In this document: piece after piece, positions 1-64,000 of the stretch
Layout: each line of letters opens with the position of its first letter
How positions within the stretch are numbered: the first letter of the stretch is position 1
DNA from: Alphaproteobacteria bacterium
GTDB lineage: Bacteria; Pseudomonadota; Alphaproteobacteria; SP197
Direction: 5' to 3'
Length of the DNA: 64,000 nucleotides
NCBI GenBank assembly: GCA_965228895.1
Contig: OZ245842.1
Location: forward strand, 544,001 to 608,000
The notes under the pieces: model-generated
Told to the model about the DNA's origin: nothing
Seen by the model: only the letters and a program-made list of their open reading frames with translations
Databases searched by the model: none
Made by a program: the position numbers and the translations under genes

Positions 1-257
1 GGGTTGTCCGCATCGTACACGCTGACATTGGTGTAGGTCGGGACACTCACTGCGGCCTTGTTGTCGACGAGCCAGCGGAGCAGATCATAGTGCGGCTCAA
101 TAGTGCCGAAGGTTGTGTTGACGTAGGCAGCCTCGATCTCCTGCAACCTTTCGGCCCCGTGCATGTCGCCGGCTTTGATGATCAGGCCGATGGCAAATTC
201 GAGTGCCGGCCCGCGCCGTCCGTCGGCCATGGCCTGTTCGTCTTGCGACAGTCTCAT
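1..257 (-). CDS. Aconitase X catalytic domain protein (DUF521/AcnX family), N-terminal part; runs off the window edge
   Basis: Not in the ORF track; hand translation gives MRLSQDEQAMADGRRGPALEFAIGLIIKAGDMHGAERLQEIEAAYV...VSVPTYTN, typical of AcnX N-termini. Confidence 0.7.
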   Translation of the reverse strand, partial: MRLSQDEQAMADGRRGPALEFAIGLIIKAGDMHGAERLQEIEAAYVNTTFGTIEPHYDLLRWLVDNKAAVSVPTYTNVSVYDADN

Positions 258-300
258 CTGTGCAGATCCTGCGGTCGGCCGCCGGGACTCTAGGTCGCGT

Positions 301-1449
301 TCAGGCCTTCATCGCGGCTTCGACAAGCCGGGCCAGATGCACCGTTCCGCCGTCCCAATAAGGCGAGAAGCGGCCACCGTCATAGGCCGGCGCCTGGCGG
401 CCTTCCTGCAGGCGCCGGCAGATGCCTTCGTCCTCGCCATTCAGAGCGACGTAGTAGTCCATCAGATTCTTACGGGCCGCGGCGTGGGCGTCATCGGTCG
501 CAGCCTCGCCGACAAAATGGGCGTGCACATCGACCCTGGTACGGTCGATCGCCAGGGGCACGACGTGCCAATGAAGCAGGTAGCTGGGGTGGATGCTGAT
601 CATCCAGTTGGGAAAGAACACGCCGAAGAAGGAGAGGTTGATGAGTTCTTCGGTAAGGCCCGGAATCAGCGGCAGGTCTCCGCGCACCTGCTTGCCTGTA
701 TCGGTCGACTGGAACTCCGAGAAGATGAAGGCGCCGCTGCCGACCGAGGACTTGCGCTGGTCGGGGGTCATCATGCTGTCGAGCGTCGGATGAACGGCAA
801 ACACGTGGTAGGTATCGAGAAAGTTCTCGATGGTCAGTTTCCAGTTCGCATCGAAGGTACTGGAAACCGAACCGGCATACCGCATCGCTGACAGGTCATA
901 GCCTTCAGCTTCCTTTTCCAACGGAGCGACATGGTCCGCGAAGGGACCGGCTTGGCCGTCGATGTTGACCAGGATCGCCCCGTTCCACGTCACCAAGGGA
1001 ACCGGAAACAGACCCTCACAGTCGTGGAGTGCTTCGTCGTCCTTGCTGGCGTGTGCACCGGGTCCGAAGAAATGAGCGCGCGATTTCAGCTTGCCGTCCA
1101 GATCAAACGTCCAGGCGTGATAGGGGCAGGTGATCATGGCGGTGCGGGCCTTATCCTCGGTCACAATGCGGGTGCCGCGATGGGGGCAGACATTCTGGAA
1201 CGCCTTGATGTCGCCTGATGCATTGCGCGTGAAGAAGATGGGAACGCCTGCGACTTCAGCCTGCGCCACCGAGCCTTTTTCGGGCACCATGCCCTCGACG
1301 CCGGCAAGAGCCCAGGTGCGTTGAAAAATACGCTGTTTCTCGAGCGCATAGTGAGCGGGGTCTACATAGTAGTCGTTGGGGAGACCGCGATCCGTCGGCG
1401 CTGGCCGTTGCCTGTTCCGTTCGGTGTCGCGGCGTTCAACAACCTTCAT
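301..1449 (-). CDS. Rieske non-heme iron oxygenase alpha subunit (choline monooxygenase/CntA/GbcA-like; probable N-demethylase or C-N cleaving oxygenase)
   Basis: CPHRG...CPYHAW Rieske motif; NWKLTIENFLDTYHVFAVH mononuclear Fe motif; start set at ATG 1449, which follows GGGAGG. Confidence 0.85.
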   Translation of the reverse strand: MKVVERRDTERNRQRPAPTDRGLPNDYYVDPAHYALEKQRIFQRTWALAGVEGMVPEKGSVAQAEVAGVPIFFTRNASGDIKAFQNVCPHRGTRIVTEDKARTAMITCPYHAWTFDLDGKLKSRAHFFGPGAHASKDDEALHDCEGLFPVPLVTWNGAILVNIDGQAGPFADHVAPLEKEAEGYDLSAMRYAGSVSSTFDANWKLTIENFLDTYHVFAVHPTLDSMMTPDQRKSSVGSGAFIFSEFQSTDTGKQVRGDLPLIPGLTEELINLSFFGVFFPNWMISIHPSYLLHWHVVPLAIDRTRVDVHAHFVGEAATDDAHAAARKNLMDYYVALNGEDEGICRRLQEGRQAPAYDGGRFSPYWDGGTVHLARLVEAAMKA

Positions 1450-1518
1450 GGATCCATCCTCCCGGTACCGAAGAGAGCGCATTTCAAGCATGGCAGGGGT
1501 GTGATCATTAGGCAATAA

Positions 1519-1537
1519 GATTTATCAGTAGTAAATC
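1519..1537. promoter_or_regulatory. Palindromic operator GATTTA-N7-TAAATC, probably for the adjacent XRE regulator
   Basis: Inverted repeat in a divergent intergenic region; a related copy lies at 4486-4502. Confidence 0.5.
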
Positions 1538-1613
1538 ATGTGTTTCTCTGTCGAGGGCCATGGTTCAATGCGTCGCGCACAACCGGCAGTCCGCTGCAGG
1601 AGATAACCCAGGC

Positions 1614-2321
1614 ATGCCTGCATCATCAGCCCCGAAGCGGGCACGTAAGGCCAAGACCAAGGCCAAAACTGCAGTTTCGGCAAAGGAAGACGACCTGGTA
1701 AGCGTCGCGGCGGAACGTCTCGACAGCCTTGATGAGTCACCGGATCTGAAATCGGCCGTTGGCCAGGAAGTGCGCTTTTGGCGCGACCAGCGTGGACTGA
1801 CCGGCGCCAAGCTGGCCAAGCTATCGGGTGTTTCCGCGGGCATGCTGACCAAGATCGAGAAAGGCGATGTGGCGCCATCGATCCAGACCCTGGTGAAGAT
1901 TTCCGAAGCCCTGGATGTGCCGGCATCGATGTTCTTTCACCGCCTGCAAAAGCGCCCCTATGTCTCTTTTGTGCCGGCCGGCAAGGGCCTGAAGACCGAC
2001 AGGCGGGGCACCCGCGGCAATCAGATCTACGAGTTGGTTGGCCACAACATCGGCCACACGATCGGGATCGAACCCTTCCTTGTGACGGTCGATGACCGGT
2101 CTGAACCGTTCCCCATGTTGCAGGAGGAAGGTTACAAGTTCCTCCACATGATGGAGGGCGAGGTCGTCTATCGCGTGGGTCAGCGGAAGTTTCCCCTGAA
2201 ACCCGGCGACAGCCTGACCTTTGACGCCATGGCGCCGCACGGCGTCGACAAACTGATCAAGGTTCCCGCGCACTGGCTTTCCATCGCCATCTTTCCGCGC
2301 TTCGAGCACAACGGGCGCTAG
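1614..2321 (+). CDS. XRE-family HTH regulator with C-terminal cupin domain
   Basis: HTH GLTGAKLAKLSGVSAGMLTKIEKG..PSIQTL; cupin EGEVVY...LKPGDSLTFDAMAPH; AGGAG before ATG 1614. Confidence 0.9.
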   Translation: MPASSAPKRARKAKTKAKTAVSAKEDDLVSVAAERLDSLDESPDLKSAVGQEVRFWRDQRGLTGAKLAKLSGVSAGMLTKIEKGDVAPSIQTLVKISEALDVPASMFFHRLQKRPYVSFVPAGKGLKTDRRGTRGNQIYELVGHNIGHTIGIEPFLVTVDDRSEPFPMLQEEGYKFLHMMEGEVVYRVGQRKFPLKPGDSLTFDAMAPHGVDKLIKVPAHWLSIAIFPRFEHNGR

Positions 2322-2452
2322 AGCAGATCCCTTTTTGATGGAATCGCTTTGCGATGCGATCAAGACGGGTGAATCTGCTCTATTCATAGAAAAGAGCGGA
2401 TTCACGTCGTTAGCTGGAACCGTTGCGCGGCTCCAGCCAACAACGATCCGCT

Positions 2453-4438
2453 CTAAATCTCGGAGGCGACTTCGAGGCCTTCCAGGACGGCTTCCTCTGC
2501 GGTGCGCGCGGCGAGGCAGTCGCCGATCATGTGGACGTCGCCTTCGTAACCTTCCAGTTCGTGTTCCAAGTCCTGCACGGGCACATGGCCCTGCGAAACA
2601 ATCAGCGTGTCCATTTCGTCCAGGATGATCGCCTCGCCGCTTGCCATGTGCTGGAAGTAGGCGCTGGTGGCATCGGCGCCGAAGAGGCGCGCCAGCGGCA
2701 CCAGGTCGACGCCCAGTTTGTGGAGCGTGCCCAGCCAGACATCGCGGGTGTAGCGCGGGATCATCTCGCCGGCGATGTGGCCGGTCGAGGCGAGACGGAC
2801 ATGACAGCCATCGCGCGCGAGCTTTTCGGCGAGACCTAGCCCGATCCAGTCGCAGCGCCAGTCGGCAATGACGACACGACGTCCTGTGTTGGCGCCCTGC
2901 AAAACCTGCCAGGGGTCGAGGACGTGGGCTTCGTCGATGCCGTCAAAATCCGGTCGATGAACCGTCGCGCCGGTGGCGATGATGACGGCGTCGGGCTGCT
3001 CGTCTTCGACCAAGGCGCGATCCACCTTCCGGCCTTTGACGACGCGGACACCGGTCAGCTCCATTTCGCGTGTGAGGTTGGTGACAATGCCGCCGAACTC
3101 CGCGCGAGCCGGCAACAACTGCGCCAGCAGGGCCTGTCCGCCCAGGCGATCGGAGGCCTCAAAGAGTGTGACATCGTGCCCCCGTTCGGCGGCGACGGCG
3201 GCGGCTTTCATGCCACCGGGACCGCCGCCCGCGATCAGCACTTTCCTGCGCTGCGCTGCCGGCCGGCGCTCTCCATAGGTCAGCTCGCGCCCGGTTTCGG
3301 GGTGCTGGATGCACGAGACGCCGAGGCCCCGGTGCATCCGATCGATGCAGGCTTGGTTACAGGCGATGCAGATACGGACGTCGTCCAGCCTGCCTTGCGT
3401 CACCTTGTCCGGCATGTCGGGGTCGCAGATCATGGCGCGGGTCATGCCGACGAGGTCGGCCTGCCCCGTGGCAAGCACCTGCTCGGCGGTCGGTGCATGG
3501 TTGATGCGTCCGACAGTGATCACCGGCTGTCTGACATGCTGTTTGAGGGCTGCGGCGAAGGGCGCGGTGAGCGCCATGTCGGTTCCCATCGGCGGCACGA
3601 TGAAGGTCGCGGCACCTATCTGGCGCGACGAGCCGGAGGTCACGTTGAAGTAGTCGAGCCCGCCGGCCGGACCCGCCGCACGGCAGATGTCGATGACATC
3701 GCCGGCTTCCAAACCATCGGTCGTGAATTCGTCGCCCGAGATGCGCATGCCCATCGCCATATCAGGGCCGATCCTGGTTCGCACGGCATCGACAATCTCG
3801 AGCAGGAGACGCATGCGGTTCTCGAACGATCCACCGTAGGCGTCGGTGCGCCGGTTGATCCGGGGGCTGAGGAACTGCGCGACGAGATAGCCGTGGCTGG
3901 CGGCGATCTCGACGCCATCCATGCCGGCTCTTTTGCAGCGTTCGGCCGCATCGGCATAAGCCGTGATGATTTCGCGGATCATCGACAGCGGCATTTCCCG
4001 GGCGGCGGTGTGGTAGCGTTCCGATGGCGCGACGGAAGGGCCATAGGCGACGGCGCGGCGGCCGTCTCGGCCGAAGGTCTGTTCCAACCCCAGGTGGAAG
4101 AGCTGGCCAAAGAGTGCGCAGCCGTGATGGTGGAGACGGTCGGCCAGACGCTGGAACGACGGTACGGCCCGATCGTCGCTGATGACCAGATGGGCGCTCT
4201 CAGCGACGGTGCTTTCGACAACCATGGCTGCTTCGGTGATGATGAGACCCGCGCCCCCCGCCGCCCGCGCCTCGTGATAGGCGAGCAGTCGGTCGCCGAC
4301 CTCATGGTTCTCCACCAGGCGCGTGCCGTGGCCCGAGGAGACGATGCGGTTGCGCAGGACCGCGTTGTTGATGGTGATCGGCGAGAGAAGGTGGGGGAAC
4401 TGTTCGGGGGCCTGGTTCATTTGGATTTGCCTCGGCAT
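2453..4438 (-). CDS. NADH:flavin oxidoreductase, OYE/TMADH family with 4Fe-4S and FAD domains (DgcA/N-methylproline demethylase-like)
   Basis: NRIVSSGH, HGYLVAQFLSP, CIACNQAC cluster motif, GGGPGG Rossmann fold. Confidence 0.85.
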   Translation of the reverse strand: MPRQIQMNQAPEQFPHLLSPITINNAVLRNRIVSSGHGTRLVENHEVGDRLLAYHEARAAGGAGLIITEAAMVVESTVAESAHLVISDDRAVPSFQRLADRLHHHGCALFGQLFHLGLEQTFGRDGRRAVAYGPSVAPSERYHTAAREMPLSMIREIITAYADAAERCKRAGMDGVEIAASHGYLVAQFLSPRINRRTDAYGGSFENRMRLLLEIVDAVRTRIGPDMAMGMRISGDEFTTDGLEAGDVIDICRAAGPAGGLDYFNVTSGSSRQIGAATFIVPPMGTDMALTAPFAAALKQHVRQPVITVGRINHAPTAEQVLATGQADLVGMTRAMICDPDMPDKVTQGRLDDVRICIACNQACIDRMHRGLGVSCIQHPETGRELTYGERRPAAQRRKVLIAGGGPGGMKAAAVAAERGHDVTLFEASDRLGGQALLAQLLPARAEFGGIVTNLTREMELTGVRVVKGRKVDRALVEDEQPDAVIIATGATVHRPDFDGIDEAHVLDPWQVLQGANTGRRVVIADWRCDWIGLGLAEKLARDGCHVRLASTGHIAGEMIPRYTRDVWLGTLHKLGVDLVPLARLFGADATSAYFQHMASGEAIILDEMDTLIVSQGHVPVQDLEHELEGYEGDVHMIGDCLAARTAEEAVLEGLEVASEI

Positions 4439-4466
4439 AGTCGTCTATCAAACGATGACAGCATGC

Positions 4467-4502
4467 TTGACTAAAAAGCAAGAATATTTACTATTACGAA
4501 AT
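4467..4502 (+). promoter_or_regulatory. Putative sigma70 promoter (TTGACT...TACTAT) overlapped by operator ATTTACTATTACGAAAT
   Basis: -35/-10-like hexamers 16 bp apart; operator matches the reverse complement of 1520-1536 at 13/17 positions. Confidence 0.45.
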
Positions 4503-4548
4503 CAATCACTTGTCGCGCCGGCGTAGACCGGCGTCCGGGTCTTGCCGC

Positions 4549-6621
4549 ATGAGCCGTGATCCCAGCCATGACGTCCTTTTTGAGCCGATTCAGATCGGAC
4601 CGGTGACTGCGCCCAACCGTTTTTACCAGACACCTCAGTGCAGCGGCATGGGCCGCAACCACCCGTCGCCCTGGATCAGGATGCGCGAGATCAAGGCCGA
4701 GGGCGGCTGGGGTGTGGTGTTCGCCGAACAGTGCGACATCCACCACAGCACCGATAACACGCGCAACGTGCGGCTATGGGATGAACAGGACATCCCCCTG
4801 CTGGCCAGCATGGTCAAGGCGGTACACGCCCATGGCAGTCTCGCCGGGCTGATGCTGGCGCATAACGGGTTCGTCACGCCCAACCTGATCGGCCGTGAGA
4901 TCCCGCTGGCGCCATCGTGCATCCCCTCTTTTGGTGTCGTTCCCAGCCATGCCCGTGCGCTCGACAAGGCCGATATCAAGACGCTTCGCAAGGTTCATCG
5001 CACCGCCGCGCGCAACGCCCAAAAGGCCGGGTTTGACATCATCAATGTCTACGCCGGTCACAACCTGGCGCTTCCCATGCATTTCCTCGCCCGTCGCTAC
5101 AACCAGCGCACGGACGAATATGGCGGCAGTCTCGAAAACCGCGTGCGGTTCCTGCGCGAACTGATCGAGGACACCAAGGATGCGGTGGGCGACACCTGTG
5201 CCGTGGGCGTGCGCCTATCCGTCGATGAGATGATGGGTCCTGGCGGTCTTACCTGCGAGGGCGAGGGCCGTGATGTCGTCGCCATGCTGGCGGACCTTCC
5301 CGATCTCTGGGACGTCAACGTGTCGTCCTGGGCGTGGGACTCGATCACCTCGCGGTTCGGCGAGGAAGGGTCGCAGGAAGACAAGGTATCGTTCGTCAAA
5401 CAGGTGACGAGCCGTCCCGTGGTCGGGGTCGGCCGGTTCACCAGCCCCGACACGATGGCATCGCAGATCAGACGCGGTGTTCTCGACATCATCGGCGCGG
5501 CGCGGCCGACCATTGCCGATCCCTTTCTGCCAAAGAAGATCGAGGAAGGAAGGCCTGAAGATGTTCGCGAGTGCATCGGCTGTAACATCTGCACCACGAA
5601 CAACTATCTGATGGCCCCGATCCGCTGCACCCAGAACCCGACCATGGGGGAGGAGTGGCGGCGCGGTTGGCATCCCGAACGCATGCCGGCAGCCGACACC
5701 GACGATCGCATCCTGATTGTCGGCAGCGGACCAGCCGGCCTGGAAGCTGCTCGCGCGCTGGGGCAGCGCGGATACCCCGTCATGCTGGCAGAGGGCCGTG
5801 ATGAACTGGGCGGCAGGATCAGCCGGGAGGCAAGACTACCGGGTCTTTCCGCCTGGGCGCGGGTGCGCGACTGGCGGCTGGGTCAGATTGCCAAGATGCC
5901 CCATGTGGAGGTCTATCCGGGCAGCACGATGACGCCGGCGGATGTTCAGGCGGCGGACTGCAGTCTGGTGGGTGTAGCGACAGGTGCGGTCTGGCGGCGT
6001 GATGGTATCGGACGTTATCACACGGCCCCCATTCCCGGTTCCGAGGCGGAGCATGTCTTTACGCCCGACGATATGATGGATGGGGCTAAACCGAACGGTC
6101 ATGTCGTGATCTGGGATGACGATCACTTCTATATGGCCGGCGTCATGGCGGAGGCTCTCGTCAATGTGGGGCACGAGGTCACGATCGTGACGCCCCAGGC
6201 GTCGACCGCGAGCTTCACCCAGTTCACCCTGGAACTTGATCATATCCATCGCAGATTGGCGCGGCTGGGCGTCGAGATCATGGGGTATCACGCCCTCGCG
6301 CAGATCAGTGAAGGCGAGGTGGTGGTGAAGAACGTGCACGGCGGACCGGAGCGGCCGCTTGCCTGCGACAGTGTTCTGATGGTGGCGGGCATGACGCCCA
6401 GCGATGGCCTTGTTCGTGAATTGGCGAACAGAAACGGCGGTCCGCGCGTGGTTGCCTTCGGCGATTGTCTGGCGCCCTCTATCATCGCCACGGCGGTTTA
6501 CGGTGGTCACCGTTTCGCACGCAATCTCACGATGAGCCTCGACGAAACGGCCGACTTCTTGCGCGAGGACGTAGCGATTGCTGATGGCGTCCCGGTCCGC
6601 CAGACAATGGCGGCGGATTGA
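4549..6621 (+). CDS. Trimethylamine/dimethylamine/histamine dehydrogenase-family flavoprotein
   Basis: MSRDPSHDVLFEPIQIGP..NRFYQTPQC resembles the TMADH N-terminus including the FMN-linking Cys; VYAGH; RECIGCNIC..C. Confidence 0.85.
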   Translation: MSRDPSHDVLFEPIQIGPVTAPNRFYQTPQCSGMGRNHPSPWIRMREIKAEGGWGVVFAEQCDIHHSTDNTRNVRLWDEQDIPLLASMVKAVHAHGSLAGLMLAHNGFVTPNLIGREIPLAPSCIPSFGVVPSHARALDKADIKTLRKVHRTAARNAQKAGFDIINVYAGHNLALPMHFLARRYNQRTDEYGGSLENRVRFLRELIEDTKDAVGDTCAVGVRLSVDEMMGPGGLTCEGEGRDVVAMLADLPDLWDVNVSSWAWDSITSRFGEEGSQEDKVSFVKQVTSRPVVGVGRFTSPDTMASQIRRGVLDIIGAARPTIADPFLPKKIEEGRPEDVRECIGCNICTTNNYLMAPIRCTQNPTMGEEWRRGWHPERMPAADTDDRILIVGSGPAGLEAARALGQRGYPVMLAEGRDELGGRISREARLPGLSAWARVRDWRLGQIAKMPHVEVYPGSTMTPADVQAADCSLVGVATGAVWRRDGIGRYHTAPIPGSEAEHVFTPDDMMDGAKPNGHVVIWDDDHFYMAGVMAEALVNVGHEVTIVTPQASTASFTQFTLELDHIHRRLARLGVEIMGYHALAQISEGEVVVKNVHGGPERPLACDSVLMVAGMTPSDGLVRELANRNGGPRVVAFGDCLAPSIIATAVYGGHRFARNLTMSLDETADFLREDVAIADGVPVRQTMAAD

Positions 6622-6623
6622 CC

Positions 6624-7760
6624 ATGGCTGAACGCGCGCTCCCTCTGGCCGGCCACAAGGTCATCGAGATCGGTTCCTCGGTGGCCGCACCCTATGCCGC
6701 CTGGATCCTGGGCATGCTGGGTGCTGACGTCGTCAAGGTCGAGAACCCGGAAGGGGGCGACGATGCCCGGCGTTGGGGACGTATGTTCCCCGACGGCCGC
6801 TCGTCGTTTTTCCTGGCGCTGAACGCCAACAAGAAGTCGGTCACGGTGGACCTCAAGAACGAGGCCGAACGGACATGGCTGGCTGATACCTGCGCGGGTG
6901 CCGATGTCGTGATCCAGAACATGCGCCCGGGCAAGGTGGCACAGTATGGGCTGGACGGTGTCACGCTGGTCGGACGCAATCCGGGACTGGTCTATTGCAA
7001 CCTCGGCGCCTTTGGCGCTGTCGGTCCCAACAAGGACAAGCCCGGTTACGACCCGCTGATGCAGGCCGCGGGCGGGATCATGAGCCTGACCGGTGAGCCC
7101 GACCGGCCGCCGGTGCGGGTCGGCGTGTCGATTGTCGATCAGGGCACGGGCATGTGGTGCGCCATCGGGATCCTGTCGGCCCTCTACCAGCGCAAGGATA
7201 CGGGCAGAGGCTGCCTCGTCGATGCCTCGCTCTATGAGACCGCCGTGGCGTGGACGACAAACCAGTCGGCCATGGTCCGGGTCGACGGGCGGAATCCTGA
7301 AAAGGCGGGTTCCGGCGCCCGCGGCATGGCGCCCTATCAGGCTTACGAATGCAGCGACGGCTGGCTGGTCGTGAGTGCGCCCAATGATCGCCTGTTCGAG
7401 CGCCTGTCGAACGCTTTGGGGCATACCGATTGGCCGTCGGACGAACGCTTCTCGTCCAACCAAAAACGCTACGCCAACCTCGCAGCGCTCAACGATCTGC
7501 TGATGCCGATCCTGGCCGGTGAAACGCGCGCGCACTGGATGAACGTCCTGGAGGCTGCGGGTGTTCCCTGCGCGCCGGTGCGCGAAATCACCGAGATGCT
7601 GGCCGACCCGCAGACCGAAGCGCTTGGTATCGTGCAACAGATGGCAGGCAGTTCGATGCCGCTGATGGGATTGCCGCTGAGTTTCGATGGTCAACGTCCG
7701 CCACAGCGGTCCGCGCCGCCCGATCTGGGTGAACACAACGACCTGAAGGAGACATCGTGA
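6624..7760 (+). CDS. Family III CoA-transferase (CaiB/BaiF)
   Basis: PLAGHKVIE, GADVVKVENP.GGDDAR, NANKKSVTVDLK, GYD catalytic Asp. Confidence 0.92.
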   Translation: MAERALPLAGHKVIEIGSSVAAPYAAWILGMLGADVVKVENPEGGDDARRWGRMFPDGRSSFFLALNANKKSVTVDLKNEAERTWLADTCAGADVVIQNMRPGKVAQYGLDGVTLVGRNPGLVYCNLGAFGAVGPNKDKPGYDPLMQAAGGIMSLTGEPDRPPVRVGVSIVDQGTGMWCAIGILSALYQRKDTGRGCLVDASLYETAVAWTTNQSAMVRVDGRNPEKAGSGARGMAPYQAYECSDGWLVVSAPNDRLFERLSNALGHTDWPSDERFSSNQKRYANLAALNDLLMPILAGETRAHWMNVLEAAGVPCAPVREITEMLADPQTEALGIVQQMAGSSMPLMGLPLSFDGQRPPQRSAPPDLGEHNDLKETS

Positions 7761-8551
7761 GAGACGATTTCGAAACCCTGAAGGTTGAACGGATCGACGA
7801 CCACATCCTTGTGGTCACGCTCAACCGGCCGGAAGTCCGCAACGCGACGAACACGCAGATGGGGCTGGAGAGGCTGGAGCTGTTCCAGGGACTCTACGTC
7901 GATCAGAAGGACGTACGCTGCGTGGTCCTGACGGGGGCAGGCGACAAGGCGTTCAGCGCTGGGGGCGATCTTAAGGAACGCAAGGGCATGTCGGATGCCG
8001 ACTGGCGCCGCCAGCATGCGATCTTTGAGCAGGGCGCGATCGCCCTAAAACAGTGTCCGGTCCCGGTGATCGCGGCGGTCAACGGTGCCGCCTATGGCGG
8101 CGGATGTGAGACCGTCCTGTCTTGCGACTTCGTTTATGCCGTGCGCGGCGCACGATTTGCCCTGACGGAAGTCACCATCGGCATTCTGCCGGGAACGATG
8201 GGAACCCAGCAGATGCCGCGCGCGGTGGGTGAACGCCGGGCCAAAGAAATCCTGATGACAGGCAGACCGTTCAGTGCTGAGGAAGCGCATGACTGGGGGC
8301 TGGTCAACAAGCTGTGCGAACCGGAATCGCTGATCGATGACACGCTGGAAACCGCACGCGTGATTGCCGGCAACGCGCCGCTTGCCGTGCAGCGCATCAA
8401 ACGCGCGGCGGGCGTGGCGGGCGAAATCGACATTTCCAGCGGTTTCCAGTTTGAGTTGGAAGCCTACAACCGCCTGGTTGGGACGGAAGACCGCCGCGAA
8501 GGTGTTCTGGCCTTCAACGAAAAACGCAAACCCCGCTTCAAGGGTCAGTGA
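7757..8551 (+). CDS. Enoyl-CoA hydratase/isomerase
   Basis: AFSAGGDLKE, PVIAAVNGAAYGGGCE, LTEVTIG (both catalytic Glu present). Confidence 0.92.
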   Translation: MRDDFETLKVERIDDHILVVTLNRPEVRNATNTQMGLERLELFQGLYVDQKDVRCVVLTGAGDKAFSAGGDLKERKGMSDADWRRQHAIFEQGAIALKQCPVPVIAAVNGAAYGGGCETVLSCDFVYAVRGARFALTEVTIGILPGTMGTQQMPRAVGERRAKEILMTGRPFSAEEAHDWGLVNKLCEPESLIDDTLETARVIAGNAPLAVQRIKRAAGVAGEIDISSGFQFELEAYNRLVGTEDRREGVLAFNEKRKPRFKGQ

Positions 8552-8552
8552 T

Positions 8553-9497
8553 ATGAGCACCATCGATGTCATCGTGCAGGAAGTCGGCCCCCGTGACGGC
8601 CTGCAGAACGTCGCGCAGGTGATGCCGACCGAGGCCAAGCTGGCGTGGATCGGGGCGGTCGCCGAGGCCGGTGTGCCGCAGATCCAAGTCGGCAGTTTCG
8701 TGCCGCCCAAACTGATGCCGCAACTGGCCGATACGGCCGACGTGGTCCGCTGGACACGGGAAAACTGGCCGGATGTCGCCATGTCCGTGCTGGTGCCGAA
8801 CCTGAAGGGGGCGGAGCTGGCGTTGCCGCACCGGCCTGACCAGATCGCTTTTGTCATGTCCGCTTCGGCCGCCCACAACGAACGCAATGTCCGCCGCTCA
8901 GTCGAGGAATCGCTGGCAGACTTTCGTCGCATCGTCGCCCATCGCGATGCCGTCGATCCCGAACGACGGACCATCGTTTCCGGCGGTATCGCCACCGCCT
9001 TCGGCTGCACAATTCAAGGTGAGGTGCCGGAAGCCGAAGTCCTTCGCTTGGCTCAGGCCCTGGCAGAAGCTGGGGCGGACAGGATCGGCATCGCTGACAC
9101 GGTGGGCTACGGCAACCCCGAACAGGTTCGACGAATCTTCACGGCGGTCCGCGACGTGGTCGGACCCGACGTCAGGCTTGGCGCACATTTTCACGACACA
9201 CGCGGCCTGGGATTGGCGAACGTCTACGCCGCGTTGGAAGCCGGTGTGCGCCAGTTCGATGGCGGCATGGGCGGATTGGGTGGCTGCCCCCATGCGCCGG
9301 GCGCCACGGGAAACATCGTGACGGAGGATCTTGTCTTCATGCTCGAATCCATGGGGCTGAAGACCGGGATCGACCTGGACAGACTGGTCGCGGCCCGTGG
9401 CGTCATGGAGCGCAACCTGCCGGGCGAACCAACCTTCGGCACGTTCGTGAAGGTCGGGGTGCCGAAGGGTTTTATTCCCGCCAGCAGGGTGGCCTGA
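8553..9497 (+). CDS. HMG-CoA lyase family protein (possibly a citramalyl-CoA lyase)
   Basis: EVGPRDGLQN, HFHDTRG, GGCPHAPGATGN; ATG 8553 coupled to the upstream stop. Confidence 0.9.
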   Translation: MSTIDVIVQEVGPRDGLQNVAQVMPTEAKLAWIGAVAEAGVPQIQVGSFVPPKLMPQLADTADVVRWTRENWPDVAMSVLVPNLKGAELALPHRPDQIAFVMSASAAHNERNVRRSVEESLADFRRIVAHRDAVDPERRTIVSGGIATAFGCTIQGEVPEAEVLRLAQALAEAGADRIGIADTVGYGNPEQVRRIFTAVRDVVGPDVRLGAHFHDTRGLGLANVYAALEAGVRQFDGGMGGLGGCPHAPGATGNIVTEDLVFMLESMGLKTGIDLDRLVAARGVMERNLPGEPTFGTFVKVGVPKGFIPASRVA

Positions 9498-9498
9498 G

Positions 9499-10677
9499 AT
9501 GACCGTCATGGTCGAAGCCGGTGAGGATTACGCCGACCTGCGCGAACAAGTCACGCGCCTTTGCGCGGGTTTCCCAGGCGAATACTGGCGCGGTCTGGAA
9601 GACGAACCGGTCGAGAGCAGCTATCCCACGGCCTTTATCGAAGCGATGACCCAAGCAGGATATCTCGCGGCCCTGATCCCCGAAGAGTATGGCGGATCCG
9701 GCCTGCCGTTGCGCGCCGGCTCGGTCATTCTGGAGACCGTCAACCGCTGCGGCGGCAGTGCGGCTGCCGGACACGCCCAGATGTACACCATGGGCACCGT
9801 GCTGCGGCACGGCAGCGACGAACAGAAGCAGCGTTACCTCCCCGCCATCGCCAAGGGCGAACTGCGCCTACAGGCCTTTGGCGTGACAGAGCCGACATCG
9901 GGTTCGGACACGACCCAGATCCGCACCCGGGCCGAACGGACCAACGAAGGCTACGTGATCAACGGCCAGAAGGTCTGGACCAGCCGGGCGCTCCATTCCG
10001 ATCTCATGTTGTTGATCGCGCGCACGACGCCGCTGGCCGATGTCGAGAAACGCCATCAGGGCATCTCGACCTTCCTGATCGACCTGCAGGAGGCCAGGAA
10101 GAACGGCTGCACGATCCGGCCGATCGACGCGATGATCAACCACAACACCACCGAGGTCTTCTTTGACAACGTCGTGGTGCCCCATGACGCGCTGATCGGC
10201 GAGGAAGGCAAAGGTTTTCGTTACATCCTGGACGGCATGAATGCCGAGCGCTGTCTGACAGCCGCCGAAGCCATTGGAAACGGCCACTACTTCGTCGAGA
10301 AGGCCGTGGCCTACGGCAACGAGCGGGTCGTCTTTAACCGGCCCATCGGTCAGAACCAGGGCATCCAGTTTCCCATCGCCCAGGCCTATGCCCAGCTTGA
10401 GGCGGCCGATCTGATGGTGCGCAAGGCGACCGCGCTGTTCGAGGCGGGCGAGCCTTGCGGTGCGGAAGCCAACATGGCGCGCCTGCTTTCCGGTGAAGCC
10501 TCGTGGGCCTGTGCCGAAGCCTGCTTCACGACCCATGGCGGCTTCGCCTTTGCCCGGGAGTACGACATCGAACGCAAGTGGCGCGAGACCCGCCTGGCGC
10601 GTGTCGCGCCGATCTCGCCCAATCTCATCCTCAGCTTCATTGCCCAACATGTCCTCGGCCTCCCCAAATCCTACTGA
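9499..10677 (+). CDS. Acyl-CoA dehydrogenase
   Basis: IPEEYGGSG, FGVTEPTSGSD, INGQKVWTS, HGGFAFAREYDIER. Confidence 0.92.
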   Translation: MTVMVEAGEDYADLREQVTRLCAGFPGEYWRGLEDEPVESSYPTAFIEAMTQAGYLAALIPEEYGGSGLPLRAGSVILETVNRCGGSAAAGHAQMYTMGTVLRHGSDEQKQRYLPAIAKGELRLQAFGVTEPTSGSDTTQIRTRAERTNEGYVINGQKVWTSRALHSDLMLLIARTTPLADVEKRHQGISTFLIDLQEARKNGCTIRPIDAMINHNTTEVFFDNVVVPHDALIGEEGKGFRYILDGMNAERCLTAAEAIGNGHYFVEKAVAYGNERVVFNRPIGQNQGIQFPIAQAYAQLEAADLMVRKATALFEAGEPCGAEANMARLLSGEASWACAEACFTTHGGFAFAREYDIERKWRETRLARVAPISPNLILSFIAQHVLGLPKSY

Positions 10678-10687
10678 GATCGCACCG

Positions 10688-12037
10688 TTGGCCGAAGGCG
10701 CTGGGGTCACCCGTGCGCTTGCCCGCTGGGTCGTCGACGTCGAGCGTGACGCGATCAGCGAACGCGCGTTGCGTTGCGCCAGCCATGCGCTCCTCGACTG
10801 GGTCGGGGTCACGCTCGCAGGACAGGCGGAACCACTCGTGGACATCCTGGTGCGCGACGCCGAGCGTAACGGCGAGCAGGGTGTCGCCCGTCTTATCGGA
10901 CGCCGTGCCGATGTTTCGCCGGCCTTTGCCGCACTGATCAACGGTGCGGCTTCCCATGCGCTCGACTTCGATGATGTCAATCAGCGTGTTCAGGGCCATC
11001 CCACCGTGGCGATTGTCCCGGCGCTCTTGGCGGCCGCGCCAGCTTGCGGGGCGACGGGCGCTGACCTTCTTGAGGGTATGGTGGTTGGGACTGAAGTCGC
11101 CTGCGCCGTGGGCGAGATGCTGGGGACGCCGCATTACGACCTCGGTTTTCATGCCACGGCCACGGTCGGAAGTTTGAGCGCAGCGACGGCTGTCGCAAGA
11201 CTGATGCGTCTGGACGAAGTCCAGACGGCAACCGCGTTGGGGCTTGCCGCGACGCAGGCAGCCGGTTTGAAGGCGAACTTCGGCACCATGGCCAAGCCGC
11301 TTCACGCCGGTAAGGCCGCGATGAATGGTTTGCTTGCGGCGCGCTGGGCTGGCGCGGGGCTCACTGCTTCGACGACAATTCTTGAAGCCGTACAGGGATT
11401 TGGCGCGGTCATGTCGACCGGCTTCAACGCCGATTTCTCGCCACCGTCGGATCAGTACGGTATCGAGCTCAACTGCTACAAGTTCTATCCAGCCTGTTAC
11501 TTCACCCACTCGGCCATCGCGGCGACCTGCGCCTTACGTGACGAACACGCGTTGTCTCCAGACGATATCGACAACGTTGTGGTTCATCTGCAGCCCCAGC
11601 ACGACAAGGTCTGTAATATTGCCGAGCCGAAGGACGGGCTGGGCATCAAGTTTTCCGTGCGCCATCTGGTGGCGATGGCCCTTGCGCGGGTCGAGGTCGG
11701 CGATATCCGCGTGTTCACCGAAGAGATGGCCGAACGTCCCGACCTCATTGCCTTGCGTGAACGGATCGCCTTCGCGGCTGCGTCGGTTCCGACCCGGTGG
11801 GCGGCGCGGGTCGAGATCCAATGTCGCGATGGACGCCGGCTCGCAAGCGATGAGGACGTGGGCATTCCTGCCGACGATCTCGATCGTCAGGAGGCGCGGC
11901 TGCTCGCCAAGTTCCTCGCTCTATCGGCGCCGAAGCTCGGAGAACAACGCAGTCATGCGCTAGCGGATTTTGTTCTTGGCATGGGCTCAGCCGCCGACAT
12001 GACCGGCCTGTTCAATGCCGCAAGTCCCGGCGACTGA
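10688..12037 (+). CDS. MmgE/PrpD family protein (start uncertain; TTG chosen)
   Basis: NGAASHALDFDD, GHP, GFHAT, KPLHAG, KFYPACYFTH. Confidence 0.85.
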   Translation: MAEGAGVTRALARWVVDVERDAISERALRCASHALLDWVGVTLAGQAEPLVDILVRDAERNGEQGVARLIGRRADVSPAFAALINGAASHALDFDDVNQRVQGHPTVAIVPALLAAAPACGATGADLLEGMVVGTEVACAVGEMLGTPHYDLGFHATATVGSLSAATAVARLMRLDEVQTATALGLAATQAAGLKANFGTMAKPLHAGKAAMNGLLAARWAGAGLTASTTILEAVQGFGAVMSTGFNADFSPPSDQYGIELNCYKFYPACYFTHSAIAATCALRDEHALSPDDIDNVVVHLQPQHDKVCNIAEPKDGLGIKFSVRHLVAMALARVEVGDIRVFTEEMAERPDLIALRERIAFAAASVPTRWAARVEIQCRDGRRLASDEDVGIPADDLDRQEARLLAKFLALSAPKLGEQRSHALADFVLGMGSAADMTGLFNAASPGD

Positions 12038-12050
12038 GGACGCAGCGGCC

Positions 12051-13529
12051 ATGAAAGACTACAGGATGTTCATCGGCGGGCACTGGTGTGATTCGGCATC
12101 GGAGTCATGGATCGACAGTGAGTTTCCCTACACAAGGGAACCGTGGTGCCGGATACCACGAGGCATTGCCGAGGACGCCAAGGCTGCCGTCGACGCTGCT
12201 GATGCCGCGTTCGACAATCCGGCGTGGCGTGATCTGCAGCCGGCGGGGCGCGCCAAACTGCTGTTTCGTCTTGCCGATCTGCTGGAAGCACGGGCCGATG
12301 AACTTGCGGAAGTCGAGAGCCGCGACAACGGCAAACGGATCGTCGAGACACGCGGACAGGCCCGGCGTCTGCCCGACTGGTACCGCTATTTTGGTGGTCT
12401 GGCCGATAAGATCGAGGGCGGTGTGGTGCCCAATGGCAGTCCCGACGTCCTGAACCTTACCCTGCGCGAGCCGTTGGGTGTGGTCGTCGCGATCACGCCC
12501 TGGAACTCGCCCCTCTTGCTCGCAGCGTGGAAGCTGGCACCCGCCCTTGCCGCAGGCTGTACCGTGATCCTGAAACCTTCCGAATACACGTCCGCCTCGT
12601 CCCTGGAACTGGCGGCGCTTTTCGAGGAAGCCGGCTTTCCGCCTGGCGTCGTGAATGTGGTGACCGGTTTCGGTCATGAGATCGGCGAGGCGCTCGTTGG
12701 TGATCCCCGGATCGCCAAGGTTTCGTTCACCGGGGGCGAGGCGGGGGGCCGGGCGGTCTACAAGCTCGCCGCCGAACACTTCCACGCTGTATCGCTGGAA
12801 CTGGGCGGCAAATCGCCCAACATCGTCTTCCAGGACGCCGAGATCGGCAACGCGGTGAACGGGATTACCGGCGGGATCTTTGCCGCGACGGGTCAGACCT
12901 GCATTGCCGGTTCCAGGCTGCTGGTGCATCGCTCGATCCATGACGAGGTTGTCGCGGGCGTTGTCGACGCTTCGGCATCGGTGCGCTGTGGCGACCCACT
13001 GGATGCCGCCACCCAAATGGGCCCCGTGGCGACCGGAGCACAGTTCGACAAGATCCTCGGCCACATCACAGCGGCCAGGTCAGAGGGTGCGACCTGTGTT
13101 CTGGGTGGTGAACCTGCGACCGGAGGCGCATGCGGCAACGGGCTTTTCATCCCGCCGACAATTTTCACCGATGTCACCAACACCATGGCGCTTGCCCGCG
13201 AAGAGGTGTTTGGACCGGTTCTGGCCGTCATCGGGTTCGACGATGACGAGGAGGCGATCGCCATCGCGAATGACACCGACTACGGCCTTGCTGCAGGCGT
13301 CTGGACCACCAGCATGCGCCGCGCCGTGCGCGTCAGCCGCCAACTGAAGGCCGGCACCATCTGGGTCAATACCTATCGCCAGGTCTCCCACGCCTCGCCG
13401 TTTGGCGGCTACAAGCGAAGCGGCATCGGACGCGAGAATGGTGTCGAGGCGATCAACGAATTCCTCCAGACCAAATGCGTCTGGTTCAACACGGGCGAAA
13501 CCGTGCCCAATACCTTCGATATGCGCTGA
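12051..13529 (+). CDS. NAD-dependent aldehyde dehydrogenase
   Basis: ITPWNSP, LELGGKSP, GQTCIAG, EEVFGPV, PFGGYKRSGIG. Confidence 0.93.
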   Translation: MKDYRMFIGGHWCDSASESWIDSEFPYTREPWCRIPRGIAEDAKAAVDAADAAFDNPAWRDLQPAGRAKLLFRLADLLEARADELAEVESRDNGKRIVETRGQARRLPDWYRYFGGLADKIEGGVVPNGSPDVLNLTLREPLGVVVAITPWNSPLLLAAWKLAPALAAGCTVILKPSEYTSASSLELAALFEEAGFPPGVVNVVTGFGHEIGEALVGDPRIAKVSFTGGEAGGRAVYKLAAEHFHAVSLELGGKSPNIVFQDAEIGNAVNGITGGIFAATGQTCIAGSRLLVHRSIHDEVVAGVVDASASVRCGDPLDAATQMGPVATGAQFDKILGHITAARSEGATCVLGGEPATGGACGNGLFIPPTIFTDVTNTMALAREEVFGPVLAVIGFDDDEEAIAIANDTDYGLAAGVWTTSMRRAVRVSRQLKAGTIWVNTYRQVSHASPFGGYKRSGIGRENGVEAINEFLQTKCVWFNTGETVPNTFDMR

Positions 13530-13531
13530 GG

Positions 13532-14521
13532 ATGGAAAGTCTGTTCGTTCTCAGCGCCGCCGACATTGCGCAACTTGAGCTTGCGCCCGATGCCGTCATA
13601 GGGGCTGTGGAGGCGGGACTGATTGCACAGGCGAGCGGCGATGCCGTTGCGGCGCCGACTGTCAGCTATCTTCCCGATCCCGCCCGAAGCGGCCTGCACT
13701 CTGCGATCCGCGGCGCGTTGCCAGGGGACAATCTTGCCGTGCTCAAGGCGGTGGGGACATATCCCGACAACGCGGCGCGCGGACTAACCACCAATCCCGG
13801 GATACTGATCCTGTTCGCCAGTGACACCGGTCTGCCAATTGCCTTGCTCGATGCATCGTGGCTGACGACCCTGCGAACTGCGGCAGTTACAGCGTCGGGC
13901 ATCCGTGCATTGGCGCGACCGGACGCGCGCGTGCTGGCTTGCATCGGAACCCGCGGCATTGCTGTCGAGGCGGTGCGTCTCGTGGCCGGCATGTTGGCGC
14001 TCCAAGAGGTTCGTATCCATGGGCGAGATCCGCAAACCTGCCGGGCTTCGGCTGCAAGTCTTTCGTCCGATCTTGGTGTTGCCGTGCGCGCGACAGCGTC
14101 ATGGCATGAATGCCTGGACGGCGCCGATATCATGATCGAAGGCGCAAGCCTCGATCGTCACCGCACGCTCTTTCCCCTTGAGACGATCGTCGAGGGGACC
14201 ACCTTGGCGGCCTTCGGTGCGTTCAGTTCCTTTCCCGACGGCCTTCCCGCCCGTATCGACCGACTGATTATGGACCGATGGGTCGATGGTGACAGCGGCG
14301 CACTGGGCCCCCATGTCGCGCGCGGCCAGATTAGCGAGGGTTCTGTCGATGGCTATATCGGGGACGTGCTTGCCGGTCAGATAGCAGGGCGCCGCGATGC
14401 GGGCGAGCGCATCCTGTTCTGGCACCGCGGAGTCGCAGCCTGCGATATCTTGTTGGCCGAGGCCATGATCGACGCTGCGCGCAAGAACGGCTTGGGCCAA
14501 ACCGTTCCGTTCCACGCCTGA
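13532..14521 (+). CDS. Ornithine cyclodeaminase/mu-crystallin (imine reductase) family protein
   Basis: LKAVGTYPDN, LTTLRTAA, IGTRG, GVAACD. Confidence 0.85.
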   Translation: MESLFVLSAADIAQLELAPDAVIGAVEAGLIAQASGDAVAAPTVSYLPDPARSGLHSAIRGALPGDNLAVLKAVGTYPDNAARGLTTNPGILILFASDTGLPIALLDASWLTTLRTAAVTASGIRALARPDARVLACIGTRGIAVEAVRLVAGMLALQEVRIHGRDPQTCRASAASLSSDLGVAVRATASWHECLDGADIMIEGASLDRHRTLFPLETIVEGTTLAAFGAFSSFPDGLPARIDRLIMDRWVDGDSGALGPHVARGQISEGSVDGYIGDVLAGQIAGRRDAGERILFWHRGVAACDILLAEAMIDAARKNGLGQTVPFHA

Positions 14522-14544
14522 AATGTCTGCCTGAGGAGAAGAAC

Positions 14545-14751
14545 ATGCCACTGCTGACAATTGCCCTCGTCGAAGGGCGGTCCAAGGCCGAGAAGGATGC
14601 GCTGTCGCGCCGGATTTGCGAGGCCATGAACGAAGAAATGGGCGTTCCGCCCGAGGCAATCTGGATCAAGTACGAGGATGTTTCCGCCGACGAGTGGTAT
14701 GTCGGCCCCGACAGCATCGCCGACCGCAAGAAAGCGCGGGGCGGGCGCTGA
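14545..14751 (+). CDS. 4-oxalocrotonate tautomerase family protein
   Basis: N-terminal catalytic Pro (MPLLTI), EGRS, 68 aa; GAGGAG RBS. Confidence 0.88.
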   Translation: MPLLTIALVEGRSKAEKDALSRRICEAMNEEMGVPPEAIWIKYEDVSADEWYVGPDSIADRKKARGGR

Positions 14752-14754
14752 CCC

Positions 14755-16095
14755 ATGAACGAACCGCCTCCGGTTGATCAAGAAACGGATCGGGTCATCC
14801 CCGCGGTCACACCCGAAGAGCGGCTCTACAGGATCGTCGAGGACGGCCTTTGTATCGGCTGTGGTCTGTGCGAGAGCATTGCCGGTCGGGACAGTGTGCG
14901 GGTGACGACCGTCGAAAACGGCTACCAGCGCCCGGTTGTCGAAGGCCCGCTCGATCAGGAAACTGTCGATCGCATTTATGACACCTGCCCCGGGCTCCGC
15001 CTTGATACGCTGCCTGGCAGGCTGCTCGACGACGATACGGTGATCGACCCTGTCTGGGGCCCGTTCAAACGCATGTTCAGCGGATATGCAAGCGACGATG
15101 CGGTACGCGTGCCGGCCGCCAGCGGCGGTGTGCTGACGGCGCTTTGCAACTTCCTGGTCGAGGATGGCCGTGTTGCCTTCATCCATCACGCACGACCGGC
15201 TGAGGAGGATGCGACGTTCGGCGTCGCGCATATCAGTTCAGACGTTGCGGGGATTGCCGCCGGTACAGGATCGATTTATGGCCCGTCGCCAGTGCTTGCC
15301 AACATTCGCGGTGTGCTCGACAGGGGCGAGACCTTCGCCTTCGTGGGAAAGCCCTGTGATATCTCCGCGTTGCGCAACTATGCGCATTTTGACAACAGGG
15401 TCGATGCGCTGGTGCGCTACTGGTTGACGCCGGTCTGTGGTGGCATCGTGCCACCACCCCAGATGGATACGTTCCTCGCTAAGCGCGACCTCGACCGCGC
15501 CGATCTCGCCTGGTTCAAGTACCGGGGTGACGGTTGTCCCGGTGACGTGGAGTTTCTGTCGCAGGATGGCCGGCGCTTCACGGCCAACATGTACGAACCC
15601 TATGGCGGTTTCGACGAGGCAGACTGGCAACTCCCGTTCCGTTGCAAGGTCTGCCCTGACGGACCTGGAGAGGCAGCCGACATTGCAGCCGGTGACCAAT
15701 GGGTTGACGACATACCCGACTGGGAGGCCGCCAAGACGGACAAGGGATCGAACGCTGTGATCGTGCGGACCGCAGCAGGCATCGACCTCATCGATGCAGC
15801 GGTGAAAAGTGGTTACCTCACGGTCGACCACGAAGTAACGCCGCGTTTCTACGACACCTGCCAGCACCATCACGTTGTCAAGAAACAGGTCATGCGGTCG
15901 CGCTGGGACGGCATGCTGGCCGAGGGCAGGTTGTCCCCGAGGTCCCAGGGTTTGCGCTTGGACGACCACGCGCGAGCAAATCCAGCCGAAGTCAATGCGG
16001 CCCAGATGGCAGGAACGCGTCAACGTTTGAGGAACGGCCGCAACACCGAACGGAAACCACGTGCGCGCGACCGGATTGAGGCGTCGCAAAAATGA
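14755..16095 (+). CDS. Coenzyme F420 hydrogenase/dehydrogenase beta-subunit (FrhB/HCAR-like) Fe-S flavoprotein
   Basis: CIGCGLC ferredoxin motif, ASGGVLT, FVGKPCD, CGG, RCKVCPD...ADIAAGD. Confidence 0.82.
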   Translation: MNEPPPVDQETDRVIPAVTPEERLYRIVEDGLCIGCGLCESIAGRDSVRVTTVENGYQRPVVEGPLDQETVDRIYDTCPGLRLDTLPGRLLDDDTVIDPVWGPFKRMFSGYASDDAVRVPAASGGVLTALCNFLVEDGRVAFIHHARPAEEDATFGVAHISSDVAGIAAGTGSIYGPSPVLANIRGVLDRGETFAFVGKPCDISALRNYAHFDNRVDALVRYWLTPVCGGIVPPPQMDTFLAKRDLDRADLAWFKYRGDGCPGDVEFLSQDGRRFTANMYEPYGGFDEADWQLPFRCKVCPDGPGEAADIAAGDQWVDDIPDWEAAKTDKGSNAVIVRTAAGIDLIDAAVKSGYLTVDHEVTPRFYDTCQHHHVVKKQVMRSRWDGMLAEGRLSPRSQGLRLDDHARANPAEVNAAQMAGTRQRLRNGRNTERKPRARDRIEASQK

Positions 16096-16156
16096 CCACC
16101 AAAACCTCTTTCCGGCAGCGCGGTAACGCGACGCATGCCGTGTGATGTAGCTGCCG

Positions 16157-17023
16157 ATGGAGACTGCCGTGACCACCTACAGGAAGCCCGAGCACTGGAA
16201 AGATCCGACCAAGAAGCTCTATCCACATCAGGTCATGTTCACCTGTCCGCCCAAGGATTTTTGTGGTGCGCCCACGGACTTCCTGCGTATGGCGCCCGAG
16301 ACCGTCGGCGTACACGGACGCATGATGCACGTGAACGATTACGAACACACGCTCGACCAGCGAAAGAAGAACTTCGCGTTGCTGGAAGAGTTCGTCGCGT
16401 GTTCCGCCGACGCGGGTGCTGATGTCTGCGGCCAGGTCGGCTCCAACTGGGTCCACGCCTCGGGTCTGGGGGTTGAGGGTATCCGGCAATTCTGCGAGCG
16501 GATGAGCGAAACATACGAGACGCCGTTTCACATGTCGGGCTACGCCATGGTGGAGGCCTTGCGCGCAGCGAACGTCGAGAAGGTCGCGTTGAACGCGGTC
16601 TATCACTGGCCGGACTGGTGGCAGGGTACGGTGGGATTTCTGCGCGAGGCCGGCTTTGACGTCGTGTGGGCCGGCAACTTCGTCGACCAGGGTTGGTTTG
16701 CGAGCCAGCACGAACTCGATGCTGAGATCTGGTGCTTCGATGAGGAACTTGCGGCGAAGTCGATGGCGTATGTCGCCGAACAGGCGCCCCAGGCCGACGC
16801 CTATCTCGCCAACGGTACGGCTCACTTTCGTCGCCCGTCCGATGGTGTCACCCAACGCTTCTGCGCTCTTGCACCCGACCTTGAGGTCATGCTGGGCAAA
16901 CCCGTCATCACCCACGACATCGCGCTCTATTGGCGCATCTTCAAGACGCTCGGCGTCGGTCCGGTGACCAGACAGGGACGGCTGCTGTCATCGCTTCAGG
17001 CCGTGCGCTCCTCGGCGGCCTGA
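16157..17023 (+). CDS. Maleate isomerase/arylmalonate decarboxylase (Asp/Glu racemase) superfamily protein, divergent
   Basis: MAPETVGVHGRM, AMVEALRAANVEKVAL, FLREAGFDV, LEVMLGKPVITHD. Confidence 0.7.
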   Translation: METAVTTYRKPEHWKDPTKKLYPHQVMFTCPPKDFCGAPTDFLRMAPETVGVHGRMMHVNDYEHTLDQRKKNFALLEEFVACSADAGADVCGQVGSNWVHASGLGVEGIRQFCERMSETYETPFHMSGYAMVEALRAANVEKVALNAVYHWPDWWQGTVGFLREAGFDVVWAGNFVDQGWFASQHELDAEIWCFDEELAAKSMAYVAEQAPQADAYLANGTAHFRRPSDGVTQRFCALAPDLEVMLGKPVITHDIALYWRIFKTLGVGPVTRQGRLLSSLQAVRSSAA

Positions 17024-17076
17024 TGCCGTCGTGGTTCATCCACGAACCAAAGTAACGGCGGGCCTGGAGTAGGGGC

Positions 17077-17727
17077 ATGGCGCAAAGGGTCGATGTCTAT
17101 TGGTCGCACAACTCCCCCTATTGTTATCTGGCACTCGATCGGATTCTGGCGCTAAGCCGGCAGCCGGACGTTGACGTGGTCTTGCGTCTGGTCCTGCCGG
17201 GTCTAATGCGCAACGCCGACCGCTTCGTCGATGCCGAGCCGGTCGAAGAAGCCTACTTTCTGCGCGACGCCGCGCGCACGGCGGCGTTTCTGGGTGTTCC
17301 GTTCGGCTGGCCGCAGCCATGGCCTGTGGCATTTCTGGATGGAAATCTGTACCGCGCGGCGCCCGACCAGCCGCGTGCCTGGCGTCTCTACAATCTCAAT
17401 GCCGCCGCCCGGGAACAGGGCAGGGGCTGGGGTTTCATCGAACATGTGAGTCCGTTGATCTGGAACGGCCTGACCGAGGACTGGAACAAGGATGAGAACC
17501 TGGTCCCAGCGGTCGAGCGCGCGGGCTTCGATTACGCCGAACTTTGCCGGCGGGCCGATGAAGGAGCGGCGCAGTTCAAGCGCGACTTCGCCAGAAACCA
17601 CGAGGACCTGCTTGTGGCCGGTCATTGGGGCGTCCCGGTCTTCGTCGTCGATGGTGAACCGTTCTATGGCCAGGACCGTTTCGATCAGCTCTTGTGGCGC
17701 TTGGATCAATCAGCCGCGAGGCAGTGA
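17077..17727 (+). CDS. 2-hydroxychromene-2-carboxylate isomerase / GST-kappa (DsbA-like) protein
   Basis: YWSHNSPYCYLA and GHWGVPVFVVDGEPFYGQDR motifs. Confidence 0.85.
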   Translation: MAQRVDVYWSHNSPYCYLALDRILALSRQPDVDVVLRLVLPGLMRNADRFVDAEPVEEAYFLRDAARTAAFLGVPFGWPQPWPVAFLDGNLYRAAPDQPRAWRLYNLNAAAREQGRGWGFIEHVSPLIWNGLTEDWNKDENLVPAVERAGFDYAELCRRADEGAAQFKRDFARNHEDLLVAGHWGVPVFVVDGEPFYGQDRFDQLLWRLDQSAARQ

Positions 17728-17854
17728 TCGATTTGTCGTGAGACGTAGCGCGATCAGAATGCCGATGCGATAGGGTACAGCCTGTCAACAGGGAAATCGC
17801 GGCACAGACAAGCTCGCTCGAGACTGCCCGCACCACCACTTTCCACAATGCAGA

Positions 17855-18217
17855 TTATGTGGGGGTTTTCTTGGGCTGTGTGTTGTTGCGTGCTCTGTTT
17901 GTGTCTGCCAGCTCATCAATCGCCATGCCTTTCCACAACGGTACGCCGGTGCGATACGCGGCGCGCGCGATCATGTGTGCGGCGACCGGAGCCGTCAGCA
18001 GAAGGAAGACGATGGCGGCGATGGCGCGGGCGACGATACCGGTCTCGCCAAAGTGGACGGCGACGGCGACGAGGATAAGGCCACAGCCCAGCGTTCCCGC
18101 CTTGGTCGAGGCATGCATGCGGATCAGGACATCCGGCAGGCGAAGCACGCCGAGCGCGGCTGCGAAAGCGAAGAGGCCTCCGGCGATGACCAGCACCGAC
18201 GTGATGATATCGATCAT
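17855..18217 (-). CDS. mrpG: Mrp Na+/H+ antiporter subunit G
   Basis: GVLRLPDVLIRMHASTKAGTLG, TAPVAAH. Confidence 0.93.
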   Translation of the reverse strand: MIDIITSVLVIAGGLFAFAAALGVLRLPDVLIRMHASTKAGTLGCGLILVAVAVHFGETGIVARAIAAIVFLLLTAPVAAHMIARAAYRTGVPLWKGMAIDELADTNRARNNTQPKKTPT

Positions 18218-18528
18218 GGCTGATCGCCAGCCTTGTCGAAAGGCATGTCGTCGCGCGCGCGTCGGCGTTCGGCGAACCGGGCGAAGGCGACCGTGGCGAG
18301 AAAAGCGATCAGGGCCAGCGCAATGGCGACGTCGAGATAGGCGGGCTCGCCTGACGCAATTGCAAAAAGCGCGCTGAAAGCGACCGCCAGGACAGTCACG
18401 AGGTCAAGTGCGACAACACGATCGGGCAGGCTTGGCCCCCGCGCCATACGCAGCACCGCAAGCACGATTGCCGCGATCAGAAGGGCAAAGGCGATGTCGG
18501 TCGCCGTGGTGAGAATGGGAGAGGTCAT
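18214..18528 (-). CDS. mrpF: Mrp antiporter subunit F
   Basis: RGPSLPDRVVALD, FLATVAFARF. Confidence 0.93.
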   Translation of the reverse strand: MTSPILTTATDIAFALLIAAIVLAVLRMARGPSLPDRVVALDLVTVLAVAFSALFAIASGEPAYLDVAIALALIAFLATVAFARFAERRRARDDMPFDKAGDQP

Positions 18529-18533
18529 GATCC

Positions 18534-19007
18534 TTACTCCAAAGCCGCGAGCACACGTTGCTCGATGCCTCGCTTGAGTTCGTCACGCAGGACCTGCGGG
18601 TCGTCGACGAACATGGCATGGACGTAGAGGGTCTTGCGGTCTTCCGAGATGTCCAGGCTCAGACTACCGGGCGTCAGAGATATCAGGTTGGCAATCATCA
18701 GGATTTCGCCGTCCCGTGTGGCGTCGAGCGGCAACGCGATGATGCCGGGCCGGCTCCTGTGGGTCGGCGTCAAGACGTCCCAAACCACGCGCAAACTGGA
18801 GACAAAGAGCTCATAGATGAACAGGAGCGCGAGACGGATGACCCGCCACACACGCTCGAAATAGCTGGTGTCACCAAACATGGGCTTGGCGGTCCAAAGC
18901 GCGAGGTAACCGACGACGTAACCGATGAGCAGATTGGACAGCGTAAAGCTCCCGGTCAGTGCGGCCCAGCCGAGTGCAAGCGCGGCGTTCAAGGCAAAGA
19001 GGTTCAT
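18534..19007 (-). CDS. mrpE: Mrp antiporter subunit E
   Basis: [17 protein letters not shown]. Confidence 0.93.
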
Positions 19008-20506
19008 GGTGAGCCACCCAGGACGGCGTTGACGTAAGCATCGGGGTTAAGCAGTTGTGCCGCCGAGCGTTCGGCAAACGTGACGAACGGCTCAGGGAAA
19101 AAGCCGATGACCAGGGTCAAGGCGGCGAGCGTGGCGATCGGCGCCAGCAGCTTGATACGATCGCCGGCGTTGAGCATGGTCAGCTTCGGCGACGGGCCTT
19201 CTGGCTGGGGTTTCCAGAACGCCTCGGCCCAGATCTTGGTCATCGAATAGACGGTCAGCAGCCCGACAACCAGGGCAGCGGCTGCGACAACATAGGCGCC
19301 GATGTCGAGGCTCGCCTTGACCAACAGGAACTTGGCCCAGAAGCCTGAGAGCGGCGGAAAGCCGGCAAGCGACAGGGCGGGTATCAGGAACAGAACGGCA
19401 AGCAGGGGGCTTGATTTATAGAGACCGCCCATGTTGTCGAGGTCGAAGCCGTGCGTCAGCCGCTTCGCGACGCCGCTGACCAGAAACAGGTTGGCTTTCA
19501 CGATGATGTGGTGGACCAGGTAGAAGACCGCACCGATCAGGGCGAGCGGCGTAAAGAGCGCCAAACCGAGCACCATGTAGCCGATCTGACTGACGATGTG
19601 GAACGACAGGATCTTGCGGAACTCGTTCTGGGCGGCCGCACCGAGCACGCCGGTGATCATGGTCAAGACGGCGACGACCAACAACAGATCGTGCGTGTAG
19701 TCGGTGTCTGTTGTGAACACCAGGGTAAACATGCGGATCAGGGCGTAGACGCCAACCTTGGTCAAGAGACCGGCAAAGATCGCCGAAACCGCCACCGGCG
19801 GCGTGTGATAGGACGCCGGCAGCCAGAAAAAGAGCGGGAACACCGCGGCCTTGATGCCGAACGCGACAAGGAACAAGACGGCAATGACAGTGACCAGTGC
19901 CTGGTTCTCGACGTCCCCGATGGCGCGGTGCAGATCCGCCATGTTGAGCGTGCCGGTGATGCCGTAGAGCAACCCGATGCCGGTGAGGAACATGGCGGTC
20001 GACACCAGATTGAGGACGACGTACTTGATACCGCCATCAAGCTGCGCCTTGCTGCCGCCCAAAACCAGCAGACCAAACGAGGCGATCAGCATGACCTCGA
20101 ACCAGACATAGAGGTTGAACAGGTCGCCGGTGACAAAGGCGCCGCAGACGCCGGCCAGCAGGACCTGGAACAGCGCGTGGTAACCCAAGGCCTCACGCCG
20201 GGTGTCAATGTCCGCCAGCGCATAGACCGCGACGGCCAACCCGGTGATCGCGGTGATCAGCACCATGACCGCGCTCAAGAGATCGGCGACTAGGGTGATG
20301 CCGAACGGCGCGGGCCAATTGCCCATTTGCGCGGCAATGACGCCGTCTTGCCAGACTGCGATGAACAGCGCGATCGCCACGGCCAGCAGAGCCAGGCAGC
20401 CGCCAATGCTGAGCCAGCGTCCGGCCGCGCCGCGATTGCGGAACAAGAAGACGAGCACGGCGGTCACCAGCGGCAGCATGACGGGCAGCGCGAGAAGCCA
20501 ACTCAT
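19004..20506 (-). CDS. mrpD: Mrp antiporter subunit D
   Basis: [39 protein letters not shown]. Confidence 0.95.
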
Positions 20507-20877
20507 GGGTTCTTGTCCTGCCGATCCGTTTCTGGTTCGGCCACCCGCATACGATCGCCGTCGAGCGTACCGAGCGCACTATAGCTGCGATAGACCAGCA
20601 CAAGCGCGAAGGCGAACAGGCCAAAGCCGATGACGATCGCGGTCAAGACCAAGGCTTGGGGTAGCGCGTTGGCGACCATCTCAGGCGGCGCCGAGAGACC
20701 TTCCGCGATCAGGGGCGGCACCGCGGGCGTCAGGCGTCCGGCGGCAAAGATCGTCAGGTTGGCGGCGTTGCTCAGCAAGACCAGCCCAAACAAAAACCGC
20801 AACACGTTGCGGGCGAGCATCAGATAGACGCTTGCCGCCACCAGAATCCCGACCAGGAGCGCCAGAATCGCTTCCAT
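20503..20877 (-). CDS. mrpC: Mrp antiporter subunit C
   Basis: [14 protein letters not shown]. Confidence 0.95.
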
Positions 20878-20879
20878 GG

Positions 20880-21302
20880 TCAGGCTTCCTCCTCAAGCGC
20901 CAGGACCAGGGTCAGCACGGCGCCGATGACGGCCAGGTAGACGCCGATGTCGAACAGCAAGACCGTGCTGAGCGCCAGACCTTTGGCGCCGTCGCTGCTG
21001 TTACCGAAAATCCACCACTGTCCGGTGAACAGCGGTTCGCCGGTCAGTGCGGGCACCATCCCAGCGACGATAGAGAGGCCAAGGCCGACCATGGCGATGA
21101 CGCGCGGGTCGGCGCGCAGCGCACGGCGTGCCGAACCGGCGCCGTGCGCAATGCCATAGAGAATGAAGCCGATCGACGCGATCAGACCGCCAATGAAGCC
21201 GCCGCCCGGATCGTTGTGGCCGCGCAACAGCATGTAGACCGAGAAAAGCAGCATCAGCGCAACGAGAAGCCGCGTTGCCGTGTTCAAGATCAGCGAATTC
21301 AT
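20880..21302 (-). CDS. mrpB: Mrp antiporter subunit B (separate from A; group 1 organisation)
   Basis: [20 protein letters not shown]. Confidence 0.93.
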
Positions 21303-23599
21303 CGCGTACCTCTTGCTCTGACGCCGCGCAGCACGGCAAAGGCGCCAAGGGCCGCGACCGCGACAACCACAATTTCACCGAACGTATCGAGTGCGCGGAA
21401 ATCGACGAGGATCACGTTGACGATGTTGCGGCCATAGGCGTCAGGCACGCTGGCAGCCTCGTAATAGGCGGTTACCGACAGGTCGAGGGGACCTTCGGAG
21501 ACGGCAAGCAAGGTCAGCGCGACAACGGCGCCGACCGTGAGCGCCAGAGCACCATCTTTCCAGCGGCAGCGCTTCAAGACGTCGCGCTCGAGCAGAGGCA
21601 GTCGCAGCATGGCAACGGCGACCAAGACGACGACCAGCGTCTCGACCAAGAGCTGTGTCATCGCCACGTCCGGCGCACCGAACATGACGAAGAAGAGAGC
21701 AACGCCGATCCCGACAATACCGAGTGCGCAGATGGCCGTGAGGCGCGACCGGGCGAACGCTGCCATGATGGCGCCGGTCGCGATCAGAACGACGACAGCG
21801 CCGTGCTTGAACAAGATATCCGGCCACGCGGCTGGCCAGCGCACGGCGCCAGTCGCGACAAGCGTAAGGCCAACAGCCAGCGCGAAGCTGGCGAAGATTA
21901 CGAACAGATAGTGCCTGAGGACACCGTGCTGCAGGAACCGTGTCTGTGTCTTGGCGACCAGCTTGAGACCGTCGAGACAGGCGTCCCACGCTCTATCTGC
22001 GGTGACCGGCAAGGCTGTTTCGAGACGGATCAAGAAGGCGCGTAACGTTTGGTGGAAGACATAGATCAGGACGCCGACGGCAAATGTCAGCACGCTTAAG
22101 AGAAGCGGCAGGTTGATGCCGTGCCACAGCTTCAGATTGATGGTTTCCGGCCGGCCGAGAACGGCGGTAACGGCCGGCTGCACCAGGCTTTCGGCAATCA
22201 GCGCCGGCGCCAGGCCGAAGGTGAGGCCAAGAACGGCCAGAAGCAGCGGTCCGATCCACATCCTGAAGGGCGGGTCATGTGGTGTTCCGGCTGTCGGCAT
22301 CGTGGCGCCAAAGAATGGCCTGAGTGCGATGACACCGGCCATGGCGACCATGAGCATGTTCGCGGCGATGGCGGCGGAGGTGACGAAGGCCGGCTCGGCG
22401 GCGATGGCAAGCGCACCTTCGTACTTCAGCTCCTTGCCGATGAAACCCAGAAACGGCGGGAATCCGGCCATGGATAGCGCGGCGGCCACGGCGGCCAGGG
22501 CCGTGATCGGCATCAGTGAGGCCAGGCCGCGCAGCCGATCGGTCTCGCGCGTGCCGGTCTGATGATCGATGACGCCGACTACGAGGAACAGCGAGGCTTT
22601 ATAGAGTGAATGGACGATCAGAAACGTCATGGCGGCGGCGACGGCGACGGTCGCATCGGCGCCCAGAAACATGGTGAGGGTGCCAAGCGCCATGACCGTG
22701 GTGTAGGCGAGTGCCAGCTTCAGATCGGTCTGACGCAAGGCAATGACCGATGCAATCACGGCGGTCAGGGCGCCGACAATGGTCAATGTCCACATCCAGG
22801 CGTCCGTGCCGCTCATCGCCGGATGCATACGTGCCAAGAGGTAGATGCCCGCCTTGACCATGGTTGCGGAGTGCAGATAGGCGCTGACCGGTGTCGGCGC
22901 GGCCATGGCGTTGGGCAGCCAGAAGTGGAAGGGAAACTGTGCCGACTTGGTGAAGGCGGCCGCGAGGATCAGAACGAGGATCGGCAGATAGAGATCATGG
23001 GCGCGAATCACGTCGCCCATGGTCAGGATCTCGGAGAGCTCATAACTCCCCGCGACATTGCCCAACAAGATGAAACCGGCCAGCAGCGCCAGGCCGCCGG
23101 CACCGGTCAGAAGCAAGGCCTGCAGGGCCGCGCGCCGCGCCTTGGCCGAGGCATGGTCGAAACCGATCAGAAGGTACGAGGTGACCGTTGTGAGTTCCCA
23201 GAACACAAACAGCGTGATCAGGTTGTCGGCAAGCACCAGACCGAGCATCGCGACCATGAACATCAGAAGAAAAAGAACGAACCGGCCGAATTGGGCGTGG
23301 CCGGCCATGGAGGCGCCGGCATAGAGCGCGACAAGTGTTCCGATGCCGCTGATCAGAAGCGCAAATGTCAGGCTAAGGCCATCAATCAGAAAGGACGCGC
23401 TAACGCCTAGGCTGGGTACCCAGTCGTGAGCAACCCGGATCGTGCTGCCATCTGCGATCGCGGGTAGGCATGCCGCAAACACGGCCGTCAGCAAGGCAGG
23501 CGGAACCGCACAGAGCCAGCCGAGCGCGGCGCCCTTTGGCGCCGTTCGCGGCGGGCAGGCCTCTTCGTGCCGGTCGATATGCGGACCGCTGCTGGTCAT
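21299..23599 (-). CDS. mrpA: Mrp antiporter subunit A
   Basis: [60 protein letters not shown]. Confidence 0.95.
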
Positions 23600-23833
23600 G
23601 CCTGTTGGCAATCCTGTTGGCGTTGATGAGAGGGCGACGGCGGTGAAGCAATGACATGATATCAGTCACGGCGTGGGCGGGCGAGAGCGTGCTCGGTTGC
23701 GAACACCGGACACCTTGCCGAAGCGCGGCGCCCCCGCTGAAACGCGGAGGACGCCGCACCCCGCGACACTCGGCCATGTACCGGAGGGAATACACGGTCT
23801 CCCGTCAGGGCTGGATCGGTGTCGAATGGACGG

Positions 23834-24052
23834 TCACGCGTTGAGATGCCGGGCTTGTGCGGGCGGGTTGACCAGTATGGCGCCCATCAGTCTTTCCCAA
23901 GCGTCCATCTCGTCCTTGATCGCCAGCTTTTCGCGTTTGAGTTGCTGTAGGACCAAGGCATCGGGCAGGGGCCGGTTCTGCTCGGCAGTGATTCGACTCT
24001 CGATGGCGCCATGGCGTTCTTTCAAGACACTGTAGCGGGTGTTGGTGGACAT
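23834..24052 (-). CDS. DUF465/YdcH family small coiled-coil protein
   Basis: LKERHGAIESRI..E..RPLPD...QLKREKLAIKDEM; AGGAG upstream. Confidence 0.85.
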   Translation of the reverse strand: MSTNTRYSVLKERHGAIESRITAEQNRPLPDALVLQQLKREKLAIKDEMDAWERLMGAILVNPPAQARHLNA

Positions 24053-24320
24053 TGCCGTTTTCCTATCTCCTGTGATGCGGATCAGCCGCGCACCGCTAGG
24101 TGGCGGTCACAAGCCGGTGCTTGTCGTTGCTGGTCGTCAGTTCGGTGAGGCGGTCGAAGAGCGGTCCGCTGTCGTTGCCCGTTGCGCTGTTGACCGCCGC
24201 CGTCGTGGGCTCGTCCAAGACCTCTGTCGCCTCGCTAATGCCGTCGTGTTCGAGGCTTCGCCAAACGACGCCAGTGTCTCACTCCGCCGCAACCGGCACC
24301 CGATCAACATCGCTGACATG

Positions 24321-24388
24321 GAGATGCGGTGCCACACATGATTGTTCCAATCATGATTTTGATGACGTTTGATAGGAAAGCCCTATCA
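24321..24388 (-). promoter_or_regulatory. OxyR-type operator TGATAGGAAAGCCCTATCA (24370-24388) with adjoining promoter for DUF465-mrp
   Basis: 7-5-7 palindrome with ATAG-N7-CTAT core; the downstream GATTGGAACAAT and CATCTC blocks recur at the usp promoter with identical spacing. Confidence 0.7.
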
Positions 24389-24519
24389 TCAAATCATTGG
24401 GGGCTCCGAGACCAACTGCCGGGAACGCCGGCGGGCGCTGTACTATCCAGGTCGACAGTTTTCCTGAAAGGCCCGTGCGCCATAGGCGAAATGGCGGCCG
24501 GCCGACAGTCTTCGGCCTG

Positions 24520-25521
24520 TCACGATGCGGTGGAGGCCTGGTCACTGTAGGCGGATGTCGCCGCGTCAAGCTGGACAGGTGAAACGAAACCCGGCGGTTT
24601 CACGGCGAGAACCGAGCACGCGACCTGGTTCAGGATGGTTTCGGCGGTGTTGCCGATGATCAGACCCTGGATGCCGGTTCGCGCCACCGTTCCCATGACA
24701 ATCAACTCAACACGCTTGCGCTCGGCAAACTCCGGGACGGCCTTGCGCGCGATGCCCTTGCTCAAATGCACCTGGCGCCGCCCGTCGCTGTCGGGGAACC
24801 GCTGCAGCAACTGGTCGAGCTCGACGGCGCTTCGCCGACGTTTTTCCTCAACCAGCATATCCACCTCTTCCGACGCGACGCGCGCGAATCCGCTGTTACG
24901 CAGCATGTCCTCGCCGTCCAGGTTCCAGACATGGATGACATGCAGCTCACTCTCATCGGCCCGCGACAGTGATGTCGCCAGTTCCATGATCGTTGTGTTG
25001 AGTGCGCTCCGCTGCTCGTCCTCTGGATCGGGATCGACGGCGGCAAGAATGCGGGCGTAATGGTGACGATCATTGCGGCGCATGAGCCACACCGGGCAGG
25101 GACATTTTCGCAGCAGATGCAGGTCGGTGCTTGCGAAGAAGAGCGAACCTGCTTCCCATTCTCCCGCGGCACCCTTGATCACGAGGTCATGGCCGTCGCG
25201 CAGAACCTTGCTGATGACTTCGACGAACGGGATCCCCTGCACGACAAACTCGGACGTCGCCACGCCGGCTTCGTTGATCGTTTCTGCGATGCGCCCAACG
25301 TGGGCATGATGAAACTCCTGCACTTCGTGCTCGACGTCGTGCTCGCGCATACCGCGCACGGCGCGGAACAGTTTGCCGAGTTCGCCGGGAGCGGTTTCGA
25401 TCACGTCGATCAAGGTGAGGTGGGCATCGTTGGACTTGGCCAACGTTATGGCGCGTGCAACGGCCGTCTTGTTGATGCTGCGGATATCGCACACCAACAG
25501 AATGTTCCGGAACCTCTTCAT
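24520..25521 (-). CDS. Tandem-domain universal stress protein (UspE-like)
   Basis: DLHLLRKCPCPVW, LIVMGTVARTGIQGLIIGNTAETIL...VLAVKP. Confidence 0.92.
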   Translation of the reverse strand: MKRFRNILLVCDIRSINKTAVARAITLAKSNDAHLTLIDVIETAPGELGKLFRAVRGMREHDVEHEVQEFHHAHVGRIAETINEAGVATSEFVVQGIPFVEVISKVLRDGHDLVIKGAAGEWEAGSLFFASTDLHLLRKCPCPVWLMRRNDRHHYARILAAVDPDPEDEQRSALNTTIMELATSLSRADESELHVIHVWNLDGEDMLRNSGFARVASEEVDMLVEEKRRRSAVELDQLLQRFPDSDGRRQVHLSKGIARKAVPEFAERKRVELIVMGTVARTGIQGLIIGNTAETILNQVACSVLAVKPPGFVSPVQLDAATSAYSDQASTAS

Positions 25522-25601
25522 GCCTCAGCCCCACACGTGCGTGATCGTTTTTGGGTAGGCCTGGCGGTGGCCAGATTGCGCCGCCGCCGGCGTTCTGATG
25601 T

Positions 25602-25667
25602 GAGATGGGCTTGAAAAGCTCATTGCTCCAATCGAAGTTAATGGGGATTTCGATAGTTTCCGCCATT
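25602..25667 (-). promoter_or_regulatory. Degenerate OxyR-type site (ATAG-N7-CATT) and promoter for usp, divergent from the regulator
   Basis: Same CTAT-N19-GATTGGA(A/G)CAAT-N14-CATCTC architecture as 24321-24375. Confidence 0.6.
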
Positions 25668-25699
25668 CAACGATGTCAGACACATCAGGAGTAACCGCC

Positions 25700-26620
25700 T
25701 TGCCAACCTTGCAGCAGCTTCGCTATCTGGTCGCCGTTGCCGACACGCTCCATTTTCGCCGCGCCGCGGAAATGACACACGTCACGCAACCGACATTGAG
25801 CGGTCAGCTTCGCGAGCTCGAGAACAAGCTTGGCGTTCAGTTGGTGGAGCGCAGCCGCGCGAAGGTCATCCTGACTCCGGTCGGCGCGGAGATTGCGGCG
25901 CGTGGTCGAACCGTCCTGCGTGACGTGCAGGATATCGTCGAATTGGCCACACACGGCCATAGCCTGCTCGACGGGACCATTCGCGTCGGCGTTCTGCAGT
26001 CGCTAGGCCCTTACTTTCTGCCGCATATCGTGCCGGATCTTCATCAAAGTTATCCCGACCTGAAGCTCTACGTTCGCGAAGGTATGCCGCAAGCGCTGCT
26101 GAGCGGCATCGATGACGGCAGCTTCGATCTGCTGTTCTTCCCGTTGCCGGTCAAGGGCGCTGACCTCCACACGACGCGGCTGTTTCGTGAGCCCTTGTGG
26201 ATCGTGATGCCGCGGGATCATCACTTGGCGAGCAAAAAGACCATCGATCGATCGGATCTGAAAGACCAAACCGTCCTGACGCTGGAGCGTGGCCATCGTC
26301 TGCACGACCAGGTACAGGAACTTTGCGAGCAGTACCGTGCCAACGTGTCGATGGATTATGAGGGCACCAGTCTGGACACGCTGCGCCAAATGGTCGGCAT
26401 GGGCATGGGGTTGTCGTTTTTACCGGCACTCTACGTCCGGTCGGAGGTTTTGCAGGACGATCAGGTCGTCGTGCGCCAACTGCGCAGCCGCTCGCCGTCG
26501 CGCATGGTCGGCATGGTGTGGCGCCGGCACTCGGCGCGCCAGGATGAGTTCGTTACGCTTGCCGGTTTCGTTCGCGGCGTCATGAAGAGCCGTGTTCCCG
26601 ACCTGACGATCGTTTCGTAG
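25700..26620 (+). CDS. OxyR-like LysR regulator lacking the peroxidatic cysteine
   Basis: LHFRRAAEMTHVTQPTLSGQ, GPYFLP, GHRLHDQVQELC (OxyR: GHCLRDQ....C), GTSLDTLRQMV; TTG start after AGGAG. Confidence 0.85.
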   Translation: MPTLQQLRYLVAVADTLHFRRAAEMTHVTQPTLSGQLRELENKLGVQLVERSRAKVILTPVGAEIAARGRTVLRDVQDIVELATHGHSLLDGTIRVGVLQSLGPYFLPHIVPDLHQSYPDLKLYVREGMPQALLSGIDDGSFDLLFFPLPVKGADLHTTRLFREPLWIVMPRDHHLASKKTIDRSDLKDQTVLTLERGHRLHDQVQELCEQYRANVSMDYEGTSLDTLRQMVGMGMGLSFLPALYVRSEVLQDDQVVVRQLRSRSPSRMVGMVWRRHSARQDEFVTLAGFVRGVMKSRVPDLTIVS

Positions 26621-26667
26621 CGTTGCGTCGGCCAAGTGTCGCGGCGCATGATCGGCGCGGCACAACC

Positions 26668-26709
26668 TGATAGGAAGATCCTATCATCGTCGGCATTGCA
26701 CCCATCAAT
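26668..26709 (+). promoter_or_regulatory. OxyR-type operator TGATAGGAAGATCCTATCA plus secondary ATTG-N7-CAAT box upstream of atpB
   Basis: 7-5-7 palindrome, 16/19 identical to 24370-24388. Confidence 0.7.
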
Positions 26710-26772
26710 GCCCACCAACATCTCCTGACGCGAAACATAGCCCACCTTTGCGCATCGGACAGGAGAAGAGGT

Positions 26773-27540
26773 ATGGCTTCCGGCGAGCAGGAAGCGCCAT
26801 ACGCCATAACGCAGTTCGAGATCGACTACCTCGTGCCGATCAATCTGTTCGGCATCGACATGTCGTTCACGACGTCGGCGCAGGCGATGGTGACGACGAC
26901 CCTCCTGGTCAGCGTTTACCTGATCTATGGCATCCGCCAGCGCTCGCTTGTGCCTGGCCGTCTGCAGTCAAGCGTCGAGGCGGTTTATACGTTTGTCGCG
27001 AACACGGTCACGAAAACCGCCGGGCCGCAGGCTGAATCAGCAATACCCTTCGTCTTTTCCCTGTTCGTGTTCATCCTGTTCGGCAGTCTGTTCGGCCTGA
27101 CGCCGGTCAAGTTCACCTTCACGAGCCACCTGGTTGTCACCCTTGCACTGGCGCTTGTCGTCTTTGCCTATGTCAACACGCTTGCGGTGCGCACGCAGGG
27201 TGCCGGTGTCTTTCGTATGTTCTTGCCGGCCGGTACGCCGCTCTACATGGCGCCGCTGATCGTTGTGATCGAGGTGATCTCCTATCTGTTCCGGCCGATC
27301 ACGTTGGGTGTCCGCATCTTTGCCAACATCCTGGCCGGCCATATCATGATCAAACTCTTCGCCGACTTCAGCGTCATGCTGACGGAAGGTTTGGGACTTG
27401 CCGGTATGGCCCTTGCGCTGCTGCCGGTTGCGATGATGGCCGTGCTTTACGGCTTCGAGGTCATGATCTTCCTGGTCCAGGCCTACATCTTCATCCTCAT
27501 TACCTCACTCTACATTCGCGATGCGTTGCATGCGCACTAG
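26773..27540 (+). CDS. atpB: F0 ATP synthase subunit a (orphan copy)
   Basis: VPGRLQS, RPITLGVRIFANILAGH with the essential Arg, FEV..FLVQAYIF. Confidence 0.93.
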   Translation: MASGEQEAPYAITQFEIDYLVPINLFGIDMSFTTSAQAMVTTTLLVSVYLIYGIRQRSLVPGRLQSSVEAVYTFVANTVTKTAGPQAESAIPFVFSLFVFILFGSLFGLTPVKFTFTSHLVVTLALALVVFAYVNTLAVRTQGAGVFRMFLPAGTPLYMAPLIVVIEVISYLFRPITLGVRIFANILAGHIMIKLFADFSVMLTEGLGLAGMALALLPVAMMAVLYGFEVMIFLVQAYIFILITSLYIRDALHAH

Positions 27541-27579
27541 CGCATAGCGACGCCAACACCACGGAAAGGACGTTACGAC

Positions 27580-27807
27580 ATGACGGACGACGGCATCAGA
27601 CTGCTTGCGGCTGCCCTTGCATTGCTGCCGCTCTTTGGCGTCGCGCTCGCGTTGGGCAAGATCTTCTCTGATTGGATTTCCTCCGTCGCACGCAATCCCG
27701 GTGCTGGCGAGAAAGTCCAGCCGGTGGGATTGCTCGGTTTCGCACTGACCGAAGCGATTGCGCTCTTTGCACTGATTGTCTCGTTCATCATCCTGTTCGT
27801 GGGGTGA
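27580..27807 (+). CDS. atpE: F0 ATP synthase subunit c (orphan copy)
   Basis: Two TM helices, ARNP loop, FALTEAIALF with ion-binding Glu; AAGGA RBS. Confidence 0.93.
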   Translation: MTDDGIRLLAAALALLPLFGVALALGKIFSDWISSVARNPGAGEKVQPVGLLGFALTEAIALFALIVSFIILFVG

Positions 27808-28145
27808 CATTTCTGTAGGCATGACGTGAAGATCGTTTCGCGACAAGACCGACTTGTGAACCGCCCATGCCGTCGAATCGGCTGAAACGCCGATCTCGCT
27901 TTCCATAATGCTTATGGGGCTGACCTTCCCACACATCCGGTTCTGACCTGACACGGACTTGGGCAACGGTTCCCTGCTAATTTGGCAGAAAGAATGACAA
28001 ATTTGTGGCCGGTGATTACCATGCTGCCTCTGTCCTGGGAGACAGTACGGCAATTGGTCGGCCTCCCTTGACTGGTTCAATGTTAGCGCGAGTGCATGGC
28101 CGGCCCGTTGATCCCGTTCATAACGATGAATAGGAGGAGGTAACC

Positions 28146-29267
28146 ATGACAACACGCGATCCCGTAGACCAACTTCTGTCTGGTCGAATGGACCGGCGCA
28201 CGCTCAGCAAGACGCTCGGCTCGCTTGGCATCGGCGTTGCAGCCATGCCACTCGTAACACAGGAAGTACGGGCCGAAGAGGAGGAGGCCAACTTCTTCAC
28301 CTGGGCTGGTTATGAGAACCCAATGTTCCATCAGACCTATATTGACAAATATGGTGTCTCGCCCAACGTCACGTTCTTCGGTGGCACCACCGAAGCCAAG
28401 AACAAGATTCTTGCCGGGTACAAGACCGACATTGGTCACCCCTGTTCGGGCGGTGTTACGGAGTGGTATGCGTCCGGCATTATCGTCCCGTTCGATACCG
28501 GCCGGATGAAGTTCTGGAATGACTACTTTGAGCCTCTCAGGAACATCAACTCAACCCTGACGCCGGAAGGCGATCATCTGTTTGTTCCGTGGGACTGGGG
28601 CAATTCATCGATCCTCTACCGCACCGATCTCGTGGAGATCGAGGAAGAATCCTGGGGCCTGCTGTTTGACGAGCGGTACAAGGGCAAGCTTGCGACCTAC
28701 GATTCACCGCAGGCCGGTGTGCAAGTCGCCGCTCAGGTCCTCGGCTTTACGAACCTCGAATCCCTGAGCGACGAGCAACTCGCTGAAGTCAGGACGCTCT
28801 TGGAAAAGCAGCGTTCGCTTTTGCGGTTCTATTGGGAGAGCCAGTCCGAGGCCGGTCAGGCCATGGTCGCCGGCGAGTTGGTTGCGACCTACGCCTGGAA
28901 CGATCTCTACAAGACGGTGACCGATGCGGGGATCCCTGTGACCTATATGTCGCCTAAAGAAGGCGCGCGCAACTGGGTTTGCGGCTTCGTGCTGACCGCC
29001 CCGGAGAACCGGGTTGCCAGCGACGAGCGTGTCTACGACTTCCTCGACGCCATGATGTCGCCGGAAGCCGGCGCCTTCTTGATCGACGAGTACAGCTACG
29101 GCGCAGCCAACAGCAAGTCCTTTGACCTGGTTCCGCCCGAGCGCGTTGCGGAGGTCGGTCTGTCCGATCCCGAAGCCTTCTTGGCGAAGGGCATCCTGCA
29201 GCCCATACCGCCCGAATACGACGAGAAGTACGTCAATCTCTGGGAAGAGGTGAAACTCGGCATGTAG
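28146..29267 (+). CDS. PotD/PotF-like ABC substrate-binding protein with Tat-like signal
   Basis: MDRRTL, FTWAGYE, PWDWG, SWGLLFD, PKEG. Confidence 0.85.
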   Translation: MTTRDPVDQLLSGRMDRRTLSKTLGSLGIGVAAMPLVTQEVRAEEEEANFFTWAGYENPMFHQTYIDKYGVSPNVTFFGGTTEAKNKILAGYKTDIGHPCSGGVTEWYASGIIVPFDTGRMKFWNDYFEPLRNINSTLTPEGDHLFVPWDWGNSSILYRTDLVEIEEESWGLLFDERYKGKLATYDSPQAGVQVAAQVLGFTNLESLSDEQLAEVRTLLEKQRSLLRFYWESQSEAGQAMVAGELVATYAWNDLYKTVTDAGIPVTYMSPKEGARNWVCGFVLTAPENRVASDERVYDFLDAMMSPEAGAFLIDEYSYGAANSKSFDLVPPERVAEVGLSDPEAFLAKGILQPIPPEYDEKYVNLWEEVKLGM

Positions 29268-29367
29268 CGCCGATGTTGTACACACTGCCGGGCGTGCGCA
29301 GAGCGGGTCCGGCGGTGTGTGCCGTTCCAAATCGCAATGACGTCGTTCAACGCCGTTTGCCTGTCGA

Positions 29368-31098
29368 TCATCGACCGATAGCGTAGGCGTCCCGTCGCGG
29401 GTCGGCACCGCCGGTGAGCAGACTGGTCTCAGGATCGACCGTGATGGCCGACATCACGCCCATATCCATGGGTTCCCAATCTTCGACCCGGCGAACGTCG
29501 TGTCCCCTGTTCGAGAGTTCATCGGTCACATCCGTCTCAATGCGGCTCTCGACGTGCAGACGGCCCGGCAGATAATCGTGCGGCCAGAAGGAGTCGGGGA
29601 AACTCCAGGTCGTGAACCGTGGCGCCTCGATGGCGGTCTGGGCGTTCATGCCGAACACGGCGATGTTCAGGAACGTCTGGACCATGGCCTGGCACTGGGC
29701 ATCGCCACCGGGACAACCAAACGGCATGAACAGCTTGCCGTCTTTGAACGCCATGGCGGGGTTGGGTGTCAGTCGAGGCCGCTTCCAAGGCTCGAGCTTC
29801 GACGCGTGGTTTTCGTCGAGCCACGTCTGCGTGCCCCGACCGGAGAGACTGAAACCGAGTTCCGGCACGATGGGTGCGCGTGTGTTCGCATCGCTCGGCG
29901 TGGCCGAGAAGGCGTTTCCCCAGCGATCGACGACACAGGTGTAGCTGGTATCGGTTTCGCGTTCGCGAAAGCTCTGCCCTGAGCGCGGTTCCGGTCGACC
30001 CCACGGCGTCATGTCGTTAATGAGGCCTGGGGCCGGCATCTCTCCGAACGCCTGGTGCATGTCTATCTGCCCACGTCGGCTGCGTGTGTATTCCGGCGTC
30101 ATCAAAGCGTCCATCGGCACGTCGACCATGTCGGGATCGCCGAAGTAATAGTCCCGATCGGAGAAGCTCAGGTTCATGGCTTCGGACAGCAGATGAATGT
30201 AGTCCGCGCTGTTGTGTCCGAGCGCGGCGAGGTCGTCATGCTCCAGCATCTGCAGGGTCTGCGGCACGACCGGCCCCTGACACCAGGGCCCGCAGGCAAA
30301 GATCTCGTAGTCATGAAAGGTGCCGCGCACATGGGGCTCTTCCTTGACCGAAAAGTCACGAAAGTCCTCCAGCCTGAGCAGGCCGCCTTGTTCTTCGCTG
30401 TAACGCGCCATCTCCTGGGCGATGTCGCCGCGATAGAATTCGTCCCGGGCGGCCCGAATAGCCGCCTCGCGGCCTTGCGCCGCATGCTTGCGCTCGACAT
30501 CGATCAACCGTTCGAAGGTGCGCGCCAGCGCCGGCTGGACGATGAGTGTGCCTGCCGGAGGCACCTCTCCGTCGCGCAAGTATGTCTCCCGGTTGGCGGG
30601 CCAACGGCTGATGGCGTCAACTTCGCCCACGAGCTGGTTGCGCACGACCGTTGAGAGGGCGTAGCCGTCCCACGCTATTTCCAGCGCCGGTGTCAGGACT
30701 TCTTCCAACGTCATGGTGCCGTAGTTTTGCAGCGCGGTGAGCCATGCATCGGGTGCTGCCGGCACCACCGCACGGCGGATGTCCGCGGGCAAGTCGCCTG
30801 CGCAGTTGTCCTTGAAAAACGCGATGCTCGCTGCCTTCGGCCAGCGGCCGAGCCCGCTGATCGTGGTCACGGCGCGACGGTCAGCGAGGTAGATCATGAT
30901 GGGCGCGACGCCGCCGAAGTTCGTGTTGTCGCCCAGCACCACGTTGATCACGATGCCGGAGGCGACACCCGCATCCACCGCGTTGCCGCCTTGCTCCAGC
31001 AACCGGTAACCCGCCGCTGCCGACAACGGATGGCCCGAACTGATAACATGGTGCGTGCCCATGACCGGCGGGCGATGCGAACCATAGGTCGTTGTCAT
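29368..31098 (-). CDS. Gamma-glutamyltransferase family Ntn-hydrolase
   Basis: GGNAVDA, FYRGDIA, DTSYTCVVD (nucleophile Thr), KRPRLTPNP, GADPRRD. Confidence 0.9.
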   Translation of the reverse strand: MTTTYGSHRPPVMGTHHVISSGHPLSAAAGYRLLEQGGNAVDAGVASGIVINVVLGDNTNFGGVAPIMIYLADRRAVTTISGLGRWPKAASIAFFKDNCAGDLPADIRRAVVPAAPDAWLTALQNYGTMTLEEVLTPALEIAWDGYALSTVVRNQLVGEVDAISRWPANRETYLRDGEVPPAGTLIVQPALARTFERLIDVERKHAAQGREAAIRAARDEFYRGDIAQEMARYSEEQGGLLRLEDFRDFSVKEEPHVRGTFHDYEIFACGPWCQGPVVPQTLQMLEHDDLAALGHNSADYIHLLSEAMNLSFSDRDYYFGDPDMVDVPMDALMTPEYTRSRRGQIDMHQAFGEMPAPGLINDMTPWGRPEPRSGQSFRERETDTSYTCVVDRWGNAFSATPSDANTRAPIVPELGFSLSGRGTQTWLDENHASKLEPWKRPRLTPNPAMAFKDGKLFMPFGCPGGDAQCQAMVQTFLNIAVFGMNAQTAIEAPRFTTWSFPDSFWPHDYLPGRLHVESRIETDVTDELSNRGHDVRRVEDWEPMDMGVMSAITVDPETSLLTGGADPRRDAYAIGR

Positions 31099-31242
31099 AG
31101 GTCGAGTTCCCCGCATGTGTTGGGTGGCGGCATCGGTCTTGTCAAACCAGGTTGGCTTGGGTTGGCCAGGGGTCACGCGTCGCCGGTGAGCATGCGCAAT
31201 CCCTGCCTCGACTTCAACAGCGCACGATAGAACGGATTGTGG

Positions 31243-33756
31243 TCAAGCTTGGAACGGCGTTGAATCGAGAAAACGCTGCAGCACGTTCGCGGTGATTGTG
31301 GATACGTTGTTCTCATAATTGCTGTGACACAGGCCGTCGCACCAGGAGATGGAGCCGGTGGAAAACACGGCGCCGCCGGCCGGCGTTTCAAAGAACACCA
31401 TGTCTGCTCGGACTAGGGGTGAGTTCTCGCCGTTGATGTCGGCGGTCAGATGGTAAAACTCTTCGGGCACCGTGAGATAGCTGGCAGAAAGATGGGTGGC
31501 GTTGGCGACAACCAGCGCATGCGGTGGCGTGCCCAACGCCGCATCGGCGCGGTCGAGCTCCGCGCCCGCGGCGCCGCCCAGGGCAAAACCAAAATCGCCG
31601 ATCCTCTCGTTCTCGCCGACGCCTTCGAAGATCCACGCGGCTCTTGGGTCGAAACTCGCCTCGGTGCGCTCGTAGTAAGAGGCGGAGTCGAACCCACATG
31701 CCGTGTAGCCCACACCCAGCAGTTCCTGCGGCGTGCGGCCATTGCGCCGCCACAGACCGGAGAGCTCTCCCGTCGACGCCAGGTGATATTCACCGGGCTC
31801 CGCGATCCAGTTTCTGCCGCCGTCCTCGGCCCGGCGCATCTCGATGAGGCCGGAATCTTCGGGATGGTAGGCGATCTTCCAATAGAATCCGTTCGCACCG
31901 AGATACATGAACCGGCCACCTTGCTCGAGGTAGGCGAGTATCGCATCCGACATGGACTGTGAGGTGTACTCCGGGTGGCTGCCCGAGATGACACAGCGGT
32001 ATTGGTTCAGCAGGTCCGCTCCTTCCCGGTCGAGCGCTTCGTCGGTCAGGATGTCGTAGGACTGGCCACTTTCCTCGAGCCAATCAAGAATCAGCGTGTC
32101 CGCGCCAAAATTCCATACGGACTTCCCTGGCGCCATGTCCACGATAGGTCGGTGCCGGGATGCGTGGCACACACCGCTGCCATCGCTGTGCAAATCGTAG
32201 GTCGAGGCGCCGAGCTCCGGATGCATCTGCAGATACATCTGATTTTTGGACAAGGCCGCAAACCGGTTCATGGTCCGCTCAAGGAAGCGCCGGCGCTGTA
32301 CGTGCGTGCCATCGTTGCCGTAGCACACATAGGTGGCGGTCGGCATCAAAACGGCCAGCTTCGAGCCCGGCTTGCCTTTGGCAGGCAGCACGAAGAAGGT
32401 GGCGTAGGCGGACTTCTCGCCTTGACGGAATCGTCCGCAGTAGACCCCGCTCTTCCAGTCTGTTGGGATCGTCAGCGCGATGTCGTCGGCCCAGCCACAA
32501 TCGACCACGTCGTCCTCGTGGAAGTGAATAGCGCCATAGTGCGCGGGATTGTCCGCCCATCGGTGCGCCGTTCCGTTCCATCGACTGCCTTTCATCGCCC
32601 GGGTCGGTAGATTGACGGTGTGTCCGTGCCAGGCGTGGGGTGAGGTGTCGACGATCGCGGTCCCCGACGGGTCGCGCGAAAAATCCCAGGCCGCGACAAG
32701 CGAGCCTTCTTCGCCGCGCGGGGATGAAAACAGCGCGGGCGCCTCCAACTTGCCGTTGAAGTGCGCGGTCATGGATCCGTCGGCGGCCTTCCACGCGCCG
32801 ATGAAAAAATCATCGGGCTCGAGCGCTGGTCGGACATCGATCTGCTGCTCGGCGCACGCCTCGCGTAGAAGCAGATGGCCGGGTTCCAGGCAACGATGCG
32901 ATACCAGAAGCTTGCCGCTAGCAGGCTCGTAGCTGGCCGTCGCTTCGTGCCAGTAGTCGAGCGGCAGCGGCTTGGTCGTCGAGACCGTGCAGACCTGACC
33001 GGGTCCGGCGCCGGCGACTACGCTGAGCCGCCCTGCCTCGTCCAGATACAAGGCAAACCCGGTTTCACGCCCTGAGTCCCAGGTGCCCACAAGCGATTGG
33101 GGTCGGCCGGTCTGAAGCGTCGGTTTGACGTTGATGCGAAGGCAAAACCCGTCGGGCGTCGCCGGACAAGGCTGTGTGAACGCGACATAAGAGCCGATCG
33201 AGGTCGACTGATCCCGCCCCTCGTACTCTCCGTCCGCCGCCGTGGCCGCCGGTGTCAGATGCTCACCCGGACCGTCCGGGTCAGCGACGGCGGAGCGGAC
33301 TTTGACGACGTCGAAGTGGTACTTCGAGCCAAGCTTGCCCGTTGACACCTTAAAGTTCACGACCTCTCCGGGGCGCACGTCCCAGCGGTCCGCATAGGCG
33401 AGCATCCGTTCGTCGACACACGGCTTCTGGGGTAGGCCGGCCAGCGCAATCTCGTCGCCCAATGGCAGTGTCTGGCCGGTCAGCATCTCCCAGCGTAGCT
33501 TGAACATCGCTCGCTGTGCGTCGGCATAGGTTTCGAAGTGCACGCCCTCGTAGACGCGGACCGGGTCACCTCGGCGGTCGCTCACGCAGCCAAGCCCATA
33601 TCCCCCGTCGTCCACTTCGACGATGACGTGCGCGTCGTCTACCGTGTCGGCCCGCATGATGGTCAGCAAGCGCTGCAGGCTGGGGCTATGTGGCCCGAGT
33701 GGGTTCTCGAAATATTCCTCGCACGGCGCCAAGTCTCTCGGATCGACATCTAACAT
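31243..33756 (-). CDS. N,N-dimethylformamidase-like amidase, small and large subunits fused in one chain
   Basis: N-terminal ~100 aa DmfA1-like (NPLGPHSP.LQRLL...RGDPV...FKLRW); then DmfA2-like YADRWDVRPG, HFHEDD, TYVCYGN, STYDLHSDG, HPEY, GANGFYW, GAVFSTGSI; GGGAGG before ATG 33756. Confidence 0.85.
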   Translation of the reverse strand: MLDVDPRDLAPCEEYFENPLGPHSPSLQRLLTIMRADTVDDAHVIVEVDDGGYGLGCVSDRRGDPVRVYEGVHFETYADAQRAMFKLRWEMLTGQTLPLGDEIALAGLPQKPCVDERMLAYADRWDVRPGEVVNFKVSTGKLGSKYHFDVVKVRSAVADPDGPGEHLTPAATAADGEYEGRDQSTSIGSYVAFTQPCPATPDGFCLRINVKPTLQTGRPQSLVGTWDSGRETGFALYLDEAGRLSVVAGAGPGQVCTVSTTKPLPLDYWHEATASYEPASGKLLVSHRCLEPGHLLLREACAEQQIDVRPALEPDDFFIGAWKAADGSMTAHFNGKLEAPALFSSPRGEEGSLVAAWDFSRDPSGTAIVDTSPHAWHGHTVNLPTRAMKGSRWNGTAHRWADNPAHYGAIHFHEDDVVDCGWADDIALTIPTDWKSGVYCGRFRQGEKSAYATFFVLPAKGKPGSKLAVLMPTATYVCYGNDGTHVQRRRFLERTMNRFAALSKNQMYLQMHPELGASTYDLHSDGSGVCHASRHRPIVDMAPGKSVWNFGADTLILDWLEESGQSYDILTDEALDREGADLLNQYRCVISGSHPEYTSQSMSDAILAYLEQGGRFMYLGANGFYWKIAYHPEDSGLIEMRRAEDGGRNWIAEPGEYHLASTGELSGLWRRNGRTPQELLGVGYTACGFDSASYYERTEASFDPRAAWIFEGVGENERIGDFGFALGGAAGAELDRADAALGTPPHALVVANATHLSASYLTVPEEFYHLTADINGENSPLVRADMVFFETPAGGAVFSTGSISWCDGLCHSNYENNVSTITANVLQRFLDSTPFQA

Positions 33757-34120
33757 TAAACCCTCCCAGATTTTGTGGAGCGGCAGACGGCGGGCGAAGC
33801 CGGCCGCATCGTACGCCATTGCCGGCGCAACAACGGTCGAGATCGTGCAGGCCATCGCGACGCACACCATCCACGATCAGCGTACCGCCGTAACGCCTCT
33901 TGGTGTTGGACGAAGCGATCAGCACCACTCCATGTGCACCGGCGTTCCTCAGATAATCCCCCATAGCGGCGTTCACGATAGCCAAACAGGCCCCATTCAT
34001 CCTAAACCATGCATCGCAACGCCGTTCGTTGACATGGGTATTGGAGACCTGTTCGAAATCGGCAGCGCGTTCGGTTGTTTTCGCAGCCATTTTTTCGAGT
34101 GCCATCGGGGGAGTTGTCGG

Positions 34121-35221
34121 ATGCGGATCGTTGATGTGACGCCTTATCTGGTCGGGCCGAAACCTAGCTCGGATGGCTGGTCTACGGGTCAGATCGTTGT
34201 GTTTGTGAAGCTTGAAACGGACACAGGGCTCGTCGGTTGGGGTGAGGCCTACGCGCTATCCTACAGGGAGCGGGCAATCTGCGAGATCATCATCGCGTTG
34301 GGTGAAGCCTTGAAGCAGATGTCGGCCGCCACGCCGCGCGCCTTTTTGCACCAAGTCGCAAAACCCATGGACACCAAACACCCAGGCATCGACTACGCGT
34401 CGGCGGTAAGTGCCATCGAAATCGCGCTCTGGGACCTGGCCGGCAAGGCCGCGCGGATGCCCGTGCATGCACTGCTTGGCGGTGCCATCGTCGACAAGGT
34501 GCCGCTTTACGCCAACGCCTGGGACTCGCCGGTCCAAAGGCCTGAGGCCATTGCAGAACGATGCGCCATGATGCGCTCGCAGGGCTACCATGCCGTCAAG
34601 ATCTATCCCTTGCGCCAGCCCAGCCTCGCGGATGCTGAAGCTTGTGTCCGGTTGACCCGCGAAGCGGTCGGTTGGGACGCGGACATCATGCTCGATTTTG
34701 CCATCCAGCAAGACCCGCGCCACGCGCTTCATGCCGCGCGCCTGTTCGAACCTTACAGGCCCTACTGGATAGAAGAGCCGCTGGCCGGCGATGACTTTGA
34801 TGGCCTGGCCGAATTTCGCGCCAACACGAAAACGCGCATCACCACCGGCGAACGTCAGTCGGGTCTACGTCATTACCGCAGTGTTCTCGATAAGAGAGCG
34901 GCTGACGTGCTCAATCCTGATATTGCCGGGGCTGGCGGTATCCTGACGATGCTTGAAATCGGCGCCATGGCAGACTCCCACGCGGTGATGATCTCACCCC
35001 ATAGCTGGAACAGCACAACCGTCGCCTTTCTCGCCATGCTCCATACCTGCGCGGTGATGCGGAACGCGATCTACGCGGAGGTCTATTACGACTATCTGGA
35101 ACTGGGCGCGGATTACGCCAACTGTGACTATGCCATCGACAGCGGTTATGCCAGCCTGCCGCAAAAGCCAGGACTGGGCATCGAGATGAACGAGGATGCG
35201 CTGCGGTCGCTGGCTCCATGA
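34121..35221 (+). CDS. Mandelate racemase/enolase-superfamily enzyme (acid-sugar dehydratase-like)
   Basis: GWGEA, IEIALWDLAGK, MLD / WIEEP / TGE metal ligands, SPH. Confidence 0.88.
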   Translation: MRIVDVTPYLVGPKPSSDGWSTGQIVVFVKLETDTGLVGWGEAYALSYRERAICEIIIALGEALKQMSAATPRAFLHQVAKPMDTKHPGIDYASAVSAIEIALWDLAGKAARMPVHALLGGAIVDKVPLYANAWDSPVQRPEAIAERCAMMRSQGYHAVKIYPLRQPSLADAEACVRLTREAVGWDADIMLDFAIQQDPRHALHAARLFEPYRPYWIEEPLAGDDFDGLAEFRANTKTRITTGERQSGLRHYRSVLDKRAADVLNPDIAGAGGILTMLEIGAMADSHAVMISPHSWNSTTVAFLAMLHTCAVMRNAIYAEVYYDYLELGADYANCDYAIDSGYASLPQKPGLGIEMNEDALRSLAP

Positions 35222-35493
35222 CGCACTGTGCTCGACGACGAGCTTGGGGCAGGCGGGCAGACCGAACGATCCGCGAAGTATCCCGCAGGTTTGACCCATT
35301 GACCTGACGACGGCTTGCTGGTCGTCCGGCAAGACCAGCCCTGACGTTCGGGAGGACGATCCCGCCCACACGCCTTCAAGGGTCTTTCACCTGGACCGCA
35401 AGTCCGATCAGTATCATCGCCAACGCTGGCCGTGGACGCTTAGTATTAGACACCGTCAACGCGCATCGTACCGCCAGAACCGGGGAGAGAGAT

Positions 35494-36735
35494 ATGGAGT
35501 ACCGCGACGAGATCTACTTCGAGGCCCAGCCCGAACGGGAGGTGCCGTTCTCCGAGGACGAGTATGCCCAGCGCCTGACGCGCATTCGCCAGGCCATGGC
35601 CGAGGCAGGTATCGACTGCCTGTTCCTGAGCTCGCCGGAAAGTTTGTACTACGTCTCCGGCTACCGCTGTATGTGGTACCACACCGAAAGCCCGATCGAG
35701 TGGTCGGCGACGAACGGCATCGCGGTCCACGTCGACCACGATCGCTATATCCATTTCGAGACCGAGCGCGAGGCGGTGCTGACCCGCACGTTCACGGTCG
35801 ATACCGACACCCGCTATTTCCCCAAGGACAGTTACCGTGACGGCACGACCTTCATCGCCGAAGAGCTCAAGGCCGAAGGCTGGCTCAAGGGCAATGTGGG
35901 GCTCGAAATGTACGCGATGCGGCCCAACCGCGCGGTGTCGGACCGCTTCCAGGCGGCGTTCGAGGCCGCGGGCGCTAAGGTGATCGACGGCAGCGCGATC
36001 CTGCGCGACGTCCGCTGGGTCAAGTCGCCTGCCGAGATGGAGATGCTGAAGGAAAGCGCAAGGCTTGCCACGATCGGCCTGAAGCGCGCCATGGAGGTTC
36101 TCCGGCCCGGAGTCATGGAGCTTGAGGTCCAGGGTGAGGTGAATCTGGCGATGGCGAAGGCCGGCGGCGAAATGCAGGCCCAGATCATGCCCGTGCTCTC
36201 GGGCAAGAAATCGTTCGCGACCCACGGCTACACCACCCGGCGCAAGATGCAGGCGGGCGAAACCGTCTGCATCGATGTCTGCGGCGTGCACAATCGCTAT
36301 CACATCAATGGCGCGCGGACGTTCTCACTGGGTGAGCCCGCGAAAGACGTGAAAGACGTCACCGACCGGGCCGCGGCCGTGATGGACATCGTTCGCGACT
36401 GCCTGCGTCCAAACCTGCCGGTGCGCGAACTCAACGAAAAGGTGAAGGCGCACTACGACAAAGAGGAGCTGTGGACCTCCCGGGGCTGGATCGGCGGCTA
36501 CGAGATGGGCATCGGTTTTCCGTCGGATTGGGTCGGCAACTTTGTCTACGACCCCCTGGCCGAGAAGAACGCCGACCGGGTGTTCGAACCGGGCACCGCG
36601 GTCAACCACGAAATCCAGATCTTCATGCCGCGCCATGTCGGCCAGTTCTTCATGATCGAAAGTCTGCTCTTCGAGGAGGACAAGGCGAACTTTGCCACGC
36701 CGGAGATCCCCTACAACCTGATCGTCGTCGCGTGA
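35494..36735 (+). CDS. M24 family amidohydrolase (creatinase/ectoine hydrolase-like)
   Basis: PFSEDEYAQRL, VKSPAE, RYH..ARTF, GYEMGIGFP. Confidence 0.82.
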   Translation: MEYRDEIYFEAQPEREVPFSEDEYAQRLTRIRQAMAEAGIDCLFLSSPESLYYVSGYRCMWYHTESPIEWSATNGIAVHVDHDRYIHFETEREAVLTRTFTVDTDTRYFPKDSYRDGTTFIAEELKAEGWLKGNVGLEMYAMRPNRAVSDRFQAAFEAAGAKVIDGSAILRDVRWVKSPAEMEMLKESARLATIGLKRAMEVLRPGVMELEVQGEVNLAMAKAGGEMQAQIMPVLSGKKSFATHGYTTRRKMQAGETVCIDVCGVHNRYHINGARTFSLGEPAKDVKDVTDRAAAVMDIVRDCLRPNLPVRELNEKVKAHYDKEELWTSRGWIGGYEMGIGFPSDWVGNFVYDPLAEKNADRVFEPGTAVNHEIQIFMPRHVGQFFMIESLLFEEDKANFATPEIPYNLIVVA

Positions 36736-36738
36736 TGG

Positions 36739-36793
36739 GAGAGCGGGGCGTGCGCCGATCCGATAGGCGGAGGCAGGTGCGGCCCCTCTTTTG
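36739..36793 (+). terminator. Probable intrinsic terminator
   Basis: Imperfect GC-rich hairpin (GAGCGGGGCGTGCGCC...GGTGCGGCCCCTC) followed by TTTT just after the stop codon. Confidence 0.45.
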
Positions 36794-36949
36794 ATGTCGT
36801 CTGTTCGCTAAGCTCTAGCTGAACTGACGGCCGGTTCGCACAGCGGTGCCTTCGGTTCCGCGCGGCGATGTCGGGCTGCTGCCGTTGTTGACTCCGTGCT
36901 GCGTCTCCTGACTGACAAGCTTTCCCGGCGCGGGGCGGCCTTGGTTTGC

Positions 36950-38926
36950 TTACGCCGCGTTCGGCCTCGACGTCTCGGAAAGCGCAGCCGTAGCCGCTTC
37001 GACCTCGACAAAGGTGTCGTTATAGGCGGGCTGGCCGCCGGCCGACCAGGATGACGGCGTCAGCATGTTGGCCAAGGCCGCGGTCTCGGCCGGCTCGCTC
37101 CACCATTTGCCGATCAACGTGACCGCTCCAGGACAGATGATGTCGCTGACGTTGAGCACGGCGCGTATCTCGCCGCGCTCGTTGCGGATGAGGACGTCCA
37201 GGCCGTCGATTAAACCGAGCCTATCGGCGTCAGCCGGGTTCATTTCCAGGGCCGGACGGCCCTGTGCCTTGCGATGGCGCGGCATGTTGGCGAAGCTCGA
37301 GTTGAGGAAGTAGTGGGACTTGGGCGTCAGCAATCGAAGACTGTCCGAGGCGAGCGGCTCCGGGTCGTCGCCGGCGAAGCGCAGGGTCGGTTCGCCTGCT
37401 GACGGGTCCGGGCGCGGTGGTGAAACCTTGTGCCAGCCGTCGGCTTTCAGCGCCTCCAAGGTCAAGCCCGGCGGCAAGGTGCAGGCGGCGATCTCTTCGT
37501 CGCCTTCACGATACGCGGGACCCTCAAGGCCCAATCGCGGCGCCAGCAGGCGCATGACGTCACCGTGGGATTTCGCCTCGCCCAGCGGCGCGATGGCCGG
37601 GTTGTTCACCGTCACGTAATGATGCCCCCACGCACCCAAGACGTCGAAATGCTCAAGCTGGGTGGTCGCCGGCAAGACGATATCGGCATAGCGCGCCGTA
37701 TCCGTCATGAAATGCTCGAGAACGACCGTGAACAAATCGTCGCGGCAGAGACCGCGCCGTACCCTTGCGGAGTCTGTTTGAATCACGGCGGGGTTCATGC
37801 ACCAGACCATCAGTCCCTTGATCGGCGGATCGAGATCGGTCAACGCCGGGCCTACGGCCGCGAGATCCACGCTGCGGGAAGGTCCAGGCAACAGGTCGTC
37901 GCGGCCGGCGGCGTACTCGTCGAACGCCGGCGCGTCGAACAAGAAAAGACCGCCGCCGGGAAGACGCCAATGGCCGCCCAACATGGCAAGCGCCGACAGC
38001 GAACGCACGAAAGCTTCACCGCGCACGGTCTGCTGGGGCGCGACGCCGGCGCGCAGCACGGCGGGTTTTGCGGCGGCAAATTCGCGCGCCAGGCGGATGA
38101 CGGTCCCGGCGTCGCAACCGCACGCGGCCGCCACGCGTTCCGGCGTCCAGGGTTCGACCTGGGCGCAAAAGGCGTCGAAGTCGGCGGCCGTCGCCTGGGC
38201 ATAGTCGAGATCGGCGAGGCCTTCGCGAAGCATCACATGGGCCATGCCCGCAGCCAGGATTGCGTCGCTGCCCGGCGTAATCGCAAGATGTTCGTCGCAC
38301 TGTTCCGCCGTGCGGCTGCGTCGCGGGTCGATGCAGATCACCCGCGTGCCGTGGCGCCGCCGGGCTTCCTTGATGAACCGCCAGTGGTGGTGGCAGGTCG
38401 ACAGCATGTTGACGCCCCACAGAATGATAAGGCGGCTGTCGACGATTTCCTCGGGGTCGAACCCTACGGGGTGGCCTTCCTCCCAGAGCGCACTCATGGA
38501 GGCGCCGCAGAGTTCGCCATGCAGCTGCGAAGCGCCCAGGCCGTGGAACAGGCGCATCAGCGCGTGCCGCTGAACCACCCCCATGGAACCCAGATAGAAA
38601 AGCGGCATCAATGCCTCGGGACCATCGCGTTCGATGATCGCCAAGAAACGCTCGGCGATGGTGTCCAGTGCCTCATCCCAGCTGATCTGCTCGAACGCGC
38701 CGCTGCCTTTGGCACCCGTACGACGCAGTGGATGGAGCAGCCGGTCCGGGGCATAGGTCCGCGACTGATAGTCGTTGACCTTGGCGCACAACACGCCACG
38801 GGTGATCGGATGGTCCTTGGCGCCCTCGACCCGTGTGACCCGGCCATCCTCGACATGCGCGGTCCAGGCACAGGTATCCTGGCAATCAAGCGGACAGCAG
38901 CCCTTGATCTGTCGCGTCTCGCCCAT
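36950..38926 (-). CDS. Molybdopterin-dependent oxidoreductase (DMSO reductase superfamily, uncharacterised clade)
   Basis: CPLDCQDTC..C Fe-S motif, PDRLLHPLRR, MTDTARYADIVLPA, FLNSSF. Confidence 0.88.
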   Translation of the reverse strand: MGETRQIKGCCPLDCQDTCAWTAHVEDGRVTRVEGAKDHPITRGVLCAKVNDYQSRTYAPDRLLHPLRRTGAKGSGAFEQISWDEALDTIAERFLAIIERDGPEALMPLFYLGSMGVVQRHALMRLFHGLGASQLHGELCGASMSALWEEGHPVGFDPEEIVDSRLIILWGVNMLSTCHHHWRFIKEARRRHGTRVICIDPRRSRTAEQCDEHLAITPGSDAILAAGMAHVMLREGLADLDYAQATAADFDAFCAQVEPWTPERVAAACGCDAGTVIRLAREFAAAKPAVLRAGVAPQQTVRGEAFVRSLSALAMLGGHWRLPGGGLFLFDAPAFDEYAAGRDDLLPGPSRSVDLAAVGPALTDLDPPIKGLMVWCMNPAVIQTDSARVRRGLCRDDLFTVVLEHFMTDTARYADIVLPATTQLEHFDVLGAWGHHYVTVNNPAIAPLGEAKSHGDVMRLLAPRLGLEGPAYREGDEEIAACTLPPGLTLEALKADGWHKVSPPRPDPSAGEPTLRFAGDDPEPLASDSLRLLTPKSHYFLNSSFANMPRHRKAQGRPALEMNPADADRLGLIDGLDVLIRNERGEIRAVLNVSDIICPGAVTLIGKWWSEPAETAALANMLTPSSWSAGGQPAYNDTFVEVEAATAALSETSRPNAA

Positions 38927-39461
38927 TGTGCCTCCCTTTGCCCCAATCCGTCATTGGCGCTAATAGCCCGAAATGTCGTGCGACCTAGTCTGTCTTGGTG
39001 AAGAGCTTGCCATGCAGATTTACAGCATCCAATCACAAAGCAATGTCTGACCCCCGTGTCGTCGAACGTTCGCCATTGAATGCCTGTATGCACTGCTGAC
39101 CGGGAAACTTGGCAATGACCGGTTCGCCGCTCAGTTTGTCTGAATAGGTGTAACGCTTCTTGTCGCGTGATGCCGCCGTCTACAATCGCGCTCCCACGCA
39201 TCAGCACGTGATCTCGACATCCCGACAACCGTGTCGCATATGACAGAGCCTTCACTGGTGACGCGACATGACTCAGATCATTGCATGACGCCGAACATCC
39301 AGGACAGTAACGCATTCGCTGCGTTTGCCGTTGCGGCAAGAGCATGTGGACGAAGCCATCGCTGGTGGATCGATCAACCCATGACGCAAAGCTTGAGCGA
39401 TTATCTGGCTCGATGCGACGATGCTCATCCATCAACCTAGGTGTTTCGAGGTGGTGATCGC

Positions 39462-40802
39462 ATGAGCGCCTCGCGCGAACAATGGGGAAGCCGCTACGGC
39501 TTTGTGTTGGCCACCATCGGCGGCGCGGTCGGCATGGGTAACATATGGCGATTTTCCTACGTTGCCGGCGAGAACGGCGGTGCGGTCTTCCTTTTTATCT
39601 ATCTTGCCTTCGTGTTCCTGATCGGCGTTCCCTTGATGATCGCGGAGCTGTCGATCGGCCGTCACGCCCAAGGCGATGCCATCAGTGCGTATGAGACGGC
39701 GAACAAGACGCGTCGATGGCGTGTCGTCGGCTGGATAGGCATTCTGGCCGCTGTCATTCTCTTGAGCTACTACGCTGTTATTGCCGGCTGGGCGTTGAAG
39801 TACGTTGTCGGGGCATCAACCGGCGCCCTATGGCGTGCGACGGGGGCGGACTACGGCGGTTACTTCGAACAGTTTATCGCCCATCGTGGTGAACCAACGG
39901 CCTGGCAGGCGTGCGCGCTGACAATAACGGTCCTTGTTGTTGCCTGCGGCGTTCGGCAGGGGATCGAGCGTATCAATCGAATGCTGATCCCCATTCTTGC
40001 CGCCATCATAATTGTCCTTGCCGGCTACGCGCTTTCCCTGCCGGGATCAAGCGCGGGCGTCAGTTTTCTGCTCGCCCCCGACTGGACTGTTCTGCGGCAG
40101 CCAGGCGTCTATGCGGCGGCCCTGGGCCAAGCCTTTTTCACCCTGGGCATGGGCATGGCGTTTTTCGTGACCTACGGCAGTTACATGCCGCGGACCTTCT
40201 CAATACCTGCCTCTGCGGTGGTCATAGCTATTGGCGATACGCTGTTCGCGCTCATCGCGGGCTTGGCGATTTTCCCGGCGGTCTTCGCGTTGGGGGCCGA
40301 TCCTGCCGCAGGACCTGAACTGGCTTTCGTGACGTTGCCCCAGATCTTTCTCGAAATGCCCGGCGGCGATGTCGTCGGTGTCGTGTTCTTCCTGCTGCTC
40401 GCAACCGCCGCCATCACGTCGATGGTCGCCTTGCTCGAAATCCCGGTTTCGGCGCTGACTCAGCGTCTGCGGCTGCGGCGCTGGCGCGCGACGGTGGGTA
40501 TGGGTGTTGGCGTGTTCCTCCTCGGCTTGCCCTCGGCGCTGAGCTATGGCGTGCTCAGCCACGTCCACGTGGGATCATACGGCATTCTCGAAGCGATCGA
40601 CTATGGCGCGTCCAACATCCTTTTGCCCACGGCGGGTATTCTGACGGCGCTCTATGTCGGCTGGCGTCTGGAGCGCGCGTTCGTCTTGGACGAGGCGGAT
40701 TTCGGTAGGCGGCGGATCGGTGTCGTCTGGTTGTGGCTGGTGCGGGTTCTCGTTCCGGTGACCATACTGGGGATACTTCTGCAGTCGGCTGGGGCGCTCT
40801 GA
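39462..40802 (+). CDS. Sodium-dependent transporter, NSS/SNF (LeuT) family
   Basis: REQWGSR, GAVGMGNIWRF, NGGAVF, GQAFFTL. Confidence 0.93.
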   Translation: MSASREQWGSRYGFVLATIGGAVGMGNIWRFSYVAGENGGAVFLFIYLAFVFLIGVPLMIAELSIGRHAQGDAISAYETANKTRRWRVVGWIGILAAVILLSYYAVIAGWALKYVVGASTGALWRATGADYGGYFEQFIAHRGEPTAWQACALTITVLVVACGVRQGIERINRMLIPILAAIIIVLAGYALSLPGSSAGVSFLLAPDWTVLRQPGVYAAALGQAFFTLGMGMAFFVTYGSYMPRTFSIPASAVVIAIGDTLFALIAGLAIFPAVFALGADPAAGPELAFVTLPQIFLEMPGGDVVGVVFFLLLATAAITSMVALLEIPVSALTQRLRLRRWRATVGMGVGVFLLGLPSALSYGVLSHVHVGSYGILEAIDYGASNILLPTAGILTALYVGWRLERAFVLDEADFGRRRIGVVWLWLVRVLVPVTILGILLQSAGAL

Positions 40803-40986
40803 GCCGATTGAAACCGTCGTGGTTCAATGACCCAAACAACCATCTTCGAAGATTGATGCCGGGGACCTTCGGTTCACGAGAAGTGGTGGCTACGGTCAGT
40901 CCAACTTAGTTCCGTGGGCAGACCTGCATCGGTGTTTCGCCCCTGCCGTGCATGCAACGGCAGTTGGTGTCGCTCGTTGGCTGCGT

Positions 40987-41835
40987 TCACCAGGCCTTGA
41001 CGGCCAAGACATCGCAGGGCGGGCTCCTGAGCAGGTCTTCGGCGACGCTGCCAAGAAGAGCATGGGCCGCACCCGTGCGGCCGTGCGTGCCGATAACGAG
41101 CAGGTCGGGCTTCAATCGATCGAGCTGCTGGTGAATGACCTCCCGCACCGTGCCTTCCTGCATGATGCGCTCGAACCTGGGCGACTCGGCTTCAAGACTG
41201 GCGAGGAACGAGGCCATCTCTTCTTCGATCATGTGTTCGAACGCGGCCTGATGCTGTTTGTCGACTTCCCGTCGCGTGTTGTGGCCATAGAGGAAACCCT
41301 TGAAGGGCACGTCATACGCATGAACGAGATGAAACTCGCCATTTGCTACGAACTTGACCGCGAACTCGATTGCGCGTCTGGAATAGACCGAGAAATCGAC
41401 ACCAACCATGATCCGGCGATAGGGGCCACTGTCACGTTCTTTCACGAGAAGGATGGGAACATCGCCGGCGCGGATGACGCGTTCGGCCGTGGTGCCCCGA
41501 AACATGTCCTTGAAAGCATCTTCACGATGGACACCCAGGACGATCAGGTCGGCGTCCGTATCTTCCGACAACTCGAGAATATCAACGTAGGCCCTGCCGA
41601 AAACGACCTTGATCGCGACGTTCGGTGCGTCGCCTGCCGTGAGTGTGGCGATGTGTTCTTGAATAGCCTGTTCGGCGGCGCGGTGCTGCGCATTGGCAAT
41701 TGACGCCGGCAAGTCTTCATCGATCACGTGGACGATGGTCAGGTCAGCGCCGCAATTCGAAGCCTGGCGTACGGCGCGCTCCAACGCCCGGTCAGAACGT
41801 GCCGATAGGTCCGTCGCCATCAAGATGTTTTTCAT
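40987..41835 (-). CDS. Tandem universal stress protein
   Basis: ILMATDLS, GTTAERV, GTHGRTG...LGSVAE. Confidence 0.92.
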   Translation of the reverse strand: MKNILMATDLSARSDRALERAVRQASNCGADLTIVHVIDEDLPASIANAQHRAAEQAIQEHIATLTAGDAPNVAIKVVFGRAYVDILELSEDTDADLIVLGVHREDAFKDMFRGTTAERVIRAGDVPILLVKERDSGPYRRIMVGVDFSVYSRRAIEFAVKFVANGEFHLVHAYDVPFKGFLYGHNTRREVDKQHQAAFEHMIEEEMASFLASLEAESPRFERIMQEGTVREVIHQQLDRLKPDLLVIGTHGRTGAAHALLGSVAEDLLRSPPCDVLAVKAW

Positions 41836-41909
41836 GCACGTCGCTCCCGTTGTTGTCGATTTGCTCTGCGTGCCGGTCCCAGCCAGAAGCCGCCGGCGCG
41901 CATCCGGTG

Positions 41910-42986
41910 CTATGGTGTGATGGCCACCTTCAGCACGCCGTCACGCTGGTTGGCGAACAGCTCATAGGCGTCTTCGATTTGGTCCAGCTTATAGCGGTGC
42001 GTCACCAGCGATGTCAGATCGAGCCGCTCGGAGACGATAACATTCATCAGCCGGCGCATCCGCTCCTTGCCGCCGGGGCACAGCGACGTGACGATGGTCT
42101 GATCGCCCAGGCCGGCGTTGAACGCGGCGAGCGGGATGGTCAGATCGTCCGCATAAACGCCTAGGCTGGATAAGATGCCGCCCGGCTTCAGGATCTTCAA
42201 ACAGCTCTCGAAGGTCGATTGCAGTCCAAGAGCCTCGATCGCAACATCGACGCCGCGCCCGTCGGTAAGACGCATGATTTCGTCAACCGGATCGTTTTTG
42301 CTGAAATCGACCACGATGTCGGCGCCGACGCGCTCGGCCATGGCGATACGTTCGCTCACCGATTCCACGGCGATGATCGTCGTCGCGCCGCGTAGTTTGG
42401 CGCCGGCGGTCGCGCATAGACCGATCGGCCCCTGGGCGAAGACCGCTACCGTGTCGCCGATCTTGATGTTGCCGGACTCAGCGCCGGCGAAACCCGTCGA
42501 CATGATATCCGGGCACATCAGGACCTGTTCGTCGGTCAGGCCGTCGGGCACGGGCGCCAGATTGGCCATCGCGTCGGGCACCAGAACGTATTCGGCCTGG
42601 GTGCCGTCGATCGTGTTGCCAAAGCGCCAGCCGCCCATCGGTTTCAGGCCATGGGCCGCGCTTTGGCCATCCTGGGCGTGCAGGCCGTCAAGGCAGGCAT
42701 TGGAGTAGCCACTGGGGCAGATGGCGCCGGCGATGACGCGCTGGCCTTCCTCATAACCCCCGACATTTGCCCCCAGTTTTTCGATTATGCCGACCGGCTC
42801 GTGTCCGACCGTCAGGCCTCTGGCGACCGGGTACTCGCCCTTGAGAATATGAACATCCGTCCCGCAAATCGTCGTCGTGGTAATCCGCATCAACGCATCA
42901 TTCGGTCCGACATCCGGGATCGGCTTGTCGTCCAGGGCAATGCGGCCGGGTTCAACGAAGAGGGCGGCTTTCATCATCTCGGGCAT
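41910..42986 (-). CDS. Zinc-dependent NAD(P) alcohol dehydrogenase
   Basis: ICGTDVH, GHEPVG, CPDIMSTG, QGPIG, CPGGKERM. Confidence 0.92.
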   Translation of the reverse strand: MPEMMKAALFVEPGRIALDDKPIPDVGPNDALMRITTTTICGTDVHILKGEYPVARGLTVGHEPVGIIEKLGANVGGYEEGQRVIAGAICPSGYSNACLDGLHAQDGQSAAHGLKPMGGWRFGNTIDGTQAEYVLVPDAMANLAPVPDGLTDEQVLMCPDIMSTGFAGAESGNIKIGDTVAVFAQGPIGLCATAGAKLRGATTIIAVESVSERIAMAERVGADIVVDFSKNDPVDEIMRLTDGRGVDVAIEALGLQSTFESCLKILKPGGILSSLGVYADDLTIPLAAFNAGLGDQTIVTSLCPGGKERMRRLMNVIVSERLDLTSLVTHRYKLDQIEDAYELFANQRDGVLKVAITP

Positions 42987-43051
42987 GGCTGGCGTTTCCT
43001 TCGGCGGGAAATTGAACAATGCTTACTTGTACTCAGGAGAACTTGATGGCA

Positions 43052-43065
43052 TTGATTTATATCAA
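43052..43065. promoter_or_regulatory. FNR/FixK box TTGATTTATATCAA
   Basis: Perfect TTGAT-N4-ATCAA consensus upstream of adh-usp. Confidence 0.8.
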
Positions 43066-43085
43066 TGAACGTTTAATGACGTTCA
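43066..43085. promoter_or_regulatory. Palindrome TGAACGT-N6-ACGTTCA, candidate operator
   Basis: 7-6-7 inverted repeat abutting the FNR box, upstream of the small HTH gene. Confidence 0.45.
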
Positions 43086-43125
43086 CCAATGCTTGACGAC
43101 GCTAGCTTGAACAAAAGGGTGCTTA

Positions 43126-43320
43126 GTGATGCTAAGCAGGCCGTTCTTCACGATCCATGAGATCGCAAAGCTTCTGAAGGTCAGCGAAGCGACCGTTCGA
43201 AGTTGGATTCATGAGGGTGAGCTTCGGGCCGTCAGGTTTGGCCGTGAGTTTCGTGTGGCCGCCAAGGACCTTGAGGCATTCGTGAACGCGCACGCGACAC
43301 GACCGCATCCGGAACAGTAG
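43126..43320 (+). CDS. Excisionase-like (HTH_17) DNA-binding protein
   Basis: FTIHEIAKLLKVSEATVRSWIHEGELRAVRFGREFRV. Confidence 0.85.
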   Translation: MMLSRPFFTIHEIAKLLKVSEATVRSWIHEGELRAVRFGREFRVAAKDLEAFVNAHATRPHPEQ

Positions 43321-43399
43321 ACAAAGCCGAGCTGGTACGTCCCGGGTCCAGGTTGGAAGACCTGCCCCATACATCGCCAACCAGAATGAGTAGGCGCTG

Positions 43400-45121
43400 A
43401 TGCTGGAAATCGTTTCCATCTCGGTCTTCTATGAGGTCGCGGCACTGCTTGTGTTGGCGACAGTTGTCGGGCTGATCGGCGTGCTGTTGCGCCAGCCCTT
43501 GATCGTCAGCTTCATCGCCGTCGGCATCCTGGCCGGCCCGTCGATGCTCGACATCGCGCGATCGGATGAGCAGATCAACCTGCTGGCGGAACTGGGGATC
43601 GCGGTCTTGCTGTTCCTGGTCGGCTTGAAGCTGGACGTCAAGCTGGTCCGCACGCTGGGCGCCGTGGCGCTGACGACGGGACTTGGCCAGGTCGCTTTTA
43701 CCTCGATCATCGGATTCTTGATCGGTCTGGCGCTTGGGCTGGGTGTCGTGACCAGCCTTTACGTCGCGGTCGCGCTGACGTTTTCCAGCACGATCATCAT
43801 CGTCAAGCTGCTGTCCGACAAACGCGAGATCGATTCCCTTCACGGACGCGTCGCGCTCGGTTTTCTGATCGTTCAGGATCTGGTCGTGGTGTTGGCCATG
43901 CTCGTCATGTCGGCAATCGGCGCCGGCGCCCAGGGCGACTCGGCAATTCTGGATGTCTTGCTCGTGTTTGCCTACGGCGCGCTCATGCTGGTCGCCGTCG
44001 GTCTGTTCATACGGTATGTCGCCGAACCCCTGGTCGAACGTCTGGCGCGCGCGCCCGAACTGCTTGTGTGTTTCGCGATCGGTTGGGCCGCGCTCCTGGC
44101 CGCGGCTGGCGATTATCTGGGCTTCAGCAAAGAGTTGGGCGGATTGCTGGCCGGCGTCTCCTTGGCCTCGACGCCGTTCCGCGAAGCGCTGGCGGCCAGG
44201 CTGGCGCCGCTGCGCGACTTCCTGTTGCTGTTCTTTTTCATCGCGCTGGGCGCAGGCCTCGATCTCTCGCTTCTCGACCAGCAGATCCCCCTGGCGATCG
44301 TGTTCTCGCTCTTTGTCTTGATCGGCAACCCGCTGATCGTCCTCGTGATCATGGGAACGATGGGCTATCGCAAACGCACGGGATTTCTCGCCGGTCTGAC
44401 GGTGGCCCAGATCAGCGAGTTTTCGCTGATCTTCGCGGCGGTCGGCGTCTCGCTCGGCCATATCGGCGGTGATACGCTCGGCCTGATCACCCTGGTCGGT
44501 CTGATCACGATTTCCCTTTCGACCTACATGATCACCTATTCTCATCACCTCTATGGGTGGCTGGAGCCGTTCCTGGGATGGTCCGAACGCCGCAACACGC
44601 CGCGCGAGGTGGTGGGTGATCCCGAACATACGCGCGGGCACTATGACGTCTTGCTGTTCGGTCTCGGCCGCTACGGCAGCGCGATCGCGCGCCGCTTGGC
44701 GCAGCATGGTGTTTCGGTGCTCGGTGTCGACTTCAACCCGACGGTCGCCAAGCAGATGCGCCAGGAAGGGTTCCATGTCGCCTATGGCGATGCTACCGAT
44801 CCCGAGTTCGTCGCCAGCCTGCCGCTTGCCGAGGTCAAGTGGGTGGTGTCCGCCGTTCCGGAGCATGACACAGGTATCACCCACGAGGATGCGCGGCTGG
44901 GCTTGATCGACGCACTCCGCAACGCCGGCTTTGCCGGCCGTACTGCGGTAACCGCGCACCGTGAAGCCGGCGCGGCGTTGCTCACCGACAGAGGCGCTGA
45001 TCTCATCCTCCAACCGTTTCGCGACGCGGCCGACCAGGCTGCACAACTAATTCTCGGCGAAGAGAGTCCATCACAGCAATCGGACGCGGGTGAGATGGGG
45101 ATATCCACGAGCCAGCGATGA
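43400..45121 (+). CDS. CPA2 cation:proton antiporter with C-terminal TrkA-N/RCK domain
   Basis: FSSTIIIVKLL, LIVQD, AQISEFS, FGLGRYG, YGDA. Confidence 0.92.
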   Translation: MLEIVSISVFYEVAALLVLATVVGLIGVLLRQPLIVSFIAVGILAGPSMLDIARSDEQINLLAELGIAVLLFLVGLKLDVKLVRTLGAVALTTGLGQVAFTSIIGFLIGLALGLGVVTSLYVAVALTFSSTIIIVKLLSDKREIDSLHGRVALGFLIVQDLVVVLAMLVMSAIGAGAQGDSAILDVLLVFAYGALMLVAVGLFIRYVAEPLVERLARAPELLVCFAIGWAALLAAAGDYLGFSKELGGLLAGVSLASTPFREALAARLAPLRDFLLLFFFIALGAGLDLSLLDQQIPLAIVFSLFVLIGNPLIVLVIMGTMGYRKRTGFLAGLTVAQISEFSLIFAAVGVSLGHIGGDTLGLITLVGLITISLSTYMITYSHHLYGWLEPFLGWSERRNTPREVVGDPEHTRGHYDVLLFGLGRYGSAIARRLAQHGVSVLGVDFNPTVAKQMRQEGFHVAYGDATDPEFVASLPLAEVKWVVSAVPEHDTGITHEDARLGLIDALRNAGFAGRTAVTAHREAGAALLTDRGADLILQPFRDAADQAAQLILGEESPSQQSDAGEMGISTSQR

Positions 45122-45253
45122 GCCATGTCGCCAGGCATGCCAACGTCGCCGCCCACATTGCCTTATCCGATCGATCTCGAGCGGTTCCGCGGCATGGCAG
45201 GCAAGTCGGCGCAACAGTCGCGCTCCCCTGTGACAAGACCTTGAATCGGTCGC

Positions 45254-47041
45254 CTATTCGGTGCGGCGCGTCGGTTTGGCGGCGATGTCGTTGTACGTGA
45301 TCATGTCCTCGAAGATGCCGCCTTCATCGAGGTCGGTGACGTTGTCCCGATAAATCTGCTGCCACCAGGTCTGGTTTTCGGGAACATCGAACTGGCAACT
45401 GCGGCGTCTCTCGGCCATGTCTTCATCGCTGATCAGAAGATCGACACGACGGGCGTCGAGATCAAGGCGGATCCGGTCGCCGTTGACCAGGATGGCGAGG
45501 CCGCCGCCCGCCGCTGCCTCGGGCGACACGTGCAGGATGGATGGCGCGCCCGACGTCCCGCTTTGCCGGCCGTCACCCATGGTCGGCAATTCGCTGACGC
45601 CCTGTTTCAGGAGCCAGGTGGGCGGGCGCATGTTCACGACCTCCGCTGAGCCCGGATAGCCTTTGGGTCCGACGCCGCGGATCACCAGGATCGTGTTTTC
45701 ATCGACCGGTAGTCCGGGATCATCAATGTTGGCGCGGTAGTCTTCGGGCCCATCGAACACCACGACGTTGAGCTCACACACGTTGGGGTGCTCGGGATGG
45801 GACAGGTAGCGTGAACGAAAGCCCGCGCTGATCGCAGATGTCTTGAGCAGGCCCGATCGAAACAGGTTACCGGCGAGAATGGTAAAACCGGCGTTCTCGG
45901 TCAACGGATCGCCGACGGTCGTGATCACCCGCCGGTCGCCTGTCATGGAACCCGCGCAGTTGTCAGCCAGAGACCTGCCATTCGCCGTTCTCACACCACC
46001 GTGCAGCAGGCCGGCCGCGTTCAGTTCATGCAGAACGGCTTGGCATCCGCCGGCGCGGTGGAAGTCCTCGGAGAGATAGTCGCCAACCGGCATACAATTG
46101 ACGATTTGCGGGATTGTGAAGCCGAGTGTCTGCCAGTCTTCGATGGCAATCTCGACACCGGCATGGGCCGCGATAGCGTTGATGTGGATCGCCGCGTTGG
46201 TGGATCCGCCGAGAGCGGCGCAGGTGACGATCGCGTTCTCGATGGACCGGCGCGTGATCAGGTCGCTGGGTGTCAGATCCTCCCACACCATCGCCACAAT
46301 GCGTTTCCCCGTGGCATGGGCGATTTGCTGTCTTTCGCGATAAGGCGCCGGTATCGACGCGTTGCCGGGCAGCGACATACCGAGCGTTTCGGCCAGGCAA
46401 TTCATGGTGAGCGCGGTGCCCATGGTGTTGCAGTGGCCGGTCGACAGAGCGGTGCAACCAACCATGTCAATATACGCGGTCTCGTCGATGTCGCCTTTTG
46501 CCAAGAGCTTTCGGGCCTCGAACGCCAGGGTGCCGGAGCCGACGCAGCGCCCCATGTAATGACCGTTCAACATCGGCCCGCATGATAACGCGATGGCGGG
46601 CAGATCAACGCTGGCCGCCGCCATAAGCTGAGCCGGTGTGGTCTTGTCGCAGCCTGTGGTCAGCACGACCCCGTCAAGGGGGTAGCCGTGCAGGGTTTCG
46701 ATCAGGCCCAGGCATTGCAGGTTACGGTCGAGTGCCGCGGTCGGCCGACGACCGGTTTCCTGGATCGGATGGATCGGAAACTCGATGGGTATGCCGCCGG
46801 CATCGCGAATGCCGTCCTTCACACGCTGTGCAAGAGTTTGATGGTGGCGGTTGCACGGGGCGAGGTCGGAGCCGGATTGGGCGATGCCAATGACCGGACG
46901 TCCGCAACGCATCTCCTCCTGCGTCAACCCGTAGTTCAGATAATGCTCAAGTAGCGTCACCGCCGCTTCGACATCGTCGGGATTGTTGAAACAGGCGCTG
47001 CTACGCAGGTCTTCAGGACGTTTCCTGCGCTTACCAGTCAT
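45254..47041 (-). CDS. IlvD/Edd family dehydratase (sugar-acid dehydratase type)
   Basis: PCNRHH, GCDKT, GHCNTMGTA, GDGRQSGTS. Confidence 0.9.
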   Translation of the reverse strand: MTGKRRKRPEDLRSSACFNNPDDVEAAVTLLEHYLNYGLTQEEMRCGRPVIGIAQSGSDLAPCNRHHQTLAQRVKDGIRDAGGIPIEFPIHPIQETGRRPTAALDRNLQCLGLIETLHGYPLDGVVLTTGCDKTTPAQLMAAASVDLPAIALSCGPMLNGHYMGRCVGSGTLAFEARKLLAKGDIDETAYIDMVGCTALSTGHCNTMGTALTMNCLAETLGMSLPGNASIPAPYRERQQIAHATGKRIVAMVWEDLTPSDLITRRSIENAIVTCAALGGSTNAAIHINAIAAHAGVEIAIEDWQTLGFTIPQIVNCMPVGDYLSEDFHRAGGCQAVLHELNAAGLLHGGVRTANGRSLADNCAGSMTGDRRVITTVGDPLTENAGFTILAGNLFRSGLLKTSAISAGFRSRYLSHPEHPNVCELNVVVFDGPEDYRANIDDPGLPVDENTILVIRGVGPKGYPGSAEVVNMRPPTWLLKQGVSELPTMGDGRQSGTSGAPSILHVSPEAAAGGGLAILVNGDRIRLDLDARRVDLLISDEDMAERRRSCQFDVPENQTWWQQIYRDNVTDLDEGGIFEDMITYNDIAAKPTRRTE

Positions 47042-47994
47042 CTCTCGGCAGCAGCGAGTTCTCTAAGTGACATGTCCGGACTGACTGGAAGCAGCGACAG
47101 AAATTCGTGAACCATGGGGTCTTGCTGCGCGTTTTCGTGCACGATTGCGGCAATCTCCGTCAGGTTCACCAATGTGTCCGGTAGGATGCGCTGCACCCTG
47201 CCTTCGTCCTCCCATTTCTTGGCGAAGTGGTCGGGCAGAAAACCGATACACGACCCGCTCAATACCTGTAGCAGGACGCCTTCTGTTTGATTGGACGTGG
47301 ACGCCACGGTCAGGTTCCATCGGGCGATTGCCTGGCTCTCCGCCTCCGAATAACCGTGCCGAACCATGCGGTATCGGCTGACATCCGTAAGGTCGATCTC
47401 AGAGTCCGGCCGGCCGAAGGCTTCGTGACCTCGGCCGCAATAAAGATAACTCGACTCCGTCGCCAGTGGCGTGACGACAATCCGTGATGCCGGGCCTGAC
47501 ATCACGGTCACGCCGACATGGAGACGCCGCTCCTGTACGGCCCGAACGATCTCGTCGGCGGTTCCCACGACGATGGTCAGCTGTACGTTCGGATGCTTCT
47601 TGGCAAAAAGGGAGACGGCGTCCTGCAATCCGACATCGTCCATGGTGACCAGGGTATCGATCAGACCGATGTGGATCTCACCAACCAGCTCGCGGTGAAA
47701 CTCGTTGATCTTCGATCGAAACTCCTCGACCGCCGCAAACAACTGCGTCGCGGCGTTGTAGACGGATTGGCCCTCGCTGGTTAAGGCAAAGCCTGCCCGG
47801 CCACGCGAACACAGGCGTGAACCCAACCGCATCTCAAGATCGCTGATATGTTTGCTGATCGTCGAGCGCGTGATGCCCAGCTCCGTCTCGGCAGCGGTAA
47901 ACCCCTGGCACTCCGCGACGACCTGAAAGACGCGCAGCAGCCGCAGCTCGAAATCCGAGACTTGTCCCAGAAACAGTTTGTGCGGCCAGCTCAT
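47038..47994 (-). CDS. LysR-family regulator (BauR-like N-terminus)
   Basis: GQVSDFELRLLRVF...GFTAAETELGITRSTISKH...LCSRGRAGFALT. Confidence 0.88.
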   Translation of the reverse strand: MSWPHKLFLGQVSDFELRLLRVFQVVAECQGFTAAETELGITRSTISKHISDLEMRLGSRLCSRGRAGFALTSEGQSVYNAATQLFAAVEEFRSKINEFHRELVGEIHIGLIDTLVTMDDVGLQDAVSLFAKKHPNVQLTIVVGTADEIVRAVQERRLHVGVTVMSGPASRIVVTPLATESSYLYCGRGHEAFGRPDSEIDLTDVSRYRMVRHGYSEAESQAIARWNLTVASTSNQTEGVLLQVLSGSCIGFLPDHFAKKWEDEGRVQRILPDTLVNLTEIAAIVHENAQQDPMVHEFLSLLPVSPDMSLRELAAAER

Positions 47995-48154
47995 TGGGCG
48001 TCTGTCATTCGGTAAACTCACGATCTTGTCGTGACGGCCGGCAGGAACCTGCGGACCGTCGCCAAGCGTCTTGATCATAGCATTCCGCCTTTCCAATGCA
48101 CGAAGCAATGCCCGGGTTGGCGCGGTCGTCGCAGCGGCATGGTGCTGGCCTCCG

Positions 48155-49297
48155 TCAGCTTGCCGTCGCGCGGATCGCCGACAAGACGGCCTCGACATCG
48201 TCTGAGTTGTTGTAGAGGTGCGGTGAAAATCGAATGAAGTCGCGCCGCAGGGACGCGACGACACCCTGTTCCTTGAGTGCAGCGGCCAGCGCGCGGCTGT
48301 CCCGTCCGGGAAATCGTGCGGCCAGCGTGGCCGATCGTTCGGATGGGTCAGACGGCGATAGCATTTCGGCGTTGGTTTCCGCGAGGCCTTGCCGCAACTC
48401 GTCCGAAATGGCCCGGTTATGCGCGGCAATGTCGGTTATGCCGAGGTCCAGAAGGTGGCCGATCGCCTCGGCGGCACCCAGCGCGGTTCCGTAGGCCATC
48501 GTGCCGTACTCGTAACGTTTGGCCGAGTTGGGGAAGTCGACGCGATCGGCCTGAAAGTCCCACATGTCCTTGTGACTGCGCCAACCGATAATGCCGGGGT
48601 GCAGCTCTTGCAGCGGTTTTGCGACATACATCACGCCGGTCCCGAACGGGCCGCACATCCATTTGTATGTCGATGACACCACGGCATCGACACCCTGAGC
48701 GCTGACATCGATCGGCATCTGACCCGCCGATTGCGTGGCATCCACGACCAAAAGAGCGCCGTTGGCGTGGGCGAGGTCGGCATAGTGTTTGAGGTCGTGG
48801 AGCTGACCGGTCCCGTACTCGGCGTGTGATAGGCACACGATCGCGGTTTGGCCGTCGATCTGCTTTTCGATCGCCTCGCGCGCGACATACTGGTTATCCC
48901 CGCGCGCCCACCGCATCTCCGCACCGGTCGCCTCAGCGACGCGCATCCAGGGATAGATGGTGCTGGGGTGGCACACGTCGGTTGCAACGATGTTGCTGCC
49001 TTTAGGTGGTGAGATCGCCCAGGCAAGCGACGCCATCAGCGGTGTTTCGCCGGACGCGATGGCGATGTCCTGCTTTTCGGCGCCAAACAGCCTCGCGGCT
49101 GCGTTCGACAGTCCGTCGAGGATATCGACCTCTGCCTGCTCGTCGAAGGCGACCGTCCCCTCGTTCGCCAGCGCCTCTTGCCAGCGATTGATCGACTCGG
49201 CGGCTCCCTTGTGCATCAACCCGACCGATGCGGCATCGAAATAGGCGAATTTTCCGGCAGGCGGATAGGTATCCAGCGAACCAAGTCGAGACGTCAT
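48155..49297 (-). CDS. Class V PLP enzyme (cysteine desulfurase/kynureninase/C-S lyase-like)
   Basis: YFDAAS, VVDATQ, SSTYKWMCGPFG, RFSPHLYN. Confidence 0.88.
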   Translation of the reverse strand: MTSRLGSLDTYPPAGKFAYFDAASVGLMHKGAAESINRWQEALANEGTVAFDEQAEVDILDGLSNAAARLFGAEKQDIAIASGETPLMASLAWAISPPKGSNIVATDVCHPSTIYPWMRVAEATGAEMRWARGDNQYVAREAIEKQIDGQTAIVCLSHAEYGTGQLHDLKHYADLAHANGALLVVDATQSAGQMPIDVSAQGVDAVVSSTYKWMCGPFGTGVMYVAKPLQELHPGIIGWRSHKDMWDFQADRVDFPNSAKRYEYGTMAYGTALGAAEAIGHLLDLGITDIAAHNRAISDELRQGLAETNAEMLSPSDPSERSATLAARFPGRDSRALAAALKEQGVVASLRRDFIRFSPHLYNNSDDVEAVLSAIRATAS

Positions 49298-49572
49298 GGT
49301 TTCCTCCCCACGCGTGCACGGTGAAACGGCAATGTCCCACCGTCTGCCTGCATTGAAACCGAACTTGGCCTCGGGAGGTATGGCCTAATCGGAAACAAGA
49401 CGTGCATAGCCATGCAACCGAGCCGCCATACATGGCGCGATAGCCACCTGAAGTTTCTCGCTGGGCCATTGATTCGGTACCGGTGGTGCGCTCCCATCGC
49501 GGCCATGATCATTCGCGGTTTCGACGGTGGCGCCATGCGCCGCTCCATCGCCGCATAGGAGGAGATCAGCAC

Positions 49573-51030
49573 GTGTACCTTCATGAGTGGTATCAGAAGA
49601 TCTACGAAAGTTTTCCCAAGATCATCTCGGAGGCCGAAGAGGTCGGCAAAACGATGGGGGTGGGCAAGCTGAAGGGCGAAGTCGGCCTTTATTCCGGCGC
49701 TTCGTCGTGTCCGGCCCGGCTGCCCGACTACGTCTTGGACGCTATCGTCAAGGCGAACCAGCAGGAGGTTCTGCCGGTCCGCACGGTCGAGGACAATGTC
49801 CGAAACGTCGTCAAGGATATCTATGGCGACGCCTATGATTGCGCCGTCGTCAACACGTGTGAAGCCGGGCTCCGTGTCGCGATCGAGACCTTGATGGCGC
49901 CGCCCTTCATGCGCCGCGGCGATGCCTATCGAGCCCGCATGGTCTCGACCTATGGTGAAGATATCGAATGGGGCATGGCGTATGGCCGGGGGTTTCCGGC
50001 CAAGTACAAGAACGCGTCGGTCGATCGCACGGTCAGCGGCGGCGAGTTCGGCATGGATGCGAAGTCGCTGCCCAATCTGGATACGGTGTTCGTGCGCTTT
50101 TCGAACGCGCGTTACGAAGTTCACGGTGTGCGGCAAGGCGTCGTACCGCTTCTGACCGAGGTTGACGTCGATGGAACCACGGAGGCGATGCGGGGTGTGT
50201 GCGAACGCCATGGCGCGTCGCTCTGCGGCTTGCATACCGTGGGCTATGACACGCCGGGGTGGGGCCACGGCGCGCAGGATGCAGAAGGCCGCCCCGCACT
50301 GATGCGGCGAATGGGCGAGATCGCCCGTGACTACGACGTTCCGTTCCTGGTCGACGCGGCAAGCTGCGTTCCCGGTATTGGCATCTCTCCCGAAGATGCC
50401 GGCGCCGATATCATGATCTGGAGCATGGACAAGGCGGGCCGGTCGCCCTGTGCCGGCCTGATCATCGGCAAGGCCGAAGAGATGCTCTCGATCCGCAAGT
50501 CGCTGGGGCTTGCCGGACAGCGGTTCGGCCACGTCTCGTCTCACGGTAAGGCGGTTTTCTCGGCCCACGACCCCGGCCGCGACAGTGTTGTCGGCCTGCT
50601 TGCCTATCTCGAGATGATCCGCGATCACCCGGAGCGGGTTACCGATACCGTCGATCGCTACCACGACATTCTTGTCGAGGCCTTCAACGACCTGGAGCCC
50701 GCCCACCTGCGCGACGGTCTGTTGTTCACCAAGTCCTATCACATGGGTGGAACGGAGCTGAACTATCAGAGGACGTGGCAAGGCGAGGGGTTCGGAATAC
50801 CGCTCTTCACGTTGGAAGACCTCTATACCAACACCAATCCGATCCTGCTGGCGACCGAGGCGATGGGTGTCGAGCCGGCGACAATCTACGCTGGCAGCAT
50901 GCTCCTCAATCCAGGCTTGGGCCTGCTGGACCGTGACGGCCAGTTGATCGACGAGCGCGCCGGTGTCGCGGCGCGGTGTTTGGTGAAAGCCACCGAGATT
51001 GTCTGCCGGCATGCCGGTCTTGGCGGTTAG
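49573..51030 (+). CDS. Uncharacterised fold-type I PLP-dependent enzyme (SelA-like)
   Basis: VVNTCEAGL, PFLVDAAS, GADIMIWSMDK (PLP Lys), AGLIIG; GTG start after AGGAGG. Confidence 0.65.
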   Translation: MYLHEWYQKIYESFPKIISEAEEVGKTMGVGKLKGEVGLYSGASSCPARLPDYVLDAIVKANQQEVLPVRTVEDNVRNVVKDIYGDAYDCAVVNTCEAGLRVAIETLMAPPFMRRGDAYRARMVSTYGEDIEWGMAYGRGFPAKYKNASVDRTVSGGEFGMDAKSLPNLDTVFVRFSNARYEVHGVRQGVVPLLTEVDVDGTTEAMRGVCERHGASLCGLHTVGYDTPGWGHGAQDAEGRPALMRRMGEIARDYDVPFLVDAASCVPGIGISPEDAGADIMIWSMDKAGRSPCAGLIIGKAEEMLSIRKSLGLAGQRFGHVSSHGKAVFSAHDPGRDSVVGLLAYLEMIRDHPERVTDTVDRYHDILVEAFNDLEPAHLRDGLLFTKSYHMGGTELNYQRTWQGEGFGIPLFTLEDLYTNTNPILLATEAMGVEPATIYAGSMLLNPGLGLLDRDGQLIDERAGVAARCLVKATEIVCRHAGLGG

Positions 51031-51065
51031 TCCGCAGCAATCAGCGAACAGGGGACAAGAAGATA

Positions 51066-51440
51066 ATGGGTATAACGGCGATTGGTGGTTCGAACGTGGA
51101 AGGGCTTCCGTTTTCCGATGCCGTTCGCGCCGGGGATTTCATTTTTATTTCGGGCATGGTTGCGATCAACGCCGATGGCACGATTGTGTCCGGCGATGTC
51201 GCCGAACAGACGGACCGTATAATCGCCGACGCGACCGAACTCTTGCGCCAGGCTGACGCGACCTTCGACAATGTCGTCAAGGTCTGCGTCTACCTGACGC
51301 CGTCGGCTGATTTCGATGTGTTTAATCAGGCCTATGAAAGGCACCTGGGCAAGGTCAAGCCGGCGCGGGTCAGTGTCGTGGCCAACCTGACGATCGACGC
51401 GTTGGTCGAGATGGACTTTGTTGCCTATGTCGGACCCTAG
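51066..51440 (+). CDS. RidA/YjgF family enamine/imine deaminase
   Basis: PFSDAVRAGDFIFISG, FNQAY, KPAR, LVEMD. Confidence 0.9.
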   Translation: MGITAIGGSNVEGLPFSDAVRAGDFIFISGMVAINADGTIVSGDVAEQTDRIIADATELLRQADATFDNVVKVCVYLTPSADFDVFNQAYERHLGKVKPARVSVVANLTIDALVEMDFVAYVGP

Positions 51441-51479
51441 AGCTGATCCCGTCTGGTCGGAATCAGGACCCATCTGCGC

Positions 51480-52175
51480 TTAGCCTGCGTAACTGATGTG
51501 TCTGTTCAGGTGCGCTTCAAGGCGGCCGAACAAAAACCGCACGACCTGCACCATGGCCCAATAGATGGCGGCTGCGCCGACGAGCGGGGTGAAGGGATCA
51601 TAGGTGGTCGAAACCGCGGTATTGGCGGCGGCCAACAGATCAATCATCGTAATCGCACCAAGCGCCGCGGTTCCCTTAACGAAGAGGATGACCTCGTTCA
51701 TGTACGCCGATAGACCGTAGCGCATGGCCAGGGGAAACGTGATCTTGAAGAACACGAGGTGACGGGGTAGCGCCAACGCCCGGGCAGCGTCCAACAAGCC
51801 GCGCGGCACCGCCTGAAACGCCCCGCGCAGCAGCTCAACGAGAAAGCCCGCGTGATTGAGTGTGAAACCGACGACCGCGCAGTAATAGGCCTCGGAGAAA
51901 AACTCCCAAAGGAACGTGTCGCGGATGATGCCGATCGTGGCGAATCCGTTATAGACCATGTAGAGGACGACGAGCGCGGGTACGCCGCGAAAGAACATGG
52001 AGAAGAACCAAGCCAGACCCGCGACGACGCGATTGGACGACGACCGCGCCAGGGCGATGGGCGTGGCGATGATCAGCCCGAGGACGAGACACGGAACCAG
52101 CACACTTAACGTGACGAGGGCACCGTTCAACAAGGACGGCAGGATACGCCACAGGAGTTCGACGTTGAATTCCAT
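51480..52175 (-). CDS. Polar amino acid ABC transporter permease (HisM-like)
   Basis: FRGVPALV, ELLRGAFQAVPRG, NEVILFVKGT. Confidence 0.88.
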   Translation of the reverse strand: MEFNVELLWRILPSLLNGALVTLSVLVPCLVLGLIIATPIALARSSSNRVVAGLAWFFSMFFRGVPALVVLYMVYNGFATIGIIRDTFLWEFFSEAYYCAVVGFTLNHAGFLVELLRGAFQAVPRGLLDAARALALPRHLVFFKITFPLAMRYGLSAYMNEVILFVKGTAALGAITMIDLLAAANTAVSTTYDPFTPLVGAAAIYWAMVQVVRFLFGRLEAHLNRHISYAG

Positions 52176-52873
52176 CACGACCGCCCGGCGCCTTCCTGGC
52201 CGCGATTGATCCAACGTTCGAACCGCTCGGCGGCGAACATCGTCGCTGAACTGAAGATGATGTAAGCGAAACCGACGAAGAGATAGAAGACAAACGGTTG
52301 TTTGGTGACGGCGGCCGCCACGTCCGCGACACGGACGAGATCGGCAAGCCCGACCATCGACACAAGCGCCGTGTCTTTCAGAACCACCATCCAGATGTTG
52401 ATCAGGCCGGGCAAGGCGAGCCTGAGCGCCTGCGGCAGGATGACGAGCGCCCACATTTGCATGCGGTGCAAGCCGATCGATCGCGCGGCATCAAACTGGC
52501 CTGCGTCTATGTTCCGGATCGCTCCTCTGAAGACCTCCCCGACATAGACCGCGTAAACGATCGCCAGCCCGGCAATGCCGGCAACGAAGGGCGATATCTC
52601 GAAGTCGATACCGAGCACGTCGCTGATGAACAGGGGCGCATTATAGTAAATGAAGAACACGACAAGAATGGATGGCACACCCATCATTGCCGAGGCACTA
52701 ACGCGCCATGCCCCTTTGACGACAACGTTCTTGGAAAGCGCGGCAAACCCGAGAAACAAACCAACGAACAAGCTTAAGGCAAAGCTGTAGATGGCAAGCT
52801 GAACGGTGATGGAGGCGCCAGCTAGAAGTTCATCACCATAGCCAAGATCGTCAAAACTCAGCGCCTCCATCAC
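52175..52873 (-). CDS. Polar amino acid ABC transporter permease (HisQ-like)
   Basis: GEVFRGAI, GQFDAA, LPQALRLALPG, LKDTALVS. Confidence 0.9.
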   Translation of the reverse strand: MMEALSFDDLGYGDELLAGASITVQLAIYSFALSLFVGLFLGFAALSKNVVVKGAWRVSASAMMGVPSILVVFFIYYNAPLFISDVLGIDFEISPFVAGIAGLAIVYAVYVGEVFRGAIRNIDAGQFDAARSIGLHRMQMWALVILPQALRLALPGLINIWMVVLKDTALVSMVGLADLVRVADVAAAVTKQPFVFYLFVGFAYIIFSSATMFAAERFERWINRGQEGAGRS

Positions 52874-52909
52874 CTAACCATCACGGCAATCCGTTTTGTG
52901 GCGTGCCGC

Positions 52910-53704
52910 TTAGAGGCACTTGGCCTCTTCTTCCAGCAATTGCACGCCGGGAAGATACTTCATGCGGATTTCGGTATAGGTGCAGTCGTCAATGATCGAT
53001 TGCAGCGCCGCATTCACCTTCTCGACGAGCTCCATGTCGCCTTTCTGCACGGCCCAGCTCATACCCTCTTTCTCGCCGGACGCCCAAAAGTCTTGTTCGC
53101 TCAGCATCCAATCCGCGCCGTCGGGCGTGTCGATCAGCAGCGTGTTCCAATTGATCTTGTGGCCGAACGCCGCGTCGATGCGGCCCGCCTTCAGGTCCAG
53201 CACCATCTGGTCGTTGTTTTCGAAGTAGACCGGCGTGGCATCAGGCAGGTTTTCCTCGACATACTTGGCATGCGCGGAGCCTTTGTAGACGCCGATCTTC
53301 ATGCCATCCATGGCCGCATTGTCGTAGCCTGCGCTCCAATCGGCCGGCACAACAAAACCCTCAGGGCTGAACATCATGGGGATCGTAAACTCGGTTGCTT
53401 CGAGCCGTTCGGGTAGCGGCGTCAACTGCGACACGATCATGTCGATCTTGCCGGTGGTGAGCGACGGCAGCAAGCCGTCAAAGTCCATCGCGACCAGCTC
53501 GCAGTTGGCGTCCATTCGTTTGCATACTTCGCGCGCCAAGTCGGGCTCGATGCCCGAAAGACTGCCGTCCGTCCCCATAATGCTGAACGGCGGATAGGTT
53601 CCTTCGTTGCCGAGCTTGAGCTCTTCCGCTCCGGCGGACTGCCCTGCAAGCAAACCAAAAATGCCAGCGGCGAGAACAATCTTCGACGCCTCTCTTAGAT
53701 TCAT
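52910..53704 (-). CDS. Polar amino acid ABC transporter substrate-binding protein
   Basis: Signal peptide; EGTYPPFS, FDGLLPSL, DLKAGRID. Confidence 0.9.
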   Translation of the reverse strand: MNLREASKIVLAAGIFGLLAGQSAGAEELKLGNEGTYPPFSIMGTDGSLSGIEPDLAREVCKRMDANCELVAMDFDGLLPSLTTGKIDMIVSQLTPLPERLEATEFTIPMMFSPEGFVVPADWSAGYDNAAMDGMKIGVYKGSAHAKYVEENLPDATPVYFENNDQMVLDLKAGRIDAAFGHKINWNTLLIDTPDGADWMLSEQDFWASGEKEGMSWAVQKGDMELVEKVNAALQSIIDDCTYTEIRMKYLPGVQLLEEEAKCL

Positions 53705-54033
53705 CGTTGCCTCCTGTTGTTGCCGGAGACCGTTAGGTGGGTATCCCCAGCGTTATGACCTGCCCGTCACGCAGCCCAAGCAAGTCCGGTATGTTCGATC
53801 AACGCAGAAAGCCCGGATACCCGTTGGTCGGGCTCCCCGCACCAAACACCCATCATCCTTTCCAGGCATGAACATTGATGAAATGACGGTTTCTGCACAT
53901 TAACATTGAAACTCTTTAAACTTACTATCATGGCGTGTATTTTCCGTGGCCGCGCATCAGTTTCGGTGTGGTTCGGGTGCGAGCGTCTTCTCGCCTGTCC
54001 GTGAGAACATCTCTTCGTCGCGCATCAGCCGTC

Positions 54034-55182
54034 TTAACGACGGTGCAGCGACATCACGATGCCAAACGCCAGCAGTACCAAGCCCGCGGTAAGCGGGCCG
54101 GCGGTGAGACCAAAGAAGTTCATCGCTGCCCCAGCCGCCGTTGATCCCGCCGCGCTACCGACGGCATAGGCCAATGTGAAGACTGCCGTGCCGGCCAGAA
54201 GCAAACCGCCCGTGTACCGTTCGCCGAGCATGGTCATGGCGCAGGTATGGAGCGCAAAACACGCAGCCCCCATCACGGCAAAGACGGCTAGTATCATGAC
54301 CTCGGATGTCAGGAGCGGAATGGACATGAAGCTGACGGCGGCGATGAAGCTCGAGGCTATGGCGACATGGGGACGCGCCATTTTGTCGAGCAGCACGCCG
54401 ACCAAGGGCTGGGCAAATGCCGTCGGCAGCGCCATGGCTGTGACGCTGATGGCGGCGAAGGCTTCGGAGTGGCCGGTCCTGACAAAATAGATCGGCATGA
54501 TCGAAATCGCCGCAATGTCGGCAAAGCCGAACACCAGAACCATCAGGACAAGAATGGGCGAGGCGCGGACGAACCGAAGAAGGGCACCTGCCGGTGACGG
54601 CTCAGGCCGGGTTCGTGCCTTGCGGCTGAGGACAACAACGGCAAAGGCGACAAGAGCGAGGTAAACGGCGAGCAGGGCGAAGGCAAAACCGTTCTCGGTG
54701 CCGAATGCAGGAATTGCGAGTGGTCCGGCCGCGAACCCCGCACAAAGCCCACCGCCATAAAGTCCGGACACACGTCCTCTCAGACGATCTGGGCAGGCGG
54801 TGTTGAGCCATGCGCCACCCAGCATGAAAATCAGGCTGGCAAAGAAACCGAGCAGAAAGCGCGCGACAAACCAGACCCACAGGATGTCGAACAGGGCAAA
54901 CGCCGCGAGGCACATCGCACAGCCAATCAGGCCGGTGATAATCAGACCTTTTCCGGCGATGTGGGCCGTTAGCCGACCAACCGACAGCGTGGCTACCGCC
55001 AGACCGATCGCAAACACGCTCGCATTCAAACCGATAAGGCCTTCGGAGATCCCCCGGCCATTGAGAACCAGCGAAATGAGCGGATAGGTCAGACCCTGGG
55101 ACAGGGCAAACGCGGTCACGCCCAGGACAACCGCCATTATGGCGGCCCAATCGGGGACGAAGTCTTCAAGTGCCTGCGACAT
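54034..55182 (-). CDS. MFS transporter (YcaD-like)
   Basis: About 12 hydrophobic segments; WFVARFLLG, RLRGRVSGLY. Confidence 0.85.
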   Translation of the reverse strand: MSQALEDFVPDWAAIMAVVLGVTAFALSQGLTYPLISLVLNGRGISEGLIGLNASVFAIGLAVATLSVGRLTAHIAGKGLIITGLIGCAMCLAAFALFDILWVWFVARFLLGFFASLIFMLGGAWLNTACPDRLRGRVSGLYGGGLCAGFAAGPLAIPAFGTENGFAFALLAVYLALVAFAVVVLSRKARTRPEPSPAGALLRFVRASPILVLMVLVFGFADIAAISIMPIYFVRTGHSEAFAAISVTAMALPTAFAQPLVGVLLDKMARPHVAIASSFIAAVSFMSIPLLTSEVMILAVFAVMGAACFALHTCAMTMLGERYTGGLLLAGTAVFTLAYAVGSAAGSTAAGAAMNFFGLTAGPLTAGLVLLAFGIVMSLHRR

Positions 55183-55229
55183 CGCAACGCCTGACGGCCC
55201 ATAGGCCGGGCAAAACGGTAAACTAGGAT

Positions 55230-55259
55230 TTGACACAGCGAATTGTATATCGATACGAT
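55230..55259 (+). promoter_or_regulatory. Sigma70-like promoter TTGACA-N18-TACGAT for the SBP-cocE unit
   Basis: Consensus -35 and near-consensus -10 in an AT-richer intergenic region. Confidence 0.55.
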
Positions 55260-55382
55260 GGTGCATTATTAAGGCGATTTTGTCAGTCCTAATCGCCTTG
55301 CCGCGATCGTCGTTGCGCTTAGAAAGCCGGGCGATGGGGCACATGCCGAAGCAACGGGCGAGGCAAAGCCAGGGAGACTTCA

Positions 55383-56522
55383 ATGGAAATCAATGAGTTC
55401 AGGGATCTTCTGTTCAGCGGAAAGATCACGCGGCGCGAGGCCAAGCGGCTGATGGCATCGTTCGGCGTCATGTCGGCGGCGGTGCCTATGATGGGGCGGC
55501 ATGCGCTTGCCGATACGGATCAGCCGGTGCTGTTCACGTGGTCGGGCTACGACAGCCCGGAGTTTTCGGCGCAATACGTCGCCCAGAACGGTGCGCCGCC
55601 GAACTACTCCTTCTTCAGCAATCAGGAAGAAGCCTTCAACAAAATGCGCGGCGGCTATTCGCCTGATGTGATGTTCCCCTGCATCGAGTCGATGCAGCTT
55701 TGGTACGACGCCGGCTTGCTGGCGCCGATCGACACCTCGATGTTGTCACACTGGCCCGATGTCTTGGATGTCTTCAAGAACATCCCCGGCGGCAAGATGG
55801 GTGGCGACCAGGTGTTTGCCGCCGACGACTGGGGCCAGACCTCGATCGTCGTGCGCACCGATTTAGCGCCTGAATACCTGGACCCGGAAATGCAGAGCTG
55901 GGAAGCGCTGATGGACGAGAACTACAAGGGCCGCATGTCGGTTGTTGATAGCTCGTCCGACATGGCGTCGATCGCCGGTGTTGCGTTGGGTATCGACGCG
56001 TTCAACATGGACGACGCCCAAATCGCTGAAGTTCGGCAATGGCTGGCGACGCAGATGCCGAACAACCGCATTGTCTCCCATTCGATGACCGAGGTGGCAC
56101 AGTCCATGGCGTCGGGCGAGGTGATCATGGGTGTCGCCTGGAACTCAGTCTTGTCGCAGCTTGCCAGCGCGGCGGAAGGTACCGATGCTGAATGGACCTG
56201 GATGGTGCCGAAAGAAGGCGCGATCACATGGTGTTGCGGCCTGACGATCCATCCGGCGTCAATGGAGCGCGGTCTTTATGAGAAAGCGCATCAAGTCATC
56301 GATTCCTTCCTGTCGCCGGAATCCGGTCGCTTCGAGATCACCGAATGGCTGACCGGGCATTCCAATGCCAAGTCGTATGAAGGCATCGATCAGGCATGGT
56401 TGCTGTCGGTCGGCTTGTCGAACGATGTCGATACGTTCCTGGCCAACACGCATTTCTCGCAGCCGATGGCAAACTCCGACAAGATCGCCGTCATGTGGGA
56501 AGAGGTCCAGGCCGGCATTTAG
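55383..56522 (+). CDS. PotD/PotF-like ABC substrate-binding protein with Tat-like signal
   Basis: ITRRE, FTWSGYD, DWG, SWEAL, PKEG..WCCG. Confidence 0.85.
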   Translation: MEINEFRDLLFSGKITRREAKRLMASFGVMSAAVPMMGRHALADTDQPVLFTWSGYDSPEFSAQYVAQNGAPPNYSFFSNQEEAFNKMRGGYSPDVMFPCIESMQLWYDAGLLAPIDTSMLSHWPDVLDVFKNIPGGKMGGDQVFAADDWGQTSIVVRTDLAPEYLDPEMQSWEALMDENYKGRMSVVDSSSDMASIAGVALGIDAFNMDDAQIAEVRQWLATQMPNNRIVSHSMTEVAQSMASGEVIMGVAWNSVLSQLASAAEGTDAEWTWMVPKEGAITWCCGLTIHPASMERGLYEKAHQVIDSFLSPESGRFEITEWLTGHSNAKSYEGIDQAWLLSVGLSNDVDTFLANTHFSQPMANSDKIAVMWEEVQAGI

Positions 56523-56548
56523 CATCTCCCTGCCAGATGGCCTGCAAG

Positions 56549-56582
56549 CGGGTGGTGGTTCTAACGAGCCGCCACCCGTTTC
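56549..56582 (+). terminator. Strong hairpin (terminator or mRNA stabiliser) after the SBP gene
   Basis: CGGGTGGTGGTTC-TAAC-GAGCCGCCACCCG followed by TTTC. Confidence 0.6.
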
Positions 56583-56603
56583 AAGTTCAAGCGGATACCG
56601 ACC

Positions 56604-58625
56604 ATGAAAACCGTCGATACCTTTCCCTTTGAGATCCGCGAGGTCGAGAACCTCTGGATCACGCTTGGCGACGGCTGCCGGCTGGCGGCCCGGGCCTGGT
56701 TGCCCGTCGATGCCGAACAGAATCCGGTGCCTGCCGTCCTTGAGTATCTGCCCTATGCCAAGCGCCACAAAACGCAGACGCGTGACGAGCACGCGCATCG
56801 ATACATGGCCGGGCATGGCTATGCCTGTCTCAGAGTCGACGTGCGTGGCACCGGTGAGTCTGATGGGGTGATCACCGACGAATACACCCAGCAGGAGATC
56901 GACGACGGCGTCGAGGTGATTGACTGGATGTCGCGCCAGGACTGGTGCGACGGATCGGTCGGCATGATGGGCAACTCATGGGGCGGTTACAATTCACTCC
57001 AGGTTGCCGCCAGCCATCCGCCGGCGTTGAAGGCGATCGTTGCCAGCGGCTGTTCCGATGACCGCTATGCCGACTGCATGCACTATCGGGGCGGCTGCCA
57101 GCTGACCGAACACCACGGCTGGTCGGCGACCATGCTGTCGTTTTTCTCGGTACCGCCCGATCCCGCACTGCTGGGCGACAATGCCGCCGCAACGTGGCGC
57201 GATAGTTGGATCGAGCGCCTGGAGACCCACGCGTTTACCTTGCCCGCGTGGCTGCAACATCAGCGCCGCGATGCCATGTGGTCCCATGGTTCGATCTGTG
57301 ATGCCGAACGGCCGATCGCCGTGCCGGCCTTGATCGCCGGCGGCTGGGGCGATGTTTATTCGACGCCCGTGCCGCGCATCATGAACCAGGTGCCGCAGAC
57401 GTCGCGCGCCATCATCGGCCCATGGCTTCACGGTTATCCCTATGACGCCATGCCGGGTCCCCAGATCGGATATCTGCAGGAATGCGTGCGTTGGTGGGAC
57501 CACTGGCTCAAGGGCCATAAGACCAATATCCTGGACGAGCCGCGTTTTCGGGTCTGGGTCTATGAGTCCGAACCGCCGCGTGCCTGGTACGAAAAGCGCG
57601 AGGGGTCGTGGATCGGCGCGGCAAGCTGGCCGCCCGAGACGGTGGAGCCGCGACAACTCGTGTTGAACCGCGGCGGTCTGGACGATAACGCCAAAACCGA
57701 GCGAGCTCTGACAATCTCCTCGCCCTTGACGACGGGAACGGCAGCCAGCGAGATCTGCCCGATGGGATGGGGGCCTGAGTCGCCGGGCGATCAGCGGCTC
57801 GATGACGGCGGCTCGCTGTTGTTCGATACCGAACCCCTCGACGAACGGCTTGAGCTCGCCGGTGCCCCGGCGGTCGAGTTGGAGTTTGCCTGCGATCGCG
57901 CGGTGGGACAGGTCGCGGTGCGTCTGTGTGATGTCGCGCCGGACGGCGCGTCGGTGCGCGTGACGTATGGCTTGTTGAACCTGACTCATCGCGACAGCCA
58001 TGCCGCGCCTGAACCGGTAGAGCCTGGTCAGCGTTACCGGGTCCGGGTTGTCCTCGACGACATCGCTTACGCGGTGCCGCCTGGAAACCGTCTGCGTGTC
58101 GCCATCTCGACCTCCTATTGGCCGCTGGTTTGGCCGGCGCCGGACAAACCGACGTTGACGCTCTATGCCGGTTCAAGCTCGCTTGAGCTGCCGGTGATGG
58201 CGCAGCGTCCGGCCGCCAAGGTCGCCTTCGCTGAACCCGAAGTGGCGACGTCGTTTGAACAAGAGATTGTGGAACCCGAAAACCACCGCCGCATCGTCGA
58301 ACGCGATCTGGAGAGCGGCGTGGTTATGGCTGTTACTGTCGAGGACCATGGCCGTCGCCGCGACGCCAACCACGGTATGGTGAAGGGCGGGCGCACCGTG
58401 CGCACCTACCGCATCCATCCCGACGACCCTGAGTCCGCCGCGGTCGAGGCGCGCCGCACCGTCACCATGGCGCGCGACGATTGGCGGGTCCGCACGGAAA
58501 TCGTGACATCGCAGCGATGCGACCGCGAGCACTTTCATGTCGAAGGACGCCTTGAAGCCTTTGACGGTGATAAGTGCGTCTTTTCGCGCGAATGGCGTGA
58601 CAGCGTGCCGCGCGACCTCGTGTAG
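56604..58625 (+). CDS. CocE/NonD family (peptidase S15) hydrolase
   Basis: EYLPY, RGTGESDG, GNSWGG nucleophile Ser, GGWGD, IGPWLH. Confidence 0.92.
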   Translation: MKTVDTFPFEIREVENLWITLGDGCRLAARAWLPVDAEQNPVPAVLEYLPYAKRHKTQTRDEHAHRYMAGHGYACLRVDVRGTGESDGVITDEYTQQEIDDGVEVIDWMSRQDWCDGSVGMMGNSWGGYNSLQVAASHPPALKAIVASGCSDDRYADCMHYRGGCQLTEHHGWSATMLSFFSVPPDPALLGDNAAATWRDSWIERLETHAFTLPAWLQHQRRDAMWSHGSICDAERPIAVPALIAGGWGDVYSTPVPRIMNQVPQTSRAIIGPWLHGYPYDAMPGPQIGYLQECVRWWDHWLKGHKTNILDEPRFRVWVYESEPPRAWYEKREGSWIGAASWPPETVEPRQLVLNRGGLDDNAKTERALTISSPLTTGTAASEICPMGWGPESPGDQRLDDGGSLLFDTEPLDERLELAGAPAVELEFACDRAVGQVAVRLCDVAPDGASVRVTYGLLNLTHRDSHAAPEPVEPGQRYRVRVVLDDIAYAVPPGNRLRVAISTSYWPLVWPAPDKPTLTLYAGSSSLELPVMAQRPAAKVAFAEPEVATSFEQEIVEPENHRRIVERDLESGVVMAVTVEDHGRRRDANHGMVKGGRTVRTYRIHPDDPESAAVEARRTVTMARDDWRVRTEIVTSQRCDREHFHVEGRLEAFDGDKCVFSREWRDSVPRDLV

Positions 58626-58628
58626 ACG

Positions 58629-60614
58629 TTACAACGCCAAACCCAGTTTGCGTCCTTCGTAGAAGGCGACATAGGCGGTACGCGCGGCGACACAATCGCC
58701 CAGGCGGTGGATGGAGATCTGTTCTGTTCGCAAGGCGCCCGACAGGTCGTCGAACGGCTCGTTGGTTGTGGCGAGCACCAGCGAGTCCGCCGCCACGAAC
58801 GACTGTTCTCCCGACAGAAAGTCCAGCACCGTCGCGCCATCGCCGCGCCAGTCCAGCAAACCGCATTCGGTGAAGAATTCGACACCCAGACGGCGCAGGG
58901 TGACGCGCAGGCGGTAGTCGACATTGGTGCGGGCGATATCGGCGCCGACTTTCGAATGCTGCGTTACCAGGATCACCTTGTGACCGCGCTTAGCCAAATG
59001 CCAGGCGGTCCCGCCGCCGCGCCAGTTGCCGTCTTCATCCAACAGAACGACGCGATCGCCAAGGCGGGCGGCGCGCGCCATCACGTCCTCGACGGAGAAG
59101 ACATTGGCCTGGTCGGCACCGGGCAAAATATCTTGGCCGGGAAGCGCGCGCTGGAAGCCCGTGCCTGACGGCAGCGAGCCGGTCGCGACGACGATGTCGT
59201 CATGGTCGTCTGGTGAGACATCCGTCGCGTCCACGTAGGTGTTCAAACGCACCTCGACCTGGAGTTTGGCAAGCTGGGTTTCGTACCACGCGATGTGGTC
59301 GAGGATCTGTTCGCGACGCGGCTGCTGGCCGGCCAGCCGGTACTGACCGCCGAGATCGGGTGCCGCCTCCGCTAGCGTGACGCGATGACCGCGCTCCGCA
59401 GCGACCCGCGCCGTCTCCATGCCGGCCGGTCCACCGCCGACCACCAGGATCCGTTTGGGTTGGGGCGATGGCGTAAACCGGTCGCCGCCGAGCTCGAACT
59501 CGCGCCCGGCCGACGGGTTGATCAGGCACGAGACCCAGTAATCGCGCGACCGCCGGCCGTTGCACATCTGGTTGCACGAAATGCAGGGCCGGATGTCTTC
59601 CGGTCTGCCGTCGCGCGCCTTGTTGCCGAGATGCGGGTCGGCGATCTGGCCGCGCACGATCGACACCATGTCGGCCTGGCCCGATGCGATGACGTAGTCG
59701 GCGTTCTCCGGCGTGCGGATATGGGCTTCGGCCTGCATGCGCGCATGATGTAGAACCTTCTTGAGTTCCTCCGCATAGGGGGCGCCGAGTTTGTCGGGCC
59801 AGACGAAGGTCGGGATGATGGTGCCGGAGCTGAAATAGCTGCCGAAACCGCAGGTGACGTAGTCCATCAACTGGCGCTCGTCATGCCAGGCGATGACCTC
59901 TGCGAGCGCTTCGACCGACAGCGCGACATCGGCCTCGTCTTCAATGCTGACGGCCACGCCGATGATGAAGTCGTCGCCACAGGCATCGCGGATGCGCCGC
60001 ATGATTTCCGACGAGAACCGCACGCGGTTTTCCAGGGAGCCGCCCCAGCGGTCGTCGCGCCGATTGTTGAACGGCGTCCAGAACTGGTCGATCAGCGCGT
60101 TATAGGCGGCAAACAGCTCGATGCCGTCGAAACCGCAGCGCTTGCATCGTTGGGCGGCCTGCACGAAGCCGTCGATCAGGTTCTCAATCTCCAACTCCGA
60201 CAGGGCATGGCTTCCCATGGCGTCGTGGAAGGACGGCAAGCCGGACGGCGAGGGATAGGCGCTGAACGAGTTGTCCCAATCGCCGTGCTGGCCGACGTGA
60301 TAGAGCTGCTGGATCATGACGACGTCATGGTCGTGGCAGGCATTGGTGATCCGCCGGAAGTGGGGGATGACGTCATCGGTCGTGTGGCGGAAGTTGCCGC
60401 GCGTCAGGACGGCGGAGGCGTGAACCGGCATCGGTTCGACAACGATCATCGCGGCACCGCCCATGGCGCGCTCCAGGTAGTAACCGTGATGGCGGTCAAG
60501 CGGCAGCCCGTCGACCGACATGTTGGCGGTGTGCGCACCGAAGACGAGCCTGCTCTTCAGCGTCTTGTGGCGCAGGTCGAGCGGCGAAAAGAGATGAGAA
60601 AAGGTCTGGGTCAC
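58629..60614 (-). CDS. NADH:flavin oxidoreductase, OYE/TMADH family with 4Fe-4S and FAD domains
   Basis: FGAHTANM, CISCNQMC, GGGPAG. Confidence 0.85.
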   Translation of the reverse strand: MTQTFSHLFSPLDLRHKTLKSRLVFGAHTANMSVDGLPLDRHHGYYLERAMGGAAMIVVEPMPVHASAVLTRGNFRHTTDDVIPHFRRITNACHDHDVVMIQQLYHVGQHGDWDNSFSAYPSPSGLPSFHDAMGSHALSELEIENLIDGFVQAAQRCKRCGFDGIELFAAYNALIDQFWTPFNNRRDDRWGGSLENRVRFSSEIMRRIRDACGDDFIIGVAVSIEDEADVALSVEALAEVIAWHDERQLMDYVTCGFGSYFSSGTIIPTFVWPDKLGAPYAEELKKVLHHARMQAEAHIRTPENADYVIASGQADMVSIVRGQIADPHLGNKARDGRPEDIRPCISCNQMCNGRRSRDYWVSCLINPSAGREFELGGDRFTPSPQPKRILVVGGGPAGMETARVAAERGHRVTLAEAAPDLGGQYRLAGQQPRREQILDHIAWYETQLAKLQVEVRLNTYVDATDVSPDDHDDIVVATGSLPSGTGFQRALPGQDILPGADQANVFSVEDVMARAARLGDRVVLLDEDGNWRGGGTAWHLAKRGHKVILVTQHSKVGADIARTNVDYRLRVTLRRLGVEFFTECGLLDWRGDGATVLDFLSGEQSFVAADSLVLATTNEPFDDLSGALRTEQISIHRLGDCVAARTAYVAFYEGRKLGLAL

Positions 60615-60643
60615 GGGGTGTCTGTCCCGTCAAAGCGCATGTG

Positions 60644-62194
60644 TCAGTCGATCGGCGCGCCGCCTTCCTCGGTCCGGCGCGCGACAAAAGCGTCGAGCGC
60701 TTCCTGTCGGTCCGGTGCGAGGGCGGGTTGCTGGTATTCGTTGAGGGCGCGTTTGTAGAGCGCGTGGGCGCGTTGGGTCGCATCGAGCGATCCCTCCTCG
60801 GCCCACTGACCATAGTTCTTGGTGTTTGAAATCAATGGCAGATAGAACGCGCTCTCGTAAGACGCAATCGTGTGGTCCGTGCCGAAATAGTGACCACCGT
60901 GGCCGACGCTAACGATTTCATCGAAGGCGAGGGTTGCCTCGCTGACTTCGACGGGTTGTAGATAACTTGCCATCATCTGCAGGATCTCAACGTCCAGCAC
61001 GAACTTGTCGAAGGACGAACACAGACCGCCTTCAAGCCATCCGGCCGCGTGCATGATGACGTTGGCGCCGGCCAAGACGCCCGCCCAGAGTTGCGCTTGT
61101 GACTCATAGGCCGCCTGGGCGTCGACCGCGTTGGAGCTGGTGAAGTTGGAGGCGCGGTAGGGCAGGCCGTAGCGGCGCGCCAGTTGGGCGCCGATCTGCA
61201 ACGACTGGTTGGCTTCCGCCGAACCGAATGCCGGCGCGCCGGTCTTCATGTCGACATTCAGTGTCTTGGCGGCGGTGACCACCGGTGCTCCTGGCCGGGC
61301 AAGCTGGGTCAGGACGAGGCCGGCCAGCATTTCCGCGTTCGATAGCGAGACCGCACCGGCGAGCGACACCGGCATGGTGGCGCCGGCAAGCGAGAAGGGC
61401 GTGATCAAGGGCGTCTGGTTGTAGCGCGCCAGCTCGATCAGACCGGCCGCCATCGGCGCGTCGTATTGCAGGGGCGAGTTGGTGTTGATGATCGCGTAGG
61501 TCGATGGGCTTTCGATAAGGTCGTCACGGGTGATGCCGCGCGAAATCGCGATCATGTCGAGCACGTCGTGAATGCGCTGCGGGCTGTGACAAAAGACGTA
61601 AGGTACCTTGTCGGAGAGCTCGAGCATGACCTGAGTCGAGACGAGGTGGCGGGTCTCGACCGGCACGTCCATGGGTTCGACCGGCGAGCCGGCGATCATG
61701 TGGATGATGTTGAAGAACTGGCCAAGCCTGACGAAGTCGGCGAAGTCGGCGATCGTGCCCGGCCGGCGGCCGCGCTCGATGTCATGACAGTTTGGCGGGC
61801 CGAGCACGGTGGCGAAGGCAAGCTTCTCGGTGTCAATGTCGACGGCGTGGTCGGCGTTGCGCGGCGTTAGCCTGGAGGCGCGTGCGACAGTCGACAGCGC
61901 CTGCTCCACGATGTCGCGGCCAATGCGCACGTTATGGCCGTCGTCGCCGATGATGGCGCCGGCCTCGGTGAACATGTCGACGGCGGCCGGCAGATGAAAG
62001 GCAACGCCGATCTCCTCGAGGATGCGCAGCGAGTTGTCGTGGATCGCCTCGATGGCATCGGCGGAGAGCAGCTCAAGCCGGGCATGGGGGTTGACCGGTT
62101 GGCCCCATGGCAACTGTTCGATCTGCTTACCGCGTTTACGACCCGAGCGACGGCCGGTACGCGGGGAAGAGGTGGCCGCTTTGACATCGTTCAT
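60644..62194 (-). CDS. Trimethylamine methyltransferase (MttB) superfamily protein, non-pyrrolysine (MtgB-like)
   Basis: INTNSPL, TPFSLAGATMPV, VDMKTGAPAFG, DAQAAYES, HAAGWLEGGL; no in-frame TAG. Confidence 0.92.
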   Translation of the reverse strand: MNDVKAATSSPRTGRRSGRKRGKQIEQLPWGQPVNPHARLELLSADAIEAIHDNSLRILEEIGVAFHLPAAVDMFTEAGAIIGDDGHNVRIGRDIVEQALSTVARASRLTPRNADHAVDIDTEKLAFATVLGPPNCHDIERGRRPGTIADFADFVRLGQFFNIIHMIAGSPVEPMDVPVETRHLVSTQVMLELSDKVPYVFCHSPQRIHDVLDMIAISRGITRDDLIESPSTYAIINTNSPLQYDAPMAAGLIELARYNQTPLITPFSLAGATMPVSLAGAVSLSNAEMLAGLVLTQLARPGAPVVTAAKTLNVDMKTGAPAFGSAEANQSLQIGAQLARRYGLPYRASNFTSSNAVDAQAAYESQAQLWAGVLAGANVIMHAAGWLEGGLCSSFDKFVLDVEILQMMASYLQPVEVSEATLAFDEIVSVGHGGHYFGTDHTIASYESAFYLPLISNTKNYGQWAEEGSLDATQRAHALYKRALNEYQQPALAPDRQEALDAFVARRTEEGGAPID

Positions 62195-62222
62195 GGCGCC
62201 GTTCCGTCAGATAAATCGAATA

Positions 62223-62239
62223 ACGATACGACGTATCGT
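62223..62239. promoter_or_regulatory. Palindromic operator ACGATACG-A-CGTATCGT upstream of the mttB-like gene
   Basis: Perfect 8-1-8 inverted repeat about 30 bp upstream of the start. Confidence 0.6.
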
Positions 62240-62307
62240 ATTGTGTTATTGCTATCACAGACGTTCGTCCACGTGCAACGCCGATCTGATCGACTGGCGG
62301 CCGGGAT

Positions 62308-63090
62308 CTAGCCGGCAAGCAGGGCCGAGTGCGCGTGCCGTTCACCGCCCAGCGCGCGTGTCGCTTCCTCGGCCATGGAGACGACGGTCGCACCAAACTC
62401 GTTGAAATTGTCCGCCGGCATGGCAGCGTTGTCGGCGGTCAGAACAACGGAGCCGACGGGCTCCGGCTGATCGTGCCAGACCGCGGCCGCGACGCTGTTG
62501 ATGCCCGGCATCGTGCCGCCTTCCGACACCGCGAACTTGCGCTGCCGGATTATGGCCAGTTCACCCCTCAGGGCCTTCAGGCGCGCCGCATCGATCGGCA
62601 CGAGGTCGGGTCGGGTTTTCGTGACGTCGACCAGTTCCTTGAGCGCATCGCCCGGGCGCTGCGCCAGCACGGCCTTGCCGCCGGCGGTCAGCCACACGGG
62701 ATTACGCTGGCCGGGCTCGGCGGTATAGGTGCGGCCGTGGATGCCCTCGACCTTGTCGAGATAGACAATCTCGGGAAAGTCGGCCCAGGTGAAGAACGCG
62801 GTGAAGCCGGAGACCTTGGCGCCGTAACGCAGGATCGGATGCACGTTTCGGCGCAGCTCATGGTGGGCAATGATCGGCGAGCCGAGTTCCCAGAGCTTGA
62901 GTGTCAGACGGTAGCGCGATGTGTTCGGCGCCTTCTCCAAATAGCCTTCGCTCTGCAGGGTCTGGAAGATGCGCTGCACCGCGCTCTTATCCATCTCCAG
63001 CTCGCGGGCCGTGTCGGAGATACCGCGCGGATGGTCGGATCGCGACAAACACTCGATAACCCGCAGGCTTTTGCGCAGGGTACTGCTCAT
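62308..63090 (-). CDS. IclR family transcriptional regulator
   Basis: STLRKSLRVIE, KSAVQRIFQTL, TAGGKAVLA, GINSVAA. Confidence 0.9.
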   Translation of the reverse strand: MSSTLRKSLRVIECLSRSDHPRGISDTARELEMDKSAVQRIFQTLQSEGYLEKAPNTSRYRLTLKLWELGSPIIAHHELRRNVHPILRYGAKVSGFTAFFTWADFPEIVYLDKVEGIHGRTYTAEPGQRNPVWLTAGGKAVLAQRPGDALKELVDVTKTRPDLVPIDAARLKALRGELAIIRQRKFAVSEGGTMPGINSVAAAVWHDQPEPVGSVVLTADNAAMPADNFNEFGATVVSMAEEATRALGGERHAHSALLAG

Positions 63091-63258
63091 GGCGGCCCAA
63101 TCAGGCGGTGAAAACTGCTTAATCGCATCATTATTCGATACATTTGCCAAAACGGCAACGAAGCGCCGACTCTGAGGGCCCGGCCGTTGTGTAAAACTCT
63201 CGACGTTGGTCATTTATCGATATAACAGATCGATATACGATGCGTTCGGATAGGCTCG

Positions 63259-64000
63259 ATGCAGACCGACTATGATGTCGCGATTATCGGTGGCGCCCTG
63301 ACCGGCAGCAGCACCGCCTACCACCTGCTGGCGCGCGAGCCCGGTCTCCGGGTCTGTGTCATCGAACGCGATCCCAGTTACGAGCTGGCGGCATCCGCGC
63401 GATCCAACGCGGGCGTCAGGATCCTGTTTTCACAGCCCGAGAACCTTCTGATGTCGCGTTACGGGCACGCGTTCTATGCCGGCTTCGGCGAGCTGATGGC
63501 GGTCGACGGCGAACGGCCGGACCTCGACATCTATCGCCACGGTTATCTGTTCATCGCGAACGATGCGGAACAGGCCGACGACATGGAGCTTAACCACACG
63601 TTCCAGACGTCAATGGATTGCGACGTCCAGTTGCTCGATGCCGACGGCGTCAGGAATCGCTGGCCGTCCCTGACCGCCGACGACATCGTCTGTGCCGCCT
63701 TTTCGCCGGGCGACGGATGGATCGATCCGCATGGCGCGCTCTCGGGACTGCGCCGCAAGGCCCGCTCGCTCGGTGCGACCTATGTGACCGGCAACGTCGC
63801 CGGTCTCGATCTTGAGAACCGAAAGGTGACACGTGTGCGTCTCGGTGATGGTGAAACGATCGCCGGCGACTGGGTCGTCAACGCGACAGGTGCTTGGGCG
63901 CGCGACATCTGCGCCATGATCGGCATGACCATTCCGGTCGAGCCGCTGTCGCGCATGGTGTTTTTCTTCCAATCGCAGGTTCAGCCCGAACAACTGCCCT
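63259..64000 (+). CDS. FAD-dependent oxidoreductase, DAO/sarcosine oxidase beta family; runs off the window edge
   Basis: Not in the ORF track; hand translation gives MQTDYDVAIIGGALTGSSTAYHL...IERDPSY..AASARSNAGVR...DGWIDP...VVNATGAWA. Confidence 0.88.
   Translation, partial: MQTDYDVAIIGGALTGSSTAYHLLAREPGLRVCVIERDPSYELAASARSNAGVRILFSQPENLLMSRYGHAFYAGFGELMAVDGERPDLDIYRHGYLFIANDAEQADDMELNHTFQTSMDCDVQLLDADGVRNRWPSLTADDIVCAAFSPGDGWIDPHGALSGLRRKARSLGATYVTGNVAGLDLENRKVTRVRLGDGETIAGDWVVNATGAWARDICAMIGMTIPVEPLSRMVFFFQSQVQPEQLP

Follow-up and report, generated by a model that had tools for sequence, protein, structure and literature searches.

An OxyR paralogue lacking the peroxidatic cysteine and a candidate cation/proton regulon with a sporadic second pair of Fo subunit genes

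What might an OxyR-like regulator without its peroxidatic cysteine control, when its gene lies between an Mrp antiporter operon and two unaccompanied genes for Fo subunits a and c? In the window (the whole stretch of 64,000 nucleotides that was analysed), the minus strand carries mrpGFEDCBA, DUF465 and a tandem usp gene, and the plus strand an OxyR-like LysR-type regulator and atpB-atpE unaccompanied (Table 1). Pfam and NCBIfam profile matches, by which the genes were assigned, confirm the layout given in a sequence-only reading of this DNA, with mrp, DUF465 and usp on one side of the regulator and atpB-atpE on the other. Gene identities, the loss of Cys199, operator uniqueness and conservation, synteny and the motif of the second subunit c were computed.

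The regulator and its locus

Neighbouring mrp genes share 4 bp or leave gaps of 2–5 bp, and the ATG start of mrpA is likely at 23599. DUF465 is the first gene 3′ of operator 1, and the gene after atpE2 encodes a PotD-like solute-binding protein, not atpF. Between DUF465 and mrpA lies a hairpin whose fold (91 nt, −51 kcal/mol, z −3.6) was equalled by none of 200 shuffles, and which is seen at this position in 8 of 13 aligned loci; a T-run follows it in L020, L021 and L039, and a U-run is absent after the window copy. Candidate roles are intercistronic attenuation, termination and mRNA stabilisation, and it may halt transcription ahead of mrp. Because this hairpin is strong and conserved, the upstream palindrome could control mrp only by read-through.

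Table 1. Positions of the genes, operators and RNA element within the window
Feature	Position	Strand	Remarks
mrpGFEDCBA	17855..23611	-	seven-gene Mrp (CPA3) cation/H+ antiporter operon
mrpG	17855-18217	-	NF009314, 139 bits, above cut-off
mrpF	18214-18528	-	
mrpE	18534-19007	-	
mrpD	19004-20506	-	NF009306, 609 bits, above cut-off
mrpC	20503-20877	-	
mrpB	20880-21302	-	
mrpA	21299-23611	-	NF009287, 1009 bits vs cut-off 937
GC-rich RNA hairpin, 39 nt	23722..23760	-	between DUF465 and mrpA
DUF465 small protein, 72 aa	23834-24052	-	PF04325, E 9e-12, 45 bits
Operator 1, TGATAGGAAAGCCCTATCA	24370-24388	.	318 bp upstream of DUF465 start; PWM 24.7
Tandem universal stress protein, UspE-like, 333 aa	24520-25521	-	Pfam/NCBIfam; divergent from regulator gene
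Degenerate operator, GATAG-N7-CATTC	25651-25669	.	usp/lysR divergent spacer; PWM 2.6
OxyR-paralogue LysR-type regulator	25673-26620	+	longest ORF 315 aa; HTH_1 + LysR_substrate
Operator 2, TGATAGGAAGATCCTATCA	26668-26686	.	centre 95 bp upstream of atpB ATG; PWM 20.6
Secondary conserved box	26695..26705	+	about 11 nt after operator 2; relatives TTGnAATCG
atpB2, second F-type Fo subunit a, 255 aa	26773-27540	+	NF004482, 275 bits vs cut-off 225
atpE2, second Fo subunit c, 75 aa	27580-27807	+	Pfam/NCBIfam

A TTG at 25700, preceded by AGGAG at 25687-25691, is the probable start of the regulator and would give 306 aa. The protein scores 240 bits with the OxyR model NF008361, under the cut-off of 329, aligns to E. 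coli OxyR with 38% identity over 293 aa (E 1e-72) and matches PDB 4x6g with an E-value of 6.6e-61. Alignments to the P. aeruginosa and E. coli proteins place Arg at position 199 and Cys, the only one in the protein, at 208. The peroxidatic Cys is thus missing, as had been claimed, and it is found in none of 80 regulator homologues, in which residue 199 is most often R (39), followed by H (27), Q (11), F (2) and K (1). In the paralogue, S, P and Q take the place of T100, T129 and H130, which line the peroxide pocket of E. coli OxyR. A canonical two-Cys OxyR (GHC...EAC), 35% identical to the paralogue, is encoded elsewhere in the genome, divergent from katG at C1:2.633 Mb. The comparison supports the view of the regulator as an OxyR paralogue in its own right, devoid of the peroxidatic Cys.

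Operators and the genes beside them

The two palindromes, reported as near-identical, share 16 of 19 bases and are a unique pair in the genome: TGATAGG-N5-CCTATCA occurs exactly twice in 5.53 Mb, before DUF465-mrp and before atpB, and TGATAG-N7-CTATCA and ATAGG-N5-CCTAT have two matches each in the 5,528,408 bases, again operators 1 and 2. ATAG-N7-CTAT, a looser form, has 16 matches in the genome (2.9 per Mb). The degenerate copy noted before usp is real but weak by its PWM score against those of the other two; it reads GATAG-TTTCCGC-CATTC at 25652-25668 within the 151-bp usp/lysR spacer, where its position suggests an autoregulatory site, and in relatives TTCGATAG-N7-CTTTCGAA stands here, some 50 bp ahead of the regulator gene. 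An alignment of 12 atpB2 upstream regions reveals the secondary box, which looks like a degenerate half-site or an activation site over the −35 region.

For comparison we collected 80 loci related through regulator homologues, 48 of which reach 8 kb or more to either side of the regulator gene. They hold 81 exact ATAG-N7-CTAT sites, 53 of them no more than 300 bp from the ends of the regulator gene, where the density is 1.02 per kb compared to 0.021 per kb elsewhere (about 50-fold). Exact sites cluster at the regulator gene in 48 of the 80 loci, some directly upstream. Counts by PWM are partly circular, since the matrix was derived from the loci later scored; exact-pattern counts are free of this.

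Mrp genes stand beside the regulator in 25 of the 80 loci, 18 of these being among the 48 that reach 8 kb or more each way, including Rhodobacterales in which mrpA is directly divergent from it; a usp homologue is present in 36, and DUF465 adjoins the regulator or operator in 24. Considering genes no more than 350 bp from exact sites, in clusters annotated in part, the regulator itself is found in 42 loci, Usp in 18, DUF465 in 13, NhaA in 10, MrpA in 5, Sbt_1, atpB2, IDH and DUF533 in 3 each, and Na_Ca_ex, Fe-ADH and COX4_pro_2 in 2 each. The neighbours are mainly Na+/H+-linked transporters, plus Usp and DUF465; catalase, peroxiredoxin and Dps are absent from the annotated clusters near exact sites. 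The earlier idea of a regulator with its own regulon is partly upheld: the operator is conserved at the regulator and the neighbours are Na+/H+-linked, and the association with Mrp recurs, but the regularity of atpBE had been overstated.

The highest PWM score in the whole genome, 34.8, belongs to a site at C1:2681468, some 105 bp before an ICDH_alpha-type IDH (TIGR02924, 696 bits), a family that adjoins the regulator in L025, L076 and L078; a separate housekeeping IDH is present. The genome's intact nhaA has no operator. IDH, DUF533, Fe-ADH and Usp are not specific pointers to Na+ or pH.

On this comparison of loci, a cation/proton regulon is well supported, and we infer co-induction and an alkaline or salt signal from gene content alone. 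Such a regulon might instead answer to energy, carbon, CO2/bicarbonate or general stress, and a second IDH, Sbt_1 permeases, Usp, DUF533, Fe-ADH and a COX-IV-like gene among its members would fit. So would the distant match of the regulator to the cyanobacterial regulator structure 5y2v (E 1e-24), cyanobacterial LysR regulators being known to control bicarbonate uptake and Mrp-like genes, and the variability of residue 199 (R/H/Q/F/K), which leaves no single sensing residue evident. However, the top transporter neighbours, Mrp (25 loci) and NhaA (10 loci), are both Na+/H+ antiporters and all named carriers are marine or saline-habitat alphaproteobacteria, so that we consider a different signal unlikely, though a serious contender.

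The accessory atpB2-atpE2 pair

The description of atpB-atpE as a spare pair holds: a complete housekeeping operon, atpI-atpB-atpE-atpF'-atpF, lies at C1:151.4-153.9 kb, and the genome has a single atpD above cut-off, and so one F1, with b-type subunits in the housekeeping operon only. The second subunit a (a2) is 43% identical to the housekeeping copy and keeps the essential Arg and the AGH, FE and Q.Y positions. The second subunit c (c2), too diverged from its counterpart for tblastn at 1e-4, retains the RNP loop and the carboxylate (TEA), and reads GVALALG in helix 1 where housekeeping c reads GVGVGIG. Among 21 c2 sequences this motif is GxAxAxG in 17, AxAxAxG in 3 and GxAxGxG in 1, compared to GxGxGxG in 27 of 27 housekeeping sequences. 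According to the review PMC4453477, Ala for Gly in the c motif of Bacillus pseudofirmus OF4 enlarges the ring from 12 to 13, and bigger c-rings are of benefit at low proton-motive force. c2 has just two of the four motif Ala, and sequence cannot give ring size. The alkaliphile Lys at Arg+8 is absent from a2, which has Gly there.

The pair occurs in 9 of the 80 regulator loci and in 1 of 400 other sampled alphaproteobacterial genomes. Compared with L007, the nearest relative, it falls in a 2.67-kb indel, and since both same-genus genomes lack it as L007 does, the regulon can do without it. Searching by atpB2 alone gave 16 loci, 13 of which have usp, mrp or the regulator nearby, and a site with PWM above 12 lies about 83–107 bp before the atpB2 start in 12 of 26 atpB2 loci, several near-identical; the link between palindrome and atpBE is strengthened accordingly by pairs found independently of the regulator. 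From its distribution the pair is an accessory module, a sporadic member of the predicted regulon. The complete genomes G000, G430 and G431 each have a housekeeping a and an a2. In the draft G272 (90% complete) a2 was found without housekeeping a or b, most simply an assembly gap.

It is conceivable that the pair replaces neither a nor c in the ATP synthase; it might conduct protons without F1 and so acidify the cytoplasm, form mixed rings with housekeeping c, or titrate assembly factors. No b, delta, atpI, F1 or other conserved gene lies 3′ of atpE2 in loci with downstream sequence, and because a2 and c2 have diverged from the housekeeping copies, they need not fit b/b' and gamma/epsilon. On the other side, c2 keeps the RNP loop, which makes the rotor-stalk contact, a2 keeps the essential Arg and the channel residues, and the cell has one F1 and one b/b' set to join. 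In reconstitution of E. coli Fo, moreover, a and c without b are reported to conduct no protons. We regard these other roles as doubtful, while giving them some weight.

A proposed regulon and its known counterparts

The paralogue is assigned to the operators by position, because the operator is of canonical OxyR type and the recognition helices of the paralogue (HVTQPTLSGQLRELE) and the canonical OxyR (HASQPALSGQLRKLE) are nearly identical. Canonical OxyR could bind the paralogue-flanking sites too. Carried further, the palindromes would be ordinary OxyR boxes that place mrp, usp and atpB2E2 in the peroxide regulon, with the paralogue incidental or modulating: ATAG-N7-CTAT is the classical OxyR half-site pair, and the oxyR-katG spacer holds a related site (PWM 17.6). 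This is improbable, as the sites gather at the paralogue gene in more than half of the loci, some in the autoregulatory position, peroxide-defence genes are lacking among the annotated neighbour clusters, and the two perfect operators of this genome flank the paralogue gene, not oxyR. That atpB2-atpE2 is a functionless, decaying duplicate or a hitch-hiking insertion, as its rarity and its place in an indel might suggest, is the least credible reading, given intact frames with catalytic residues, c2 82–94% identical across lineages whose regulators share 68–79%, an a2/c2 family of at least 120 protein clusters (58–100% identity), and a conserved upstream operator and promoter architecture.

The proposal that we favour, with confidence slightly better than even, is a non-peroxide regulator derived from OxyR, governing a Na+/H+ homeostasis regulon that includes an accessory H+-coupled Fo. 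Here we infer the operator-binding protein, the signal, mrp read-through, the assembly of a2/c2 into F1Fo and the ring size. Having lost peroxide sensing, the regulator would bind TGATAG-N7-CTATCA in LysR fashion, with the strong palindrome placed at about −65 and a half-site of lesser strength covering −35. Its targets would be DUF465, then mrpABCDEFG by read-through of the hairpin; the two-gene unit atpB2-atpE2; its own gene and the divergent usp, through the weak site; and, far away, the second isocitrate dehydrogenase. A role in cytoplasmic Na+/H+ (salt, alkaline) homeostasis is suggested because the relatives' regulon comprises Mrp, NhaA, Sbt-type and Na/Ca transporters. a2 and c2 may join the cell's only F1 and b/b' to form an alternative H+-coupled Fo, and the Gly-to-Ala changes in the ring-packing motif would probably give a larger c-ring. 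If so, ATP synthesis would be possible at the lower proton-motive force left by running antiporters, which suggests a salt or alkali response that may re-gear the ATP synthase in a marine alphaproteobacterium.

A literature search found no description of such a system, in line with the earlier statement that no characterised system of this composition was known to its author. The paralogue is like OxyR of E. coli and P. aeruginosa in full-length homology, the order of HTH_1 and LysR_substrate, the ATAG-N7-CTAT operator type and Cys208; it differs in Arg for Cys199, in its single Cys, in Pro-Gln for Thr129-His130 and in that its gene does not adjoin peroxide-defence genes, the true OxyR-katG pair being present in the same genome. 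A like logic is seen in NhaR-nhaA of E. coli, whose Na+-responsive LysR-type activator serves a Na+/H+ antiporter: the paralogue too is encoded beside such an antiporter, which it presumably activates, and NhaA itself is the neighbour in 10 loci related to the paralogue locus. NhaR, which responds to Na+ and high pH (PMC6307784, in part), is nevertheless not its orthologue (23% identity over 133 aa, E 2e-5), its operator differs, and the paralogue's putative regulon extends further, to Mrp, Usp, DUF465, IDH and Fo a/c.

In B. pseudofirmus OF4, c has Ala for Gly in the helix-1 packing motif, as in c2. According to PMC4453477, though, its adapted a and c are sole, constitutive copies, while here the pair is an additional one under separate regulation; a2 has Gly in place of its Lys at Arg+8, and c2 is without PxxExxP. 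N-ATPase operons and duplicated atp operons, such as those of Photobacterium profundum SS9 (PMC10054830), are likewise condition-specific second sets of F-type ATPase genes, but are complete with their own F1 and b, whereas here there are a and c only. The N-ATPase models match poorly here, TIGR03306 scoring 44 (cut-off 302) and TIGR03322 scoring 26 (cut-off 131). We know of no orphan-isoform case for a bacterial Fo a/c pair. In the cbb3 oxidases of Pseudomonas aeruginosa, orphan ccoN/ccoQ clusters provide separately encoded and regulated isoforms that join a shared core, and the swap suggested for a2/c2 would be the same concept in another enzyme.

The OxyR-like regulator

By its domains the OxyR-like gene encodes a LysR-type regulator, with an N-terminal HTH_1 domain (PF00126, 73.7 bits, residues 13-71) and a LysR_substrate domain in the C-terminal part (PF03466, 169 bits, residues 98-303), both matched in Pfam; its start is likely the TTG at 25700, where the sequence reads AGGAG 8 nt upstream. 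The layout is likewise that of LysR-type systems, namely a divergent usp and a palindromic site of the T-N11-A type in the shared spacer as well as near the target promoters. OxyR (NF008361) is the best of 50 NCBIfam matches, at 240.2 bits, which is below the cut-off of 329. A full-length alignment with solved OxyR structures (E 6.6e-61) settles the fold, and identity to E. coli OxyR is 38% (E 1e-72). Orthology to E. coli NhaR was considered and rejected, the match being restricted to the HTH region (23% identity over 133 aa, E 2e-5).

The regulator had been described from the sequence alone as lacking the peroxidatic cysteine, and this is borne out both in the window and among its relatives. 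Where OxyR has GHC199...C208 the protein has GHR...C, and that cysteine is its only one. Scanning a single genome from each species yielded 80 related loci with homologues 47-91% identical to the regulator, none of which has cysteine at position 199 (R 39, H 27, Q 11, F 2, K 1), while the resolving Cys208 is kept in the window regulator and in 73 of the 80, with A, S or T elsewhere. Thr100, Thr129 and His130 of E. coli OxyR, which we take to line the peroxide pocket, align with Ser (Thr100) and Pro-Gln (Thr129-His130). The same genome has a canonical two-cysteine OxyR, divergent from katG at 2.633 Mb of its single contig (C1), to which the paralogue is only 35% identical; recognition helix and operator type are common to the two. 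No peroxide-defence gene (catalase, peroxiredoxin etc.) is found among the annotated neighbour clusters of operator sites in the 80 loci. The paralogue shares C208 with OxyR but differs from it in the absence of Cys199, in its score below cut-off and in the lack of peroxide-defence genes among its annotated neighbours. If true, this would illustrate clearly how a redox sensor can be turned to non-redox sensing with its DNA motif retained.

Operators and the genes beside them

The proposed arrangement, with mrpA-G, DUF465 and usp on one side of the regulator and atpB-atpE on the other, was confirmed in the window (C1:544001-608000) by ORF listing and family scans. The Mrp set is of the seven-gene (CPA3) type, with mrpA-G in order and MrpA and MrpD of the Proton_antipo_M type.

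Coordinates of the regulator, its neighbours and the operators in the window
Feature	Position	Strand	Basis
mrpG-mrpA seven-gene operon	17855-23611 (mrpG to mrpA)	-	ORF listing and family scans
DUF465, 72 aa	23834-24052	-	family scans
Operator 1, TGATAGGAAAGCCCTATCA	24370-24388	.	TGATAG-N7-CTATCA match
Tandem Usp, 333 aa	24520-25521	-	family scans; divergent from regulator
Degenerate operator GATAG-N7-CATTC	25652-25668	.	151-bp usp/lysR spacer, PWM 2.6 (weak)
LysR-type regulator	25673-26620	+	ORF listing and family scans
Operator 2, TGATAGGAAGATCCTATCA	26668-26686	.	TGATAG-N7-CTATCA match
atpB2 (a2)	26773-27540	+	ORF listing and family scans
atpE2 (c2)	27580-27807	+	ORF listing and family scans
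PotD-like binding protein, not atpF	next gene after atpE		family scans

The near-identical palindromes before DUF465-mrp and atpB are indeed present, and TGATAG-N7-CTATCA matches nowhere else in the 5.53-Mb genome; operator 1 lies 318 bp before DUF465 and operator 2 lies 95 bp before atpB2. Relaxing the pattern to ATAG-N7-CTAT gives 16 sites genome-wide, a density of 2.9 per Mb. The degenerate copy noted before usp was also found but is weak, and in its place relatives carry TTCGATAG-N7-CTTTCGAA, about 50 bp before the regulator gene. Exact ATAG-N7-CTAT sites number 81 in the 1.35 Mb of the 80 related loci, 53 of them within 300 bp of the regulator gene ends (in 48 loci), giving a density of 1.02 per kb at the gene ends compared to 0.021 per kb outside them.

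These exact sites were used to build a weight matrix (PWM), which was then applied to the same 80 loci and to others, so that counts obtained with it are partly circular; as it was trained on related loci, its test on the isocitrate dehydrogenase (IDH) site of the genome itself is not. The top PWM site genome-wide (C1:2681468) lies about 105 bp upstream of an ICDH_alpha-type IDH. This second IDH (C1:2679872-2681490 together with the site), distinct from the housekeeping NADP-IDH at C1:1933679-1934881, belongs to the same family as the IDH beside the regulator in relatives, and is probably a distant member of the same regulon.

ORFs of at least 60 aa were clustered if they start between -150 and +350 bp relative to an exact site, and cluster representatives were annotated, leaving out 97 singletons and many clusters resembling spurious high-GC ORFs. 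The clusters comprise the regulator (42 loci), tandem Usp (18), DUF465 (13), NhaA (10) and MrpA (5), then Sbt_1 permeases, atpB2, a 512-524-aa isocitrate dehydrogenase and DUF533 (3 each), and lastly a Na/Ca exchanger, an Fe-ADH and a COX-IV-like small protein (2 each). When neighbours were counted by tblastn in the 80 loci, dropping matches that cover less than half of the query, Mrp adjoins the regulator in 25 (18 of the 48 loci with at least 8 kb on both flanks), with usp in 36, DUF465 in 24 and atpB2 in 9. The atpBE link is thus less regular than first proposed. The Mrp-linked loci include Rhodobacterales (Dinoroseobacter, Tropicimonas, Sagittula) in which mrpA is directly divergent with the palindrome in between.

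In the window a 39-nt GC hairpin (23722-23760) lies between DUF465 and mrpA (91-nt fold -51 kcal/mol, z -3.6), so that expression of mrp from a promoter at operator 1 needs read-through. The position of the hairpin is conserved, with a T-run in three relatives, and in the Rhodobacterales loci and two others (L011 and L012) the operator is directly before mrpA. Rfam gave no match in 17000-30000 at E up to 1, and hence no known riboswitch or leader in that interval. A 66-aa ORF between operator 1 and DUF465 (24137-24337, minus strand) was rejected, as it has no Pfam or NCBIfam match and no tblastn match in the related loci.

Several further features of these regions were observed. A second inverted repeat, CATGATTG-TTC-CAATCATG (24337-24355), is 15 nt away from operator 1, towards mrp, and operator 2 is followed by an ATTG/CAAT repeat, GGCATTG-N7-CAATGCC (26692-26712); both may serve in activation or be bound by another factor. 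An ATAG-N6-CTAT, one base short in its spacing, is found at C1:154021-154034, about 115 bp upstream of the housekeeping atpI, and may be due to chance in an AT-rich promoter region. The intact nhaA of the genome (C1:262785-263906) has no operator; about 43 kb before the window, at C1:500966-501529, are two adjoining NhaA-family fragments, one match containing a TAA stop, which look like a broken second nhaA. A small conserved ORF, oriented divergently from DUF465-mrp, separates the operator from usp in fifteen relatives (L008:8612-8839, plus strand, and 14 other loci); its core of about 35 aa contains DYHDC...GHNSAEAH...WR. Pfam gives no match for this ORF, and the window does not have it. In two loci (L022 and L025, about 10935-11300) an operator just after the regulator gene is flanked by a solitary 72-aa gene of the subunit IV family of aa3 cytochrome oxidase (PF07835), perhaps a further spare component of respiration that the regulon includes in some relatives.

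The spare Fo pair

The view that atpB and atpE are a spare pair without atpF proved correct, as the genome has a complete housekeeping atpI-B-E-F'-F operon elsewhere and the gene after atpE is PotD-like. One F1 beta gene scores over cut-off in the genome, and b-type genes are found solely in the housekeeping operon; a-b and a-c are the textbook subunit pairs. Elsewhere in the genome, C1:4676469-4683762 is probably a V/A-type ATPase cluster, with an ORF of 152 aa that has two ATP-synt_C domains and a pair of weak matches to the atpD model; the cell would thus have a third rotary-ATPase gene set.

Both subunits match the family models of F-type Fo subunits a and c. Subunit a2 is 43% identical to the housekeeping a and keeps the essential Arg and the channel positions, while c2 has diverged from the housekeeping c beyond tblastn at 1e-4 and keeps the RNP loop and the carboxylate; at 62 bits against a cut-off of 85 on the alphaproteobacterial equivalog NF005733, it is a diverged member. 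The Na+-coupled c signature is a Gln in helix 1 with Ser/Thr after the carboxylate; helix 1 of c2 contains ...LGK..., and in its helix 2 (...TEAIALF...) the Glu is followed by Ala, and Na+ coupling was rejected on sequence. Membership of the N-ATPases was rejected too, given the scores (TIGR03306, 44 against 302; TIGR03322, 26 against 131) and the lack of accompanying F1, b and AtpR/Q genes. Within the window's own order c2 seemed to be set apart by Phe in place of Tyr five residues past the carboxylate, but the point was dropped, since the housekeeping c of another genome (G430) also has Phe.

The single conspicuous sequence feature is in helix 1, where the c2 motif is GxAxAxG in 17 of 21 sequences, AxAxAxG in three and GxAxGxG in one, compared to GxGxGxG in all 27 housekeeping c sequences. 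A review reports that in Bacillus pseudofirmus OF4 Ala in this motif gives a 13-mer c-ring, that a mutant with Gly has 12 subunits, and that larger rings are an advantage when proton-motive force is low (PMC4453477). The alkaliphile-type features are partial here: Ala occupies 2-3 of the 4 motif positions, c2 has no PxxExxP, and a2, unlike the OF4 a subunit, does not have Lys at Arg+8.

The pair is rare, being present in one of the 33 genomes of the window's GTDB order (this one) and in one of 400 others in a class-wide sample. A 2.67-kb block corresponding to 26631-29305, with operator 2, atpB2, atpE2 and the PotD-like gene, is missing from the nearest relative (L007, 85% nucleotide identity), which has about 106 bp instead. 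The a2 family is real, with at least 120 protein clusters at 58-100% identity among the best 120 of 1077 matches, their names absent or generic. When loci were reached via atpB2 alone (neighbour search by tblastn, query-coverage threshold 40%), 13 of 16 showed usp, mrp or the regulator, the other three having little or no flank. In 12 of 26 loci, several of which are near-identical, atpB2 is preceded at about 83-107 bp by an operator-like site, and a conserved TTGnAATCG box comes about 11 nt after that site; three loci (L021, L033, L126) have a GATCG-N7-CGATC variant at the operator position. In the loci with sequence downstream of atpE2, no conserved gene comes after it. Two other complete genomes have a2 in addition to the housekeeping a, and in a draft genome (G272, 90% complete) a2 was the only a found, probably owing to an assembly gap.

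Proposed mechanism and known systems

We propose that the paralogue would bind the strong palindrome as a recognition site and a weaker downstream half-site as an activation site, activating transcription in the LysR manner. For atpB2 as for the IDH, about 95-105 bp separate the site centre from the start codon, which fits a site near -65. The link from regulator to operator to regulon seems likely. Gene content across the loci points to Na+/H+ homeostasis, and we consider Na+ or alkali reasonably probable as the theme of the regulon. The simplest reading of a2/c2, we infer, is that they would join the cell's only F1 and b/b' to form an alternative, H+-coupled version of the enzyme in which the ring is changed. 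Such a swap of Fo parts is a tentative proposal, which we rate a little below even, and the composite of regulator, regulon and swap is on balance marginally favoured.

A bolder version would be a regulated gear-shift of the ATP synthase, whereby salt or alkali causes the peroxide-blind paralogue to induce a2/c2 as an alternative stator/rotor pair, which would join the single F1 and b/b' of the cell, and the ring and its H+/ATP ratio change together with Mrp. The Ala-for-Gly packing motif would alter c-ring stoichiometry, and hence the H+/ATP ratio, on demand, with a2/c2 acting in step with Mrp and with spare isozymes such as the second IDH and, in relatives, the COX-IV-like subunit. We regard this version as unlikely in full.

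A long-standing idea holds that the size of the c-ring is matched to the proton-motive force at hand, and a2/c2 would make it testable in one organism, with one F1 and two natural Fo versions switched by a known promoter. To our knowledge the regulation of Mrp antiporters is poorly known, and an operator-defined regulator conserved across at least 80 species of marine Alphaproteobacteria would open a way into it. As Pelagibius litoralis DSM 21314 carries the locus (L011), there seems to be cultured material.

The full-text literature, subscription journals and supplements excepted, yielded no description of an OxyR-like regulator of mrp or nhaA, nor of a spare Fo pair of a and c only, in agreement with the sequence-only reading, which knew of no characterised system of this composition. 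HhmR of Halomonas was rejected as a relative, being an unrelated DarR-like regulator (PMC12421958). The system is neither an N-ATPase nor a duplicated atp operon. The nearest concept to a2/c2 is presumably that of orphan subunit isoforms of respiratory complexes, and the closest parallel in regulatory logic would be NhaR-nhaA, built here from an OxyR paralogue instead.
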